This document shows, in pieces, positions 1 to 64,000 of a stretch of 64,000 nt of DNA. The position numbers and the translations under genes were made by a program. Position 1 is the first letter of the stretch. Each line of letters opens with the position of its first letter. The notes beneath the pieces are model-generated. The model was not told the origin of the DNA, did not search any database, and saw only the letters and a list, made by a program, of their open reading frames with translations. This DNA comes from Candidatus Latescibacterota bacterium. GTDB taxonomy: Bacteria > Latescibacterota > UBA2968 > UBA8231. Location: NCBI GenBank assembly GCA_965206595.1, contig OZ242214.1, forward strand, positions 2,944,001 to 3,008,000. Direction: 5' to 3'.

Positions 1-82
1 CGTCTGACTGGCTACCATCCTGCAATCTGATTCAGCGACTCAACGCGATGTCGAGGGGATCAGCATCGGGGCAGAATGAGAA

Positions 83-1177
83 ATGCAAACCAAGAAGCAG
101 ACGCAACTAGACGTTGTATCCAGGGTCAGATCCAGGCATGACTTGCGGTCCAAGGACGTCTGCGAGGCCGTCGGAAACGATCTGCTTTTACTGGATCTCA
201 TCGAAACTCCAGCGTTCCAGCGTTTGAAAGATATCCGATTCCTCGGAGCTATTGATTACCGTCTGATCTCTTCGCCAAATGGAAAACCAGGGGCAATCAG
301 GTACACTCGCTACGAGCACAGTCTTGGAGTCGTTCGGTTGGCAAGCATGTACTGCGCAAGCCAGGAAATGCCATCGGCTGATCAACGGTTGGTTTGCGTT
401 GCGGCCTTGCTCCACGACGTCGGACATCCTCCGCTGTCACATTCGATGGAATCCGTCTTCAGGGAGAAATGCAGTATCGATCACCATAGAGCGACGGAAG
501 AAATAATCCGTGGCCGAGTCTCTCTGGGCGAAATGGTCTTTTCAACGCTTCGACGCCATGGTGCAGATGTGGATAGGTTAATCGCAGTTATTTCCGGTGA
601 ATGTACGGAGTTCCATGGTTTCTTTAACGGTCCAATCAGTTTCGATACCATCGAAGGCATTCTTCGTTCTTTCCGTTATACCCAAAAAACTCCTACTACC
701 CCGAATCCAGACAGCGTAACGTTTGCTGCCATAAGACGAACAGCCTTACAAGACCGGGTAATGGTTGATGAGTTCTGGCAGACCAAAAACCTCGTTTATA
801 AGACCATTGTCAATTCACGAGAGGGGATTCTTTCAGACTTCGCATGCCGGCTCTTCCTGCTGCGCAATCCTGAGTACATTAATCTCGAATATTACTTTGC
901 AACTGAGGCCAGGTTGTTTCGGAAACTGCCGGGTTTGAGAAAGCTGCTGATAAGTAGCTCGTTCGAGGAGGAAATTACGAGAATGATTGATGAACCTGTC
1001 CGTTATTGGTATCGTGATTACTATATTGATCAAAAGGGTGACTTCTTTACTCGGCAAGACAGTGTCCGTTACCGGCATAGTCGCAATATAGCCACTTTGC
1101 AACTCAAGGATTGGTCTAGGTTGGCGACCACGGAAACCGATTTTCAAGGAGGGTTGTTCGATGACAACCGCCTATGA
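83..1177 (+). CDS. HD-domain phosphohydrolase, SAMHD1/dNTP triphosphohydrolase-like
   Basis: Motifs FQRLKDIRFLG, TRYEHSLGV and AALLHDVGHPPLSH. Overlaps the next gene. Region is AT-richer than the downstream genes. Confidence 0.85.
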   Translation: MQTKKQTQLDVVSRVRSRHDLRSKDVCEAVGNDLLLLDLIETPAFQRLKDIRFLGAIDYRLISSPNGKPGAIRYTRYEHSLGVVRLASMYCASQEMPSADQRLVCVAALLHDVGHPPLSHSMESVFREKCSIDHHRATEEIIRGRVSLGEMVFSTLRRHGADVDRLIAVISGECTEFHGFFNGPISFDTIEGILRSFRYTQKTPTTPNPDSVTFAAIRRTALQDRVMVDEFWQTKNLVYKTIVNSREGILSDFACRLFLLRNPEYINLEYYFATEARLFRKLPGLRKLLISSSFEEEITRMIDEPVRYWYRDYYIDQKGDFFTRQDSVRYRHSRNIATLQLKDWSRLATTETDFQGGLFDDNRL

Positions 1178-2093
1178 GCGCAATTTTGAATATTCCGGAA
1201 ATACCCTTGCCCAAATCAGAAAGCATTTTAAAGAGAATGAACTTGGCGATAAAATACTTGTGGTATGCGGTTCATATGCTCGACGGGAGGCTTCCAAGAA
1301 CTCGGATATCGATTTTTTCCTAATTTCTGGCGACACAACCGAAGATGCTTCGTTAATCCATACTGTAGGATCTGCCATCAGGGAAGTCGTACCGCACGCA
1401 TCGGCAAAAAATGGACCTTTTCAAGGAAATGAAAACAGCTCCGAGATGCTTCGAAATATCGGGGGTGAAAATGACGACAACCCGAAGCTTACCCGTCGCG
1501 TACTGCTTCTTCTCGAAGGCGAATGGTTGTTCAATGAAAAAGGGCTTAGAGATTTTCGGCGAAAGATCCTCGAGCACTATATCCGGGACGAAATGAAAGA
1601 TCAGATGTTGGCGCTGTTTTTACTCAATGACATCATCAGGTACTACCGAACCATTGCCGTAGACTATGAATTCAAGACCTATGGAGGTGAAGACCCAAAG
1701 CCCTGGGGTATACGAAACATAAAACTGGTTTTTTCAAGAAAACTTCTCTATGCCAGTGGTTTGTTTAGCATTGCCATGACAGCCGACCGCGCGAGAGATG
1801 TTAAAATCTCATTACTGGAAGAATTGCTCGCCCTTCCCGTAATTGAACGAATGAAGTCGATATGTGGAGAATCCGAAATAGATCCCGGTCTGAGGAGTTA
1901 TAACCTCTTTCTTGAAAAGCTTGCCGATCCCAAGGTCCAGGATTGTTTGAATAAACTACAGCACTCAGAACGTCAAGACCCACTTTTTCGGGAACTTAAA
2001 AACGAGGGACATCAGTTCACTCGTCAATTGTTGAAACTATTTGAGAACACATTTGACTCTACTCATCCGATTCGACGGGCCGTAGTATTCTAA
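1161..2093 (+). CDS. Pol-beta superfamily nucleotidyltransferase with a helical C-terminal domain
   Basis: GSYARREASKNSDIDFF matches the GS...DxD motif. RBS GGAGG upstream. 17-nt overlap with the HD gene. Confidence 0.8.
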   Translation: MTTAYERNFEYSGNTLAQIRKHFKENELGDKILVVCGSYARREASKNSDIDFFLISGDTTEDASLIHTVGSAIREVVPHASAKNGPFQGNENSSEMLRNIGGENDDNPKLTRRVLLLLEGEWLFNEKGLRDFRRKILEHYIRDEMKDQMLALFLLNDIIRYYRTIAVDYEFKTYGGEDPKPWGIRNIKLVFSRKLLYASGLFSIAMTADRARDVKISLLEELLALPVIERMKSICGESEIDPGLRSYNLFLEKLADPKVQDCLNKLQHSERQDPLFRELKNEGHQFTRQLLKLFENTFDSTHPIRRAVVF

Positions 2094-2217
2094 AGTGTTT
2101 CCCTTTCGGGCACTTAGCGCCTTTTCATCCTGCGTCCAGCGCCCGCTAAATTGATCTCGCCGGGGCATAAGCCGTCCCTCCAGAAATTCCTCCGCACCAC
2201 CAATCCGGCATCCACCA

Positions 2218-3597
2218 ATGAACCCATTCACCAACGCCCGCCCTGAACTCGAGGCCCTCCTCGGGGAGCGCCTGTCGGTGGCCGGCGACGTCCTCGCCTC
2301 CCACTCGAAGGACGCCTCCCACCACCGGCCGCAGCCGCCCCAGGCGGTCGCCTTCCCGAACGGCAATCCCGAGGTCGCGGCCCTGGTCGAGATCTGCCGG
2401 CGCCACCGCCTGCCGGTCATTCCCTTCGGCAAGGGGACCGCAGTGGAAGGGGGCGTGGTCGCGGTCAGCGGCGGGCTCAGCGTCGACCTCTCCCGCATGA
2501 ACGCCATCCTCGAGGTCAACCCAGGCGACCTCGACGCCAGGGTCGAGGCGGGGGTGACGCGCAAGCAGCTCAACCGCCATCTCGCGGAGGCCTTTACCGG
2601 CCTGCACTTCCCCGTCGACCCGGGGGCCGACGCCAGCCTCGGCGGCATGGCCGCCACCCGCGCCTCCGGCACCGAGGCGGTCGGCTACGGGACCATGCGC
2701 GAGAACGTGCTGGGGTTGACGGTGGTGACCGCGGACGCACGGCTGGTGCGGACCGGCGGCCGGGCGCGCAAATCCGCCGCCGGGTACGACCTCACCCGGC
2801 TGCTGGTCGGCTCCGAAGGGACCCTCGGCATCATCACCGAGGTCTGCGTCAGGCTGGCGCGCCTCCCAGCGGCGATCGCCGCCACGGTCTGCCCCTTTCC
2901 CGGCATCGAAGCGGCCGCCGCCGCGGTGATCGAGCTGATTACCTCAGGCATCCGGATCGCCCGCAGCGAGCTCCTCGACGAGATCCAGATCGACGCCGTC
3001 AACCGCTACGCCGGCTTCGACCACCCGGTCACGCCGACGCTGTTCCTCGAGTTCCACGGCAGCGAGCTGGCCGTTGCCGAGGAGGCCGCGGCAGCCGGGG
3101 CCATCGCCGCCCGCCACGGCGGCGCGGATTTCCGCTGGGCCACCGAGGCTCCGGAGCGGGAGCGCCTATGGCAAGCCCGCCACGACGGGTACTACGCCTG
3201 CCTGGCCCTGCGCCCCGGCTCGGTCGGGTACGTCACCGACGTCTGCGTGCCGGTTTCACGGCTGGCCGACTGCATACTGCGAGCCAAGCAGGACCTCGCC
3301 GGCTCGGAGCTGATCGCCCCGGTCTTCGGGCACGTGGGGGACGGCAACTTCCACGTCGTCTACCTGCTCGACCCGCAGCGGCCCCAAGAGCTGGAGGAAG
3401 CCCGCCGGCTCGGGGACCGCCTGGTCGCCCACGCCCTCGAGCTGGGCGGCACCTGCAGCGGCGAGCACGGCATCGGCATCGGCAAGCTCGACGCCCTCGA
3501 GCGCGAGTGCGGCGAGGGGGTGTCGCTCATGCGCGACATCAAGCGTGCCCTGGATCCGGACAACATCATGAATCCGGGAAAGGTAGTGCGGCTGTAG
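2218..3597 (+). CDS. FAD-linked oxidase, D-lactate dehydrogenase/GlcD family
   Basis: Motifs PFGKGTAVEG, DPGADASLGGM, GSEGTLGIITE, GHVGDGNFH, SGEHGIG and MNPGK. Confidence 0.92.
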   Translation: MNPFTNARPELEALLGERLSVAGDVLASHSKDASHHRPQPPQAVAFPNGNPEVAALVEICRRHRLPVIPFGKGTAVEGGVVAVSGGLSVDLSRMNAILEVNPGDLDARVEAGVTRKQLNRHLAEAFTGLHFPVDPGADASLGGMAATRASGTEAVGYGTMRENVLGLTVVTADARLVRTGGRARKSAAGYDLTRLLVGSEGTLGIITEVCVRLARLPAAIAATVCPFPGIEAAAAAVIELITSGIRIARSELLDEIQIDAVNRYAGFDHPVTPTLFLEFHGSELAVAEEAAAAGAIAARHGGADFRWATEAPERERLWQARHDGYYACLALRPGSVGYVTDVCVPVSRLADCILRAKQDLAGSELIAPVFGHVGDGNFHVVYLLDPQRPQELEEARRLGDRLVAHALELGGTCSGEHGIGIGKLDALERECGEGVSLMRDIKRALDPDNIMNPGKVVRL

Positions 3598-3722
3598 CCC
3601 CTCGGAGGGGCCGCGAAGGCCGCGATCGGCTTTACCCTCGGCAGGCGATTTTCTATCGTTTGCCGCCCTCGACGGCGCCGGTACCCCGCGCCGGAAGCAA
3701 GCCTCCCACCCGGAAAAGCCTC

Positions 3723-4949
3723 ATGAAGATCACCGACGTAGAAGTCTTCCACATCAACCCTCGCCTGGCCGACCGCAACGCCGGCCAGAAGCCGCGCTTC
3801 GCCGGCATCGACACCCAGACCGTGTACAAGGTCACCACCGACAACGGCATCGTCGGCTACGGCGAAACGCGCGGCCACTCCCACCTCCCCGAAAAAACCC
3901 TCGACGCGCTCGTCGGCCGCAATCCCTTCGAGCTCGTCAACGCCCCCTGGACCGGCGGCCTCGCCGGGGCCCTCTTCGACGTCATGGGCAAGCACGTCGA
4001 GCTGCCGGCGTACCGGCTTATGGGGGAGAAGGTGCGGGAGCGCATTCCGGTGGCGGCCTGGACGCGTCCGGCTTCCCCTGAGGATCTGGCCTCTGAGGTG
4101 CAGCGCGCCGCGGACGAGGGGTACACCCTCTTCAAGATCCACACCTGCACCTACTACGACGTGCTCGAGCAGCACCGGGCGGTCGAGGACGTCGCCCCCC
4201 CGGGATTCCTCATGCACTACGACTTCAACCACAACCGCACCCCGGGCTCGGTGTCGCGGCTGATCGAGGAGCTGGAGAAGTCGCCGTTTACCGGCTTCAT
4301 CGAGGATCCGATGCGCTGGCAGGACCTCGACGGCTGGCGCTCCCTGCGGGCGCGGACGCGGCTGCCGCTGGTGATGCACGTGCCCCAGCTCGGAGGCGGA
4401 CAGGAGATCATCCACGGATGCGCCGACATGTACATGGTCGGCGAAGGGGGTCCGTTCACCCCGGTGCAGCGCGGCTTCGCCTGCGCCCAGGCCAACCTGT
4501 CGGTGGTAATCCAGATGACCGGCGGCACCCTGTGCAAGGCCCTGGCCATGCACCTGGGGGCGGTGCTGCCGAACCTGTCGCATTCCATCAACCTCGACGA
4601 CCAGTACGGCGAGGACGTCACCGGCGGCCGCCTCGAGGTCGCCGAGGGCAGCACCCCGGTCCCCGAGGAGCCGGGGCTCGGCGTCTCCGTGGACGAGGCG
4701 GAGTTGGCGCGCATGGCCCGAAACCCGAAGACGGTGCTGCCGCGCTACATCACGGTGATGCGCCTGCCCCGCGGCGGCGTCTACTCGATGGCGGGCTGGC
4801 CCAAGGTCGAAAGCGCGACCGGTTTTGCCGAGGGAAACATCAGGGGGATCCGCCTCGACGTGCGCGACGACGACGGCAGCGACGAGTTCGACCGCCTCTA
4901 CCGGGAGCTCTCGGAGCAGGGCCCCCGCTTCGACAACCCGAACGCCTGA
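3723..4949 (+). CDS. Mandelate racemase/muconate lactonizing (enolase superfamily) protein
   Basis: Starts MKITDVEV. Motifs TDNGIVGYGE, ALFDVMGK, FKIH, DFN, FIEDP and PGLGV. Start reassigned from the extended ORF to ATG 3723. Confidence 0.85.
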   Translation: MKITDVEVFHINPRLADRNAGQKPRFAGIDTQTVYKVTTDNGIVGYGETRGHSHLPEKTLDALVGRNPFELVNAPWTGGLAGALFDVMGKHVELPAYRLMGEKVRERIPVAAWTRPASPEDLASEVQRAADEGYTLFKIHTCTYYDVLEQHRAVEDVAPPGFLMHYDFNHNRTPGSVSRLIEELEKSPFTGFIEDPMRWQDLDGWRSLRARTRLPLVMHVPQLGGGQEIIHGCADMYMVGEGGPFTPVQRGFACAQANLSVVIQMTGGTLCKALAMHLGAVLPNLSHSINLDDQYGEDVTGGRLEVAEGSTPVPEEPGLGVSVDEAELARMARNPKTVLPRYITVMRLPRGGVYSMAGWPKVESATGFAEGNIRGIRLDVRDDDGSDEFDRLYRELSEQGPRFDNPNA

Positions 4950-5047
4950 GCGCAGCCGGCCCGGTATCCACCACCCCACAAGCCGGCCGCCCTGTGCGGC
5001 CGAGCGATAGCGGAGACAGCTCGCGCTGTGCTCAAGAGCGACATCGA

Positions 5048-6187
5048 ATGACTCTCATCGACCAACTGACCCGCATCGGCAAGGGCAGGACGGGCCGCGC
5101 CTCCTCGTGGGACACCAGCGGCCGCAACGCCGACTTCTGGGCCTTCGAACCGGGGGAATCCCGGGTGCTCGCCGACATCGACGGCCCCGGCGCCATCACC
5201 CACCTGTGGATGACCCAGCCCAACCACTACCGCGAGGTGCTGCTGAAGATCACCTGGGACAATGCCGGGCAGCCGAGCGTGCTCTGTCCGCTCGGGGACT
5301 TCTTCGGGCTCGGCCACGGGATCGTCAACTCCTACCAGTCGCTCCTGTTCAGCGCCTCGACCCGCCGCGACAACTGCTTCAACGAGGGGTGCGCCCTCAA
5401 CAGCTACGCGCGCATGCCGTTCCGCGAGCGCGCCGTCGTCGAGCTCGTCAACGAGAGCAGGGAGCTTCACCGCCAGTACTTCTACGTCGACTACGAGCAG
5501 GACGCCTCGTCGCCGCCCGAGGACGCCGGGTATTTCCACGCCGAGTTCCGCCGCGAGAACCCGTTCGGCGGCTGGTCGCACGACATCCTCGTCAACCACC
5601 CGGAAGCCGACGTCGTCAACAAGGAGCGCACCGCCTGGGAGAACAACTACGTCATCCTCGACACCGCGGGCCGCGGCCACTACATCGGCTGCAACCTCAG
5701 CGTCACCAACTTCCAGGGGACCTGGTGGGGGGAGGGGGACGACATGATCTGGGTCGACGGGTACAAGTGGCCCCCCGACCTGCACGGCACCGGCAGCGAG
5801 GACTACCTCAACCAGGCCTGGGGCATGCAGGACAACGCCTTCCTGCGCAACGGCTCGTCGATCCACGAGGAGAACACCGGCGGCTACCAGACCAGCTACG
5901 TCCACCACCTCGAAAACCCGGTCCGCTTCGAGAGGGAGATCAGGGTCACCATCGAGCACGGGCACGGGAATCACCTCTGCAACGAGATGAGCAGCGTCGC
6001 CTACTGGTACGCGGCGGAGCCGGGACGGGTGAAGAAGCCGCCCCCGGTGGCCAGGCGCATGCCGGTGCTGCGCGACAACCAGGGGAACTGGCTGGACCAG
6101 CGCCGCAACCAGACGACGTCGAGGCGGGTCGAGCCGAACCGCGAGATGCGGGTAATGGCGGAGAAGTGGAAGAAGCGGGGCTCATAG
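5048..6187 (+). CDS. DUF2961 (GH172-like) protein
   Basis: Motifs GPGAITHLWMT, PLGDFFG, WWGEGDDMI, HGTGSEDY and SSVAYWY. Start at ATG 5048. Confidence 0.85.
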   Translation: MTLIDQLTRIGKGRTGRASSWDTSGRNADFWAFEPGESRVLADIDGPGAITHLWMTQPNHYREVLLKITWDNAGQPSVLCPLGDFFGLGHGIVNSYQSLLFSASTRRDNCFNEGCALNSYARMPFRERAVVELVNESRELHRQYFYVDYEQDASSPPEDAGYFHAEFRRENPFGGWSHDILVNHPEADVVNKERTAWENNYVILDTAGRGHYIGCNLSVTNFQGTWWGEGDDMIWVDGYKWPPDLHGTGSEDYLNQAWGMQDNAFLRNGSSIHEENTGGYQTSYVHHLENPVRFEREIRVTIEHGHGNHLCNEMSSVAYWYAAEPGRVKKPPPVARRMPVLRDNQGNWLDQRRNQTTSRRVEPNREMRVMAEKWKKRGS

Positions 6188-6398
6188 CGGGTGGACGCGC
6201 GATGCCGCTTTCATCCGTTTGCCGCGGCATCCGGGGATACATCACGGTCCGATCCAGCACCGGATCATCTGTGCCATCTTGTTCCTCGCTCCCCGCTGAC
6301 AGGCATCGCTCCCCCTGAGGCCCGGCTTTCGACGCGTTTCCTGATCCCTGCCGCAATGTCCTCACCCACCCGCATGCAAGACGAATCCGCGGACTGCC

Positions 6399-7337
6399 TT
6401 GGTTGAACCGTCCTTCGAGCCGGCCGTCTTCGCGCCCTCGGGACTCGAGGGCGAGGCCCTGTACTTCGCCTTCCGCGGCGACCGCCTGCTGGTGCGGATG
6501 GCGGAAGGCCGCGCCGAGGTTCCGCGGCTGACCTCCTTCGCCGAAGCCGGAGTGAAGACGGACACGGGTCCGGGGGAACGGAAAGATGGCGGCCCTGCAC
6601 AAGGGGAATCCCCGGGAGCCGGCGGCGCCGTCCCGGCCGAGCATTACCTCGGGGCCATCGCCGATGCCCACCCCGGCAAGCACGCCGGCCTCCCCTGCTT
6701 CGCCGTCGATCTTCCCGCCTCCGCCGAGGCGGCCGACGGCCTCGCCTTCGAGGGGCTGAGGCAGCTCTTCGGCCTCATCGACGAGGAGCTGTTCGCCGTG
6801 GCCGGCCGCGCCTTCCAGGTCGTTCAGTGGGACCGCACCCACCGCTTCTGCGGGCGCTGCGGCGGCGCCACCGTCCACCACGAGCGGGACCGCGCCCGCC
6901 AGTGCCCGGGCTGCGGCCTGGTCTCCTACCCGAGAGTATCGCCGGCCGTCATCGTCCTCGTCAGCCGCGGCGACCGCTTCCTGCTCGCCCGCAACGCCAG
7001 CTTCCCCGGAAAGCGCTACAGCATCCTCGCCGGTTTCGTCGAGGCCGGGGAGACCCTCGAGACCGCGGTGGTCCGCGAGATCCGCGAGGAGGTCGGCATC
7101 GAAGTCCGCGCCGTCACCTACTTCGGCAGCCAGCCGTGGCCGTTCCCCCACTCCCTGATGGTCGGCTTCACCGCGGAGCACGCCTCCGGGGAGATCGCCA
7201 TCGACGGCGAGGAGATCGTCGACGCGGGGTGGTACAGTGCGGACCCGGAGCAGCTTCCCGAGCTGCCGAACCGGATCAGCATCTCGCGCCGGATCATCGA
7301 TTCGTTCCTGAACGCCCACGGGGTGCACCTCCCGTGA
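6399..7337 (+). CDS. nudC: NAD+ diphosphatase
   Basis: Zinc ribbon FCGRCG...CPGC, YPRVSPAVIV, Nudix box GFVEAGETLETAVVREIREEVG, and SQPWPFPHSLM. Confidence 0.93.
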   Translation: MVEPSFEPAVFAPSGLEGEALYFAFRGDRLLVRMAEGRAEVPRLTSFAEAGVKTDTGPGERKDGGPAQGESPGAGGAVPAEHYLGAIADAHPGKHAGLPCFAVDLPASAEAADGLAFEGLRQLFGLIDEELFAVAGRAFQVVQWDRTHRFCGRCGGATVHHERDRARQCPGCGLVSYPRVSPAVIVLVSRGDRFLLARNASFPGKRYSILAGFVEAGETLETAVVREIREEVGIEVRAVTYFGSQPWPFPHSLMVGFTAEHASGEIAIDGEEIVDAGWYSADPEQLPELPNRISISRRIIDSFLNAHGVHLP

Positions 7338-7996
7338 CGGCCCGGGGCAAGCCCTTCACCCGGGCGCAGAAGGCAGAGGTGATCGCCAGCACCCTCGACG
7401 AGCTGTTCCCGGCGCCGGCGATCCCGCTGCGGCACCGCGACCCCTACACCCTGCTGGTCGCCGTGGTGCTGTCGGCGCAGTGCACGGACGCGCGCGTCAA
7501 CGAGGTGACCCCGGTGCTGTTCGCCGCAGCGGATACCGCCGAAAAGATGGCGCGGCTGACGGCGGCGCAGATCGAGAAGATCATCAAGCCCTGCGGGCTG
7601 GCCCCCACCAAGGCGAAGAACATCCGCGAGACGTCCCGCATCCTGGCCGAGCAGTACGGGGGGGAGGTGCCGCGCAGCCTCGCCGAGCTGGAGGAGCTGC
7701 CGGGAGTCGGGCACAAGACGGCGCAGGTGGTGGTGTCGCAGGCTTTCGGCATCCCCGCCTTTCCCGTCGACACCCACATCCACAGGCTGGCTTACCGCTG
7801 GGGGCTGTCGACGGGCAGGAACGTCGTGCAGACCGAGAAGGACCTGAAGCGCACCTTCCCGAAGGAACGCTGGAACGACCTCCACAAGCAGATCATCTAC
7901 TTCGGCCGCCAGTACTGCCCGGCCCGCGGCCACGACCCGGAGGAGTGCGTCCTGTGCCGCGTCGTCGGCCGCAGGAGCCTGTTCGCGAAGCGGTAG
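7334..7996 (+). CDS. nth: Endonuclease III
   Basis: LSAQCTDARVN, HhH motif LPGVGHKTA and VDTH. GTG start overlaps the nudC stop (GTGA). Confidence 0.92.
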   Translation: MTARGKPFTRAQKAEVIASTLDELFPAPAIPLRHRDPYTLLVAVVLSAQCTDARVNEVTPVLFAAADTAEKMARLTAAQIEKIIKPCGLAPTKAKNIRETSRILAEQYGGEVPRSLAELEELPGVGHKTAQVVVSQAFGIPAFPVDTHIHRLAYRWGLSTGRNVVQTEKDLKRTFPKERWNDLHKQIIYFGRQYCPARGHDPEECVLCRVVGRRSLFAKR

Positions 7997-8044
7997 GGTG
8001 AGGAGGGAAGGTGGGTGGGGGTCTGGGGGTCTTGAATCCTTCGG

Positions 8045-10711
8045 TTACCAGTACTGGACTCCGAACCGTTCGTTCAGGTTGTCCAGCTCCCGGTTCGCCT
8101 CCACATGTGTAGGCCAAATCCGTTCCAGGCGTCGAAACTCAGGGGTGTGGCCTGCATGGAGGTGGACGTGGAGGAACTCGTGCCAAAGCAGGAACCGGAT
8201 CGTTTCCGAGGAGATGTCGGGACTGTTCAGCAGGCAGTTGATGCGGATTCGCGGAGGCCGCTCTGCATAGTAGGCTTTCCCGTACCATCCCTTCAGGATC
8301 CGACCCGTCCACCCAAGGACCCCGTGGTATTCCAGCTTGGGGAGATCCAGCAACTTGGCTCCTGCATGGCGAACCTCTGCCATCAGTACTTCAAGGTTGT
8401 GTGCAGGTCCTTGCGACAGCGTCTCTTCTTCACGAGGGTGAAAGACCGGAACCGCCTTGGCTCGCTGAGTTGCCTCCTCTGGGTGGTAGATTTCCCACTT
8501 GGCGTCGTCGATTGCCGCCTGATACTCCCGAGGACTTGGATAAATCGCTTTCGCCAGAGGGGAGTCAGCATAGGTACTCTCCACAAGCTGTCGAATACCG
8601 CTAGACCCAAGGTCTTCCTGGACGATGCGATGTGCGACTTCATGGGGGTCGCACTGCTTCCGGTTGCTCAAAGGATGGAATTCAGGAGCCGCTCCGCCTT
8701 GCACGAAATGCTCCACGATCATGCCGACGTGATGCTGCGATGGTGCAGGACTGTCGCAGTCTCCGAAGAACTCCTCGTAAAGCGTATCCCTATCCCCCGG
8801 TTCTGAGCCGGCATTCCGCGATTTCAAGCACGCGACAAGGGCGTCGTAGCATGGGCGCTGGTGTTCGTAGATCGCAATCGGAACGCGGATGCTCTCTCCC
8901 TCATCCTCCCGTTCGAGAAGAAACCAGCCATCAGGTACAGCCTCGAAGGCGTCTGCCTTGTGTTCCACCGAAAGGCGGCGCATCGTGGCTGCGACCGCCC
9001 GAATCGTCTCCCAGTGAAGGTGTTCGTACAGAGACTCCACATCGCGAATCGGGGCACTCTCGATATCCTCAGGTTTTGCGATGGCCTCGACATCGGGAAC
9101 GAGATCGAAGGGGCTATCCCAGTCCCTGAATCGATCCCATGCGTCTTCAAAGCTCACAAGGAACGCTTCCTGTGAACCGCCCATAGCGGGTCCACGAAGA
9201 GCACGCCCGATCATCTGCCGCATCAGGATCTCGCTACTCGTAGGCCTGGCCAGAAAGACCGTCTTTATCATTGGCAGATCGACGCCCTCCGTGATCATCT
9301 GGACGTTCACGAGCACGTCAAGGTCCCCATCCCGAAACCGCTGAATCACGCTGGAAGGTTCCCCGTCGCTTCCATCGGGTCGGTAGCTGGCGACGTAGTC
9401 CGCACGAACACCGACGGCCTTGAGCGCATCCGTGAGAAGGGCGGCGTGCCTGACGTTGATGGCAAATACGAGGGTCTGCCCGTATTTGTCGTGCCGTTGC
9501 AGATAGTGCTGCACGATAGTTCTGTTGCGCTCGGACAGGTGGGCAATGCGGTCGAGCCAAGGTTCGCTGAGTTCTCCGAAACGGTCATAATGGCGCCGGT
9601 CCTCGTCGGTCAGCCCTTCTTCGATCTTCGCATTGGTCCGCACCACAACCGGAATCGGGCGGGCGAGGATTCTTTTCTCCACGAGTTGGGGAAGATCGAC
9701 CTTGGCGATTACGTTGCCCCCAAACAGCCGGGTCAACAAGGGGCGTTCCTGCTCGAGGGTCCGCGTCGGCGTGGCGGTCAGGCCAAGAATGCGCCACTGT
9801 TTCTTCGCCTTGAACTCATCGATGATGTCCCTGTAGGATTTCGCCGGGGCATGGTGCGCCTCATCGATGACGATGAACAGTTTCGGGTCATCCAGCAGCT
9901 GACTTCTGACTTCCGGATTTCGCGCAAGGCTTGAAACCGAAGCGACGACGACATCGTCCGCGGGATCGATCTGCGTCGTGGCGCAGTGTTCCCCGGATAC
10001 GATCCGGACTCGCAGCTGTTCTTTCGTGGCCACGAGCCCCGAAAGACCGTGGAATTCCGCCGCTGCCTGTTCGAGAAGTTCGCTTCGATGTGCCATCCAC
10101 AGGACCCGAAGTCCCTCATCCAGAACCCGCCTGCACAGCCAGTGAACTGCAGTGAACGTCTTGCCGGATCCGGTGGGCATGACGAGCAAACCCTGAAAAA
10201 CGCCGGTGGTGTTGGACTCTGCGAGGGTCGTGTTCAGCTTGTCCCAAGCCTCGGTTTGGTAGGAGTGAGGGCGGGTCGGATTTTCCGGTTGGGCACCGGG
10301 GTTCAAGACGATAAAACGGCGTATGAAATTGAAATCAAATTCACCTTCGTCCTGCTTGTCCTGATCCCCATACCGGATCATCGCTTCGCACAGGTACTGA
10401 CGAAGGCGCTTCGAATTCCTGCACGCTGCGATGTAGCCCACGTACCCGCGTTGGGACCGAGGACGGCCCATGGGCCCGACGCCGATGTCCAGCAGTCGGT
10501 CCACAATTTCCTTTGCTCCGGGGTATTCCGGCAGCCAGACTCGTTGAAGAACCTCCTTGGTTTCCCCTACGAACTCCGGGGTAGGTCGCTTGACCCTCGT
10601 AGAGAGCCATTTCCTCGATTCCGCGGCCGGGCCGTCGAATCCGATCTCATTGGCCAAGTGGAGAACCGTTCGATCATTGAATGTGTCCCATGAAAAACGG
10701 TACGATGGCAT
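8045..10711 (-). CDS. SF2 DEAH helicase (Res-subunit-like) fused to a C-terminal HExxH YgjP/SprT-like metallopeptidase domain
   Basis: MPTGSGKT, IDEAHH, GLTATP, EGVDLP and QMIGRALR. C-terminal LWHEFLHVHLHAGHTPEF. Confidence 0.85.
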   Translation of the reverse strand: MPSYRFSWDTFNDRTVLHLANEIGFDGPAAESRKWLSTRVKRPTPEFVGETKEVLQRVWLPEYPGAKEIVDRLLDIGVGPMGRPRSQRGYVGYIAACRNSKRLRQYLCEAMIRYGDQDKQDEGEFDFNFIRRFIVLNPGAQPENPTRPHSYQTEAWDKLNTTLAESNTTGVFQGLLVMPTGSGKTFTAVHWLCRRVLDEGLRVLWMAHRSELLEQAAAEFHGLSGLVATKEQLRVRIVSGEHCATTQIDPADDVVVASVSSLARNPEVRSQLLDDPKLFIVIDEAHHAPAKSYRDIIDEFKAKKQWRILGLTATPTRTLEQERPLLTRLFGGNVIAKVDLPQLVEKRILARPIPVVVRTNAKIEEGLTDEDRRHYDRFGELSEPWLDRIAHLSERNRTIVQHYLQRHDKYGQTLVFAINVRHAALLTDALKAVGVRADYVASYRPDGSDGEPSSVIQRFRDGDLDVLVNVQMITEGVDLPMIKTVFLARPTSSEILMRQMIGRALRGPAMGGSQEAFLVSFEDAWDRFRDWDSPFDLVPDVEAIAKPEDIESAPIRDVESLYEHLHWETIRAVAATMRRLSVEHKADAFEAVPDGWFLLEREDEGESIRVPIAIYEHQRPCYDALVACLKSRNAGSEPGDRDTLYEEFFGDCDSPAPSQHHVGMIVEHFVQGGAAPEFHPLSNRKQCDPHEVAHRIVQEDLGSSGIRQLVESTYADSPLAKAIYPSPREYQAAIDDAKWEIYHPEEATQRAKAVPVFHPREEETLSQGPAHNLEVLMAEVRHAGAKLLDLPKLEYHGVLGWTGRILKGWYGKAYYAERPPRIRINCLLNSPDISSETIRFLLWHEFLHVHLHAGHTPEFRRLERIWPTHVEANRELDNLNERFGVQYW

Positions 10712-10996
10712 CGCTAGTTTGCTCGCTCCTGTGTCGTTCGGCTTTTAGAAAAACAAGGGGTGGTTTTATCCCATCCCCGCTACCTTGACGAGCCTTCCGG
10801 CTTCGAAGATGGGCATGAATTTGGATCGACAGCGCGTGCGTTTCGGTTTACGGGGAATCTTCCCGCGGCCCGATGAAACCTTCAGGCGACTACGGGTTAT
10901 GGTTTGGTTCCAAGTGGACCACCCATGCAGGGTGTGATCCCCTGTGAGGTTCGGCAACGCCGTTCTCCGGTCATCCGCTTGGGCTTGCCGAGTTTT

Positions 10997-11150
10997 TCAA
11001 GTGGGTTTGAGGGTTTGCAGGTACTCCACGAGGCAATGAACCTCGGTCGAAGGGTCGTATCTTGCCGTCGCCTCGACATCTGACAGCGCGAGTCTCGCGT
11101 TGGACTTCGCGCTTTCCATCCGGTCTTCCAATTCTTGGAACACGCCTGTG
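10997..11150 (-). pseudogene. 3' remnant of a RloB-like gene
   Basis: ...AKSNARLAL...DPSTEVHCLVEYL resembles RloB C-termini. Lies directly behind the RloA-like ATPase. The 5' part is missing. Confidence 0.55.
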
Positions 11151-12407
11151 TTACCCTCGGATGTAGGGAAGCGCTCCAAAGCGCCCGGCCAGATATGCCT
11201 TTTCCAGGTTGTCAAAACCCCTCCTTAGCCGGAAATCGCTGAGCGGAAAAAGGCTGGTCTCCAGGCGTTCATTGCGTTCACAGAACCAGATCTGATCTGA
11301 TCGAAACAAACCCTGATCGAGAATAGACGTATCGTGGGTCGAGAAAACGAGCTGTGCTCCGTGCGGATTCGCTTCCGGATCGTGGAAACGGTTGACCAGG
11401 AACCGGACAAGTTCCGGATGCAGATTGTCATGCAGTTCATCGAACACAATGACGTTGCCTTCAGCAAGGGAATCGAGCCAGGGGCCGGCGAGAGCGAACA
11501 TTTTTTGGGTTCCGTCCGACTCTTCATCAATATCCAGTTCCGCGGATTTACCACCTATTGGTTGATGCCTCAAGAAGACATCTACGGTCTTTTTTCTCGT
11601 GAGTTCTTTGGCGACATGCTCTTTCAATTCCTTGGGCATATCTGCGGGAAGCATATCCGGGGAGAAATCCTTTTCGACGATCCGCATGCCGGCAACCGCA
11701 AGATCGGCTGCCGCGAGAAACTCAACGACGCCGGCTTTGTCGTTGTTGTTACAGTATTCCAAGGAAAAACCGGGGTTCCATCCACCCACGTCGGCGATGT
11801 GGAGCCGCTTGCGGAACCAGTCGAAAAGGGGTTGCATCTGAGTGCTGTTGAGCGAAACAGCCGTCGACAAGAACAGTGCTTGGGGACGGGTTGCTCTTCT
11901 CCAGACCTCACGGTCCCCCGTGAGCTTCCCGCCGAGCTTCCAGGAGGGTTCACCGGACGTCTCGCTGCGGCTTCTCTCGAACCAGACCTGCATCCTTCCG
12001 CTCGGCCACGCATAAAGCCACTCGCCGGTCACCTCTTGGGGTGTGGCGGAAAAGCCGTATTGGTAGCGAACGCCATCCGCGATACACACTACCTCGAAAG
12101 ATGTCGGCCGGTCGTTGCATGCGGGATCGAATCGGAACGTCGTCACGGGGAGTCCTTCGAGACTGCCGGAGGCTCGGAGCACGATGTCGTGCATCGTCTG
12201 CAGGCCCCTGAGGAGATTGGTCTTGCCCGAGGCATTCGCACCGTAGATCGCCGCCGATCGCAGGAGCCGAATCGGTCGTGCGTCTTCGGAAAGATTGGGC
12301 ACGACCACGTTGGAGTCACCATGCTTCTTGTCGTTGCCGGCGACGAGGCTGAGACGTGCCTCTTCCTTGATCGATCTGAAATTGGTAACCGAAAATTCAA
12401 CAAGCAT
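11151..12407 (-). CDS. AAA_21 ABC-type ATPase, RloA/AbiLi-like
   Basis: MLVEFSVTNFRSI, YGANASGKTN, ESDGTQK, DELHDNLHP, QLVFSTHD, DQIWF and YLAGRFGALP. Confidence 0.88.
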   Translation of the reverse strand: MLVEFSVTNFRSIKEEARLSLVAGNDKKHGDSNVVVPNLSEDARPIRLLRSAAIYGANASGKTNLLRGLQTMHDIVLRASGSLEGLPVTTFRFDPACNDRPTSFEVVCIADGVRYQYGFSATPQEVTGEWLYAWPSGRMQVWFERSRSETSGEPSWKLGGKLTGDREVWRRATRPQALFLSTAVSLNSTQMQPLFDWFRKRLHIADVGGWNPGFSLEYCNNNDKAGVVEFLAAADLAVAGMRIVEKDFSPDMLPADMPKELKEHVAKELTRKKTVDVFLRHQPIGGKSAELDIDEESDGTQKMFALAGPWLDSLAEGNVIVFDELHDNLHPELVRFLVNRFHDPEANPHGAQLVFSTHDTSILDQGLFRSDQIWFCERNERLETSLFPLSDFRLRRGFDNLEKAYLAGRFGALPYIRG

Positions 12408-12640
12408 ATTTCTAAGGTTCCGCGAAATTACCTCACCGGAAGACGCGAATCGTCTTCGGGCACCAAGGTTTTCAAATCAGGCATAATAAGGCGCCATCTA
12501 TCGATATTCAAGGCGATAGGAACGTGCGAAAAGGTCACGCAAGGTCTCTGACGAGAATGTTTGCGGTTGCTCGAGGCGCGACGAAAAAACCCCCATCGGG
12601 CAGACCATTGCCGTCGGCGGCGGCTTCCCGGAGCCACCGC

Positions 12641-15600
12641 GTGACGATAAGTGCGGCGATCCTCCTTCTATGCGCCCCTCTGCTCGCCCCGGTCCCGGGA
12701 AGCGCCGTCGAGTTCTTCGTCGCACCGGACGGGGACGACGCCAACCCCGGCACCCGGAAGCGACCCTACGCCAGCCTCGAGCGCGCCCGCGACGCCGTGC
12801 GCGCTTCCGCAGCGGGCGATACCGGAAGCGCAGGCGCTGCTGTCTGGATCCGGGGAGGCCGTTACTTCAGAGACGCCGAGTTCCGCCTCGGCCCCGAGGA
12901 TTCCGGCAGCGAGGGAGCGCCGGTTGCGTACAAGGCCTTCGACGGCGAGATCCCCCGCTTCATCGGCGGGACCGCCATCGACGCGGACTGCTTCACCCGA
13001 ACGGGGGCGGACTCCCCCGTCTGGCACCGGGTCGATGCGGCGGCCCGGGGAAACCTCGTCGAATGCGACCTTCCCGCCCTCGGCATCGCCGACTTCGGCG
13101 ACCTCACCAGCGCGCACTACCGGCCGATCCACTCCGAGCTGAGCTTCAACGGCGAGATCCTTCCCCTGGGCCGCTGGCCGAACGAGGACTTCGCCCTGAT
13201 CTACCGGGCCCTCAGCGAGACGACCTTCGTGTACGACCACGACCGCCCGGACCGCTGGACCGAAGCCACCGCCCCCTGGGTCAACGGGTACTGGCGCTAC
13301 CTGTGGGCGAACAAGTACCTGCCGGTCACCGCCATCGACACGGTCGCCAACGTCTTCACCATCGCCGATCCCCCGGGGTACCCGATCGCGACCGGCCGCT
13401 TCTGGTACGGCCTCAATCTCCTCGAGGAGATCGACGGGCCCGGGGAGTGGTACCTCGAACGGGACCCGGATGCGCCCGAAGGGACCTACGGCAAGCTCTA
13501 TCTCTGGCCGCCGGACAAGCTGGATACCGCCGAGATCATACTGTCCCTGCACGGCGGCGACGGCTCGGCCCTCGTCCGTCTCGACAGCGTCCGCCATGTC
13601 CGCTTCGAGGGATTGACCTTCGAGCTGACCCGCGGGGACGGGATCGCCATCGAGAACTCGCGGGACGTGGCGATCGACCGCTGCGTTCTGCGCAACATCG
13701 GCGGCCAGGGGATCACGACCGACAGCTGCACCCGCGTCGGCGTGCTCGACAGCGAGCTTTACGGCATCGGCTCCGAGGCGGTGCGCCTTTCGGGAGGTGA
13801 CCGCCGCACCCTGATGCCGGGGGGCAACTATGTGCGCAATTGCCACATCCACCACTTCGGCCGCTGGAAGCGCACCTACTCGCAGGCGGTCCGGTTTGAC
13901 AAGGGAGTCGGCAACGAGGCGACCCACAACCTCATCCACGGCACCCCCCACATCGCCATCCAGTACAGCGGCAACGAGCACCTGATCCAGTACAACGAGA
14001 TCTTCGATTCCTGTTGGGAGACCGGCGACGCCGGCGTCATCATGGGGGACTGGGGATGGGACAGCCGCGGCAACCGCATCGTCGGCAACTACCTCCACGA
14101 CAACGTCAGCCGCGTCCCGGGCCGCGGAGGCTTCAACGCCGTGTACCTCGACGGGTCCTGCGCCGGCGACACCATCGCCGGCAACATCATCTACGACTCC
14201 GGCGAGTTCGGGGTCATGCACAACAGCGGCCGCGAGGTCGTGATCGACAACAACATCTTCGTCGGCGGCAAAGCGGCCATCCACGCGACGGCGCATGGGT
14301 GGTACGACACGACCGAAGGCCACGCGATGAACTTCCTCGAGCGCATCCAGAAATTCGACTACCGCAATCCACCCTGGAGCCGGGCCTACCCGGCGCTCGC
14401 CGCCACCCCGGACGACCGCCGCCACCCGGACTTCGAGCGGTTCAAGCTCCCGATCGGCAGCGTGCTGGTGCGCAACGTCGGGTGGCGCAACCGCTACTGG
14501 CTCGACCCGCGCCGCCTCGAGGCGTACGACCACTACGAGCGCATCGCCGACAACATCGACGGAGAAGACCCCCGGTTCCTCGACGAGGCGGGGCGCCAGC
14601 TCGCGATTCGCGACGATTCGCCGGCGTGGGAAATCCCCGGTTTCCGGCGTATCCCCTTCGAAAAGATGGGCCGCCTCAAGCCGGGCAAGGCCTCCCGCCC
14701 GCATCCCCCGCACGGACACGACTACCCTCTGCCGGCGGACGGTGGCGTAGTGCTGCGCTGGGCTCCCGCCCTCGACGGAGTCGCCCGCGATCTCTACCTG
14801 GGCGAAGATCCCGGCGACCTCGGGGGCAAGCCCGCGGCGAGCCGGCTGGGAAGCGAGGAGTTCGCCGCGGCCAACCTGAAACCGGGGAAGCGCTACTTCT
14901 GGCGCGTCGACGAGCGCGGGGCCGGCGGTGAGGTCCTTGCCCGCGGCGAGGTCTGGAGCTTCACAGTCGGGCTGGGCCCGGATGTCCCGGCCGGGGGCGC
15001 TCGACACCACCCGTCTCACCGCCGAGGTCGACGGCGGGATGGTGCGCGGCGAGGTTGAAGACGGGGTGGCCGTGTACCGGTTCGATGACCTCGAGATCCC
15101 CCCCGGGACGACCGTGGCCGCCACCGGGCAGCGGCCGCTCGAGCTGAGAAGCGCGCGCGATATCGCGGTCCGCGGCGTCATCGACGTTTCCGGTGAGGAC
15201 GGCGGGGACGGTTTCGCCGGCCTGGCTCGCGGAGGCCAAGGCCGGCTGGGAGGTTTCGATGGAGGAGACGCGGGCGCGACCGATTCCACCGGCAGCGTGG
15301 GAATGGGGCCGGGGGCGGGAGGTGCGAGCACCAGCATCTTCCTTGCCGGTGGAGGGGGCGGGTTCGGCGGCCGCGGAGGGGACGCGACAATCGAGCTGGA
15401 ACAGACCGTGAAGGCGGGACGCACCGTCACCGCAAGTGAAGCAGCTGCCGGGGGCTCCGTGTACGGTCAGGCCGACGGGGAAGGCACCCTGTCAGGGGGC
15501 AGCGGGGGCGGAGGAGGCGGAGGGGGTACCACTGCGGGGGCCTCAGGCCCGGGGGGCGCCGGGGGTGCCGGGGGCGGTGCCGTCAGGTTGCGGGCTGGCG

Positions 15601-15995
15601 GAAACATACTGGTCACCGGATCCATCCTCGCCGACGGGGGCGGCGGCAGCGGCTTTCGCCGCACCGGAGGGGGCGGCAGCGGGGGCATGATCGCGCTGCG
15701 GGCGGACGGCGCCGTCGCGATCGAAGCCGGAGCCCTGCTCAGCGCCCGCGGCGGGAAGGGGGGAAACTCCGCCTGGATGGGGGCCAACGGCGGAGGCGGC
15801 GGGGGCGGCCGGATCGCCATTGCCGCGAAGGCCCTGACGATCGGAGGCGTTCCGCACCAGTCCGGGCAGGTCGCCGACGTTTCCGAGCTGGTGGTTTCCG
15901 GAGGCCGCGGGGGCTACTACGCCGTGGACGCGGTCAACAACGCCCCTGCGGGCGAAAGCGGCACCGTTTTCTTTGTCGCCCGCGGCGGGCAATGA
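12641..15995 (+). CDS. Secreted right-handed parallel beta-helix protein with a glycine-rich C-terminal domain, frameshifted at about 14993-14997
   Basis: Signal peptide, FVAPDGDDANPGT, PbH-type repeats and YFWRVDE. Removing one G from the G5 run joins ORF 12524..15058 to ORF 14928..15995 (DVPAG-ALDTT). Start is approximate. Confidence 0.75.
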
Positions 15996-16209
15996 AACCG
16001 GATTCGAGACTATAACCGGGAGCAAGCCATCCCTCTTTCGTTTGTTTATGGCTCGCTCACAGGCTGCCCTACCCCTTCATGCCTTCATGCCCGATGCACT
16101 ACGGGGCTTGGACATCGCCACCGGAGCCCCGTCCAGGCCGTGCCCGGACTGCGATGCGAGAAACCCTGGCGAGAACGAAAACCCTGCTCACCGCAAGGAG
16201 AACGGACAC

Positions 16210-16367
16210 ATGAGATTGGGCGTGGCTTTCTGGGACGGAGTCTCTCTCGACGATCCGCAACAGACCCGGACGACCTCATCGGCGCCGCCCTGTTCCTGGC
16301 GAGCCCGGCTTCGGATTTCATCACCGGGCAGACGATCGTCGTCGACGGCGGCTATTCCGTGCAGTAG
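16210..16367 (+). pseudogene. Deletion chimera: start of an unknown gene joined out of frame to the 3' end of an SDR oxidoreductase
   Basis: RBS AAGGAG then ATG 16210 (MRLGVAFWDG...). A different frame gives PDDLIGAALFLASPASDFITGQTIVVDGGY, a typical SDR C-terminus. Confidence 0.7.
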
Positions 16368-16396
16368 CAGGAAGGGTACCGCGTTCCCTATAACAT

Positions 16397-17182
16397 TTAC
16401 CACGACAGGGCCTCCGGCACGTTCGCAAACAGGTTTTTCAGGCTGGGCAGCTTATACTGACGCTTCATTTCTCTCCATACGGTGGGATGAGGACGGGAGA
16501 GAAATCTCGACTTGAAAACCTTTAGGTCGGTAGGGCTGGCGCCGCCATTCCGGATCTGTTGGTACTCGACCAAACGGGCCCGATTATCGTCAAAAGTCAA
16601 AGACATTACGGCGAGCAGCAGCAAGGGCTTCCCGATTTAGTTTCAGGAGGTCTATCGTGTATCCTGCCCGCTCCCGCTCGGGGAACGACAAGCCATACTT
16701 CGGTTGGAACCGGAAGGTATCCACCATCTCAAGTTCCAGGAATTCCAAGGGGTCTTCATATCGCGGGTCGATTAGCGCCGGGTCACCGGACGGTGGCGGA
16801 ACAATGGATTGGTTTGAGCGGCGGGTTACGTCGATCACATTCTGATTACTCAAGATCGCGAATCGATCACCCTTGCCGTTGTTGCACACGCCACAGGCCG
16901 GAACGATAGTTCTCCCAAACAAAGGTGCGCTCCGGATAGAGAGCCTTCGGCCTGATGTGGTCGATGTTGATTTGCCTCGGAGTCTTCGCACCAGCCGCAG
17001 CGATCCGGAGAAGCGCACATCTGGCGTAATCGCCTTCGAACTACTCGAAATGTGGCGTTCTGGGTCCGGCTCGCGAAAAGCCTGCGGGCCGCAGCGACCT
17101 GATCCCCGTAGTTGCCGGCGGAGTCAACTTCCGCTTGGTATCCCCAGCGTGCGGGTAGTGCTGGCGTCGATACCTGGATCAC
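16397..17182 (-). pseudogene. HNH endonuclease (PtuB-like) with multiple frameshifts
   Basis: Fragments across frames: RCGWCEDS, IDHIRPK..YPERTFVWEN, ACGVCNNGKG, LIDPRYEDP and HPTVWREM. At least 3 frameshifts. Confidence 0.75.
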
Positions 17183-17201
17183 ATAGTCTGAGCACCGTGC
17201 C

Positions 17202-18035
17202 TCAACCGCGCGTCGTTCCGGTTGGCGAGCTGGGCATGGCGCTTCGCAGCGAGCGCACTTCCTCTTCCTCTTCCGGCGTGAGCTCTTCGTGCAACTGCTT
17301 CTGGCTGAGCTCTGCCAGCCGCTCGACTTTCTTCTCGGACTGGCGGGACCGGGTGATGTCGTCGCCGAACAAATTGGTGGAATAGGCATCCAGTATGTTG
17401 CCATCCACCAGCCGGTCGTACTCCGGGACCGTCGCACGGCGAAATGTTTCGCTTGAACCCGGTGGAGGCAGTTTCCAGACGCTTGTGGCGGCACGACAGA
17501 TAATGGGGCTGTGCGTTGTCACGAAGAACTGTGTCTCCGGGAATCGCCGAACAAACCACTCACCGATTCGTTGCTGCCATTGCGGGTGCAAATGGGCGTC
17601 CACTTCATCTATTGCCACGACGCCGGGAAGATCTATTGTGCCGTCCCTTTCGCCCGGAGTGAGACGAGTAGAGGAGATATGGGACATCAGCCGCAGCAGT
17701 TCCAAAGTCATGCTGAGGATCGAACGGTAACCATCGCTCATTTCTTCAATCGCCACTCGGGCGCCCTGGCCGTCAACCATGGTCACTTGCGTGGAAGTCA
17801 CTTCCGCACTGCCCTTCTGCTCACCTTCCCGCAGCCAATTCGACCAGTCTTGCCGGGATGCATGGGCATTAGCGGCTCCCATCAGAACGGTCGCAAGAGC
17901 CCGAACCAAGGTCGACTTGCCTGAGCCGTTCTCGCCGAGCAGCACATGCCATCCCGGACATTCTTCCTCCTTGAGGCTCAGTTCGAACTCCGAGATGGAA
18001 CGGATATTCCGGATGGTCAGTCGTCGGATGTACAT
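17202..18035 (-). pseudogene. AAA ATPase (PtuA-like), probably internally deleted
   Basis: MYIRRLTIRNIRS, GENGSGKST, MSDGYRS, IDEVDAHLHPQWQ and QFFVTTHSP. The spacer between Walker A and the signature motif is unusually short. Confidence 0.7.
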
Positions 18036-18374
18036 GGGATGTTTTTGAACAACGCGTTCGAGTTCATCTTGGGGGCAAGCAGTCTTGCCGGAAAACGGCG
18101 TAAAAAAGCATTCTTTTTCCGATACTCTGTCAAGGCGCATGGCGCACCCAGGAGTTACTGACAACCCTGTGCTTCTTCCAGGTACGCCGTGGCTCCCCTA
18201 TTCCCTTTCCAACACCGCCGACAGCAACGCTTTCTCAGCCTTCACTTCCCCAAGCAGGGGTTCTCTTTCCCCCATGCCCGGCATTCCTCGACAGCTCGTG
18301 AAACACCGTCAGCCTATGCGGAGGAGAGCGCCGGAGAGACCACATGCTGACCATACCAATCGCAAGATTACGGT

Positions 18375-20063
18375 TCATCGGGCCAAAAGCATGGTCACCC
18401 GATGCGGCTCGGTTCCCGGCGGCTGCTTCCGGGCTCCGTGAGCATCCCTCAGGGTGAACGGGTGATGCACGAGGATGTCCTGCTTGCCGTCCCTGTCCAG
18501 ATCCACCAGCCAGGCGAACTCCCCGTCGTGCAGCGACACCCCCACCTTCCGGGGCCGCCGGGCGAACAGGTCCGGCCCCGGCACTCCGGCAAAGAGGTGG
18601 AGCTCTCTGAACTCCGGCTCGATCAACAGGTCGGAGCGGCGGTCGCCGGTCACGTCCCCGATGAGCAACGTCCGGTTGAATGCGCGCGGCCAGGCTTTTT
18701 GCCTCTTGCGGCTCTCGTGCGTTCCCCCCCGAAGCAGGATGTCCAGGGGCACCCACCCCGGCTCGCGATGGCTGGGCACACCGTCCAGCGCGATTCTGCG
18801 GATGGCGTCGGGTTTGTCCGGGAAGAAGCCGTCCCCCGTTCGGTAGAACTCGAGATTCAGGACGACGTCGTCCCCCATGAAGCCCTTGATTCTCTTCCAG
18901 AGGCTGCTATCGAGGGATTCGACCCCGATGGTTGTGAACATCAGGTCGACCCGGCCGTCTCCATCGAAGTCGTGACGGTCCATGCCGAGCTGGATGTTGC
19001 CGTCGGACTCGATCCTGGCTCCGACCTCCGAGGCGAACGCGGTGCCTCCACCGGGTGTCCGGGCGCCGAAATGCACCTCGAAGGCGGAACGCCTGGCGGA
19101 TATGTTCCGGCCCTCCAGCGAGAAAACCACCAGTTCGGCGATCCCGTCGCCGCTCAGGTCGGCCAACGAGTGCAGCACCCTCCCCGTCATCTCTCCGGCG
19201 GCGAGCGAGGAGAGATCGTCCGATTCGAACTCCACCTCGGTTGTGAAGGGCCTGCCCACCGGTGAAAACAGGCCGCGCTCGTTCTGGAGATGAACTTCGA
19301 AGTGGTCCTCGTTCCAGAACACCAGGTCCCCGCGACCATCTCCGTTGTAGTCCATCTCGTGGATACGGCTCTGGCTCCAGGGGTCGTATCGGTACCCGTC
19401 GGCTCCCAGGATCCGGCGCATGTCGGTGGAGGGGCCGATCTTCACCGGATCTGCGAAGGTTCCGCCGCTCATCTGGATGAACACCCGGAAGCCGTCGACA
19501 TCCGGCACCAGAAGGTCGTCGCGGCCATCGCCGTTCACGTCACGGGTGACGTCCACATGGGGGATTTCCGTTCTGCGAGGGGGGGCGAAGTTGGAAGAAA
19601 CCGCAAGCAGCGGGCGCTCCGTCCCCGATTCGGGATCGAACCAGCTGAGACGGCCGGGTTCGAAGGTGACCAGCCGCTCGCGGCCGCCGATGTCGGCCAC
19701 ATCGACGAAAGCCACTCCGGGACGCAGGGTTGCCTCGAGTCCCGGCACCCAGGTGCTGTCTCCGAAGGCGTAGATGCGCAAGAGGCGGTCGCCGCTGTCG
19801 TCGACGGTCAGCACCGCCAGTTCCGCGATGGGGCCGCCGAGAAGAAATCCCGTCAGAACGGTCTGGCGTTTCGCCAGGCCGGTGACTACCTCGAACCGTT
19901 CGAAACTGAATTCCGCGGCAAAAGATTCCCCTACCCAGGTTCCCTCCGGGGTCGTGAATCTCGACAGGAACAATGCAAGAACCAGCAAGGAGAACCGGCT
20001 GCGTCGATACTGCCTCCGACACCGTTCCAGGGGAACCCTATTCCCCTGGGAGGATCGAATCAT
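18375..20063 (-). CDS. Secreted FG-GAP/VCBS repeat protein
   Basis: Repeated DxNGDGRxDL motifs (DVNGDGRDDL, DYNGDGRGDL, DFDGDGRVDL, DLDRDGKQDI). N-terminal hydrophobic segment. Confidence 0.85.
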   Translation of the reverse strand: MIRSSQGNRVPLERCRRQYRRSRFSLLVLALFLSRFTTPEGTWVGESFAAEFSFERFEVVTGLAKRQTVLTGFLLGGPIAELAVLTVDDSGDRLLRIYAFGDSTWVPGLEATLRPGVAFVDVADIGGRERLVTFEPGRLSWFDPESGTERPLLAVSSNFAPPRRTEIPHVDVTRDVNGDGRDDLLVPDVDGFRVFIQMSGGTFADPVKIGPSTDMRRILGADGYRYDPWSQSRIHEMDYNGDGRGDLVFWNEDHFEVHLQNERGLFSPVGRPFTTEVEFESDDLSSLAAGEMTGRVLHSLADLSGDGIAELVVFSLEGRNISARRSAFEVHFGARTPGGGTAFASEVGARIESDGNIQLGMDRHDFDGDGRVDLMFTTIGVESLDSSLWKRIKGFMGDDVVLNLEFYRTGDGFFPDKPDAIRRIALDGVPSHREPGWVPLDILLRGGTHESRKRQKAWPRAFNRTLLIGDVTGDRRSDLLIEPEFRELHLFAGVPGPDLFARRPRKVGVSLHDGEFAWLVDLDRDGKQDILVHHPFTLRDAHGARKQPPGTEPHRVTMLLAR

Positions 20064-20172
20064 TTTCTGGAGTGTGCCGTGTTCGGGTACGCATGCCAGC
20101 GGCCGTCACATCGGAAAAAGCCCCAGCACCTGTCCAGTGCGTGTCGCCCCTCCCCGGAACGCCGGGCCTTGG

Positions 20173-20826
20173 TCAGCTCGGGACAGTCTGCCTGGACTTT
20201 GCCCTCAGCGCCCTGGAGAGCGAACTCTTCATCCGATCGTCGAGACGGTAGAAGGACTCTTCCCCGGGTCCGATGTATCCCGGAAACACGTAGTCCACCC
20301 GCAGCTTCTCGAGTTTGGCGAGCTGGGGACGCCAAAGGCTCACCCGGTGCGGGTTGAATTGCATGTCCCACTTGTTGTCCCGCAGGTAGAGGGCGTGACT
20401 CGTGAACAGGTAGTACTTGCCCCTGTGCCGCCACCGGTAAACGCTGTGTCCGGCTGAGCAGGTAGGGAAGAACAGCGCCTCGAAGTCCGAGCCGTGTTGT
20501 ACGCCTTCGTCCCCGAACTGCACTTCCGGACACTTCGTCTTCTGACGTACCCCTCTTCGATCGGTACGATGATGATGGAGCCTGCATCCGAATCGATCGT
20601 GCAGATCTTCGTGCAGGCCGTCGCGATAGATATCGTGATGGTGCGAGACCCATTGGCTGTCGAGGCCGCCCAATCGCTCGATTTCATCCATGTCCCCGGT
20701 CGAGGGGCCGCTTTGGTGGCAAACCATCAGATTGCCCTCTTTGCGCACGAGTAGATACGTGTGACTCGTCCCCCTCCTGTTGGGGGCGCCGCCAAAGCGA
20801 TAGAGGTTTGCGAAGATGCGTTCCAT
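20173..20826 (-). CDS. Metallo-beta-lactamase-fold protein with a degenerate motif
   Basis: SHTYLLV, WVSHHHD, PTCSAGHS, YLFT and YVFPG follow the MBL pattern. RBS GGAG upstream. Confidence 0.6.
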   Translation of the reverse strand: MERIFANLYRFGGAPNRRGTSHTYLLVRKEGNLMVCHQSGPSTGDMDEIERLGGLDSQWVSHHHDIYRDGLHEDLHDRFGCRLHHHRTDRRGVRQKTKCPEVQFGDEGVQHGSDFEALFFPTCSAGHSVYRWRHRGKYYLFTSHALYLRDNKWDMQFNPHRVSLWRPQLAKLEKLRVDYVFPGYIGPGEESFYRLDDRMKSSLSRALRAKSRQTVPS

Positions 20827-20840
20827 GGTATGCTCCCTGG

Positions 20841-21074
20841 TTAAGTGTGAGTTGCGCTTGTTTCCGGCGGGAAGCTGATTCCTCGACGCAAATACTTCAG
20901 CGCGGAGCCCTCGGCCTCGCCGATCACCACCGGCAATCTGCGTTTGCCATCGCGGTCCAACAGCCAGACCAGGAACTGGTCGCCCCGGGAGATCACATCG
21001 GCGATTTCAACCTTGGTCATGTCCTGCTTCCTTTCATCGATATCGCGCAACTCGGCGAAGAGCGGCCAGCGCAC
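20841..21074 (-). pseudogene. Fragment of a bifunctional nuclease (DUF151/BFN) domain
   Basis: LVWLLDRDGKRRLPVVIGEAEGSAL matches the BFN N-terminal motif and is then truncated. Confidence 0.5.
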
Positions 21075-21131
21075 GGTCCACCCGCACCCCGGTGCGCTGA
21101 AGGCGGGTTGAGAATCGTCCCGCCTGGGAAC

Positions 21132-21457
21132 TCACCCGGCCGCACGATCCGTTCTTTCAGATCGCCGAGGAGTCGACGGCGGTTCGTAGCGGACTACCTC
21201 GATCTGGTCTTCGCCCCTGCGAGCCTGCGCCAACTCGTACGAAGCCTGCCGGCGCAGCCAGAACTCCGCGCTCGACCATCCCGCCTTCTCCAGGCGAATG
21301 GCCATCTCCGGTGAAACGCCCGCATGGCCGTTCAATACGCGCGAAAGCGTGTGGCGGGCGACACCCAACACCCTTGCCGCTTCGGTGACGTTCAGACCAA
21401 GAGGTTCCAGGCAGTTCTTCCTGATGCTGAGGACGGGATGGGGGGGGTCATGGCCAT
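21132..21457 (-). CDS. higA: HigA-family antitoxin (HTH), frameshift in the C8 run near the start
   Basis: [49 protein letters not shown]. ATGs at 21457 and 21451 are one base out of frame across the G8 run at 21440-21447. Confidence 0.85.
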
Positions 21458-21474
21458 GGTTTCTCGCCTCTTCG

Positions 21475-21522
21475 CTAATGGTAGTCGATCAAGTCGACGT
21501 CGCTGGCGTCACCCTCCTCTAC
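21475..21522 (-). pseudogene. higB: 3' remnant of a HigB toxin
   Basis: [14 protein letters not shown] is the characteristic HigB killer-protein C-terminus and lies immediately upstream of higA. Confidence 0.75.
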
Positions 21523-21964
21523 ACATGTCAATAGCCGGCAGGGCCGCCCGGCACGCCCATACCGTACCTCGGCAGGCTAATGGACCGCTGAACCCGCCGA
21601 ATTCTGGTAGCGGCACCCTGTAATGGCGATTATCTCGCCGGCGCGGCCGCGCTTGCGCCAGGGTTACGTCCACCGGCTCCAGCACCCGGACCCCATTCAT
21701 CCGAGGATCTCGTCACCATGGCTCCGCAAAGGTAAGCCGGCACGCCGCCATGGGCCTGCGAGCCGAAGCCCGCGCGCAGCCCCGTCCCGACTTCACCCTG
21801 TTCGTGCCCCGAGGAGGGGGGCTATGGAAAGCCCCATGCCCGGCGCCGGAAGCAGCCGTACCACCTCCTGGGCCAAGGCTGTGAGGCCACGGGCACTGCC
21901 GGGAACGGACCCCTGGTCGCCCGAGGCGACAGTGCACCATCGAAATCAATTGGGAGCTGAGTTC

Positions 21965-24900
21965 ATGAAGGCGGCAATCATCTGTTCCATCGCCCTGCTC
22001 GGGTCTTTCGGCCATGCAGAAGCCCAGACCCTGGTCGAGGGCCGGGTGCGGCTGGCATCGGGCCAACCCGCGGCCGGGGCCCAGGTGCGGTTGTTCGATC
22101 TGTCCGATCTGCGCCGCTCGCTGGCAGCCACGGCCGACGAGACCGGGTACTTCGCCCTTCCCTCCGGGGCCCTGCGGGGGCCCGCGGCCGGGGGCCTCCA
22201 CCTGGGGCCGAACTACCCCAATCCGTTCAACCCCTCCACAGTCATCCCGTTCCACCTGCCGGCCTCGACGCCGGTGCGGCTCGAGGTCTTCAACCTCCTC
22301 GGGCAGCGGATAGCGATCCTGGTCGACGGGGAGCTGACGGCCGGCTCTCACACGGCGACCTGGAACGGCACGGACGCCGCCGGGCGGCCGCTGGCCGCGG
22401 GGGTCTACCTCTACCGGCTGAGCTATCCCGGAGGGACGGGGACCGGGTCGATGGTGCTGACCGACGGGCGGGGCGGTACTCCCGGCGCTGGCGGGGGCGC
22501 GCCTGCCGCCGCCTCCGGGCAGACCGCGGAGTCCGCCCAGGTGTACGGGCTGACGGTCTCCGGACCTGGCCTGGAGACCTTCGTCGACCCGGCCTTCCGG
22601 GTGGAGGCCGGCATGGCCCCGGTCGACCTCGTAGTCGAAGCGCTCGACAGCAGGCCCCGCGGCAAGGCGGCGGCAGCCTCCGGGCTGTTGGGGGACGTCG
22701 ACAACAGCGGCCTCGTCGATATCGTCGACGCCCTGCTCCTCGCCATGTACAGCGCCAACCCCTCCATCGTCATGCCGAACGGCGGCGACATCTCCCTGGG
22801 GGACGTCAACCAGGACGGCACGACCGACTTCACCGACGCCTGGCTCATCGCCAGATACAGCCTCGATCCCTCCGATCCTCTGCTTCCCCCGGGGATCGGG
22901 GAGCCGGTGGCGCCCCCCGCGGCCCTGTCGCCGGACCCGTCCACCGTCGAGTTCGGGAACGACGGCGCCTGGCACGCCTTCACGGTCCAGGCCGGCAAAC
23001 CGGTCGTGGTCGTGGCCAACCCGGGCGAAGATCTCCCGCTGGTGGAGATCAGCGCCAGGAGCACCCGGTCCAGCTTCTGCCCCGCGGAAGCCGGGGACGC
23101 CGTATCGACCGAAGACGGCAGCTCCATCTACCTGTCCGGGTGCGAGGCCGGCACCGGCACGGTCGAGCTGCGGCGGGCGGAGGACCAGTCGGTCCTGCGG
23201 ACCTACACCATCGAGATCGAGGACACCGGCGGCAGCCCCCCCGACCTCGTCGTCGACCTCCCTGCGGTCAGCGACAGCAGCCTGAATACCGGACAGTCCT
23301 TCACCCTGAGCGTCACCGTCCGCAACGAGGGGGAGAAGGACTCGGAGGCGACCACCCTGCGCTACTACCGCTCTACGAACCGAACGATCTCCAGCTGGGA
23401 TACGGAAGCCGGCACCGGGGCGGTGGGTGCTCTTTCCGCGGCCGGCACCGGCACCTTGTCGATCTCCCTGACCCCACCGGCGAGCCCGGGAACCTGGTAC
23501 TACGGCGCCTGTGTCGAGAGCGTCAGCGGCGAGGGGAACACGCGGAACAACTGCTCCCGCGGGGTGCGGGTCAGCGTCGGCAGCGCCGACCTGATCGTCG
23601 AGGCCCCTGCGGCCAGCGACGCCAGCCCGGACGCCGGGGCGGCCTTCACCCTGAGCGCTACGGTCCGCAACCGAGGAGACAGCCGCTCGACCCTGACGGT
23701 GTTGCGCTACTACCGCTCGGATGACGCCGCGATCTCGACCAGCGACACTCAGGTCGGGACCGACGCGGTGAGCTCCCTTTCCGCCAACGGCACCAGCGCC
23801 GAGTCGGTCCGGTTGACCGCGCCTCCGAGCCCCGGAACCTGGTACTTCGGCGCCTGCGTCAGGCCGGTGCCGGGAGAATCCGACACCGGGAACAACTGCT
23901 CCGAAGCGGTCGAGGTGACCGTCGCAAGCTCCGACCTGGTGGTCGAGTCCCCCGCGGTCAGCGACAGCAGCCCGGAGACCGGGGCCTCCTTCACCTTCAG
24001 CGCCACGGTCCGCAACCAGGGCAGCAGCCAGTCCGCCTCGACCGTGCTGCGCTACTACCGCTCGCAGGACGCAGCGATCTCCACCAGCGACGCACAGGTG
24101 GGAACCAACGCGGTGGGTGCCCTCCCCGCCTCCGGCACCAGCGCCGAGTCGATCTCCCTGAGGGCTCCGGCGAGCCCGGCAACCTGGTACTACGGGGCCT
24201 GCGTTTCCCCGGTTTCAGGGGAATCCGATACCGGGAACAACTGTTCGTCCGCGGTGGAAGTAACGGTCACGGCCCCGGAGCCTCGGCTCTCGAAGTTGTA
24301 CTGGACCGACTGGGGCACCGACACGATTCGCCGCGCCGATCTCGACGGCTCTCAGGTGGAAGAGCTGGTAACCGGAGCCGGACTGGAGGGACCTGACGGG
24401 CTGGTCATCGACGCGGCCGGCGGCCGGATGTACTGGACCGACGCCGGCACGGCCAGAATCCAGCGGGCCAACCTCGACGGCTCCCAGGTGCAGGACCTGG
24501 TCACTTCCGGACTCACCATCCCTGCGGGGATTGCCCTGGATACGGGTGCCGGCAAGATGTACTGGGCCGACGCCGGCACGGGGAAAATCCAGCGCGGAAA
24601 CCTCGACGGCTCGGGAGTCCAGGACCTCGTCACACGCGACGACGGACTTGCCTTTCCCACAGGATTGGCGCTCGATCCGGCGGCCGGAAAGGTCTACTGG
24701 ACCGACCCCGGCACCGACAGGATCCAGCGCGGAAACCTCGACGGCTCCCAGGTGCAGGACCTCGTTACCAGCGGGATCGACAATCCATCGGCGATCGCCC
24801 TCGATTTGAACGGGGGCAGGATGTACTGGACCGACCGCGGCACCCGGAAAATCCAGCGGGCAAGCCTCGATGGTTCCGGGGTGGAAGACCTGGTCGCCAG

Positions 24901-25087
24901 CGGCCTGGATCTTCCCGGTGGGCTGGCGCTGGACCTGCGTGGCGGAAAGATGTACTGGACCGACCGGGGCACCGGAAAGATCCAGCGGGCAAACCTCGAC
25001 GGATCCGGGGTCGAGGACCTGTTGACCACTGCCGACGGGCTGGAGCATCCAACGGGGCTGGCCCTGGCTGCGGAACCAGGGAATTGA
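21965..25087 (+). CDS. Secreted modular protein: N-terminal FlgD/T9SS-CTD-like domain, dockerin-like EF-hands, 3 CARDB-like domains and a YWTD (LDL receptor class B) propeller
   Basis: Signal peptide MKAAIIC..AEA, NYPNPFNPST, GDVDNSG/GDVNQDG, three PDL..YYGACV..NNCS units, six YWTD-type repeats. Confidence 0.85.
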   Translation: MKAAIICSIALLGSFGHAEAQTLVEGRVRLASGQPAAGAQVRLFDLSDLRRSLAATADETGYFALPSGALRGPAAGGLHLGPNYPNPFNPSTVIPFHLPASTPVRLEVFNLLGQRIAILVDGELTAGSHTATWNGTDAAGRPLAAGVYLYRLSYPGGTGTGSMVLTDGRGGTPGAGGGAPAAASGQTAESAQVYGLTVSGPGLETFVDPAFRVEAGMAPVDLVVEALDSRPRGKAAAASGLLGDVDNSGLVDIVDALLLAMYSANPSIVMPNGGDISLGDVNQDGTTDFTDAWLIARYSLDPSDPLLPPGIGEPVAPPAALSPDPSTVEFGNDGAWHAFTVQAGKPVVVVANPGEDLPLVEISARSTRSSFCPAEAGDAVSTEDGSSIYLSGCEAGTGTVELRRAEDQSVLRTYTIEIEDTGGSPPDLVVDLPAVSDSSLNTGQSFTLSVTVRNEGEKDSEATTLRYYRSTNRTISSWDTEAGTGAVGALSAAGTGTLSISLTPPASPGTWYYGACVESVSGEGNTRNNCSRGVRVSVGSADLIVEAPAASDASPDAGAAFTLSATVRNRGDSRSTLTVLRYYRSDDAAISTSDTQVGTDAVSSLSANGTSAESVRLTAPPSPGTWYFGACVRPVPGESDTGNNCSEAVEVTVASSDLVVESPAVSDSSPETGASFTFSATVRNQGSSQSASTVLRYYRSQDAAISTSDAQVGTNAVGALPASGTSAESISLRAPASPATWYYGACVSPVSGESDTGNNCSSAVEVTVTAPEPRLSKLYWTDWGTDTIRRADLDGSQVEELVTGAGLEGPDGLVIDAAGGRMYWTDAGTARIQRANLDGSQVQDLVTSGLTIPAGIALDTGAGKMYWADAGTGKIQRGNLDGSGVQDLVTRDDGLAFPTGLALDPAAGKVYWTDPGTDRIQRGNLDGSQVQDLVTSGIDNPSAIALDLNGGRMYWTDRGTRKIQRASLDGSGVEDLVASGLDLPGGLALDLRGGKMYWTDRGTGKIQRANLDGSGVEDLLTTADGLEHPTGLALAAEPGN

Positions 25088-25175
25088 TCTGGTCCCGTCA
25101 GGAGCTTTTTCAGAACGAGATGAACCCTGGCTCCACCTATACGAGACCTGATGTCCGGGAATGGTTGCGCAAGGC

Positions 25176-25365
25176 CGCCGTCACCGAAGCCGCGGAGATA
25201 GCACAGGGGCTGGTACGAAAGATTGCAGAATCGTGGCATTGGACACTGCGACCCCCTGCCTCAAGCATCGAGATCCCAGTCGAAGGACAACGCGGAAATT
25301 GAACTGATGGTGCCGGTCAGCGTTCCGTAATGGGACGACTCTCCGGGTTCAAGTATCGAGAAGTC
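25176..25365 (+). pseudogene. Decayed hicB-hicA toxin-antitoxin remnant
   Basis: VTEAAEIAQGLVRKIAES...ELMVPVSVP* (HicB-like end) overlaps by TAATG with MGRLSGFKYREV (HicA-like start at 25330), which is then cut off. Confidence 0.6.
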
Positions 25366-25756
25366 TTTGGGCGGCTTCGATATTTTAAGCGCAAGCTTAC
25401 CCTCTTGCGGTAGGCGCTTAAAGAATCTTCAGCTTCAGACGGCCATATGGCGTCCTTGCCGGACATGCGGGGCCGCCACTACCAGAACATTGAAACTCTC
25501 CCAGGCTCAGCGGCCAGGTTTTGTCCCCTTGCACTTATGCCTTGCCCTCCAGCCAACTGCCCGTCAATTGCAGCTTTACAGCAATCGGCTGCATTCCCAT
25601 GCAGGTCAGGCATTGAATCCTGTCGATTCGAAGCACGCTGAATGGTGTCGGTCTATGAGCCGGCCTTTCTGATTTACGGTTTCGATCTCCAGATTGCGTT
25701 TGACGCGCCGCACGCGTCCTGACTAGGATACAGGCCATGCAAAAGGTGAACCCTGC

Positions 25757-27115
25757 ATGGTAGCCAAAGGTGTCACGATGCTTCGATCCCTTTCCCTTGT
25801 CCTGATATTGACCGCACTGGCTGCGCCGGCTGTGGGGCAAACCGTCCCCACCGCAGCCGCAGAAACCGACACAACCGACGTCTACGAGACGCGGCGCAAT
25901 CACGTGCTCGCCTTCCCGAAGTACGTCTGGAACGCCCTGGTTTTCCCGCTCGGCAAGTTCACCATCTGGCTCGAGCGGAAAGAGATTCCCCAGCGGTTGA
26001 TCGAGATGTTCACCTTCCAGGACATCTTCGAGCTGTATCCGAACGCGACCCTGGGTGGAGAGACGGGAACCGCCGGCGGCATTTCCTTGCTTTACACCGA
26101 TCTGTTCGGACGCGGCAAGGGGATCTCGACAAGCTTTATCGCCAACCCCTCCAACTACAGCGGACTCGTCCTGTTCGAGGACCCGGGGATCGGGGGCGGT
26201 CCCTGGTACTGGAGCGCCACACTCGAAGCGCTGAAGACGGGAAATGAGGACGCCACCATTAACGGCGAGTTGCGCAGGTCCGGGTCCCTGCTCGATCACG
26301 AACGGAGAGATACCAGAATTTCTTTTGGGCGCCGCACCAACTACGGCGTGACCGAGGGGTACGAACCGGATGCGGTCCTCGAGCTGCGGCTGTCCCAGGG
26401 CTTCCGCAAGTTCGCCGCCGCCGATTTCGACCCCGGCGACTTTCCCGGTCTGAACGAGGCGATCAACCTGTTCTCCGTCGGTGGCATGGCCGCTTTCGAC
26501 GACCGGGACTTCAAGCCGCCGACCGCCTCGATCCGCCTGCCGCTGAACTACCAGCTGCCCGGGCGGGTGCTGCTTTTCGCCGACGACCGCTACTACAGCT
26601 TTCGCGACACCGCCTTCCCGGAGCACGGCGGGCTCGCGCGCATCGAGGCCGATTACGCAACTGGCTCCAATGACGTCCGGTATTTCCGCTACTCAGCGGA
26701 GCTTCAGCGCTTCTTCACCCTGTTCTTCAGGAACCGCATCCTCGGTGTCAGGGCCCGGCTCGAGAAGGCGCACGCCCTGGGAGACGGCAGCCTCATCCCC
26801 TATTCCGACCTGCCCACTCTGGGCGGGGATGGGCAGTTGCGCGGGTACCGGCGCGGATTCTTTCGCGACAAGGGCAGCCTGCTGTTGAGCGCCGAATACC
26901 GCTACCCGATCTGGGACACCTGGAACGCCGTCCTCTTCTGGGATGAAGGGCAGGTGTTCGACAGGTACGGCGACCTCGAAGCGGGCGGGTTCGAGTACAG
27001 CTTCGGCGCCGGAATCAGCGTGCGCACCGAGCGTTCCTTCCTGTTCGGGCTGCGCATCGCCCACAGCAAGGAGGAGAAGGCGTTGACCGGCTTCTCGCTG
27101 GAAAAGGAGTTCTGA
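25757..27115 (+). CDS. Omp85 (BamA/TamA-family) outer-membrane barrel without clear POTRA domains
   Basis: Signal peptide, LGGDGQLRGY loop-6 motif, SAEYRYPI, alternating beta-strands and a terminal Phe (LEKEF). Confidence 0.85.
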   Translation: MVAKGVTMLRSLSLVLILTALAAPAVGQTVPTAAAETDTTDVYETRRNHVLAFPKYVWNALVFPLGKFTIWLERKEIPQRLIEMFTFQDIFELYPNATLGGETGTAGGISLLYTDLFGRGKGISTSFIANPSNYSGLVLFEDPGIGGGPWYWSATLEALKTGNEDATINGELRRSGSLLDHERRDTRISFGRRTNYGVTEGYEPDAVLELRLSQGFRKFAAADFDPGDFPGLNEAINLFSVGGMAAFDDRDFKPPTASIRLPLNYQLPGRVLLFADDRYYSFRDTAFPEHGGLARIEADYATGSNDVRYFRYSAELQRFFTLFFRNRILGVRARLEKAHALGDGSLIPYSDLPTLGGDGQLRGYRRGFFRDKGSLLLSAEYRYPIWDTWNAVLFWDEGQVFDRYGDLEAGGFEYSFGAGISVRTERSFLFGLRIAHSKEEKALTGFSLEKEF

Positions 27116-28788
27116 TGAGTTCCCCGCAAGCCGCCATGCTGCTGGTCCTTGTGCTGTTGTCGCCGATCGCCGGCGGGGCCGTCACGGAGCTGACCACCGA
27201 TCCCGTCAAGTGGTTCGACGCCGACAACAAGCCGACCCCCGAGCCGGCCGAGGCCAAGGAGAACAAGGTCTGGGACTTCATCGACAAATCCTCCTTTTAC
27301 CAGGTCGGCAAGGTGCTGGACCTGGGGTGGACCGGGCGCCGGGTCGGAGACCTCCTCGGAATCGTAGGGCCGCGCCAGGCCGACAACGTCAACGCCCTCG
27401 ACGAGGTCCCCAACTCTTCCTGGTTCACCAACCGGCACTTCCTGATGCCGATGACCCTGGAAGAGCTTGCCGAGGGACCCGGCTTCGCCGAACCGGACGA
27501 CAGCGGACCCTGGGAGGTCGTCGCCGGCAAGTTCGAGGGGATCACCGCGGGCTTCACCATCAAGGACGCCTCGAAGCGGTACTTCCTGCTCAAGTTCGAT
27601 TCCGAAGGGAACAACGAGATGGGTTCCGGGGCCGAGGCGGTCGTCACCAAGGTGCTGTACGCCGCCGGCTACAACGTTCCGCTCAACTCGGTGGTCTACT
27701 TCGATCCCGGACAGCTGCAGATCGGCCCGAAGGCCAGGGTGCCGGCGAAAGAGGGCGGCAAGCGGCCGATGACCCCGAAGGATCTGCAGAAAATCCTCGA
27801 CCACATCGCCCCGGAGCCGGACGGCACCCTGCGCTGCCTGGCCAGCCAGTTCCTCACGGGCAAGCCGGTCGGCGTCTTCAACTACAACGGCCGCCGCGGG
27901 GACGACCCCAACGACCGGGTCGACCACGAGCACCGGCGCGAGCTGCGGGGGCTGCGCGTCATCGGCTCCTGGCTCAACGACGCCGACCGCCGCGCCGCCA
28001 ACACCCTTGACATGTACGTGACCGAGGACGACCGCCGCTACGTCCGCCACTACCTGATCGACATGGGCTCCGCCCTCGGCAGCGGCAGCTGGAGACCGCA
28101 CCAGCCCAAGCACGGCAACGAGTACATGGTCGACCCGCGCACGATCTTGCGTTCGCTCGTATCGCTTGGGTTCTACATGAAGAAGTGGGAAGAGCCGGTG
28201 CCGATGCCCTACATCTCTCTCGGCTATTTCGAGAACGAGACCTTCCGTCCCGGGGACTGGGTGCCGGACTATCCCAACCCCGCGTTCGAACGCTGCACCA
28301 ACCGGGACGGGTACTGGGGCGCCAAAATCGTCATGGCCTTCCGGGACGACGAGATCCGCGCCATGGTGGAACGGGGGCGCTACTCGGATCCGGGCGCGAG
28401 CGCGGAGCTGACCCGGCTTCTGGCCGAGCGCCGGGACATGATCGGGCGCTACTGGTTCGAGCGCGTCAACCCGCTGGATCGCTTCGAAGTCGGAGACGGC
28501 CGGCTTCGCTTCGTCGATCTCGCCGTGGAGGGGGGGCTGGTGCCGCGCGCCTCGCGGCAGTGGCGGTATGCTGCTATCGATGCAGACGGGGACCGGATTG
28601 CCGATCCGCGGGTTGTAGCCGAGCCGGTCATCCCGATCGGCGAGGAGGCGCAACCCGGGCAGTTTTTCGGCTACCGGATCCGGAGCCGCAGCGGCGAGAG
28701 CGGGAAGTGGAGCAAGGATACCACGGTGTTTCTCTACAAACACGAAGACGGCCGCCTGCAACTGGTGCGGATCGAACGGGAGGAGTAA
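27115..28788 (+). CDS. Secreted protein with an atypical (HipA/PI3K-PI4K/CotH-like) kinase-fold signature
   Basis: Signal peptide, GKFEGITAG..YFLLKFD, AEAVVTKVLYAAGYNVP, WLNDADRRAANTL and YLIDMGSALG. TGATG coupling to the Omp85 gene. Confidence 0.65.
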   Translation: MSSPQAAMLLVLVLLSPIAGGAVTELTTDPVKWFDADNKPTPEPAEAKENKVWDFIDKSSFYQVGKVLDLGWTGRRVGDLLGIVGPRQADNVNALDEVPNSSWFTNRHFLMPMTLEELAEGPGFAEPDDSGPWEVVAGKFEGITAGFTIKDASKRYFLLKFDSEGNNEMGSGAEAVVTKVLYAAGYNVPLNSVVYFDPGQLQIGPKARVPAKEGGKRPMTPKDLQKILDHIAPEPDGTLRCLASQFLTGKPVGVFNYNGRRGDDPNDRVDHEHRRELRGLRVIGSWLNDADRRAANTLDMYVTEDDRRYVRHYLIDMGSALGSGSWRPHQPKHGNEYMVDPRTILRSLVSLGFYMKKWEEPVPMPYISLGYFENETFRPGDWVPDYPNPAFERCTNRDGYWGAKIVMAFRDDEIRAMVERGRYSDPGASAELTRLLAERRDMIGRYWFERVNPLDRFEVGDGRLRFVDLAVEGGLVPRASRQWRYAAIDADGDRIADPRVVAEPVIPIGEEAQPGQFFGYRIRSRSGESGKWSKDTTVFLYKHEDGRLQLVRIEREE

Positions 28789-28791
28789 AAA

Positions 28792-30237
28792 ATGGAACTT
28801 GCGGGGTTCGGGTTCTTCCAGGGTTTCATGCACTACCTCGGCGTGCTGCAGTGGCCGCTGGTCGTCGTCTTCCTGCTTTACATCGCATGGCAGATAAGGG
28901 GTTTCGCACCGGAAGAGCGGCTGCAGACCGGCCTGATGTTCTCCTACTTCTTCCTGGTGATCACCACCTTCTGGATCCTCAAGCCGATCAAGAAGGGGCT
29001 CTTCATCGGCTACTACAAAGGGATCGGCGGCTTCGACCTGCTGGGCTGGCAACTCGACGCGGCGCAGGCGGAGCTGCTGGCCAAAGTCCTCAACATGGCG
29101 GTCGCCGCCGCGGCGGTCGCGGTCTTCACCCTTCTCGCCCGCTCCTTCCGGCGCCAGCAGCTCACCTTCATCCTGTCGGGCTTTTTCATCCTCTGTTACC
29201 TGGCCTTCAGCTTCCTCCTGGACAATGCCGGGGGCGGCACCGTCTGGACCTTCTACCTGTTCGGAGACCTGTTCAGCACGTTGATGGTCGCCACTTTCTT
29301 CGCCTTCCTCAACGACAGCGTCGATCCTTCCTCCGCCAAGCGGCTCTACGGGCTGATCGGTCTCGGGGGGGTTTCGGGGGGCTTCTTCGGCAGCGCCGTC
29401 GTCGGCGTCAACGTCAAGAGCCTGAGCCCGGCGCTGTCCATGTGGTTGTGCCTGGCGATCGCCGTCGCCATCGCCCTTATCGCCATGGCCGCGGGCCGGG
29501 TGGTAAACCGCAAGTTGGCGGCGAATGAAACCGGGGAAAGCAAGGCGGAGGAAGCATCCGATTCCCAAGCGGCCCCGGCTGAGGATCAGCCGCAGGGCAA
29601 TCCGGCATGGGAAGGTGCGCGGCTCGCTCTGCGCTCCCCTTACCTGCTGTCGGTTGTGGCCATCGTCGGCCTATACGAGATGGTCTCCACCATAATGGAT
29701 TTCCAGTTCACCTCCACGGTGCTGCACTACCTCGACGGCCCCCAGATCGGCGAGCATTTTCCGCGCGTGTTCACGTTCACCAACATGGTTGCGCTGGTCG
29801 TTCAGCTGTTCCTGACGAGCTTCGTGATGACCCGCTTCGGCGTCGGCCCGGCGCTGCTGTTCCTGCCGGTAGCAGCTCTTCTGGGTTCGGCAGGCTTCCT
29901 GATCGCCCCGGTGCTCCTCCTCGGAAGTTTGCTGAACACCACCGACAACGGCTTCAGCTACTCGATCAACCAGTCGGCCAAGGAAGCGCTCTACGTCCCC
30001 ACCACGCGAGACGAGAAGTACAAGGCCAAGGCTTTCATCGACATGTTCGTGCAGCGGTTCGCCAAGGCACTGGCCGTCGGCCTGAGTCTCCTGATAACGA
30101 CGCTCTTCGCAGGGTATTCGAGCATTCGCTGGCTGTCGCTGATAACCGCGGCCATCCTGCTGCTGTGGATCCTCGCCGCCCGTTACGCAGGACGAACCTT
30201 CCGCGAGAAAGAAGAAGCGGCTGCGCAGTCTGGGTAA
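28792..30237 (+). CDS. NTT/TLC-family (ATP/ADP translocase-like) MFS transporter
   Basis: About 12 hydrophobic helices. Motifs FWILKPIKKGLF, AKRLYGLIGLGG and YSINQSAKEALYVP..EKYKAKAFID..RFAKA. Confidence 0.85.
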   Translation: MELAGFGFFQGFMHYLGVLQWPLVVVFLLYIAWQIRGFAPEERLQTGLMFSYFFLVITTFWILKPIKKGLFIGYYKGIGGFDLLGWQLDAAQAELLAKVLNMAVAAAAVAVFTLLARSFRRQQLTFILSGFFILCYLAFSFLLDNAGGGTVWTFYLFGDLFSTLMVATFFAFLNDSVDPSSAKRLYGLIGLGGVSGGFFGSAVVGVNVKSLSPALSMWLCLAIAVAIALIAMAAGRVVNRKLAANETGESKAEEASDSQAAPAEDQPQGNPAWEGARLALRSPYLLSVVAIVGLYEMVSTIMDFQFTSTVLHYLDGPQIGEHFPRVFTFTNMVALVVQLFLTSFVMTRFGVGPALLFLPVAALLGSAGFLIAPVLLLGSLLNTTDNGFSYSINQSAKEALYVPTTRDEKYKAKAFIDMFVQRFAKALAVGLSLLITTLFAGYSSIRWLSLITAAILLLWILAARYAGRTFREKEEAAAQSG

Positions 30238-30306
30238 GGGGCAGGACCTGAGCTTAAAAGAGATCGTGCAACCCCCTGGTGGATGCTCTACAACTTAAGT
30301 GCCTGC

Positions 30307-31230
30307 TCAAACATGGACACCGGGGATCGATGGTTCTCCGGTAGGGCATTCGAGCGAGAGATGGCGGTAGGCGAACTCTATCCGGTCGTTCTTGCCGAAA
30401 GCGTCGACGATTTTCCCCACGATCTCGCTGGAGATGCGTTCGCGCTCCACCGCAATGGACTTGTAGCGCAGCCGCATCGTTATGCCGGAATGAAAGAATT
30501 CAGCACGGACGAACGGAGTCTCTCCGGTCTCCTCGATGATCTCCCGGGTCACCTCGGAGGCGCAGTCGATCAAGGTCTGTTCTGACAACCGGTAGTCCGA
30601 CTGATAGGAGATCCGGACCGGCACTTCGTCAAGTATGTACTTGGCTTCGGTGGAAACCGCGTAGTTGGTGACCATCTGGTCGAACAGGATCGCATTGGGG
30701 ATCAGAACCGCCCGATTGGATGATTCTTCCCCGCCGATGGTCCCGCCCACTTCCCCGAGCATAATATGGGTGGGACTTATGTCGAGCACGTCCCCCCGCA
30801 CTCCCTGAAGTATGATCCGGTCCCCGATCTGGAAGGGCCGTTTGATCATTACCATGAGCCAGGCCGCCACCCCGGTGACCGGCCGTTGCAGAGACCAGCC
30901 CAGGATCATGCTGAGGAAGGCAGCGCTTATCCCCATGGCCGCGAATGAACCGGACAGGCTGACGACCATCAAAATGATCCCGGCCAACAGAAAGGTATAC
31001 TTCAACAGGGAGTGGACCCGGTGGATCTGCACCTCCCGGCGATTCTGGGCTCGCATGGCCCCCAGCACCAAGCGCTTGATAATTTTGTAGAGCAAAACAA
31101 TGACGGTAAGAGCCAAAGCCGCAGGAAGGAGATATACGATTATTTCAAGGATCTCCCTTAACAGTTCAGGGACATGGTGGGAGACCCATCCCTCGGTGCT
31201 GTTCAGCCAGTCAGTTATTACTTGTGGCAT
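30307..31230 (-). CDS. MscS-family mechanosensitive channel
   Basis: Three TM helices, RPFQIGDRI, GDVLDI and IPN motifs. Confidence 0.88.
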   Translation of the reverse strand: MPQVITDWLNSTEGWVSHHVPELLREILEIIVYLLPAALALTVIVLLYKIIKRLVLGAMRAQNRREVQIHRVHSLLKYTFLLAGIILMVVSLSGSFAAMGISAAFLSMILGWSLQRPVTGVAAWLMVMIKRPFQIGDRIILQGVRGDVLDISPTHIMLGEVGGTIGGEESSNRAVLIPNAILFDQMVTNYAVSTEAKYILDEVPVRISYQSDYRLSEQTLIDCASEVTREIIEETGETPFVRAEFFHSGITMRLRYKSIAVERERISSEIVGKIVDAFGKNDRIEFAYRHLSLECPTGEPSIPGVHV

Positions 31231-31608
31231 CGGTCGGTTTCTTCTCCTTTGCGATGGTAAAAGGCCTTTGGTGTTCTGTTTTCCTCGGGAAGCGGTGCCG
31301 AAGGCATCGCCGCCCGCCCGGCTCCCCCCCTTCCCTGCGCGCCGTCCGCGATCCTTCGATCCAAAAAAAGGAGCCTGTCATCTGCAAGCTATCCGGACAG
31401 AAAAAGCGCGTCAACGCACCCGGAATCCGGCTCTGTGCCAGGAAGGCCGCCATGGCCGACGATCCGGATGCCCGCATCGAGACGGTCCGGTCCTGATCCC
31501 CTCAAGGGTAAACCTGCCCATGCCCTGGCTACCATCCTCAACAGGGCTTCCGGTAAGTCGGAGCGGGATCCGCGTCTGTAGGGGAAGCGGCTTCGCTGGA
31601 ATTAAAAG

Positions 31609-31671
31609 GGACAGCAACTGTCCGCGTCGGGTTTTTTTTGACATGCCGGACGCAACGGACACCCCCTGTCC
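31609..31671 (+). promoter_or_regulatory. Two GGACA-N5-TGTCC palindromic operators flanking a TTGACA hexamer
   Basis: GGACAgcaacTGTCC at 31609-31623, TTGACA at 31638-31643 and GGACAcccccTGTCC at 31657-31671, just upstream of the WYL gene. Confidence 0.7.
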
Positions 31672-31708
31672 CCTTGGAGCCCATCTTTACCGTTGGGAGG
31701 ATGAAGCT

Positions 31709-32695
31709 ATGCTCATATCCGATGCGATCCACAAGGCGGATCGACTCGAACAGATCAAGGTACTGTTCCGGCGGCGGCCCGAAGGGGTAGGGACCGGTGA
31801 AATCGCCCGGCTGCTGGGCGTCAGCCAACGGACTGCCCGGCGCTATGTGAAGGAGCTGTCGGAGCACGGACGGCTGCCGGTGTACCGGGAAGGCCGTGTC
31901 TGGAAGTTGGTGGAAGGCGGGCACATCGACCTGCTTCGCCTCCAGCTGAACCTCGACGAGGCTCTCTCGCTCTACCTGGCGGCGCGGATGCTGTCCGCCT
32001 ACAGCGACAAGCACAATCCGCACGTGGTAGCATCCCTGCTCAAGCTCGCGGCAACCTTGCCCGACGCCATCGGGGCGCACGTCGAGCAGGCGGCCGTGGC
32101 GGTTTCCCAAAGACGGCTTGCCCCGGACTACATGAAAGTCCTCGAAGGTCTCACCCGGGCCTGGGCAGGCCGGCGGCAGGTCCAGATCGTTTATCGCGAT
32201 CCCATCACCGGGACGCGCTCCGAGCGCCTGTTCGACCCCTTTTTCATCGAGCCTTCCTTCTTGGGCTATTCTTGCTACGTGTTCGGGTTCGATCACTTCC
32301 GCCAGGCGATCCGCTCCTTCAAGGTCGAGCGGCTGGAAGAGGTCGAGGTGTTGGAAACCCGTTTCGAGCCGTTGCCGGATTTCGATCCCTACGACTACCT
32401 CAGGCACGCCTGGGGGATCAGGGGCGGCGACGAGGTGGTGGAGGTAAGATTGCGGTTTTCCAGAAACGCGGTCTATCGGGTCAACGAATCGGACTGGCCC
32501 GGGGTGGTGGCCCGGGAGGAAGACCGGGAGGGGCGCTGTACGCTGACGTTTCTGGTCAATCACATTCTGGAAATCAAGTCCTGGATCAGGGCATGGGGAC
32601 CGGAATGCGAGGTGTTGGGCCCGGAGGAGCTGCGCCGGGAGATCGGGGAGGAGATGAAGGCTGCGACAGAGCTGTATGGGGACGCCGGAGAATAG
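31709..32695 (+). CDS. HTH-WYL-WCX transcriptional regulator
   Basis: EIARLLGVSQRTARRYV (HTH), YVFG..IRSFKVERL (WYL) and WIRAWGPECEVLGPEELR (WCX). RBS GGAGG, ATG at 31709. Confidence 0.92.
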   Translation: MLISDAIHKADRLEQIKVLFRRRPEGVGTGEIARLLGVSQRTARRYVKELSEHGRLPVYREGRVWKLVEGGHIDLLRLQLNLDEALSLYLAARMLSAYSDKHNPHVVASLLKLAATLPDAIGAHVEQAAVAVSQRRLAPDYMKVLEGLTRAWAGRRQVQIVYRDPITGTRSERLFDPFFIEPSFLGYSCYVFGFDHFRQAIRSFKVERLEEVEVLETRFEPLPDFDPYDYLRHAWGIRGGDEVVEVRLRFSRNAVYRVNESDWPGVVAREEDREGRCTLTFLVNHILEIKSWIRAWGPECEVLGPEELRREIGEEMKAATELYGDAGE

Positions 32696-32833
32696 CCGGA
32701 ATCTGCGGCCTGTGGACGTGCCCTCTACCTGGGAAATCGACCGTGGATGTTCGATCGATACGGTTACGTGAAATGTCTTCCTGACAAGCGGCAGATCCGT
32801 CAGGATGCGCGACTACATAGGGGACCAAGCAAT

Positions 32834-35800
32834 ATGAAAAAGGCAATCGGCTGTCTCGTGTGGCTGTTGTCGAGCCTGCAGGCAGGAGCGGAGCCCCTTG
32901 TGGAGGGGCGGGTGAGGCTGGCTTCCGGGGAACCGGCGGCCGGGGCGCAGGTGCTGCTGTTCGACCTGACCGACCTGCGCCTGGCGCCGGTCGCTGCGAC
33001 CACCGATGAAGCGGGGTATTTCGCGCTGCCATTCGGTGGGTTGCGGGCATGGATGCCGGTTCTGCCGGAGCGCTTCGAGCTGGGGCACAACTACCCCAAT
33101 CCGTTCAATCCTTCCACCATCATCCCCTACCAGCTGCCGGCCTCGACCCGGGTGCGGCTCGAGGTCTTCAACATCCTGGGTCAGCGGGTGACGACCCTGG
33201 TCGACGGGGAACGTGCGGCCGGCTTTCACACGGCCCGCTGGGACGCCACCGATGCCGCGGGGCGAGCGGTGGCCGCCGGCGTCTACTTCTACCGGCTGAA
33301 AGGCGGCGGGGTGCACCTGACCCGGCGCATGGTGTTGATCGACGGGCAGGCAGGGATTCCTTCGGCAGTGCCTGGCGGTCCGCCAACCGCCGGCCGTGAG
33401 GAGGGGGAAACGTCCCCGGTTCTCGGATTGGCCGTCTTGGGTGAGGGACTGGTCCCCTACCTCGACCCGGTTTTCCGGGTGGAAGCGGGCATGGCTCCGG
33501 TGGACATCGTCGTCGAAACCTCGGGCGGGATCCGGCATGCGAAGGTGGCTTCAGGCGGGATTCTGGGGGACGTCGACAACAACGGCCGGGTCGACATTTT
33601 CGACGCCCTGCTGGTGGCCGTGTACAGCGCCAATGCCAGCCTCGTCATGCCGAACAACGGCGATATTACCCTCGGCGACGTCAACGGGGACGGCCGGACG
33701 GATCTCACCGACGCTTTCCACATTGCCACGTACACAGTGGATCCCTCCGATCCGACGCTGCCCGCAGGAATCGGGGAGGCCCTGGTCCAGGCGACGGCAT
33801 CGCTGTCCCCCCTTCCCTCCACCGTCTCCTTCCAGGACGACGGGACCTGGCACCGGTTTACGGTCCAGGCCGGCGAGCCGATCGTGGTGGTGGCCAACCC
33901 CACGGGAACCACCCCGCGTGTGGAGATCACCAACCTCAGCACCACCAACTTTTGTCCAGCGGAAGCGAACGACGACCTGACACGCCAGGACGGCCAGGAT
34001 ATCGTCCTGGCCGGCTGCTCCTCAGGTACGGGTACAGTTGAACTGCGGCGGGCGTCCGACCAGACCGTCCTGCAAACCTATACCTTCACGATACAGGGAC
34101 AGGGAACCGGTGGAGGGGGCGACGGCAATGCCCCCGACCTGATTGTCGATGCCCCTACGGTCAGCACCAGCAGCCCGGCGGCCGGCGCCTCCTTCACCCT
34201 GAGGGCCACCGTCCGCAACCAGGGTGCGGCTCGGTCGGGATCGACCACCCTGCGCTACTACCGCTCCACCGACGCAACCGTTTCCACCGGCGACACCCAG
34301 GTCGGCACCGACCCGGTGAGCAGCCTGTCCGCTTCCCGCACCAGCTCCGAGTCGATCAGCCTCCGCGCCCCTTCCAGCACCGGAACCTACTACTACGGAG
34401 CCTGCGTCGAGAGCGTCAGCGAGGAAAGCAATACAGGGAACAACTGCTCCGCAGCCGTAACCGTTACCGTGGGCGCCGCCCCGGCTCCCGACCTCGTCGT
34501 CGATGCCCCTACGGTCACCAACAGCAGCCCCACAGCCGGGGCCTCCTTCACCCTGAGGGCCACCGTCCGCAACCAGGGTGCCGCTCGGTCGGGATCGACC
34601 ACCCTGCGCTACTACCGCTCCACCGACGCAACCGTTTCCACCGGCGACACCCAGGTCGGCACCGACCCGGTGAGCAGCCTGTCCGCCTCCCGGACCAGCT
34701 CCGAGTCGATCAGCCTGAGCGCTCCCTCCAGCACCGGCACCTACTACTACGGGGCCTGCGTCGAGAGCGTCAGCGAGGAAAGCAATACAGGGAACAACTG
34801 CTCCGCAGCCATAACCGTTACCGTGGGCGCCGCCCCGGCTCCCGACCTGATTGTCGATGCCCCTACGGTCAGCACCGGCAGCCCCGCGGCCGGCGCCTCC
34901 TTCACCCTGAGGGCCACCGTCCGTAACCAAGGTGCCGCTCGGTCGGGCTCGACCACCCTGCGCTACTACCGCTCCACCGACGCAACCGTTTCCACCGGCG
35001 ACACCCAAGTCGGCACCGACGTGGTGAGCGGCCTGTCCGCCTCCCGGACCAGCTCCGAGTCGATCAGCCTCCGCGCCCCCTCCAGCACCGGAACCTACTA
35101 CTACGGTGCCTGCGTCGAGAGTGTCAGCGAGGAAAGCAATACAGGGAACAACTGCTCCGCAGCCATAACCGTTACCGTGGGCGCCGCCCCGGCTCCCGAC
35201 CTGATTGTCGATGCCCCTACGGTCAGCACCGGCAGCCCCGCGGCCGGCGCCTCCTTCACCCTGAGGGCCACCGTCCGTAACCAAGGTGCCGCTCGGTCGG
35301 GCTCGACCACCCTGCGCTACTACCGCTCCACCGACGCAACCGTTTCCACCGGCGACACCCAAGTCGGCACCGACGTGGTGAGCGGCCTGTCCGCCTCCCG
35401 GACCAGCTCCGAGTCGATCAGCCTCCGCGCCCCCTCCAGCACCGGAACCTACTACTACGGTGCCTGCGTCGAGAGTGTCAGCGAGGAAAGCAATACAGGG
35501 AACAACTGCTCCGCAGCCGTCACCGTCACCGTGGGCGCCGCCCCGGCTCCCGACCTGATTGTCGATGCCCCTACGGTCAGCACCGGCAGCCCCGCGGCCG
35601 GCGCCTCCTTCACCCTGAGGGCCACCGTCCGTAACCAAGGTGCCGCTCGGTCGGGCTCGACCACCCTGCGCTACTACCGCTCCACCGACGCAACCGTTTC
35701 CACCGGCGACACCCAAGTCGGCACCGACGTGGTGAGCGGCCTGTCCGCCTCCCGGACCAGCTCCGAGTCGATCAGCCTGAGCGCCCCCTCCAGCACCGGA

Positions 35801-38800
35801 ACCTACTACTACGGTGCCTGCGTCGAGAGTGTCAGCGAGGAAAGCAATACAGGGAACAACTGCTCCGCAGCCGTCACCGTCACCGTGGGCGCCGCCCCGG
35901 CTCCCGACCTGATTGTCGATGCCCCTACGGTCAGCACCGGCAGCCCCGCGGCCGGCGCCTCCTTCACCCTGAGGGCCACCGTCCGTAACCAAGGTGCCGC
36001 TCGGTCGGGCTCGACCACCCTGCGCTACTACCGCTCCACCGACGCAACCGTTTCCACCGGCGACACCCAAGTCGGCACCGACGTGGTGAGCGGCCTGTCC
36101 GCCTCCCGGACCAGCTCCGAGTCGATCAGCCTGAGCGCCCCCTCCAGCACCGGAACCTACTACTACGGTGCCTGCGTCGAGAGTGTCAGCGAGGAAAGCA
36201 ATACAGGGAACAACTGCTCCGCAGCCGTGACCGTGACCGTGGGCGCCGCCCCTGCCCCTGACCTGGTCGTCGATGCCCCTACGGTCACCAACAGCAGCCC
36301 GGCGGCCGGGGCCTCCTTCACCCTGAGGGCAACCGTCCGTAACCAGGGTGCGGCTCGGTCGGGCTCGACCACCCTGCGCTACTACCGTTCCACCGACGCA
36401 ACCGTTTCCACCGGCGACACCGAGGTCGGCACCGACGTGGTGAGCAGCCTGTCTGCCTCCCGCACCAGTCCCGAGTCGATCAGCCTCTCCGCCCCATCGA
36501 GCGCAGGCACCTACTACTACGGCGCCTGCGTGGTGAGCGTCAGCGGGGAAAGCAATACCGGGAACAACTGTTCCGCAGCCGTAACGGTCACCGTTCCCGG
36601 GACCGTCACTCAGCCAACACCCCAACCCGGAGTGTCGAAGCTGTACTGGTCGGACTGGGGGACGGACAAGATCCAGCGCGCCGACCTCGACGGCTCCCAT
36701 GTCGAAGACCTGGTCACCAGCGCGGGACTGGATGGTCCCGACGGGCTGTCCCTGGATCTGGCCGGCGGCAAGATCTACTGGGCGGATGCGGGCACCAACA
36801 AGATCCAGCGGGCAAACCTCGACGGCTCCGGGGCCGAAGATCTGGTCACCGGCCTGGGGATTCCATACGGGCTGGCCCTGCACGTGTCCGGCGGCAAGAT
36901 GTACTGGACGAACCGGCAGTCGAACAAGATTCAGCGGGCAAACCTCGACGGCTCCGGGGTCGAAGACCTCGTCACCAGCGGCTTGACTTTTCCCGGCGCG
37001 CTGGCACTCGACGTAGCCGGCGGCAAGATGTACTGGACGAACCCGGGCGCGACGAAAATCCAGCGGGCAAATCTGAGCGGCTCCAATGTCGAAGACCTCG
37101 TCACCAGCGGCTTGAGCAGCCCCACCGGGCTCGCACTCGACGTAGCCGGCGGCAAGATCTACTGGACCGACCGGGGCACGGACAAGATTCAACGCGCCAA
37201 CCTGAGCGGCTCCAATGTCGAGGACCTCGTAACCAGCGGCTTGAACAGTCCCAACGGGCTCGCACTCGACGTAGCCGGCGGCAAGATCTACTGGACCGAC
37301 GCGGGCACGAACAAGGTGCAGCGGGCCAATCTCAACGGCTCCGGAGTCGAGGACCTGCTCACGGGGACAGACGGACTGATCGATCCATCCGGTATCGCCA
37401 TTGGGGGAACCGCCGATACCGGGTCCGGTGGTGGAGGTGGTGGCGGCGGCACCTCCCCTGCCCCTGACCTGGTCGTCGATGCCCCTACGGTCAGCAACAG
37501 CAGCCCCACAGCCGGGGCCTCCTTCACCCTGAGGGCCACCGTCCGCAACCAGGGAACCGGGCGGGCTGGCTCGACCACCCTGCGCTACTACCGTTCCACT
37601 GACGCGACGGTTTCCACCAGCGACACCGAGGTCGGAACCGACCCGGTGAGCACCCTGTCCGCCTCTCGCACCAGTTCCGAGTCGATCTTCCTTTCCGCCC
37701 CGTCGAATGCCGGCTCCTACTACTACGGGGCCTGCGTCGAGAGCGTCAGCGATGAAAGCGATACCGGGAACAACTGCTCCTCAGCCGTGACCGTGACCGT
37801 GGGCGCCGCCCCTGCCCCTGACCTGGTTGTCGATGCCCCTACGGTCAGCAACAGCAGCCCCACAGCCGGGGCCTCCTTCACCCTGAGGGCCACCGTCCGC
37901 AACCAGGGTACCGGGCGGTCGGGTTCCACCACCCTGCGCTACTACCGTTCCACTGACGCGACGGTTTCCACCGGCGACACCCAGGTCGGCACCGACCCGG
38001 TGAGCACCCTGTCCGCCTCTCGCACCAGTTCCGAGTCGATCTTCCTTTCCGCTCCGTCGAATGCCGGCTCCTACTACTACGGGGCCTGCGTCGAGAGCGT
38101 CAGCGATGAAAGCGATACCGGGAACAACTGCTCCTCAGCCGTGACCGTGACCGTGGGCGCCGCCCCAGCCCCCGATCTCGTCGTCGATGCCCCTACGGTC
38201 ACCAACAGCAGTCCGACTGCCGGGGCCTCCTTCACCCTGAGGGCCACCGTCCGCAACCAGGGTACCGGGCGGTCGGGTTCCACCACCTTGCGCTACTACC
38301 GTTCCACTGACGCGACGGTTTCCACCGGCGACACCGAGGTCGGCACCGACCCGGTGAGCACCCTGTCCGCCTCCCGAACCGGCTCCGAGTCGATCAGCCT
38401 CCGCGCCCCGTCGAGCACGGGAACCTACTACTACGGCGCCTGCGTCGAGAGCGTCAGCGATGAAACCGATACCGGGAACAACTGCTCCTCTCCCGTAACC
38501 GTTACCGTGGGCGCCGCACCTGCTCCTGATCTCGTCGTTGACTCGCCCTCGGTCACCAACAGCAGCCCGACGGCCGGGGCCTCCTTCACCCTGAGCGCCA
38601 CCGTCCGCAACCAGGGAACCGGGGGGGCTGGCTCGACCACTCTGCGCTACTACCGCTCCACCGACGCGACGGTTTCAACCGGAGACACCCAGGTCGGCAC
38701 CGACCCGGTGAGCAGCCTGTCAGCCTCCAGGACCAGCTCCGAGTCGATCAGCCTCAGCGCCCCCTCCACCACCGGCACCTACTACTACGGAGCCTGCGTC

Positions 38801-39940
38801 GAGAGCGTCAGCGGGGAAAGCAATACCGGGAACAACTGCTCCTCAGCCGTGACCGTAACCGTTCCTGCGACCGTCACTCAGCCAGAGCCCCAACCCGCCG
38901 GGGCCTCGAAGGTGTACTGGTCGGACTGGGGCACGGACAAGATCCAGCGCGCCGACCTCGACGGCTCCAATGTCGAAGACCTGGTGACAAGCGGACTGGA
39001 TGGACCCGATGGGCTGGCCGTGGACGCGGCCGGCGGCAAGCTGTATTGGACCGACGCGGGCACGGCCAAGATCCAGCGCTCCGACCTCGACGGCTCCAAT
39101 GTCGACGACCTGGTAACCAGCGGTCTGGGGATCCCATACGGTCTGGCCCTGGATGTTTCCGGGGGCAAGATGTACTGGACCGACCGGCAATCGTCTAAAA
39201 TCCAGCGGGCGGATCTCGACGGCTCCAATGTCGAAGACCTCCTGACCCTGGCCGGATTGGCTTTTCCAGCAGAAATAGCCGTGGACGCGGCCGGTGGAAA
39301 GATCTACTGGGCGAACCCGGGCGCCGACAAGATTCAGCGGGCCGACCTCGACGGCTCAAACCTCGAAGACCTGGTAACCAGCGGCCTGAGCAGTCCCAAC
39401 GGGGTGGCCCTGGACGTGGCCGGCGGCAAGATGTACTGGACCGACCGGGGCACGGACAAGATTCAACGGGCCGACCTGAACGGCTCCAATGTCCAGGACC
39501 TGGTAACCAGCGGCCTGAGCGGTCCCAACGGCCTGGACCTGGACGCGGCCGGCGGCAAGATCTACTGGACCGACGCGGAGACGAACAAGCTGCAGCGGGC
39601 AAACCTCGACGGCTCCGGAGTCGAGGACCTTCTCACCAGCTCCGACGGACTGGTCGATCCATCGGGACTGGCCCTGGGAGCGGAGAGCGCCAGTGGCAGC
39701 AATGGCGGTAGCAGCAACACTTATGGAGTGGGTGATGCGCTCCCGAATGTCCCCACCGGTTCCTTTTTCCCAGCGCGTCTTTCCGGTGGTGGAAGTATTT
39801 CCAGCTCTGGCGGAAGCACGGTCATCACCTTCAACAATGGCAGCCAGATCGAACTGCAGGATGGGACCACTTATACCTGTATCGCCACGGGGGGCTGCAG
39901 AGTCGAGAACGGACGCGTCACCATGGGGCTTTTTGAATAG
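32834..39940 (+). CDS. Giant secreted protein: FlgD/T9SS-CTD-like domain, dockerin-like domain, 7 CARDB-like repeats, YWTD propeller, 4 CARDB-like repeats, second YWTD propeller and a short C-terminal domain
   Basis: Signal peptide MKKAIGC..AGA. Paralogue of 21965..25087. Contains 118-aa repeats. Confidence 0.88.
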   Translation: MKKAIGCLVWLLSSLQAGAEPLVEGRVRLASGEPAAGAQVLLFDLTDLRLAPVAATTDEAGYFALPFGGLRAWMPVLPERFELGHNYPNPFNPSTIIPYQLPASTRVRLEVFNILGQRVTTLVDGERAAGFHTARWDATDAAGRAVAAGVYFYRLKGGGVHLTRRMVLIDGQAGIPSAVPGGPPTAGREEGETSPVLGLAVLGEGLVPYLDPVFRVEAGMAPVDIVVETSGGIRHAKVASGGILGDVDNNGRVDIFDALLVAVYSANASLVMPNNGDITLGDVNGDGRTDLTDAFHIATYTVDPSDPTLPAGIGEALVQATASLSPLPSTVSFQDDGTWHRFTVQAGEPIVVVANPTGTTPRVEITNLSTTNFCPAEANDDLTRQDGQDIVLAGCSSGTGTVELRRASDQTVLQTYTFTIQGQGTGGGGDGNAPDLIVDAPTVSTSSPAAGASFTLRATVRNQGAARSGSTTLRYYRSTDATVSTGDTQVGTDPVSSLSASRTSSESISLRAPSSTGTYYYGACVESVSEESNTGNNCSAAVTVTVGAAPAPDLVVDAPTVTNSSPTAGASFTLRATVRNQGAARSGSTTLRYYRSTDATVSTGDTQVGTDPVSSLSASRTSSESISLSAPSSTGTYYYGACVESVSEESNTGNNCSAAITVTVGAAPAPDLIVDAPTVSTGSPAAGASFTLRATVRNQGAARSGSTTLRYYRSTDATVSTGDTQVGTDVVSGLSASRTSSESISLRAPSSTGTYYYGACVESVSEESNTGNNCSAAITVTVGAAPAPDLIVDAPTVSTGSPAAGASFTLRATVRNQGAARSGSTTLRYYRSTDATVSTGDTQVGTDVVSGLSASRTSSESISLRAPSSTGTYYYGACVESVSEESNTGNNCSAAVTVTVGAAPAPDLIVDAPTVSTGSPAAGASFTLRATVRNQGAARSGSTTLRYYRSTDATVSTGDTQVGTDVVSGLSASRTSSESISLSAPSSTGTYYYGACVESVSEESNTGNNCSAAVTVTVGAAPAPDLIVDAPTVSTGSPAAGASFTLRATVRNQGAARSGSTTLRYYRSTDATVSTGDTQVGTDVVSGLSASRTSSESISLSAPSSTGTYYYGACVESVSEESNTGNNCSAAVTVTVGAAPAPDLVVDAPTVTNSSPAAGASFTLRATVRNQGAARSGSTTLRYYRSTDATVSTGDTEVGTDVVSSLSASRTSPESISLSAPSSAGTYYYGACVVSVSGESNTGNNCSAAVTVTVPGTVTQPTPQPGVSKLYWSDWGTDKIQRADLDGSHVEDLVTSAGLDGPDGLSLDLAGGKIYWADAGTNKIQRANLDGSGAEDLVTGLGIPYGLALHVSGGKMYWTNRQSNKIQRANLDGSGVEDLVTSGLTFPGALALDVAGGKMYWTNPGATKIQRANLSGSNVEDLVTSGLSSPTGLALDVAGGKIYWTDRGTDKIQRANLSGSNVEDLVTSGLNSPNGLALDVAGGKIYWTDAGTNKVQRANLNGSGVEDLLTGTDGLIDPSGIAIGGTADTGSGGGGGGGGTSPAPDLVVDAPTVSNSSPTAGASFTLRATVRNQGTGRAGSTTLRYYRSTDATVSTSDTEVGTDPVSTLSASRTSSESIFLSAPSNAGSYYYGACVESVSDESDTGNNCSSAVTVTVGAAPAPDLVVDAPTVSNSSPTAGASFTLRATVRNQGTGRSGSTTLRYYRSTDATVSTGDTQVGTDPVSTLSASRTSSESIFLSAPSNAGSYYYGACVESVSDESDTGNNCSSAVTVTVGAAPAPDLVVDAPTVTNSSPTAGASFTLRATVRNQGTGRSGSTTLRYYRSTDATVSTGDTEVGTDPVSTLSASRTGSESISLRAPSSTGTYYYGACVESVSDETDTGNNCSSPVTVTVGAAPAPDLVVDSPSVTNSSPTAGASFTLSATVRNQGTGGAGSTTLRYYRSTDATVSTGDTQVGTDPVSSLSASRTSSESISLSAPSTTGTYYYGACVESVSGESNTGNNCSSAVTVTVPATVTQPEPQPAGASKVYWSDWGTDKIQRADLDGSNVEDLVTSGLDGPDGLAVDAAGGKLYWTDAGTAKIQRSDLDGSNVDDLVTSGLGIPYGLALDVSGGKMYWTDRQSSKIQRADLDGSNVEDLLTLAGLAFPAEIAVDAAGGKIYWANPGADKIQRADLDGSNLEDLVTSGLSSPNGVALDVAGGKMYWTDRGTDKIQRADLNGSNVQDLVTSGLSGPNGLDLDAAGGKIYWTDAETNKLQRANLDGSGVEDLLTSSDGLVDPSGLALGAESASGSNGGSSNTYGVGDALPNVPTGSFFPARLSGGGSISSSGGSTVITFNNGSQIELQDGTTYTCIATGGCRVENGRVTMGLFE
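34130..36600 (+). repeat. Seven tandem 354-bp intragenic repeats
   Basis: Shadow ORFs recur at 34393, 34747, 35101, 35455, 35809 and 36163 (period 354). Central units are nearly identical. Confidence 0.95.
37460..38870 (+). repeat. Four tandem 354-bp intragenic repeats
   Basis: Same unit as the first array. Period 354 (37723, 38077, 38431). Confidence 0.95.
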
Positions 39941-39984
39941 GCATTCCTGACGGATGAAAACGCCAGGCGCGAATCGGAATTGCC

Positions 39985-40078
39985 TCGGGCATGATCGTTC
40001 CCTTGCAAGCAGGGTGTACCTCTACCGGCTGGTGAGCGCCGAGAGAGTCCTGAGGCGCAAGCTCACCCGTTGCGCTGA
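39985..40078 (+). pseudogene. Orphan 3' end of a CTD-bearing gene
   Basis: RSLASRVYLYRLVSAERVLRRKLT matches the tail RPLASGVYLYRLVSAGGVLTRKLTLLR of the neighbouring paralogues. Confidence 0.75.
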
Positions 40079-40144
40079 GCAGACCGTGCCCCAGTATTCG
40101 GGCACGGGTTGCCCGTCATCGACAGGAACAGGGGGCATTACCCC

Positions 40145-43100
40145 ATGAAAACTCCCGTTCTTCTTTCCGCATTATCGGCGGTGCTCAGTTCTTTTTGCAC
40201 ACCGCTGGCCTTTGTCCATCAGCCGTTTTCGTCAGCCGATAGCACGCATTTCCAGCCCTTCGATTACGAGCAGTGGGAGCGCGAGCGCGCCCTCCGCCCC
40301 GCGGCCAAGCGGCTACAGGATTTGAACGTCGGAGAACCGCGCACCGTGCGCCTCTTCTACTTCTTGCCCAATGACCGGCCGTACCGCGCCGAGGTGGTTG
40401 CGGCGATGAAAACCGGGATTGTCGAACTTCAGACCTTCTTCGCGGACCAGATGGAGGCGCATGGGCATGGTCGCAAAACTTTTCAGATTGAAACCGATGA
40501 CCAGGGGGATCCGATCGTTCATCGCGTCGATGGGGACTACCCCGACAGCCATTACAGCAGCAGAGGCTATACAGAGGGCGAGATTGACCGAGCGTTTGAT
40601 AACTCGGCAAACGTTGCAATTATCGTCATGGACCTTAGTAGAGGAGGTTCTATCGCTGGACAGGGAACCGGGTCTAAAAGTAGTGGCTGGCTAATAGTTT
40701 ATGAAGGATGGAATTGGCCTTATGTAGCCCATGAACTCGGCCATGCCTTCGGTTTGCACCACGATTTCCGCGATAGGGCATACATCCTATCGTATGGACG
40801 GCCGAATCGGTCATCAGCCAAGTTGTCCGCGTGCGCTGCCGGGTTTTTAGCCGTGCATCCCTACTTCAGTCCCAATAATCCACTTGAAAACGAATCACCG
40901 CCCACCGTTGAACTCACTTCATCATCTGAATATCCGCCTGGGTCAGAGAGTGTGCCGGTCCGACTGAGAGTCCGCGATGATAACGGGCTTCATCAGGTAA
41001 TCCTTTTCGTTCACCCCAAAAATCCCTTTTTAGGCGGCACCCCCGAAGTGAAGGTGTGTCGTGGATTGGCGGCGGAAACAGATACCGTTGTTGAATTCAA
41101 TTTTGATGGGAGACTTCCGTCCGACAATGTCGGCACTGCGTCTGCGGCTCATACGACCCTCGCCAACACGTCTCAGCATCCAATTTATGTCGTGGCCGTC
41201 GATATGGATGGGAATAGAACTAATACTGCTGGTCCTATTTCTTTAAGGCTTGAAGAGGGACATTCTCCACAACATATTACCACCATTGACAGACAAGGGG
41301 GAGGGGGTGCTTATTTCTATGATGCGGCATTTTCACCGGATGGCACAACTCTAGCTATCGGGACAGGGGGTGGGGTCTACCTGTACAATGCTTCAACAAC
41401 GGGATTTATAATCTTCTTACGCCATACGGAGGGCAATATTTATAGCAACCATTCGGTAGTGTTTTCACCTGATGGAACGCTACTTGCTTCCGGCTCGGCG
41501 GATGGCACAATCAAACTGTGGAACCTGGCAACAAAAGAAAATATCGCCACCTTTGAAGGACATACAGATAGAATCTATTCTGTGGACTATTCCCCAGATG
41601 GCACACTGCTCGCTTCCGGCTCGTGGGATAGCACAATTAAATTGTGGAACGTGGCAACGAAAGAAAATACTGCTACCCTTGAAGGACATACAGATAGAAT
41701 CTATTCTGTGGATTTTTTACCTGATGGTACGCTCGCTTCTAGTTCAACGGATGGTACTGTCAAACTGTGGGACGTGACGACGAACGCGCTGATCGCCACC
41801 ATTGAGACGGGCCACACACGGCCGTTGGGAGTAGCGTTTTCGCCGGACGGTACAACTCTCGCCACATTGTCTGGTTACACGAGCAAATTATGGAATGTAG
41901 CGACAAGAACACAGATCGCCACCCTTAAGTATACGTCGGGTAATTATACTTTCCAGTCACTAGTGTTTTCGCCCGATGGTACAATCATCGCATCATCGAA
42001 TGGTTCCCGGGTCCATATATGGGATGTTTTGACCAGAGAAAATATCGCCACTTTCCCAGGGGGACCGGGTGGGGTGGGAAGACTGCTTTTTTCACCCAAC
42101 GGGACAGAACTCATATCCCAAGGCGGGGGGGCAGTCAAATTTTGGGACGTGTCTGAGTGGCCAGGACAGGTGGACGATACCCTAGAAACCATCCCTGTCC
42201 CAGCGATCAGCGACCGCACGCCGCAGGTGCGCGATGCTATTCTTGGCGCAGTCCGCTTAGACTCTCCTATTATTTCCAACTACGCAAGCATCACCGTGTA
42301 CGACCTTGCTAGAATTACCCAACTATCTCTGAATGGTACAAACATCAATTCCTTGAAAGCTGACGATTTCGATGGTCTCACCGACTTGACGGAACTCCGC
42401 CTGTATGACAACCAGTTGACCACGCTGCCAGAGGGGCTCTTTGACAACCTCAACGCGCTGACAAGGCTTAGCTTGGGAAACAACCGGTTCACCACGCTGC
42501 CGGCGGGTATCTTTGACAACCTCAACTCACTGAATTCGCTCAACCTGCAGGACAACCGGTTGACCACGCTGCCGGCGGGCATCTTTGACAACCTCAACTC
42601 ACTGAATTCGCTCAACCTGCAGGACAACCGGTTCACCACGCTGCCGGCGGGCATCTTTGACAACCTCAACTCACTGAATTCGCTCAACCTGCAGGACAAC
42701 CAGTTGACCATGCTGCCGGCGGGTATCTTTGACAACCTCTCCGCACTGACATGGCTTAGCTTGGGAAACAACCAATTGACCACGCTGCCGGCGGGTATCT
42801 TTGACGGACTCAACTCACTGACAACGCTTGGCTTGGCTCTCAACAGGTTGACCACGCTGCCAGAAGGTATCTTTGACAACCTCTCCGCACTGACATGGCT
42901 TGGCTTGGCTGTCAACAGGTTGACCACGCTGCCCGAGGGCATCTTTGACAACCTCAACGCGCTGGGAGGGCTCCACCTGAACGGCAACCAGTTATCGACG
43001 CTGCCCGAGGGTCTGTTTGACGGGCTATCCTCGTTGGCGACGCTGTACTTGTATGGCAACTCGGTGGATCCGCTGTCGCTTACCGTGTCGTTAGAGAAAG

Positions 43101-43876
43101 TTGGCGCGGATCAAGTCAAAGCCGTGGCCCCTGCCGGTGCGCCGTTTGACCTTGTGCTACCGCTCACCGTGACCAATGGCAGCATCAGCGGCGGCGCAAC
43201 CACTCTCACGATACCCGCCGGCAGCCTCGACAGCCAACCGCTCACCGTGACCCGCACGTCCGGTACGACGGCTGCCGTCACCGTGGATATCGGCACCTTG
43301 CCGGGGCTGCCAGCAAACCATAGCGGCTACGAACTCGTCAAATCCGCCGACCTGCCACTGGAAGCCATCACCGGGACAACTGGCGGCCAAGCTTCCACCG
43401 ATTTCAACGACGACGGCAAAACCGATTTCGTCGACTTCTTCCTTTTTGCCGATGCCTACGGCGGCACCGACGCCCGCTTCGACCTCGACGGCAGCGGCAC
43501 GGTGGATTTCGTCGATTTCTTCCAGTTCGTCGATGCCTTCGGCCCGTCGGCGCAGGCCAAGCTGCTGGCCTTGGCACAGCAGTTGATCGGGCTCCCTGCC
43601 GAAACCCAGTTGCAGCAGAACGCTCCCAATCCGTTCAACAGCGAGACCGTCATTTCCTGGTTCCTCCTGGAGCCGGGTCCGGCGCGACTGGAGGTATTTG
43701 GGCTGACCGGGCAGCGGGTGGCGGTCCTGCATCAGGGGCCGCTGCAGGCCGGCTTCCACCGCATCCACTGGGACGGCCGCGACGATGCCGGCCGCCCTCT
43801 GGCCAGCGGCGTATACCTCTACCGGCTGGTGAGCGCCGGCGGCGTCCTGACGCGCAAGCTCACCCTGCTGAGATAA
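40145..43876 (+). CDS. Secreted metzincin-like peptidase, WD40 propeller, LRR, EF-hand/dockerin-like and FlgD/T9SS-CTD-like domains
   Basis: AHELGHAFGLHH, WD40 repeats, 24-aa LRRs (LTTLPAGIFDNL), DFNDDGKTDFVDF and NAPNPFNSET. Confidence 0.88.
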   Translation: MKTPVLLSALSAVLSSFCTPLAFVHQPFSSADSTHFQPFDYEQWERERALRPAAKRLQDLNVGEPRTVRLFYFLPNDRPYRAEVVAAMKTGIVELQTFFADQMEAHGHGRKTFQIETDDQGDPIVHRVDGDYPDSHYSSRGYTEGEIDRAFDNSANVAIIVMDLSRGGSIAGQGTGSKSSGWLIVYEGWNWPYVAHELGHAFGLHHDFRDRAYILSYGRPNRSSAKLSACAAGFLAVHPYFSPNNPLENESPPTVELTSSSEYPPGSESVPVRLRVRDDNGLHQVILFVHPKNPFLGGTPEVKVCRGLAAETDTVVEFNFDGRLPSDNVGTASAAHTTLANTSQHPIYVVAVDMDGNRTNTAGPISLRLEEGHSPQHITTIDRQGGGGAYFYDAAFSPDGTTLAIGTGGGVYLYNASTTGFIIFLRHTEGNIYSNHSVVFSPDGTLLASGSADGTIKLWNLATKENIATFEGHTDRIYSVDYSPDGTLLASGSWDSTIKLWNVATKENTATLEGHTDRIYSVDFLPDGTLASSSTDGTVKLWDVTTNALIATIETGHTRPLGVAFSPDGTTLATLSGYTSKLWNVATRTQIATLKYTSGNYTFQSLVFSPDGTIIASSNGSRVHIWDVLTRENIATFPGGPGGVGRLLFSPNGTELISQGGGAVKFWDVSEWPGQVDDTLETIPVPAISDRTPQVRDAILGAVRLDSPIISNYASITVYDLARITQLSLNGTNINSLKADDFDGLTDLTELRLYDNQLTTLPEGLFDNLNALTRLSLGNNRFTTLPAGIFDNLNSLNSLNLQDNRLTTLPAGIFDNLNSLNSLNLQDNRFTTLPAGIFDNLNSLNSLNLQDNQLTMLPAGIFDNLSALTWLSLGNNQLTTLPAGIFDGLNSLTTLGLALNRLTTLPEGIFDNLSALTWLGLAVNRLTTLPEGIFDNLNALGGLHLNGNQLSTLPEGLFDGLSSLATLYLYGNSVDPLSLTVSLEKVGADQVKAVAPAGAPFDLVLPLTVTNGSISGGATTLTIPAGSLDSQPLTVTRTSGTTAAVTVDIGTLPGLPANHSGYELVKSADLPLEAITGTTGGQASTDFNDDGKTDFVDFFLFADAYGGTDARFDLDGSGTVDFVDFFQFVDAFGPSAQAKLLALAQQLIGLPAETQLQQNAPNPFNSETVISWFLLEPGPARLEVFGLTGQRVAVLHQGPLQAGFHRIHWDGRDDAGRPLASGVYLYRLVSAGGVLTRKLTLLR

Positions 43877-43890
43877 GGGAGTTTTTTCCG

Positions 43891-46230
43891 ATGAAAAACA
43901 CGCGCTTCAGTCGAAAACTCATCCTGTCGATACTGGCGGCGATGCTGGTGATCTGCGTCCTGCCAGAAACCAGCCACGGTGGAGGCGTCGGTGATGTTAT
44001 CGGAGGAATCGTCGAGGTCACCGTCGGCCTCGTGGAAGTTACCGTCGGGATTGTCGAGATCGCCGTCGGGGTAATCGACCTTACCGTCAGCCTCCTTGCC
44101 ACCCTCGCCTTGCATACGGCTGCCGTCACCGCCGCAATCATCAGCCCGGACGGCGCGATGCTTATCAGCGCAAGCCTCGACCTCACAATTGCACTGTGGG
44201 ATCTCACGACCGGGTTGCTCGGGGCTACCCTGGAGCATCTGTCTCCGGTCCTGAGCCTCGCCCTCTGCCCCATCGATGGCTGCCTTCTCGCGAGCGGGAC
44301 CGAGGACGGCAAGCTGCACTTGTGGAATCCCGAAACCGGGCTGCTCACTTCCACTCTCACCGGGCATACCGCAGCTATCCTGAGCACGGCCTTCAGTCTT
44401 CTTGACCACAGCCTGCTTGCCAGCGGTAGCGCGGACGCGACCATCCGTCTCTGGGACGCGGAAACGGGTACACACCAGCGGACCCTCACCGGGCATACCG
44501 ACAGTGTCCTGAGCGTGGCCTTCAGTTCCACTGGCGACAAGCTGGCCAGCGGCAGCGCGGACGCGACTATCCGTCTCTGGGACGCCCTGACGGGCGCACA
44601 TCAACAGACACTCACCGGGCACACCGAAGCCGTCAGGAGCCTTGCCCTCGGTTCCAGCGACAGCTTGCTGGCCAGCGGCAGTGCGGATGGAACAGTGCGC
44701 TTGTGGAATGCCCTCACCGGGGAACACCTCGCCACTCTCGATCACCAGTCTCCTGTCCTGAGCGTGGCCTTCGGTCCCGGCGACAGTCTGTTCGCAAGCG
44801 GCAGCGAGGACGGCAACGCGCGTTTGTGGGACCTCGCCGGAGAACTCCTGGCCACGCTCGGGCACGAGTCCCCTGTCCGTAGCGTGTCCTTCAGTCCCGA
44901 CGGGGACATGCTGGTCAGCGGGGCGGAGGACGGCAAAGTGCGCCAGTGGCAGGTAACGTCCGTTGCCAGTTGTTGCCCCCGCAATCCGGGCAACGATTTC
45001 GACACCATGAAAGCTGCCGGGAACGACTCGCCGCGAGGCGTCTGGTCGGACGGAACCACCATGTGGGTCGTGGACGACTGGGACGACAAGCTGTACGCCT
45101 ACGGCATGGCATCCAAAGCCCGGGATTCCGCCAAGGACTTCACTACCCTGGATGCGGATGGAAACAACAAGCCGTCCGGCATCTGGTCGGACGGCACTAC
45201 CATGTGGGTCGCCGACTATTTCGACAGGAAGCTGTACGCCTACGACATGGCATCCAAAGCCCGGGATTCCGCAAAGGATTTCAATACCCTGGATGCCGCT
45301 GGGAACACCAGGCCACAGGGCATCTGGTCGGACGGAACCACCATGTGGGTCGCGGACGACTGGGACGACAAGCTGTACGCCTACGACATGACCTCAAAGG
45401 CCAGGGATGCGGCGAAAGACCTGGACACTACCGGGAATCATTACCCTACGGGCCTCTGGTCGGACGGGGCGACCCTGTGGGTTGCGAACTACGCCGCCTC
45501 CAAGCTGCATGCCTACGGCCTGACTACAACGGCTCAGGAACCGGCCAAGGACTTCCACACCCTGCGCTCGGCGGGAAACACACTCCCTGTCGGCATCTGG
45601 TCGGACGGCACCACTATGTGGGTAACGGACGACTCCGACAGGAAGCTGTACGCCTACGACATGCCAACCAATGGTGACCCACCGGTCGCAGACCCACCCC
45701 GAGACCCAGGTACGGGTACAACGGAACCGCCAACGCAAGCGTCAGCGGCGACGGATTTCGATGGCGACGGCAAGACCGATTTCGTCGACTTCTTCCAGTT
45801 CATCGACGCCTTCGGCGGCACGGATTCCCGTTTCGACCTCGACGGCAGCGGCACGGTCGATTTCGTCGATTTCTTCCAGTTCGTCGATGCCTTCGACAAG
45901 CCTGCGCAGGCCAAGATGGTGGCCATTGCTCAGGAATTGATCGGCCTGCCCGCGGCAACCCAGCTGCAACAGAACGCGCCCAACCCGTTCAACAACGAGA
46001 CGGTGATTTCCTGGTTCCTGTTGGAGCCCGGTCCCGCCCGAGTGGAATTGTTCGCGCTGACAGGACAGAGGGTGGCCGTTCTGCACCAGGGGCCGCAGCA
46101 GGCTGGCCGCCACCGCATCCATTGGAACGGCCTCGACGACATGGGCCGCTCCTTGGCAAGCGGTGTCTACCTGTACCGGCTGGTTACGTCCGAAAATCTT
46201 CTGACGCGCAAACTCACCCTCCTGCGATAA
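43891..46230 (+). CDS. Secreted WD40 protein with WSDGTTMWV repeats, EF-hand and CTD-like domains
   Basis: Signal peptide, LASGSADATIRLWD repeats, five G(I/V/L)WSDG repeats and the shared C-terminal cassette. Confidence 0.88.
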   Translation: MKNTRFSRKLILSILAAMLVICVLPETSHGGGVGDVIGGIVEVTVGLVEVTVGIVEIAVGVIDLTVSLLATLALHTAAVTAAIISPDGAMLISASLDLTIALWDLTTGLLGATLEHLSPVLSLALCPIDGCLLASGTEDGKLHLWNPETGLLTSTLTGHTAAILSTAFSLLDHSLLASGSADATIRLWDAETGTHQRTLTGHTDSVLSVAFSSTGDKLASGSADATIRLWDALTGAHQQTLTGHTEAVRSLALGSSDSLLASGSADGTVRLWNALTGEHLATLDHQSPVLSVAFGPGDSLFASGSEDGNARLWDLAGELLATLGHESPVRSVSFSPDGDMLVSGAEDGKVRQWQVTSVASCCPRNPGNDFDTMKAAGNDSPRGVWSDGTTMWVVDDWDDKLYAYGMASKARDSAKDFTTLDADGNNKPSGIWSDGTTMWVADYFDRKLYAYDMASKARDSAKDFNTLDAAGNTRPQGIWSDGTTMWVADDWDDKLYAYDMTSKARDAAKDLDTTGNHYPTGLWSDGATLWVANYAASKLHAYGLTTTAQEPAKDFHTLRSAGNTLPVGIWSDGTTMWVTDDSDRKLYAYDMPTNGDPPVADPPRDPGTGTTEPPTQASAATDFDGDGKTDFVDFFQFIDAFGGTDSRFDLDGSGTVDFVDFFQFVDAFDKPAQAKMVAIAQELIGLPAATQLQQNAPNPFNNETVISWFLLEPGPARVELFALTGQRVAVLHQGPQQAGRHRIHWNGLDDMGRSLASGVYLYRLVTSENLLTRKLTLLR

Positions 46231-46339
46231 AGAATGCACCAACTCGGTGGGAACTTTAATGGTGGGGCAAAAAATAATTGACAAGGGTCTCTCTGGATGA
46301 GGCTCCCGCAAAAAAGAAATCCCAAAACAGGAGAGAGAT

Positions 46340-46818
46340 ATGCTACGTTTTTTCCCGGTCGTGCACCTGACTGCTCTTATAGTGACTCCGATGGCGATGG
46401 GATAACTATGATTGGGGCGCCGGGTGGGTTTATCACCGGAATCTTTGGAACCCCTTCGCTTTACGTATCCTGGTTTCCGAGTGAAAAGCTGACCATCGGG
46501 CCCGAATTCAATTTCGGGCGTATTGCAGTAGACGGAGATGGCATCACTTCAATTTATCTTGGGGGCCGGGGTGCATTCTTTCCGAATAGCAACGCCATAC
46601 CCGGTGTCTACATACTAGGACAGAGCGCTTTAATCGTCCTGAGTGACGAGTACGACTCCGAGACTGATTTCTCCGCCGGAGCGGGATTGGGTTATCAGTG
46701 GCGTCTGGGCCCTGCTTTCGTCCTTCGGGCGGAAGGGCGGGATCGGCTATGGTTCGAGGACGAAGTCAATGACTTCTCGCTCCTTCTCGGATTGGGTACC
46801 AGACTCAATGACAGATAA
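46340..46818 (+). pseudogene. Small outer-membrane beta-barrel protein, disrupted after the signal peptide
   Basis: RBS AGGAG with ATG 46340 gives MLRFFPVVHLTALI.. and stops at once. Barrel strands (AGAGLGYQWRL, VLRAEGR, FSLLLGLG) lie in another frame. Confidence 0.55.
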
Positions 46819-46894
46819 CCAAGTCGGCCATGTTTTCTGATCCTGGAATCGTTCATGCTCATTCTCCCGTTTGATCCTTAGGAGGAAAGTATAT

Positions 46895-47575
46895 ATGCAG
46901 CGCCTTTTTATGTTTTTCTTCTTGACGGCTATTGTGGTGCACTCGCCGCTCTTCGCCCAGAAGATTGAAGATGTCATTCACTTGAAGAATGGGGAAACCG
47001 TTCGCGGCACCATCATTGAGCAAATTCCCGGCGAATCGTTGAAGATACAAACCGCAGACGGCAGCGTTTTCGTCTATACCATATACGAGATCGCCGAAAT
47101 AACCAGGGAGCCGGTGATGAAAATGGAAGAAGGATTCATCAAGGCCAAAAAGAAAAATCCCTGGCTCGCTTCCGGCCTGTCGTTGCTGATTCCCGGTACC
47201 GGGCAATTCTATAATGACCAATACAACAAAGGGCTGCCCCAACTCGGAGTTGCATTGGCAGGGGCAGGGTTTGTGTGGTGGGGTTTGAGGGATAATTGGG
47301 AGGAATGGGACAACCCGAAATCCTCCTGGAACCCGCTCCAGTGGGTCGATGAGGACGAAGATGATTGGACAATCTTTATCGGGGGCCCTCTTTGGTTAGG
47401 TAGCTTGATGTGGTCGGTGATTGACGCAAACCTCTCTGCCAACCGCATCAATCAGGAAGGTCAACAACCTGATTTCAGCCATCTGCTGGAGTTTGGCGGA
47501 GATCGAGCCACGTTGGGATTGGATCCTGTTTGGGGGCGCTACGGGCCAGGTGGGAAACTGATGCTTCATTTTTAA
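46895..47575 (+). CDS. Secreted/membrane protein, TM2/DUF5683-like
   Basis: Signal peptide, [35 protein letters not shown] and terminal Phe. RBS AGGAGG. Confidence 0.7.
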
Positions 47576-47718
47576 TCTCCACGCCAGCGCCAGCCCTTTC
47601 CATCCTGGCCATGAGAGTTCAACAAAGTCCTGAACTTTTCCCGAGGCAACCGAATCAAAAAATGACTGATAAACTTTTCAAAACCCCGTTTTTCCAGCCA
47701 ACCGCAAGGAGGCAGGCT

Positions 47719-49737
47719 ATGAAGTACTTCGCACTTTTTTTGTTATTCACTTTAAGCCTCGCCACATGCAGAGGACCTCAGGGCCCGCCAGGCCGCGATG
47801 CCGTGGATGGCCAGGTGGGCCCGATGGGGCCTTCCGGCGAGGAAGGGCCCATCGGCGAGGAAGGACCTGAAGGACCCCAAGGGCCTCAGGGGGAAGGGGA
47901 AAAAGGCGATCAGGGGCCTCAAGGCGATCAGGGGCCTCAAGGCGAACAAGGACCTCAAGGGGTAAAAGGGGATCAAGGCCAACAGGGAACCCAGGGCGAG
48001 CAAGGAACCCAGGGGGAACAGGGAACCCAGGGCGAGCAAGGAACCCAGGGGGAACAGGGAACCCAGGGCGAGCAAGGAACCCAGGGGGAACAGGGAACCC
48101 AGGGGGAACAGGGAACCCAGGGGGAACAGGGAACCCAGGGGGGGACCCAGGGGGAACAGGGAACCCAGGGGGAGCAAGGAACCCAGGGGCCTGAGGGATC
48201 CCAAGGACCTCAAGGCGAAGGCCAACAGGGAACCCAGGGCGAGCAAGGAACCCAGGGCGAGCAAGGAACCCAGGGCGATCAAGGGCCCATAGGGCCTCCG
48301 GGCCAACAAGGGGAACAAGGACCCCAGGGGCCTGAGGGACCTCAAGGCGAAGGCGAACAGGGGCCAGAGGGTCCACAAGGACCTGACGGAACCCAAGGCG
48401 AGCAAGGACCTGAAGGCGATCAAGGGCCCATAGGGCCTCCGGGCCAACAAGGGGAACAAGGTCCTGAGGGACCTGCGGGCTCCGGCGATGGCGAACCAGG
48501 GCCTCCCGGGCCTCAAGGGCCTCCTGGCCCCGAAGGACCTCCAGGCGACCAAGGACCTGAGGGACCTGAAGGACCTCCAGGCGATCAAGGACCTGAGGGA
48601 CCTGAGGGACCTGAAGGACTTCCAGGCGATCAAGGACCTGAAGGACTTCCAGGCGATCAAGGACCTGAAGGACCTCCAGGCGATCAAGGACCTGAAGGAC
48701 CTCCAGGCGATCAAGGACCTGAGGGACCGGAAGGACCTCCAGGACCTGGAGGATCCGGAAACGGACCAGGGGGACAGGAACCTCCCGTCTTCGAAGCCAC
48801 GGGAGATAGCGCCGCTCTGGTCGCGCTTTACTATGCTGCGGGCGGGGAATCCTGGACGAATAGGGCCCAGTGGCTCAGCTCCGCCCCCATCAGCGAATGG
48901 TACGGTGTCACCACCAACCCCAGCGGCCGCCTGATCCTTCGGCTGGACCTATCCGAGAATGCGTTGTGGGGGACAATTCCCCCCGAACTTGGTACCCTCA
49001 CCTACCTGGAATACCTGGACCTCTCCGATAACGGGTTGCGGGAGGAGATTCCACCGGAACTGGGAAACCTCGAAAACCTGGAAGTTCTAAACTTGTCCAG
49101 TAATAATTTGGAGGAGGAAATCCCACCCGAACTGGGAAACCTCGAAAGCCTGGAAATCCTCGGCCTGTTCGGCAACGAGTTGGAGGGGGAAATTCCACCG
49201 GAACTGGGAAACCTCCACAATCTGAAAGCGCTGTCCCTGGGTTCCAACAGGTTGGAGGGGGAAATTCCACCGGAACTGGGAAACCTCGAAAACCTGGAAT
49301 TTCTGAACTTGGCAAATAACAGGTTGGAGGGAATTCTACCGGATTTCCTGGCGGACTTCCCCAACCTGGAAGACCTGTTCCTCAATGGAAACCCCCAACT
49401 GAATGGATGCTTGCCGGAGGGGGCGTCGGTGCCGTACTGCACACAGCCAAACAACCTGAATGCAAGGCGCGAGAACGGCGCTACAGTCCTAACCTGGGAT
49501 CCTGTGGAAGGGGCTACCCACTACAATATTTACTACGAAGATTTCTGGAGTGGCTGCTCCGTGACTTCTGGTGGTGTAACTGAAAGTTTATCGTGTGACT
49601 TATTGGAGTCCGGCATCTTCGAGACGACCTACGTCCACACCATTAGGGCGGACGACGATGCTGAATACTGGGTTGCTACCTGCAACAACGATGGGTGCTC
49701 ACCCATATATAGTTATGACTCTGGAGCCAGCCCTTAG
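47719..49737 (+). CDS. Lipoprotein with a long collagen stalk, plant-type LRRs and an FN3-like domain
   Basis: Lipobox-like SLATC, about 330 aa of mostly [15 protein letters not shown] repeats and [15 protein letters not shown]. Confidence 0.88.
47940..48275 (+). repeat. 18-bp tandem repeat encoding GEQGTQ
   Basis: GG(G/C)GA(A/G)CA(A/G)GGAACCCAG reiterated more than 10 times, with one shortened unit near 48135. Confidence 0.9.
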
Positions 49738-49882
49738 GATAAATTTGGACCAGGAGTACTCATCCGACCACTGTTCAGCGGTCAGCACAAACCCCGGGCC
49801 GGATGAGTACGCCTCTTCCCTATCCGACGGCTTGGATCTGACTCGCAGGAAATACCTCCTTCACCCAGGAAGATGGAACCCC

Positions 49883-50245
49883 ATGCGCGGATGGAGGCGA
49901 ATCCCACTTCTCGGGCTGCTGTTGGGCTGGGCTGCTTGTGGAGCCAGCGGCAAGGGAACCGGGCCGGAGCCGGTAGTTGAGCCGGAACCGGTTGTTGAGT
50001 CGGAACCGGTGGTCGAATCGGAGCCGGTTGTCGAATCGGAGCCGGAACCAAAATGGAAGTGGACTTGTACCGCTACCGCCACTGGCAGAGACCGCCTCTT
50101 CGGAGCGCAAGTTTCTGGCACCATCAGTGTCTCTGAAGACACCGAGGCAGAAGCCCGACAGGATCTTCAGGACGCGGCCTGCTTGATATACAAAGATTGT
50201 GGACAGCTTCAGAACATATCCTGTGATGAACGGGAGGAATCTTAG
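49883..50245 (+). CDS. Small lipoprotein with (E/S)EPVV repeats and a Cys-rich domain
   Basis: Lipobox WAAC, four 18-bp repeats and 4 Cys in the C-terminal domain. Confidence 0.7.
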   Translation: MRGWRRIPLLGLLLGWAACGASGKGTGPEPVVEPEPVVESEPVVESEPVVESEPEPKWKWTCTATATGRDRLFGAQVSGTISVSEDTEAEARQDLQDAACLIYKDCGQLQNISCDEREES

Positions 50246-50304
50246 ACGTGGGCGAACCACGCACCCGTGCCGGTTTACTTATTGCATCCGGAAGGAGGCA
50301 GTCG

Positions 50305-51423
50305 ATGAACTACTTTGCGTTCATATCGTTGTTAGCTTTCGGCCTCGTCGCATGCGAAGGGCCTCCAGGGCCGATGGGGCCTCCAGGATCTCAGGGCGAG
50401 CAAGGGCCCCCTGGGCCCCAAGGCGAAGCCGAACAAGGACCTGAGGGACCCCAAGGACCCCAAGGACCACAGGGGCCCCCGGGACAACAAGGGCCTGAAG
50501 GATCCCAAGGCGAGACAGATGAACAAGGACCTGTTGCCTCCCCTGCCCTGTCAGATAGTACCGTGCTGGTCGCGTTCTACGATGCCACGGGCGGAGAAAG
50601 CTGGAAGGACAACACCAACTGGTTGAGTGAGGCCCCCATCGTCGAATGGTACGGCGTCACCACCAACCCGGGCGGCAGTTACGTCACCCGGCTCGATCTC
50701 GCGGAGAACGGATTGTGGGGAACGATCCCGCCGGAACTGGCCCACCTTGTCTACCTGGAATTCCTCAACCTGCGCAGCAACGAGCTCCGGGGGGAGATTC
50801 CGGCGGAACTGGCCAACCTTGGCAGCCTGGAAATCCTGGGCCTGGAAAACAACAATCTGCAGGGGGAAGTTCCATCGGGATTAGGCAAACTTGCCAACCT
50901 GCTGGCGCTGGCCCTGGGGAACAACAAGCTGCAGGGGGAGATTCCAACGGTCCTGGGAAACCTCGAAAACCTGGAATATCTGAGCCTCAACGATAACAGG
51001 CTGGAGGGAGTGGTCCCGTCCGAACTGGGAAACCTCGAAAACCTGCAAATCCTGTTTCTCGATGGAAACAACCAGCTGAATGGATGCCTGCCCGAGGGGG
51101 CGTCGGTGCCGTACTGCACAAGTCCAGGAAACCAACGATTCGGGTGGGATGATGAAACGATAGTCGTCAGTTGGGAGCCTGTGGAAAGGGCTACCCACTA
51201 CAATATCTACTGGGACGATTTCTTCACCTCCTGCCATCTGGAGCAAAGCGGCAAGCCGAGTTGGTGCGAGGAACTTGCTACACAGGTCTCCGAGACGACC
51301 TACGTTCACACTGACGCACCGGAACCAGGCATTTTCGACATCAACTACTGGGTCACTGCCTGTAACAGCGATGGGTGCTCGAAGATCGACACTGAAAACC
51401 CGGCCAGGTCTTCGACGCAGTAG
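50305..51423 (+). CDS. Lipoprotein with short collagen, LRR and FN3-like domains
   Basis: Lipobox LVAC. Paralogue of 47719..49737, sharing [14 protein letters not shown]. Confidence 0.88.
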
Positions 51424-51487
51424 AAACAAACCTTGCAAGATGGCTTTCATCGGAAACCGGCCCTCTTCATCTGAAAGGAGACAGGCA

Positions 51488-52480
51488 ATGAAATATCTGG
51501 CGCTTTCTTTGGTTTTTGCTTTCGCCCTCACCACATGCACAGGCCCTGAGGGACCAGTGGGACCTCAAGGTCCCCAAGGAGAAAAGGGTGAGCCAGGACC
51601 TGAAGGATCCCAGGGTCCTCAAGGCGAAGGAGAACAAGGGCCGCAAGGGCCAGAGGGACCTCAAGGGCCTCAAGGGGAACAAGGACCTGAGGGACCCCAG
51701 GGGGAAGGGGAACAAGGACCTGAGGGACCTCAAGGCGAACGAGGGTCCACGTACAGCATGCTGTACTGGGCGGACTCCGATGCGGGCAAGATTCAGCGCG
51801 CCAACCTCGACGGTTCCGAAGTTCAAACCATCGTCTCCGGATTGGAGGATCCGGAGGGCATTGCCCTCGACGTGGGCGGTGGGAAGATATACTGGACGGA
51901 ATGGGAGAGCGTTAAGCGGGCAAACCTCGATGGCACCCAGCTCGAAAGCCTCGGCACCGTATGGGGAAGTGACATCGCTTTGGACGTGGCCGAAGGCAAG
52001 TCGTACTTGGCGAACTGGAAAGAGACAATCTACCGTACGGGCCTCGGCGGCTCCCCGGTCGAAACCCTCGTCACCGAAGCGGGTGCATCGGAGGCCATCG
52101 CCCTGGATCTGAGCAGAGGAAAGATGTACTGGGGGGGCTGGCGCGGGGAGGAGATCAGGTGGGCGGACCTCGACGGATCCAAAGTCGAAATAATCGTCAC
52201 CGGAGTGGATCGTGTACGCGACCTGACGGTCGACGAGGGCGCGGGCAAGCTGTACTGGGCGTCGGATGCCGGGGTTCAGCGGGCAAACCTCGATGGTTCC
52301 CAGGTCGAAACCCTCTTCTCCGAAAACAGTATGGGCATTGCCCTCGACCTGGGCGGTGGGAAGATATACTGGACGGAATGGATCGAGGAGAGGATTCGAC
52401 GGGCAAATCTCGACGGGTCACAGGTCCAAACCATCGTCACCGGTTTGGAGTGGCCGCGCGATATCGCCTTGAGTCCCTGA
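51488..52480 (+). CDS. Lipoprotein with short collagen and a YWTD propeller
   Basis: Lipobox-like LTTC, G-X-Y run and YW(A/T)D..RANLDGS repeats. Confidence 0.88.
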
Positions 52481-52576
52481 AATCTGAAAGGAGCGGGAAC
52501 AGCCCGGAAAGTTGCGGTTTTTTCCCAGGCCTGTTTGCAGCGCTTTTTCGACGGCCATCCCGAACCATAAGGAATC

Positions 52577-54172
52577 ATGAGAAAACACCTCCTGCCCTCA
52601 ATCGTTTTTTCGGTAGCGGCCTGGACCTTTTTGCCCAGGTACATCGAGGCCCAAATAGATGTCGATGTTGTTTCTGAAAGCATCGTCCGTGTTCGCGCGT
52701 ACCAGAAAGACCAGGTTGCGGTTGAGGGAGCCGGGTTTGTCGTCCATGAAACGGGATATGTCCTGACTAATGCCCATCTCGTGGAGAAAGCGGAGCGAAT
52801 AACGGTATTGTCCCTGAAAACGGGCGCCGAGGTGGTTCCCGAGCCGGTGTTCGCCAATCGGGAAATCAACCTGGCCCTTTTGCAGGCACAAAGTTTGAAC
52901 CTGCCTCCTCTCAGGCTATCCGAAAAGTCAGCCGATGTGGGCCGAGCCGTTCAGACGCTGCGCTTCGATGTCATGAGGAATGCCTGGCTTTCTCAGGGGA
53001 CGATAGGTGCCTACGAAACCATTTTTGACAAAAAGGCAGGCCTCCCCGTGGGGCGCCTGCTGCAGCACAATGCCTTGATAACCGCAACAGCCTTCGGCAT
53101 GCCCTTGTTCAACGAATGCGGAGACGTGGTGGCCATCAACATGCCGAACCCTCGCAGCGGCCCGTGGCCGTTTCGCACAGCGAAACCGAAAGGAGCCGTT
53201 TTTGCCTTGAGCAGCAAAAACATGATAGCTGCTCTCGACGACCGGAAAATCGCACATCATGCGGTAAATACTGAATGCCTGAGTGCTCTGGAGCGGGCGG
53301 AACGGGAGGGACTGGCGACTGCGGACAGCCTCAAGCTGGCAAGGGCGCAGGCCGACTCGGCGAGAAGGGCCGCAAAAGAGGCAGAAGAGAAAGAAGTGGC
53401 GTCCCGACAAGAAGCGGAAAGCGTGAAAGCCCGAGCAGACGCTATGAGAAAGGCGGCAGCCGAGAGCATTCAGGCTGCCAAGGCCCAGGTAGAAAGTCTG
53501 AAGACGGCGACAGCGCGGGCAGACTTAACGGGAAAAGCTGCGACCGACAGTCTGCTGGCTGACAAGGCCCAGCCCGAAAGCCTGGAGACAGCAAAAGCGT
53601 GGCCCGATTCCGGGACTGATTACGCCGCCGGCAGCAGTAAGGAAGCAACACAGGAGGTCCCGTTGAGCTTGAAGTGGGGAATTCCAATCGGGGGGGCACT
53701 GGTGTTGCTCTCCCTTCTCGGTTGGTTGCTTGCCTCCCAGCGAAGAAAGGAACAGCTACGCAGTGCGGAGTCCCGTTTGCGTGCAGCGGAAGAAACAGCT
53801 GAAGCAGCGCACCAGGCTGCGGCGGCCGCACCGAAACCCGCCCCTTTCAGATGCCTGCTGGAAGGCCGGGACAGCTCCGGGCGGCAATTCGCATTGACCG
53901 TATCGGCCCTGGCATTGGGTGATCCGGCCGGCGTAACGCTGGGGAGAAGCCCGGAAAACGCCGATTTCGTCATCGACCACGAAGCAGTCTCCCGCGAACA
54001 CGTTCGCCTCAGGTGCACTGGCGCCACGCTCTACGCGGAGGACTTGAACGCACTGAACGGGACAAAGGTGAATGGCCGTTTGCTGAACCCGCATGAAACG
54101 GCGGTTCTCCAAAACGAGGATCGACTCGAGATAGGCCCGATTGCTTTCTCCGTGCGCCTGGTCCAGGAGTGA
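52577..54172 (+). CDS. Single-pass protein: inactive trypsin-like domain, Ala-rich helical stalk, TM helix and FHA domain
   Basis: GAGFVV..VLTNAHLV. Catalytic Asp site reads NLALL and Ser site reads TAFGMPL. FHA motifs LGRS..VSREH..NGTKVNG. Confidence 0.85.
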   Translation: MRKHLLPSIVFSVAAWTFLPRYIEAQIDVDVVSESIVRVRAYQKDQVAVEGAGFVVHETGYVLTNAHLVEKAERITVLSLKTGAEVVPEPVFANREINLALLQAQSLNLPPLRLSEKSADVGRAVQTLRFDVMRNAWLSQGTIGAYETIFDKKAGLPVGRLLQHNALITATAFGMPLFNECGDVVAINMPNPRSGPWPFRTAKPKGAVFALSSKNMIAALDDRKIAHHAVNTECLSALERAEREGLATADSLKLARAQADSARRAAKEAEEKEVASRQEAESVKARADAMRKAAAESIQAAKAQVESLKTATARADLTGKAATDSLLADKAQPESLETAKAWPDSGTDYAAGSSKEATQEVPLSLKWGIPIGGALVLLSLLGWLLASQRRKEQLRSAESRLRAAEETAEAAHQAAAAAPKPAPFRCLLEGRDSSGRQFALTVSALALGDPAGVTLGRSPENADFVIDHEAVSREHVRLRCTGATLYAEDLNALNGTKVNGRLLNPHETAVLQNEDRLEIGPIAFSVRLVQE

Positions 54173-54179
54173 GTGAAAA

Positions 54180-55130
54180 ATGAAAAGACGCAGGCCCGAA
54201 CTCAACGTTTTCAGCATGTCCGCGCTCGACCTGCTCGCATCGGCCCTCGGTGCTTTCATCCTGATTACCGTAGTGCTTATCCCCCTGTTTCCGAATCTGG
54301 AAATCCTGGGACAGGTCAGGGGGGAGTTGGCTCAGACAAGAACCGAGTTGGAGCAGACGAAGTCAGACCTTGACCTGGCAATGGCGGACCTGGACCGGAA
54401 GGAATCCAGATCCCGGTTGGACAAGGAAAAATCAGAGCGGGAAAGAACTGAATTGGAGCGCAAAAATATCGAGCTGAAACAGGAAGGGGCCAAGCTCGAG
54501 CAGAAAAAGACATTGGCTCAACAAACCAAATCCGAACTTGTGGAACAGGTGCAGGCGTTGCAACAGCAGATAGACGACACGAGCGTTCTGCTTGGTATAA
54601 AGACAAAGGCGAAAAAGTTCGTATTCGTCATAGATATGTCGGGGAGCATTTACCATCCCGGAGAGCACGACTATCGGCAGTTCATATCACTGTCCATACA
54701 AAACATGCTCGCTTCTTTCAAATCCGAAATAGAGGTCTGCCTGATCGGTTTTCAGGCTCCTGAACGAGGAACCGTGTTGCATTTCTGGCCCGAAAGCAAG
54801 GAATACTTCCAAGTCAAGAAGGATGCACCAAATCAGCTTATTGGAAAGATAAGCGACTGGATGGGAATGGTAGATGGCGTCACACCCACCCGCCCCGCCT
54901 TGCTGGCGGCCATTGCCTTGGACCCCGAAGAAATCATCCTTCTGAGCGATGGAGCTCCCTCGGAGGATTGGCGCACGGTGGTGCGAGCCGTAACCGCTGA
55001 AAACAGCCAGAGAATACCCATACACGCAGTAGCCGTCGGGAATTACACCGCCGACCGCAAGTTCATCGATTTTCTCGTGCATTTGACAAAGCAAAACAAC
55101 GGGTACGTGGTGGGAGCAAAACCGGGCTGA
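54180..55130 (+). CDS. vWA-domain protein with an ExbD/MotB-like N-terminal TM helix and a coiled coil
   Basis: ELNVFSMSALDLLASALGAFILI has an intramembrane Asp. MIDAS residues DMSGS, T and LSDG. Confidence 0.8.
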   Translation: MKRRRPELNVFSMSALDLLASALGAFILITVVLIPLFPNLEILGQVRGELAQTRTELEQTKSDLDLAMADLDRKESRSRLDKEKSERERTELERKNIELKQEGAKLEQKKTLAQQTKSELVEQVQALQQQIDDTSVLLGIKTKAKKFVFVIDMSGSIYHPGEHDYRQFISLSIQNMLASFKSEIEVCLIGFQAPERGTVLHFWPESKEYFQVKKDAPNQLIGKISDWMGMVDGVTPTRPALLAAIALDPEEIILLSDGAPSEDWRTVVRAVTAENSQRIPIHAVAVGNYTADRKFIDFLVHLTKQNNGYVVGAKPG

Positions 55131-55156
55131 AATGAACAGCCGAGAGGAGAATAGGC

Positions 55157-55957
55157 ATGGCGAAATCGAACATGATCAAAGCGAAAAGCATCAACAGGGA
55201 GCAACGCCTGATCGCCAGCGTCGTCAGTCTGTCCGGCGGCATTTTATACATAGCGGCTCTGAGTTTTGTTTTCGATCAGCCCGATTCCATTGCAGGCGAT
55301 TTTCTGTTGGATCGGAACTCCAAAAACTTCTCCTACCCGTTCACCATCCAGAACCTCATGTGGCTGTTGTTCTGGTTCGGCTGCGGTGAGCTCTGTGTGC
55401 GCTTCAACCAGGCCAAACTCGAGATGCAGCAGATTTCAAAAGGGTACCTGCCGGAAGGGGATGAGGTTATGCTTCAGGCCCACGAATTGGGGCCCTTGCA
55501 CCAGAAATCCATGCCCGTGGCCAGGGAGCGGACCTTTTATCTACCGCGTCTGATCGGGCGTTGCATCCTGCAATTTCAGGGAAGCCGCTCCGTCAACCAG
55601 GCCAACTCTCTACTGAATTCTTCCCTTGAATTGTTTCAGCACGAGCTCGATCTCAAATATTCGATGCTGCGCTACCTCGTCTGGCTCATTCCAACGATGG
55701 GTTTTGTAGGCACTGTTCTCGGCATCGCCCTGTCTTTGGACTATGCCGCCAAAATTGTAGACCCGCACGACCCGACCTTGCTGCGCCAGATCACGGGGCG
55801 GCTCGGCGTCGCCTTCTACACTACCCTGCTTGCCCTGGTCCAGTCCATACTTCTGGTGTTTGCGCTCCACATTGCTCAAACCCGGGAAGAGATGGCCCTG
55901 AACCAATCCGGGCAATACTGCTTGGACAACCTGATCAACCGGCTCTACGAAAAGTAA
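55157..55957 (+). CDS. MotA/TolQ/ExbB proton-channel family protein
   Basis: IPTMGFVGTVLGI and GVAFYTTLLAL. Four hydrophobic helices. Confidence 0.88.
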   Translation: MAKSNMIKAKSINREQRLIASVVSLSGGILYIAALSFVFDQPDSIAGDFLLDRNSKNFSYPFTIQNLMWLLFWFGCGELCVRFNQAKLEMQQISKGYLPEGDEVMLQAHELGPLHQKSMPVARERTFYLPRLIGRCILQFQGSRSVNQANSLLNSSLELFQHELDLKYSMLRYLVWLIPTMGFVGTVLGIALSLDYAAKIVDPHDPTLLRQITGRLGVAFYTTLLALVQSILLVFALHIAQTREEMALNQSGQYCLDNLINRLYEK

Positions 55958-56010
55958 GTCTCCTTCGAGACCTCTGCGCCTTTGGAAAGCCCTAGAAAGG
56001 AAGGAAACCC

Positions 56011-56664
56011 ATGCCCGTTTTCCGCCGCCCCGATGGCAATATCACCGAGAAAAAGACCGAGAAATCCGAAAAGGACTCCCCCTCGCCCGACCAGGCCAAA
56101 AGGCCGCTGCCACCTGCATCTCAGGAAGGCAATCAAGCAGCCGGTCCCGGGCGTTTCGATGCAGCCACCAAGCGGATGGAGACCGACCGTACTCCACCCG
56201 ACCCGGGAGAGGAGGAAAAAACGCGGCTGGTGGGTGGCCGGGCGCCGCGAGCGGACACAGGCGTCCGCCAGGAAAGCGCCCAAGAGGGCCGCGGCATGGA
56301 TGATCCGGTGGTGGGATGGTTGGTGATCGTCGAGGGGCCGGGAAAAGGCCGGGCCGTCCAGTTGGGTTATGGATCCAATTCCCTCGGGCGCGGCGCAACC
56401 GACCGCGTCAAACTCGATTTCGGCGACGACCAGATTTCGCGAAACGGCCATGCGGTGGTCACGTACGATCCCCGCGGACGGAAGTTCTACGTGCAGCACG
56501 GCGGCGGCACCAACCTGACGTATCTCGGCGATCGGCCCGTTCTCGCACCGACCGAGTTGCCGGCCCAGGGCCGGATCGGCATCGGGAATACGGTTCTCCG
56601 GTTCGTGCCCTTCTGCGGCTTCGCGTTCGACTGGCAGGACTCGGAAGGAAGCGAAGACCCTTGA
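56011..56664 (+). CDS. FHA-domain protein with a disordered N-terminus
   Basis: PVVGWLVIVEGPGKG, LGRG, ISR..HA and IGIGNTVLRFVPFCG. Confidence 0.88.
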   Translation: MPVFRRPDGNITEKKTEKSEKDSPSPDQAKRPLPPASQEGNQAAGPGRFDAATKRMETDRTPPDPGEEEKTRLVGGRAPRADTGVRQESAQEGRGMDDPVVGWLVIVEGPGKGRAVQLGYGSNSLGRGATDRVKLDFGDDQISRNGHAVVTYDPRGRKFYVQHGGGTNLTYLGDRPVLAPTELPAQGRIGIGNTVLRFVPFCGFAFDWQDSEGSEDP

Positions 56665-57605
56665 CCGAAAGCGGTCGCTGTGCCGCGAAGCAAATCCGCG
56701 GCAAACGGAGCTATCAGGAAGACGATTACGGCTTCCTCGATGCGCGCGCCCTTGGAAAAGACCGTTACGAACACTCCCTGTTATTGGTGGCCGACGGCAT
56801 GGGCGGGCATGTCGGCGGCGCTGCCGCCAGCGGCCTTCTGAGAAGGATCTTCGTCGAGGCCTACCCGCGGGCTTCCGGATCGATCACCGATCGCCTCCAG
56901 GGCTGCCTGCAATCGGCCAATGCAGCCATGGCCGACGCCATTGCCCAGAAACCCGAACTGGACAGCATGGGTTCCACTTTGGTCGCGGCGGTCGTCTCGA
57001 GCGAAGGCCTGAACTGGATCAGCGTCGGGGATTCCCCGTTGTGGTTGTTCCGCAAAGGCGCACTGGCGCGGTTGAACGCGGACCACTCCATGGCACCGGT
57101 TCTCGCGGACCTGGTAGCTACCGGGAGGATGACCGAAGAGGAAGCCGCCCGGGATCCAAGCCGGCATTCGCTGCGGTCCGCGGTCATGGGCGATGACATA
57201 CATCTGGTGGATGTATCGCCGCGGCCGGTGCCCGTGGAGAAAGGCGACCGGCTGCTGTTGGCCAGCGACGGTTTGATGACCCTCGGCGACCGGGAGATCG
57301 CCGGTATCCTCGAGGAAACGCAGGACGCGTCATTGGAGGATAGCGCCGCGGCCCTTATCCAGGCCGTGGAAGCCGCCGAAAATCCCCGTCAGGACAATAC
57401 CACCCTCTTGTTGTACGCCCCTGCTGAAGGCACGGAAACGGCTGCTGACGCTTCCGAAGAAGCCGATCAGGGGATGCCCCGATTGAGACGCTGGGCCAGA
57501 CTGTTGGGACGAGCCGCGGGCAGAAAACGAAAAGGGGTCCAGACCGGAGAAGGAGATGAGAGTGCAGGGCCGTCGCCGCTACCATCCACCCCCGGTTCCG
57601 GCTGA
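56661..57605 (+). CDS. PP2C/PPM Ser/Thr phosphatase
   Basis: RSYQED, VADGMGGH, VGDS, LASDG and QDNTT. TTG start overlaps the FHA stop. Confidence 0.92.
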   Translation: MTESGRCAAKQIRGKRSYQEDDYGFLDARALGKDRYEHSLLLVADGMGGHVGGAAASGLLRRIFVEAYPRASGSITDRLQGCLQSANAAMADAIAQKPELDSMGSTLVAAVVSSEGLNWISVGDSPLWLFRKGALARLNADHSMAPVLADLVATGRMTEEEAARDPSRHSLRSAVMGDDIHLVDVSPRPVPVEKGDRLLLASDGLMTLGDREIAGILEETQDASLEDSAAALIQAVEAAENPRQDNTTLLLYAPAEGTETAADASEEADQGMPRLRRWARLLGRAAGRKRKGVQTGEGDESAGPSPLPSTPGSG

Positions 57606-59554
57606 TGGGCGAGGAACAACAGCATCGCCTGGCGTTGCCCAAAGGAACTCGCATACGCGACTTCGAGTTTCATCGGGTTCTCGGCCACGGCGGGTTCGGG
57701 ATCACCTACCTGGGATGGAACATCACCCTGGACATCCCCGTGGCGATCAAGGAGTACTTCCCCGCGGACCTGGCTACCCGCGAACGGAACCTGTCGGTCG
57801 TTCCGCAGACGGACCAGGCCGCCCCCGATTTCCAATGGGGCCTGGAGCGCTTCCTGGACGAAGCCCGCATCCTCGCCCGCTTTCAACATCCCGGCATAGT
57901 CCGCATTCACCACTTCTTCGAAGCCCACCGCACAGCCTATATCGCAATGGACTATGTGGAGGGGGAAAGTCTGTCCGCGTATCTGACGCGCAAGGGAACG
58001 CTGAGCGAAATCGAGCTCCAAGGCATTCTGGATCCGTTGCTGAGCGCGTTGGAAGTGGTACATCGAGCAGACTTTCTGCATCGAGACATCAAGCCCGGCA
58101 ACATCGTCCTCCGAGCAAAGGATGGCTCGCCGGTGTTGCTGGACTTTGGCGCCGCGCGTCAGGCAATGGGTGCGAAAAGCCGCTCGGTCACGTCGATAGT
58201 AACGCCGGGGTATGCGCCGATCGAACAGTATTCAACCCGGGCGGCTCAAGGAGCCTGGACGGACATTTACGCGCTGGGGGGGGTGTGTTATCGGGCGTTG
58301 ACCGGAGAGAACCCTTTCGATGCAACCGACCGGATGCGGAACGACCCGCTGATCCCGGTGGCTCAGCGCTGCGCGGGCAAAGCAAGTCCAAAGTTTCTCG
58401 CGGCGATAGATGCCGCCCTAACGGTGGATGCCCCGGATCGTCCCCAGAGTATCGCGGCGTGGCGAGAGTCCCTTGGCGAGGCGCGGAAAGCGCGGAATGA
58501 TGGGGCCAATGACGCTGCAGTTGCTGGCAAAATGGAGCAGGGCGCGTCGCCATCGAAGCCTCGGAAGAACCTTAAATACAAGCTTGTTGCAGCCGTCCTG
58601 GGTCTGGCCGCTCTCCTGATCGGGGGCGAAAGGTTTGTTGAGCATGCCGAACAGGTGGAATTGGAGAAGAAGCGTCAGGAACAAGCCGCCTTGGTGAAAC
58701 AGGCTCAGGAACAAGCCGCCCTGGAGAAAGAGCGCCAGGACCAGGCCGCGTTGGAGAAGCAGGAGCAGGAAAAAGCGGCCCTGGAGAAACAGCGTGGCAA
58801 ACAGGCGGCGTTAAAGAAAAAGCGTCAGGAACAAGCGGAGCTGGAGAAACAGGCTCAGGAGCAAGCCGCCCAGGAGAAACAGCGCCAGGACCAGGCCGCG
58901 TTGGAAAAGCAGCAGCGGGACCAGGCTGCACTTGAGAAGCAGCAGCGGGAAAAAAAGGCGGCATTGGAGAAACAGCGCCAGGACCAGGCCGCGTTGGAAA
59001 AACAGCGCCAGGAGCAAGCCTTCGTCGCAGAGGTGGGGCGCCCTCCACATCCGGGCGGAATGAACAACGGCGATACCGACCTGCATGTTGCCGCGAGACT
59101 GAACCTGCCCCTGTTGACTGCATCCCTGCTCGAGCAGGGAGCCGATGTCCACGCCACAAACAAGGACGGCTGGACACCGCTCCACGTTGCCGCCAAGGAG
59201 GACGCTGCTGCAACCGCCGGGGTCTTGCTCAAACAGAAAGCCGATGTCAACGCCAGGGAAACATTGTTCGGCTGGACGCCGCTGCACCTGGCCGCGGCCA
59301 AGGAAGATGCTTCTGCGACCGCCGAGGTCCTGCTCCAACAGAAAGCCGACGTCAACGTCAAGGACAAATTCGGATGGACACCGCTGCATTCCGCCGCTTC
59401 AAACAATGCTTACAAGACCGCAGAGGTTTTGTTGAACAGCGGGGCTGATGTCAACGCCAAGGACAATCATGGCTGGGGGCCGCTTTACTGGGCGTCACGC
59501 AAAAAGGCTTCCCAGGCGGCGGACGTCCTGCGCCGTTACGGTGGTCGAGAATGA
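57605..59554 (+). CDS. Hanks-type Ser/Thr kinase with a TM helix, 10-aa repeat stalk and ankyrin repeats
   Basis: GHGGFG, VAIKE, HRDIKPGN, LDFG and APIE. About 12 EKQRQDQAAL units. GWTPLH ankyrin repeats. Confidence 0.93.
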   Translation: MGEEQQHRLALPKGTRIRDFEFHRVLGHGGFGITYLGWNITLDIPVAIKEYFPADLATRERNLSVVPQTDQAAPDFQWGLERFLDEARILARFQHPGIVRIHHFFEAHRTAYIAMDYVEGESLSAYLTRKGTLSEIELQGILDPLLSALEVVHRADFLHRDIKPGNIVLRAKDGSPVLLDFGAARQAMGAKSRSVTSIVTPGYAPIEQYSTRAAQGAWTDIYALGGVCYRALTGENPFDATDRMRNDPLIPVAQRCAGKASPKFLAAIDAALTVDAPDRPQSIAAWRESLGEARKARNDGANDAAVAGKMEQGASPSKPRKNLKYKLVAAVLGLAALLIGGERFVEHAEQVELEKKRQEQAALVKQAQEQAALEKERQDQAALEKQEQEKAALEKQRGKQAALKKKRQEQAELEKQAQEQAAQEKQRQDQAALEKQQRDQAALEKQQREKKAALEKQRQDQAALEKQRQEQAFVAEVGRPPHPGGMNNGDTDLHVAARLNLPLLTASLLEQGADVHATNKDGWTPLHVAAKEDAAATAGVLLKQKADVNARETLFGWTPLHLAAAKEDASATAEVLLQQKADVNVKDKFGWTPLHSAASNNAYKTAEVLLNSGADVNAKDNHGWGPLYWASRKKASQAADVLRRYGGRE

Positions 59555-59616
59555 AATTATCTGGAGCCAGTTCTTCACAACCTCCCCGGATTCATCCGGC
59601 CCACAGGAGAATTCCC

Positions 59617-62600
59617 ATGAAAATTTCGGTTCTACAGTCCGCATGTCTTCTGTTGTTCGCTTTCCTGCTCTTGCCGCCCGCCAGCTATACCTCCCCCTCC
59701 CCTATCGACTGGGCGAATTCCTGCCGGCTGGTCGATTCCGAGCAGTCGGAGGGGGATCACATCCTCGGTCCGGCCCCAAAGCGGCTGGCGGATTCGGACA
59801 GTTCCCAAACACGTACGGTGCAGCTTATCTACTTCATTCCCAATGACCGCACGTTCGACTCCGACGTGGTCGACACCATAAAGGCAAGGATTCCCCGGAT
59901 ACAAACCTTTTTCCGCGACCAGATGCAGGCCCATGGCCACGGCAACAAAACCTTTCAGTTCGAAACCGACGACCAAGGCGACCCGGTGGTGCATCGCGTC
60001 GACGCGCCGAACTCCGACAGCAGCTATCTCCGCTCCTATCGCATGGTCGGCGTCGGCAACGTGCTCCGTGATCTGAGACCGACCTTTGATTCCGGAAACA
60101 GCATTTTGTTCATCGTCGCCGACCATAGCACCTACGATAATCTCGGTTGGGGCAACGTGGCAGGATTTGGCGGCCGGTCGGGAAAAAACAGCGGCTACGC
60201 ACTTCTTCCCCCCAACTTCATCGTCGCAACGGCGGCCCATGAGCTGGGCCATGCTTTCGGCTTGCAGCACGATTTCAACGACGACGCCAACATCATGTCG
60301 TATGGCCCGGGATGGAACCGGTTGTCGGCGTGCAGCGCCGGGTTCCTGGCCGTGCATCCCTACTTCGATGCCGATGTCCCCATTGAAGAACAGCAGACCT
60401 GGGACCTTCTCGCTCCGACGGTCCAGCTTGTTTCACCCCTGAGATATCCAGCGGGCTCTACGAGCCTCTCCCTTCAATTCAGGGTCACGGCTTCAGGGGA
60501 CCGGGGACTACAGCAGGCCCTTTTCTTCCTCAGATCGAGAGCGCCCCACCCTGCTGCGGGGTCCCACGAGGTGAAGGGGTGCCATGACTTGCAGGGTGTG
60601 CAGGATACCGTCGTTGTATTCCAACATGACGGGGTCATCCCGTCCGCGGGCTCGGGTAGTCTTTCCGAGTCCCCTGCGCATTTCGTTTCCGTGCAGGCAC
60701 TCGATAGCGAGGGGAATGCGAACAGCGGACCCTATCGCGATTCTCATTTCGTGCTGGCGGAAGATTCGCCGCACCACCTCGCCACGCTTTTCAGGAATAC
60801 GAGCGAGTTCTCGCCGGAGATCTATGGGGCGAAGTTCTCACCGGATGGATCTCTTCTCGCCGTAAACTCGTCCGCCGGGATCGGGATCTGGGACGTGGCG
60901 ACGAGAACGGCACTTGCTTCCCTCAGTCAAAGAAGCGTCTCCTCCACCGCGTTCTCCCCCGACGGGACCCTTCTCGCTTCCGGTTCCTACAGTACTTCCG
61001 AGGCCAACATCAAGCTGTGGGACGCAGCGAACCAATCCCTCGTCGCCACTCTGCCGGGGCATACCGGTGGGCCTACGGGGGTCCATTCGCTGGCGTTTTC
61101 TCCCAGCGGAGACACCCTCGCTTCAGGCTCAGGGGATCAGACGATCAAGCTGTGGGACGTGGCAAACCGAACCCTCATCGCCACTCTCGAAGGACATACG
61201 AGTCATGTCTGGTCTGTGGCATTCTCCTCCGACGGAACCCTCGCTTCCGGTTCCCGGGACGGCACGGTCAAGCTGTGGAACGTGGCATCGCAAACCAATA
61301 CCGCCACCCTCGAGGGGAATTCGGGCCGGGTCCTCGATGTGGCGTTTTCACCCGATGGAACCCTCCTCGCATCGAGCACGGACCTCGCGATGCAGCTTTG
61401 GGACGCGGCAACGAGGACAATATCGGCCACCCTTCAGGGGCACGGAGAAGCGTCTTTTTCCCCGGACGGGACGATCCTCGCCACTGGAGCTGGACAGGGG
61501 GAGGTCCTGCTATGGGCGGTGGCGACAGCGGGCACAACAGCCGCCCTGGGGCATCCGGGCCGGCTGACTGACCCGGAGGGCTTCGGGATCACCGGGGTAT
61601 TTTCTCCCGACGGATCCCTTCTGGCTTCGGTAGCCATTACCGGAGTCGAGCTGTGGGACGCCTCCGAGTGGACGGGAGTCTCTCCGGTGACCTCGGTGCC
61701 GGCTCACCCGGACAGTGTTGCGCTGGCTGCGTTGTACAACGCCACCAACGGCGCCAACTGGCAGGGCAAGACGAACTGGCTCAGCAGCAGGCCCATGGGC
61801 GAGTGGAAAGGCGTTTCAACCAACAGCCTCGGGCGCGTCAACGATCTGACGCTCAGTGGGAACCGGTTGAGCGGGACAATACCGGCGGAGCTGGGCAACC
61901 TCGCCTTCCTGTCTTCCCTGTATCTCTATACCAACCAGTTGAGCGGGGAGATCCCCTCTGAAATGGGGGACCTCTCCAACCTCAGATATCTGGAACTCAA
62001 CCATAACCAGCTGAGCGGACAGATCCCCTCCGAACTGGGAAGCCTGTCCAAGCTGGAACGACTGTCGCTCCATAGTAACCGGTTGACCGGACAGATCCCC
62101 TCCGATCTCGGCAGCCTGGCCAGCCTTAAACAACTGAATCTCGGTGGTAACCAGTTGACCGGAACGATACCGGCAGAATTGGGCAACCTGACCAACCTCA
62201 CGAGCCTGGGGCTCTCCAACAACCAGTTGACCGGGTCCATACCGGCGGAACTGGAGAACCTGACCAACCTGAGGAACCTGTACCTCGCCGGAAACCAGTT
62301 GACCGGCTGCATCCCGGCGGGCCTGCGGGACGTAGCCAACAACGACTTGGACATGCTGGGTCTGTCCGACTGCGGTCAAACACAAACCCAGGCAACGACC
62401 GATTTCAACGACGACGGCAAAACCGATTTCGTCGACTTCTTCCTCTTTGCCGATGCCTACGGCGGCACCGACGCAAAGTTTGATCTCGACGGTAGTGGCA
62501 CAGTCGACTTCGTCGACTTCTTCCAGTTCGTCGACGCCTTCGGCCAGGCGGGACAGGCCAAGCTGCTGGCGATGGCCCAGGAGATGTTCGGGCTGCCGGC

Positions 62601-62877
62601 TGTCCCCGAGCTGCAGCAGAACTGGCCAAATCCCTTCAACAGCGAGACCGTCGTCTCCTGGTTCTTGGCGAAACCAGGTCCAGCGCGGCTGGAGGTGTTC
62701 GCCCTGACCGGGCAGCGGCTGGCGATCCTGCACGAGGGCCCGCAGCAGGCCGGTTACCACCGCCTTCACTGGGACGGCCGCGACGACGAGGGCCGCCCCC
62801 TGGGCACCGGCGTCTATCTGTACCGCCTGGTGACGGATGAACGCATCCTGACGCGCAAGCTCACCCTGCTGCGTTGA
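59617..62877 (+). CDS. Secreted metzincin-like peptidase, WD40, plant-type LRR, EF-hand and CTD-like domains
   Basis: AHELGHAFGLQH..IMSY, WD40 repeats, LSGxIPxELGNL and the shared C-terminal cassette. RBS AGGAG, ATG at 59617. Confidence 0.88.
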   Translation: MKISVLQSACLLLFAFLLLPPASYTSPSPIDWANSCRLVDSEQSEGDHILGPAPKRLADSDSSQTRTVQLIYFIPNDRTFDSDVVDTIKARIPRIQTFFRDQMQAHGHGNKTFQFETDDQGDPVVHRVDAPNSDSSYLRSYRMVGVGNVLRDLRPTFDSGNSILFIVADHSTYDNLGWGNVAGFGGRSGKNSGYALLPPNFIVATAAHELGHAFGLQHDFNDDANIMSYGPGWNRLSACSAGFLAVHPYFDADVPIEEQQTWDLLAPTVQLVSPLRYPAGSTSLSLQFRVTASGDRGLQQALFFLRSRAPHPAAGSHEVKGCHDLQGVQDTVVVFQHDGVIPSAGSGSLSESPAHFVSVQALDSEGNANSGPYRDSHFVLAEDSPHHLATLFRNTSEFSPEIYGAKFSPDGSLLAVNSSAGIGIWDVATRTALASLSQRSVSSTAFSPDGTLLASGSYSTSEANIKLWDAANQSLVATLPGHTGGPTGVHSLAFSPSGDTLASGSGDQTIKLWDVANRTLIATLEGHTSHVWSVAFSSDGTLASGSRDGTVKLWNVASQTNTATLEGNSGRVLDVAFSPDGTLLASSTDLAMQLWDAATRTISATLQGHGEASFSPDGTILATGAGQGEVLLWAVATAGTTAALGHPGRLTDPEGFGITGVFSPDGSLLASVAITGVELWDASEWTGVSPVTSVPAHPDSVALAALYNATNGANWQGKTNWLSSRPMGEWKGVSTNSLGRVNDLTLSGNRLSGTIPAELGNLAFLSSLYLYTNQLSGEIPSEMGDLSNLRYLELNHNQLSGQIPSELGSLSKLERLSLHSNRLTGQIPSDLGSLASLKQLNLGGNQLTGTIPAELGNLTNLTSLGLSNNQLTGSIPAELENLTNLRNLYLAGNQLTGCIPAGLRDVANNDLDMLGLSDCGQTQTQATTDFNDDGKTDFVDFFLFADAYGGTDAKFDLDGSGTVDFVDFFQFVDAFGQAGQAKLLAMAQEMFGLPAVPELQQNWPNPFNSETVVSWFLAKPGPARLEVFALTGQRLAILHEGPQQAGYHRLHWDGRDDEGRPLGTGVYLYRLVTDERILTRKLTLLR

Positions 62878-62951
62878 TGGACCGGTGTGCCAGAATTCGA
62901 CTACTGGCCGCCGGACACATCTCAAAACGGAAAGCACTGGAGGATAACCCT

Positions 62952-64000
62952 ATGAAAACTCCCGTTCTTTACCCCGCCTTTTGGGGGTTGCTGGCTCTCA
63001 TGCTCCCGCCGGCCGCCGCCAATGCTTTCCCCTCGCCGGCCGATAGCGTGCATTTCTGCCAAGTTCTTGATCCCGAGAAATGGGAGCGGGAAAACCCCCT
63101 CCCGGCGGAAAAGCGGACGGCGTTGAACGCCGGGGAATCCCGTATTGTCCGGCTGTTCTACTTCTTGCCCAATGACCGCTCGTATCGCCCCGCAGTGGTT
63201 GAGGCGATGAAAACGGGGATCCTTGAGGTCCAGTCCTTCTATCGCGAGCAGATGGCGGCGCACGGACACGGGAACAAAACCTTCCAGATTGAAACCGATG
63301 CCCAAGGCGTGCCGATCGTTCATCGCGTGAATGGGGACTATTCCGACAGCCATTACAAAGACCGGGGGCGTCCCCAGAACGAGATTAGCCGTGCGTTTGA
63401 CACCTCTTCAATCGTTCAACTCATCGTTATGGACATTAGTAGATCCTCCGGTGGACGTGGTGTCGGGATTAAACAGAGGGGACAGGCAATCGTTGATGGA
63501 AGATGGGATTGGCGCACTGCAGCCCATGAACTAGGACATGCCTTCGGCTTGCAACACGATTTTCGCGATACGTCATACATCATGTCGTATGGATCCGCTC
63601 GGAATTCCTTGTCTGCAGGCGCAGCACAGTTTTTAGCCGTGAATCCCTATTTTAATAGCAGTGTTCCACTTCAAGCGGGATCAGCACCATCCGTCCAACT
63701 TCTTTCTTCAACGCAATATTCGTATGGTGCAACGAGTGTGCCGGTCCAAGTCAGAGTCCGAGATGCTGATGGACTTCAGCAGGTAATCTTATTCGTTAAG
63801 ACGCCTATAGGAGTCAATCTTCCCACAGGATATAATGAAGTAGTAAGTTATCATAATTTGTCCAGTCAACCAGATGCAACCGTCACCTTCAATTATAAGG
63901 GAGGCTTGCCTTCTAAGGGTGATGATGATACGAGTCTTCTCGATCACCTCCGGCATACGATTTATGTCTCGGCTGTTGATAAGCAGGGAAATAGAATTGA
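62952..64000 (+). CDS. Third metzincin-like paralogue, running off the window end
   Basis: MKTPVLYPAFWGLLAL..., VRLFYFLPNDR and AAHELGHAFGLQHDF. Not in the ORF track because there is no stop in the window. Confidence 0.85.
   Translation, partial: MKTPVLYPAFWGLLALMLPPAAANAFPSPADSVHFCQVLDPEKWERENPLPAEKRTALNAGESRIVRLFYFLPNDRSYRPAVVEAMKTGILEVQSFYREQMAAHGHGNKTFQIETDAQGVPIVHRVNGDYSDSHYKDRGRPQNEISRAFDTSSIVQLIVMDISRSSGGRGVGIKQRGQAIVDGRWDWRTAAHELGHAFGLQHDFRDTSYIMSYGSARNSLSAGAAQFLAVNPYFNSSVPLQAGSAPSVQLLSSTQYSYGATSVPVQVRVRDADGLQQVILFVKTPIGVNLPTGYNEVVSYHNLSSQPDATVTFNYKGGLPSKGDDDTSLLDHLRHTIYVSAVDKQGNRI

Follow-up and report, generated by a model that had tools for sequence, protein, structure and literature searches.

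What would a kinase-like protein be doing between an outer-membrane barrel and a nucleotide carrier? To our knowledge, the bacterial envelope is assumed to be free of ATP-dependent chemistry beyond the inner membrane, and because of this assumption the workings of BAM, Lpt, Lol and LpxT have been explained by other energy sources. The question is raised by three genes in a 64,000-nucleotide stretch of DNA from a Candidatus Latescibacterota bacterium (the window, to which all positions refer; Table 1). A reading of this DNA from its letters and open reading frames (the sequence-only reading) had described the genes as tightly coupled, and the open reading frames lie exactly as it claimed. The barrel gene ends in GAG TTC TGA, the last A being shared with the ATG of the kinase gene (a TGATG overlap, with AAGGAG ahead), and the junction between the kinase and carrier genes reads GGGAGGAG TAA AAA ATG, a gap of 3 nt. 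We propose, with about even confidence, that the three genes encode a conserved cell-envelope module composed of an Omp85 barrel, a periplasmic kinase docked on it and a carrier that supplies ATP. The proposal draws on the coupling of the genes, the fold and motif conservation of the second product, predicted export signals, linkage across phyla, gene fusions and a complex prediction that passed its controls. The promoter-like sequence ahead of the barrel gene is not significant on its own, since two such sites occur in the region where 1.0 is expected, and no Rfam family reached its gathering score over positions 20000-33000.

Table 1. Features of the barrel-kinase-carrier locus, with positions in the window.
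Feature	Position	Strand	Basis
Sigma-70-like promoter match, 5' of the barrel gene	25700..25729	+	TTGACG-18-TAGGAT, 9/12 matches; weak, consensus only
POTRA-less (noNterm) Omp85-family outer-membrane barrel, 452 aa	25757..27115	+	Pfam PF01103, AF2, Foldseek
N-terminal helical segment (aa 55-85) of the barrel protein, contributing to the predicted kinase contact	25919..26011	+	Secondary structure of the model; predicted interface residues 41-78
Atypical kinase-fold protein, predicted to be exported, 557 aa, unannotated family	27115..28788	+	AF2 model, family alignment
Predicted N-terminal hydrophobic export signal of the kinase, ~aa 1-24	27115..27186	+	Hydropathy; family-wide pattern
Kinase core, ~aa 126-450	27490..28464	+	VIA-align, residue conservation
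Key residue K160	27592-27594	+	Conservation in alignment
Key residue E174		+	Conservation in alignment
Key residue D291	27985-27987	+	Conservation in alignment
Key residue N296	28000-28002	+	Conservation in alignment
Key residue D316	28060-28062	+	Conservation in alignment
C-terminal FN3-like beta-sandwich, ~aa 451-545	28465..28749	+	VIA-align
TLC/NTT-family (ATP/ADP-translocase-type) inner-membrane carrier, 481 aa	28792..30237	+	Pfam PF03219, solved NTT matches, hydropathy

The first product matches the Pfam Omp85 family with an E-value of 6.8e-16. Its AF2 model (pLDDT 81.6) has 16 strands at residues 91-447, preceded by a signal peptide (about residues 1-27), a disordered stretch (26-52) and two helices (55-85), and the chain ends in EKEF. 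The best Foldseek matches of the model are the barrels of BamA and TamA (E 5.6e-14), and the (V/L)RG(F/Y) motif of the Omp85 L6 loop is present as LRGY at residues 361-364, of which R362 and G363 reach 90% conservation or more. No POTRA domain was matched in Pfam, and the model has only the two helices ahead of the barrel; among the POTRA-bearing Omp85 groups of NCBIfam, the protein scored 25 bits against a cut-off of 297 for BamA and 11 bits against 625 for TamA. As the sequence-only reading had it, the protein is a POTRA-less member of the Omp85 superfamily; it is not of the POTRA-bearing BamA, TamA or TpsB kind.

The second product gave no match to Pfam (E up to 1), NCBIfam or the PDB, whether searched as a single sequence or as a profile, and the Pfam profiles HipA_C, HipA_2, Fam20 (PF06702) and CotH were among those without a match at this threshold. 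Its family comprises 4210 relatives among 8000 candidates scored, in 2920 representative clusters. The AF2 model (pLDDT 94.0, pTM 0.93) bears out the kinase fold anticipated from the motifs: the 13 best of 48,161 PDB representatives in VIA-align are all atypical kinases (Z 13.6-10.0), including CtkA (13.6), Fam20C (13.1), Fam20 (12.6), CotH and PI4KIIα (both 12.0), actin-fragmin kinase (11.3), HipA (10.9) and MavQ (10.0). Foldseek returned Fam20C at an E-value of 2.5e-5 and CtkA at 2e-4, with 19 matches at E up to 0.001, and the matches listed belong to the Fam20 family, CtkA and PI4KIIα. Residues 451-545 of the model are matched by FN3 domains in number (VIA-align Z 8-9.2, rmsd 2.2-3.1). In a language-model atlas, the Fam20C (0.81), HipA_2 and PI3/4K clusters came up within a range of 0.79-0.81, which has the value of a lead, and aligning the family profile to E. 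coli HipA with hhalign gave a probability of 0.5%, the single template sequence making this a weak test. The modelled structure places the protein in the protein-kinase-like (PKL) fold superfamily; its likeness to HipA/CtkA and to Fam20, as judged from the model, is structural only, with no membership by family profile. Long forms of the protein also occur: three of them (P0237, P0252 and P0270) had no Pfam match, the extension of about 600 residues gave only sub-threshold matches in the language-model atlas, and a further one (P0254) carries an N-terminal GT4 glycosyltransferase, which may be a gene-call fusion.

Within this fold, a Gly loop, a β3 Lys, an αC Glu, a catalytic loop and a DFG-like IDMG are present in the order claimed by the sequence-only reading, that is, the Gly-rich loop followed by LLKFD (K160), AE (E174), DADRRAAN (residues 289-296) and IDMG (315-318). 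Their equivalence to the catalytic residues of solved kinases was assigned by motif order and predicted secondary structure rather than by residue-level superposition. Conservation was counted over 356 aligned relatives, with totals for single residues varying from 342 to 352. The glycines of the loop are kept in 333/342 (G142) and 319/345 (G146), and K160 in 336/348; position 174 is Glu in 273/350 and Asp in 47/350, making it acidic in 320/350 (91%). D291, N296 and D316 are retained in 345, 343 and 345 of 352 sequences, respectively, so that the β3 Lys, the catalytic D-x4-N and the DFG-like Asp are each present in 97-98% of the roughly 350 relatives. The proposed catalytic loop thus stands as a conserved D-x4-N, with the catalytic Asp being the second one, D291, since D289 varies (Asp in 154 and His in 148 of 352). 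The alignment indicates that this motif set is not a product of chance. Invariance is strictest at D264, D267, H271, R275, R278, D398 and W401 (349-351 of 349-351 sequences), all outside the canonical kinase motifs.

The signal peptide claimed for the kinase-fold protein agrees with what is seen in its family, which is predicted to be exported. Its N terminus is hydrophobic and without a basic n-region, and a hydrophobic export-type segment opens 196 of 203 full-length relatives. A lipobox-like Cys is found in 70 of these 203, and about a third of the relatives are accordingly predicted to be lipoproteins.

The barrel and the kinase-fold protein form the firmest pair in the locus. We surveyed 80 of 584 confirmed loci, found with a 14-row alignment and spread over more than a dozen phyla. 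In 79 of the 80 the barrel gene precedes the kinase gene in the same orientation, and in 77 the two are directly adjacent; these counts overstate the support because the relatives are not independent. One such locus (L047), a carrier-barrel-kinase cluster, is in Aliifodinibius salipaludis WN023, the record of which is titled as a strain and not as a metagenome-assembled genome. Fusions, which the sequence-only reading had proposed to look for, do exist: in five natural ones the kinase forms the N-terminal part and is followed by a barrel without its signal peptide. A prediction of the complex between the two proteins, which the sequence-only reading had put forward as a check, gave ipSAE values of 0.73, 0.71 and 0.71 (partner pLDDT 88) against 0.00 for the best of three controls; 58 of 80 solved complexes attain the mark used, as do 2 of 110 mismatched pairs, figures that hold only roughly here because the alignments were our own. 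The predicted contacts on the barrel fall at residues 41-78, 323-327 and 381-393, which by strand count would be the N-terminal helices and periplasmic turns, and we read the model as docking the kinase on the periplasmic face of the barrel. Conservation at the predicted interface is not above that of the rest in either the barrel (0.356 versus 0.336) or the kinase (0.426 versus 0.489).

The third product belongs to the ATP/ADP-translocase-like family, as the sequence-only reading had supposed, with 78.6 bits in Pfam TLC against a cut-off of 21. It matches solved NTT carriers (9j3n, E 4.8e-14; 9j3j, E 5.6e-11), has about 12 hydrophobic segments by hydropathy and is the sole TLC-family gene in the 7.05-Mb genome; with 68.9 bits against 387.2, it falls far below the NCBIfam cut-off for the NTP/NDP exchanger group TIGR00769. 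The third partner found most often with the barrel-kinase pair is a TLC carrier. One lies within 5 kb in 41 of the 80 loci, and in 24 of those 44 whose flanks are complete; the sampled flanks of the other 39 loci contain none. The carrier link is therefore looser than the barrel-kinase link (41/80 versus 79/80 loci). In a sample of the phylum, the kinase is present in all 20 genomes that have a strong carrier orthologue, and in 37 of 151 genomes overall. In three genomes the barrel gene stands beside two carrier genes with the kinase gene 6 kb to 2.7 Mb away, so that all three pairwise linkages occur, and the three families are linked across phyla as the conservation of the triad would have it. 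A single carrier-kinase fusion, found besides the five of kinase and barrel, has a topology consistent with a periplasmic kinase. A dedicated NTT is not obligatory, since in three complete genomes, each a single contig, the barrel-kinase pair is intact but the TLC family is matched only marginally (about 22 bits over 60 residues), at a site far from the pair.

Phosphatase genes are also found beside the pair. Metallophos genes, coding for phosphoesterases predicted to be exported, lie next to it (within 5 kb) in 16 of the 80 loci, mostly with an N-terminal hydrophobic segment or a lipobox, and PAP2 phosphatase genes do so in 12. The Metallophos neighbours are closest to purple acid phosphatases, i.e. 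phosphomonoesterases, and show weak NCBIfam similarity to cyclic-nucleotide phosphodiesterases. A giant secreted LDL-receptor-B/CARDB protein encoded upstream was considered as a kinase substrate and set aside, because it recurs in only 10 of the 80 loci and the members listed are mainly close relatives.

Taken together, the module could work as follows. The POTRA-less barrel would be seated in the outer membrane, and the exported kinase-fold protein would dock under it, against the N-terminal helices and two periplasmic turns, taking the place held by POTRA domains in BamA and TamA. With a complete predicted site for phosphotransfer from ATP, the docked protein would most likely phosphorylate a substrate in the envelope, be it a protein, a lipid or a glycan. 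No source of ATP is known in the periplasm, and the co-encoded carrier would most plausibly swap cytoplasmic ATP for periplasmic ADP and so feed the kinase. In other genomes, the clustered exported purple-acid-phosphatase-like and PAP2 enzymes would undo the modification. At the centre of the scheme, then, the carrier would export ATP and the kinase would phosphorylate an envelope component; we infer the catalysis, a location in the periplasm rather than at the surface, what the carrier moves and in which direction, and which molecule is phosphorylated. That diderms of more than a dozen phyla export ATP through NTT-type carriers for a kinase held in an Omp85 complex, with exported phosphatases as erasers, is a broader claim that we put forward tentatively, at somewhat less than even odds.

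The same genes could instead serve a type V-like secretion, which we consider unlikely, with the barrel translocating the kinase to the surface or the medium for external targets and the carrier serving elsewhere, for example in nucleotide uptake. The translational coupling of the barrel and kinase genes and their near-constant linkage would suit such a role; the five fusions have the passenger-barrel order of autotransporters and would equally fit autotransporter-like export to the cell surface; and the best structural match, CtkA of H. pylori, is a secreted kinase reported to act on external targets. However, TpsB and type Vd barrels use POTRA domains, whereas only Omp85 is matched in the present barrel and no Pfam family at all in the kinase. 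The confident and reproducible docking predicted for the folded kinase on periplasmic turns, with no threading intermediate, also argues against secretion, as does the lipobox of the predicted lipoproteins, and an inner-membrane nucleotide carrier would be useless to a surface kinase, yet it is the commonest third partner.

Decidedly improbable, in our view, is a nucleotide-scavenging unit in which the barrel admits nucleotides, the kinase-fold protein binds or converts them in the periplasm, the carrier imports them in the manner of the NTTs of intracellular parasites and the phosphoesterases process nucleic-acid breakdown products. We know of no Omp85 barrel that acts as a solute channel, and half of the loci have the barrel-kinase pair without a carrier. 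A catalytic set for γ-phosphate transfer, as strictly kept as it is here, would be needless for a mere binding protein, and a periplasmic kinase would still require a phosphate donor. Salvage of phosphate and nucleotides typically involves Metallophos and PAP2 enzymes in the periplasm, and the weak resemblance of the Metallophos neighbours to cyclic-nucleotide phosphodiesterases would agree with scavenging, but the nearest relatives of these neighbours are phosphomonoesterases. In its favour, all characterised NTTs import nucleotides according to the accessible part of PMC5381601, which also states that no NTT of a free-living bacterium has been characterised and lists the functions of these forms as unknown. 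The least probable of these readings takes the kinase-fold protein as a structural POTRA substitute in a specialised Omp85 insertion or translocation machine, with any nucleotide binding being regulatory and the carrier link indirect. The kinase does lie at the POTRA position in the fusions and the predicted complex, and its strictest invariant residues (D264 to W401, above) are outside the kinase motifs. Pseudokinases, however, usually lose the Lys, Asp or Asn, which are kept almost throughout this family, and a structural role leaves the linkage to nucleotide carriers and phosphatases unexplained.

If an ATP-fed envelope kinase is the correct reading, reversible ATP-dependent phosphorylation would take place in a compartment described in textbooks as free of ATP, and a working assumption would be overturned. 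It would also give a function to an unannotated kinase-like family as wide as this one and a first physiological role to POTRA-less (noNterm) Omp85 barrels. Judging from the accessible part of PMC5381601, the same would hold for the carriers of NTT and NTT-HEAT-cNBD type in free-living bacteria. The literature searched (on Omp85 with kinase-like and TLC proteins; periplasmic kinases, ATP or phosphorylation; periplasmic ATP export; and novel kinase-like families) contained no description of the module; gene neighbourhoods may be listed in the supplements to PMC5381601 and PMC11358297. The module would, finally, be a bacterial counterpart to the eukaryotic secretory-pathway kinases.

Several known systems share parts of this arrangement. 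BamA is the docking site for the lipoproteins of the BAM complex, and an N-terminal enzymatic passenger is carried by PlpD and other type Vd autotransporters; here, too, an Omp85 barrel is combined with a putatively periplasmic partner or an N-terminal enzyme passenger, but POTRA domains are absent and the partner is a kinase-fold enzyme, with no relation to BamB-E or patatin detected. The noNterm Omp85 proteins, such as the Leptospira paralogues, have the same 16-strand barrel without POTRA; in the accessible part of PMC11358297 their neighbours are lipoproteins and adhesins and the word 'kinase' does not occur in the main text, whereas the present barrel has a fixed kinase-fold partner. The third product, a member of PF03219, is homologous to the solved NTTs. 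The NTT-HEAT(-cNBD) fusions of free-living bacteria described in the accessible part of PMC5381601 are the same as the long carriers of related loci, and the cNMP-binding genes beside those carriers also fit the NTT-HEAT-cNBD picture; 'periplasm' and 'export' do not occur in that paper, and an Omp85-kinase linkage is not mentioned in the accessible part.

Among the kinases, CtkA, a secreted Ser/Thr kinase of H. pylori (PDB 3akj), is the closest structural match (Z 13.6, rmsd 4.0, 228 residues), and CtkA and HipA-like kinases (HipA Z 10.9) share the D-x4-N spacing and the DFG-like Asp two strands later. The gene 2 product differs from them in that it is predicted to bind a barrel through its N-terminal region and to carry an export signal, ends in an FN3-like tail and has an Omp85 protein as its fixed partner. 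CotH acts in the mother-cell cytoplasm, where ATP is present, and the gene 2 product differs from it in its predicted site and in having no match to Pfam CotH. The CotH spore-coat kinases (PDB 5jda) have a similar atypical kinase fold (Z 12.0), are bacterial and act on an extracytoplasmic structure. From Fam20C and Fam20, the present protein, a kinase only by prediction from sequence and model, is set apart by the lack of Pfam membership and by its setting in a bacterial envelope with an Omp85 partner and an NTT/TLC carrier. It resembles them in its atypical kinase fold (Z 13.1 and 12.6), in a predicted activity outside the cytosol and in the need for a nucleotide carrier in a compartment that does not synthesize ATP, just as the eukaryotic secretory-pathway kinases are fed by a lumenal ATP/ADP exchanger.

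The barrel, kinase-fold and carrier genes form one unit, because the stop codon of gene 1 and the start codon of gene 2 have one base in common (TTC TGA / ATG, 'TGATG', with an AAGGAG box in front), the junction between genes 2 and 3 reads GGGAGGAG-TAA-AAA-ATG, the 670-nt gap upstream of gene 1 holds a weak promoter-like match, and the first gene 3' of gene 3, MscS-like, is on the opposite strand. The tight coupling of an Omp85 barrel, a secreted atypical kinase and an ATP/ADP-translocase-like carrier, proposed in the sequence-only reading, is thus borne out at the level of gene structure.

Genes of the module and its immediate flanks (window positions)
Feature	Position	Strand	Length	Remark
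Gene 1, barrel	25757-27115	+	452 aa	ORF
Gene 2, kinase-fold protein	27115-28788	+	557 aa	ORF
Gene 3, carrier (P0003)	28792-30237	+	481 aa	ORF
MscS-type channel gene	30307-31230	-		just downstream of module
WYL/WCX-domain HTH regulator gene	31100-32695	+		just downstream of module
Giant protein	21623-25087	+	1154 aa	flanks module; dockerin in addition
Giant protein	32747-39940	+	2397 aa	flanks module; paralogue of the 1154-aa protein

The MscS-type and WYL/WCX ORFs, which run on opposite strands, share ~130 nt; in one of them, therefore, the true start codon probably lies further downstream than the one called. The giant paralogues contain LDL-receptor class B repeats, up to 11 CARDB domains, an SGL/Vgb-lyase-like propeller and FlgD-Ig; their relatives precede the module in 10 of the 80 cross-phylum loci described below, chiefly in close relatives. 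The GC content is 47% at 1-2000 and 52% at 40001-42000 against a background of 60-70%, and these stretches may be foreign or non-coding.

The gene 1 product is a noNterm Omp85. It matches Pfam Omp85 (E 6.8e-16) in its C-terminal half only, and its NCBIfam scores for BamA and TamA are far under the cut-offs. Its AlphaFold model (pLDDT 81.6; alignment A3, 54 rows, partners taken from other loci) comprises a signal peptide, disorder at 26-52, two helices at 55-85 and 16 strands at 91-447, ending in ...EKEF, with BamA and TamA barrels as the best Foldseek matches (E 5.6e-14). It carries no POTRA domain.

Searches of Pfam, NCBIfam and PDB sequences with the middle protein, both as a single sequence and as a profile, gave no match. 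Its family is very large though without annotation: 4210 of 8000 scored candidates are relatives at E ≤0.001, those among the matches listed are all named 'hypothetical protein', and the family comprises 2920 representative clusters at 50% identity. The AlphaFold model (pLDDT 94.0, pTM 0.93; alignment A1, 56 rows) was compared with 48,161 PDB representatives, and the best 13 rows are all atypical kinases (Z 13.6-10.0), including CtkA (13.6), Fam20C (13.1, and 11.5 in a further row), Hydra Fam20 (12.6), CotH (12.0), PI4KIIα (12.0 and 11.7), actin-fragmin kinase (11.3), HipA (10.9) and, lowest of the 13, MavQ (10.0). Foldseek agrees (Fam20C, E 2.5e-5; CtkA, 2e-4); these matches support the kinase fold claimed earlier. 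Residues 451-545 resemble FN3 domains (Z 8-9.2). As a lead only, the nearest named clusters in a language-model atlas are Fam20C, HipA_2, LepB_N and PI3/4-kinase at 0.79-0.81.

Conservation was counted over 356 aligned sequences (270 proteins and 86 locus ORFs, mutually dependent). K160 is kept in 336/348, D291 in 345/352, N296 in 343/352, D316 in 345/352 and G318 in 291/352; position 174 is Glu in 273 and Asp in 47 of 350, and position 317 is Phe in 195 and Met in 145. In the predicted structure K160 ends strand 156-160, E174 lies within the next helix (169-184), helix 280-287 is followed by D291-x4-N296, and D316 comes after two strands, so that the modelled motif order is canonical. All kinase motifs listed from the sequence are present in the order given, while D289, the first Asp of DADRRAAN, proved variable. 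Stricter than the catalytic residues are D264, D267, H271, R275, R278, D398 and W401 (349-351 of 349-351), which belong to the invariant motif R-x-D-D-P-N-D-x3-H-E-H-R-R-E-L-R (residues 261-278, window 27895-27948) and the 398-401 region; these could bind a metal or the substrate. A hydrophobic N-terminal segment is present in 196 of 203 full-length relatives and a lipobox-like Cys in 70 of 203; the protein encoded in the window carries such a segment, though no basic n-region.

Complex prediction for the kinase with its Omp85 neighbour, a follow-up suggested with the sequence-only reading, used the mature barrel (29-452, A3) and mature kinase (24-557, A1) and gave ipSAE values of 0.73, 0.71 and 0.71, the best of three controls scoring 0.00, with a partner pLDDT of 88 and at least 70% of contacts common to runs. 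The ipSAE mark, reached by 58/80 solved complexes and 2/110 mismatched pairs, is a rough guide here since own alignments were used. The searches made found no solved complex of this barrel-kinase kind, which makes a recall-based pass unlikely. The predicted contacts join barrel 41-78, 323-327 and 381-393 to kinase 32-71, 90-99, 260-273 and 339-360, including residues 260, 266, 268-270 and 273 of the invariant-motif region. A strand count that takes the LRGY loop (361-364) for extracellular loop 6 makes periplasmic turns of 323-327 and 385-388, which would place the kinase on the periplasmic face of the barrel, where POTRA would be. Interface residues are no more conserved than average and include no catalytic residue. 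On the strength of the model, the two proteins probably form a stable complex.

The kinase-fold gene is present in 37 of 151 sampled genomes of the phylum. At 29 loci of other phylum genomes (1.5-kb flanks), the barrel is upstream in 23, not found in 5 and not assessable in 1, and the carrier is downstream in 15. A cross-phylum scan, with one genome per species and at least 584 confirmed relatives among 600 stretches, kept 80 loci from Latescibacterota, KSB1, Rhodothermales/Balneolaceae, Bacteroidota, Nitrospirota, Krumholzibacteriota, Gemmatimonadota, Marinimicrobia, Zixibacteria, Ignavibacteria, Calditrichaceae, Eisenbacteria, Acidobacteriota, Myxococcales and others. Iterated HMM searches of six-frame ORFs place a barrel upstream of the kinase on the same strand in 79/80, directly adjacent in 77 and with a Metallophos gene between in 2; at L109 none was seen in an upstream flank of only 1.85 kb. 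A TLC-family carrier is in the flanks of 41/80 loci (24/44 with full flanks; directly downstream in 15/69). The three families, whose co-occurrence was to be surveyed, are therefore linked across phyla.

Tandem arrays at five loci (L040, L110, L076, L062 and G110:C1:924918-931101), either barrel-kinase-barrel-kinase or 2-3 barrels round one kinase, indicate that the barrel-kinase pair duplicates as a unit. In three genomes of one genus (L116, L121 and L122; G028, G052 and G007), where the kinase gene has no barrel neighbour, the barrel gene has moved off and directly precedes short TLC and long TLC-HEAT carrier genes, with the kinase gene 6 kb, ~1.1 Mb or ~2.7 Mb away, so that barrel-kinase, kinase-carrier and barrel-carrier adjacency are all seen. 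A second Omp85 paralogue lies ~18 kb past the window end (L002, G000:C1:3025063-3028131); it shares 55% identity with gene 1 across 147 aa, extends past the locus edge, and is preceded by a 23-aa match to the kinase-fold C-terminal tail within a 219-aa frame. Two full barrel-kinase pairs occur in sister genomes of the genus, so this may be a second copy that has decayed or diverged.

Fusions, also suggested for the survey, were found among 11 domain-mapped matches in longer proteins. Five (P0273, P0278, P0279, P0281 and P0282) are kinase-then-barrel; their barrel part begins at profile position 26-53 without its own signal peptide, which makes a read-through artefact unlikely. In the usual gene order, moreover, the barrel comes first. 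One carrier-then-kinase fusion (P0277) is a single sequence on a single contig, in which the kinase signal/lipobox segment would act as a thirteenth membrane span, leaving the kinase outside. Five clusters of ~1150-aa forms (P0274, P0275, P0276, P0237 and P0280) add a ~600-aa C-terminal extension, for which Pfam gave no match and the atlas only sub-threshold ones.

The carrier scores 78.6 bits against Pfam TLC (cut-off 21), with MFS_1 matched more weakly, and 68.9 bits against TIGR00769 (cut-off 387). It has ~12 hydrophobic segments, finds homologues of solved structure in the NTT carriers 9j3n (E 4.8e-14) and 9j3j (5.6e-11), and is the sole PF03219 match in the 7.05-Mb genome. All 20 phylum-sample genomes with a strong orthologue (E ≤8e-71) have the kinase gene; P0003-like matches occur in 33/37 kinase-positive versus 20/114 kinase-negative genomes, relatives not being independent. 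Other neighbours include Metallophos phosphoesterases (16/80 loci), the majority bearing a lipobox or a hydrophobic segment at the N-terminus and with purple acid phosphatases as closest solved relatives (E ~5e-7), PAP2 phosphatases (12/80) and small cNMP-binding proteins (8/80). The presence of Ser/Thr kinases (13/80) and PAS histidine kinases (9/80) may reflect no more than how common such genes are in these phyla.

Our firm conclusion is that a widespread, unannotated kinase-fold protein, predicted to be exported and with an intact active site, is served by a POTRA-less Omp85 as its dedicated partner and probably forms a stable complex with it. The NTT-type carriers and exported phosphatases linked to this pair suggest a nucleotide-dependent envelope phosphorylation module, in which the inner-membrane carrier would supply ATP to the exported kinase on the periplasmic side of the barrel and the phosphatases would belong to the same module; we rate this whole reading as evenly poised. 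Against it count the lack of a carrier in half of the neighbourhoods sampled, three complete genomes whose intact pair is accompanied by only a marginal, distant TLC-like gene, and the free-living NTTs having no characterised substrate or direction in the available text of PMC5381601. A protein target would fit the Fam20C, CotH and CtkA fold matches and the purple-acid-phosphatase-like neighbours, and a lipid or LPS target is possible given the PI4KIIα and MavQ matches and the PAP2 neighbours.

Three other explanations bear on the same evidence. The barrel-kinase pairing could reflect type V-like export of the kinase to the surface, which we consider unlikely, the modelled docking being periplasmic. 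The carrier could serve nucleotide scavenging, which seems less likely again beside a kinase with conserved catalytic residues. Least likely of the three, the kinase-fold protein, docked where POTRA would be, could be mainly a structural POTRA substitute.

Literature searches over main texts found no description of a barrel-kinase-carrier module. The words periplasm and export do not occur in the available text of the NTT diversity study (PMC5381601), nor does kinase in the available main text of the Leptospira noNterm Omp85 paper (PMC11358297). The long carriers at these loci are NTT-HEAT and NTT-HEAT-cNMP fusions, and they share this architecture with forms from free-living bacteria that PMC5381601, in its available part, lists as function-unknown.
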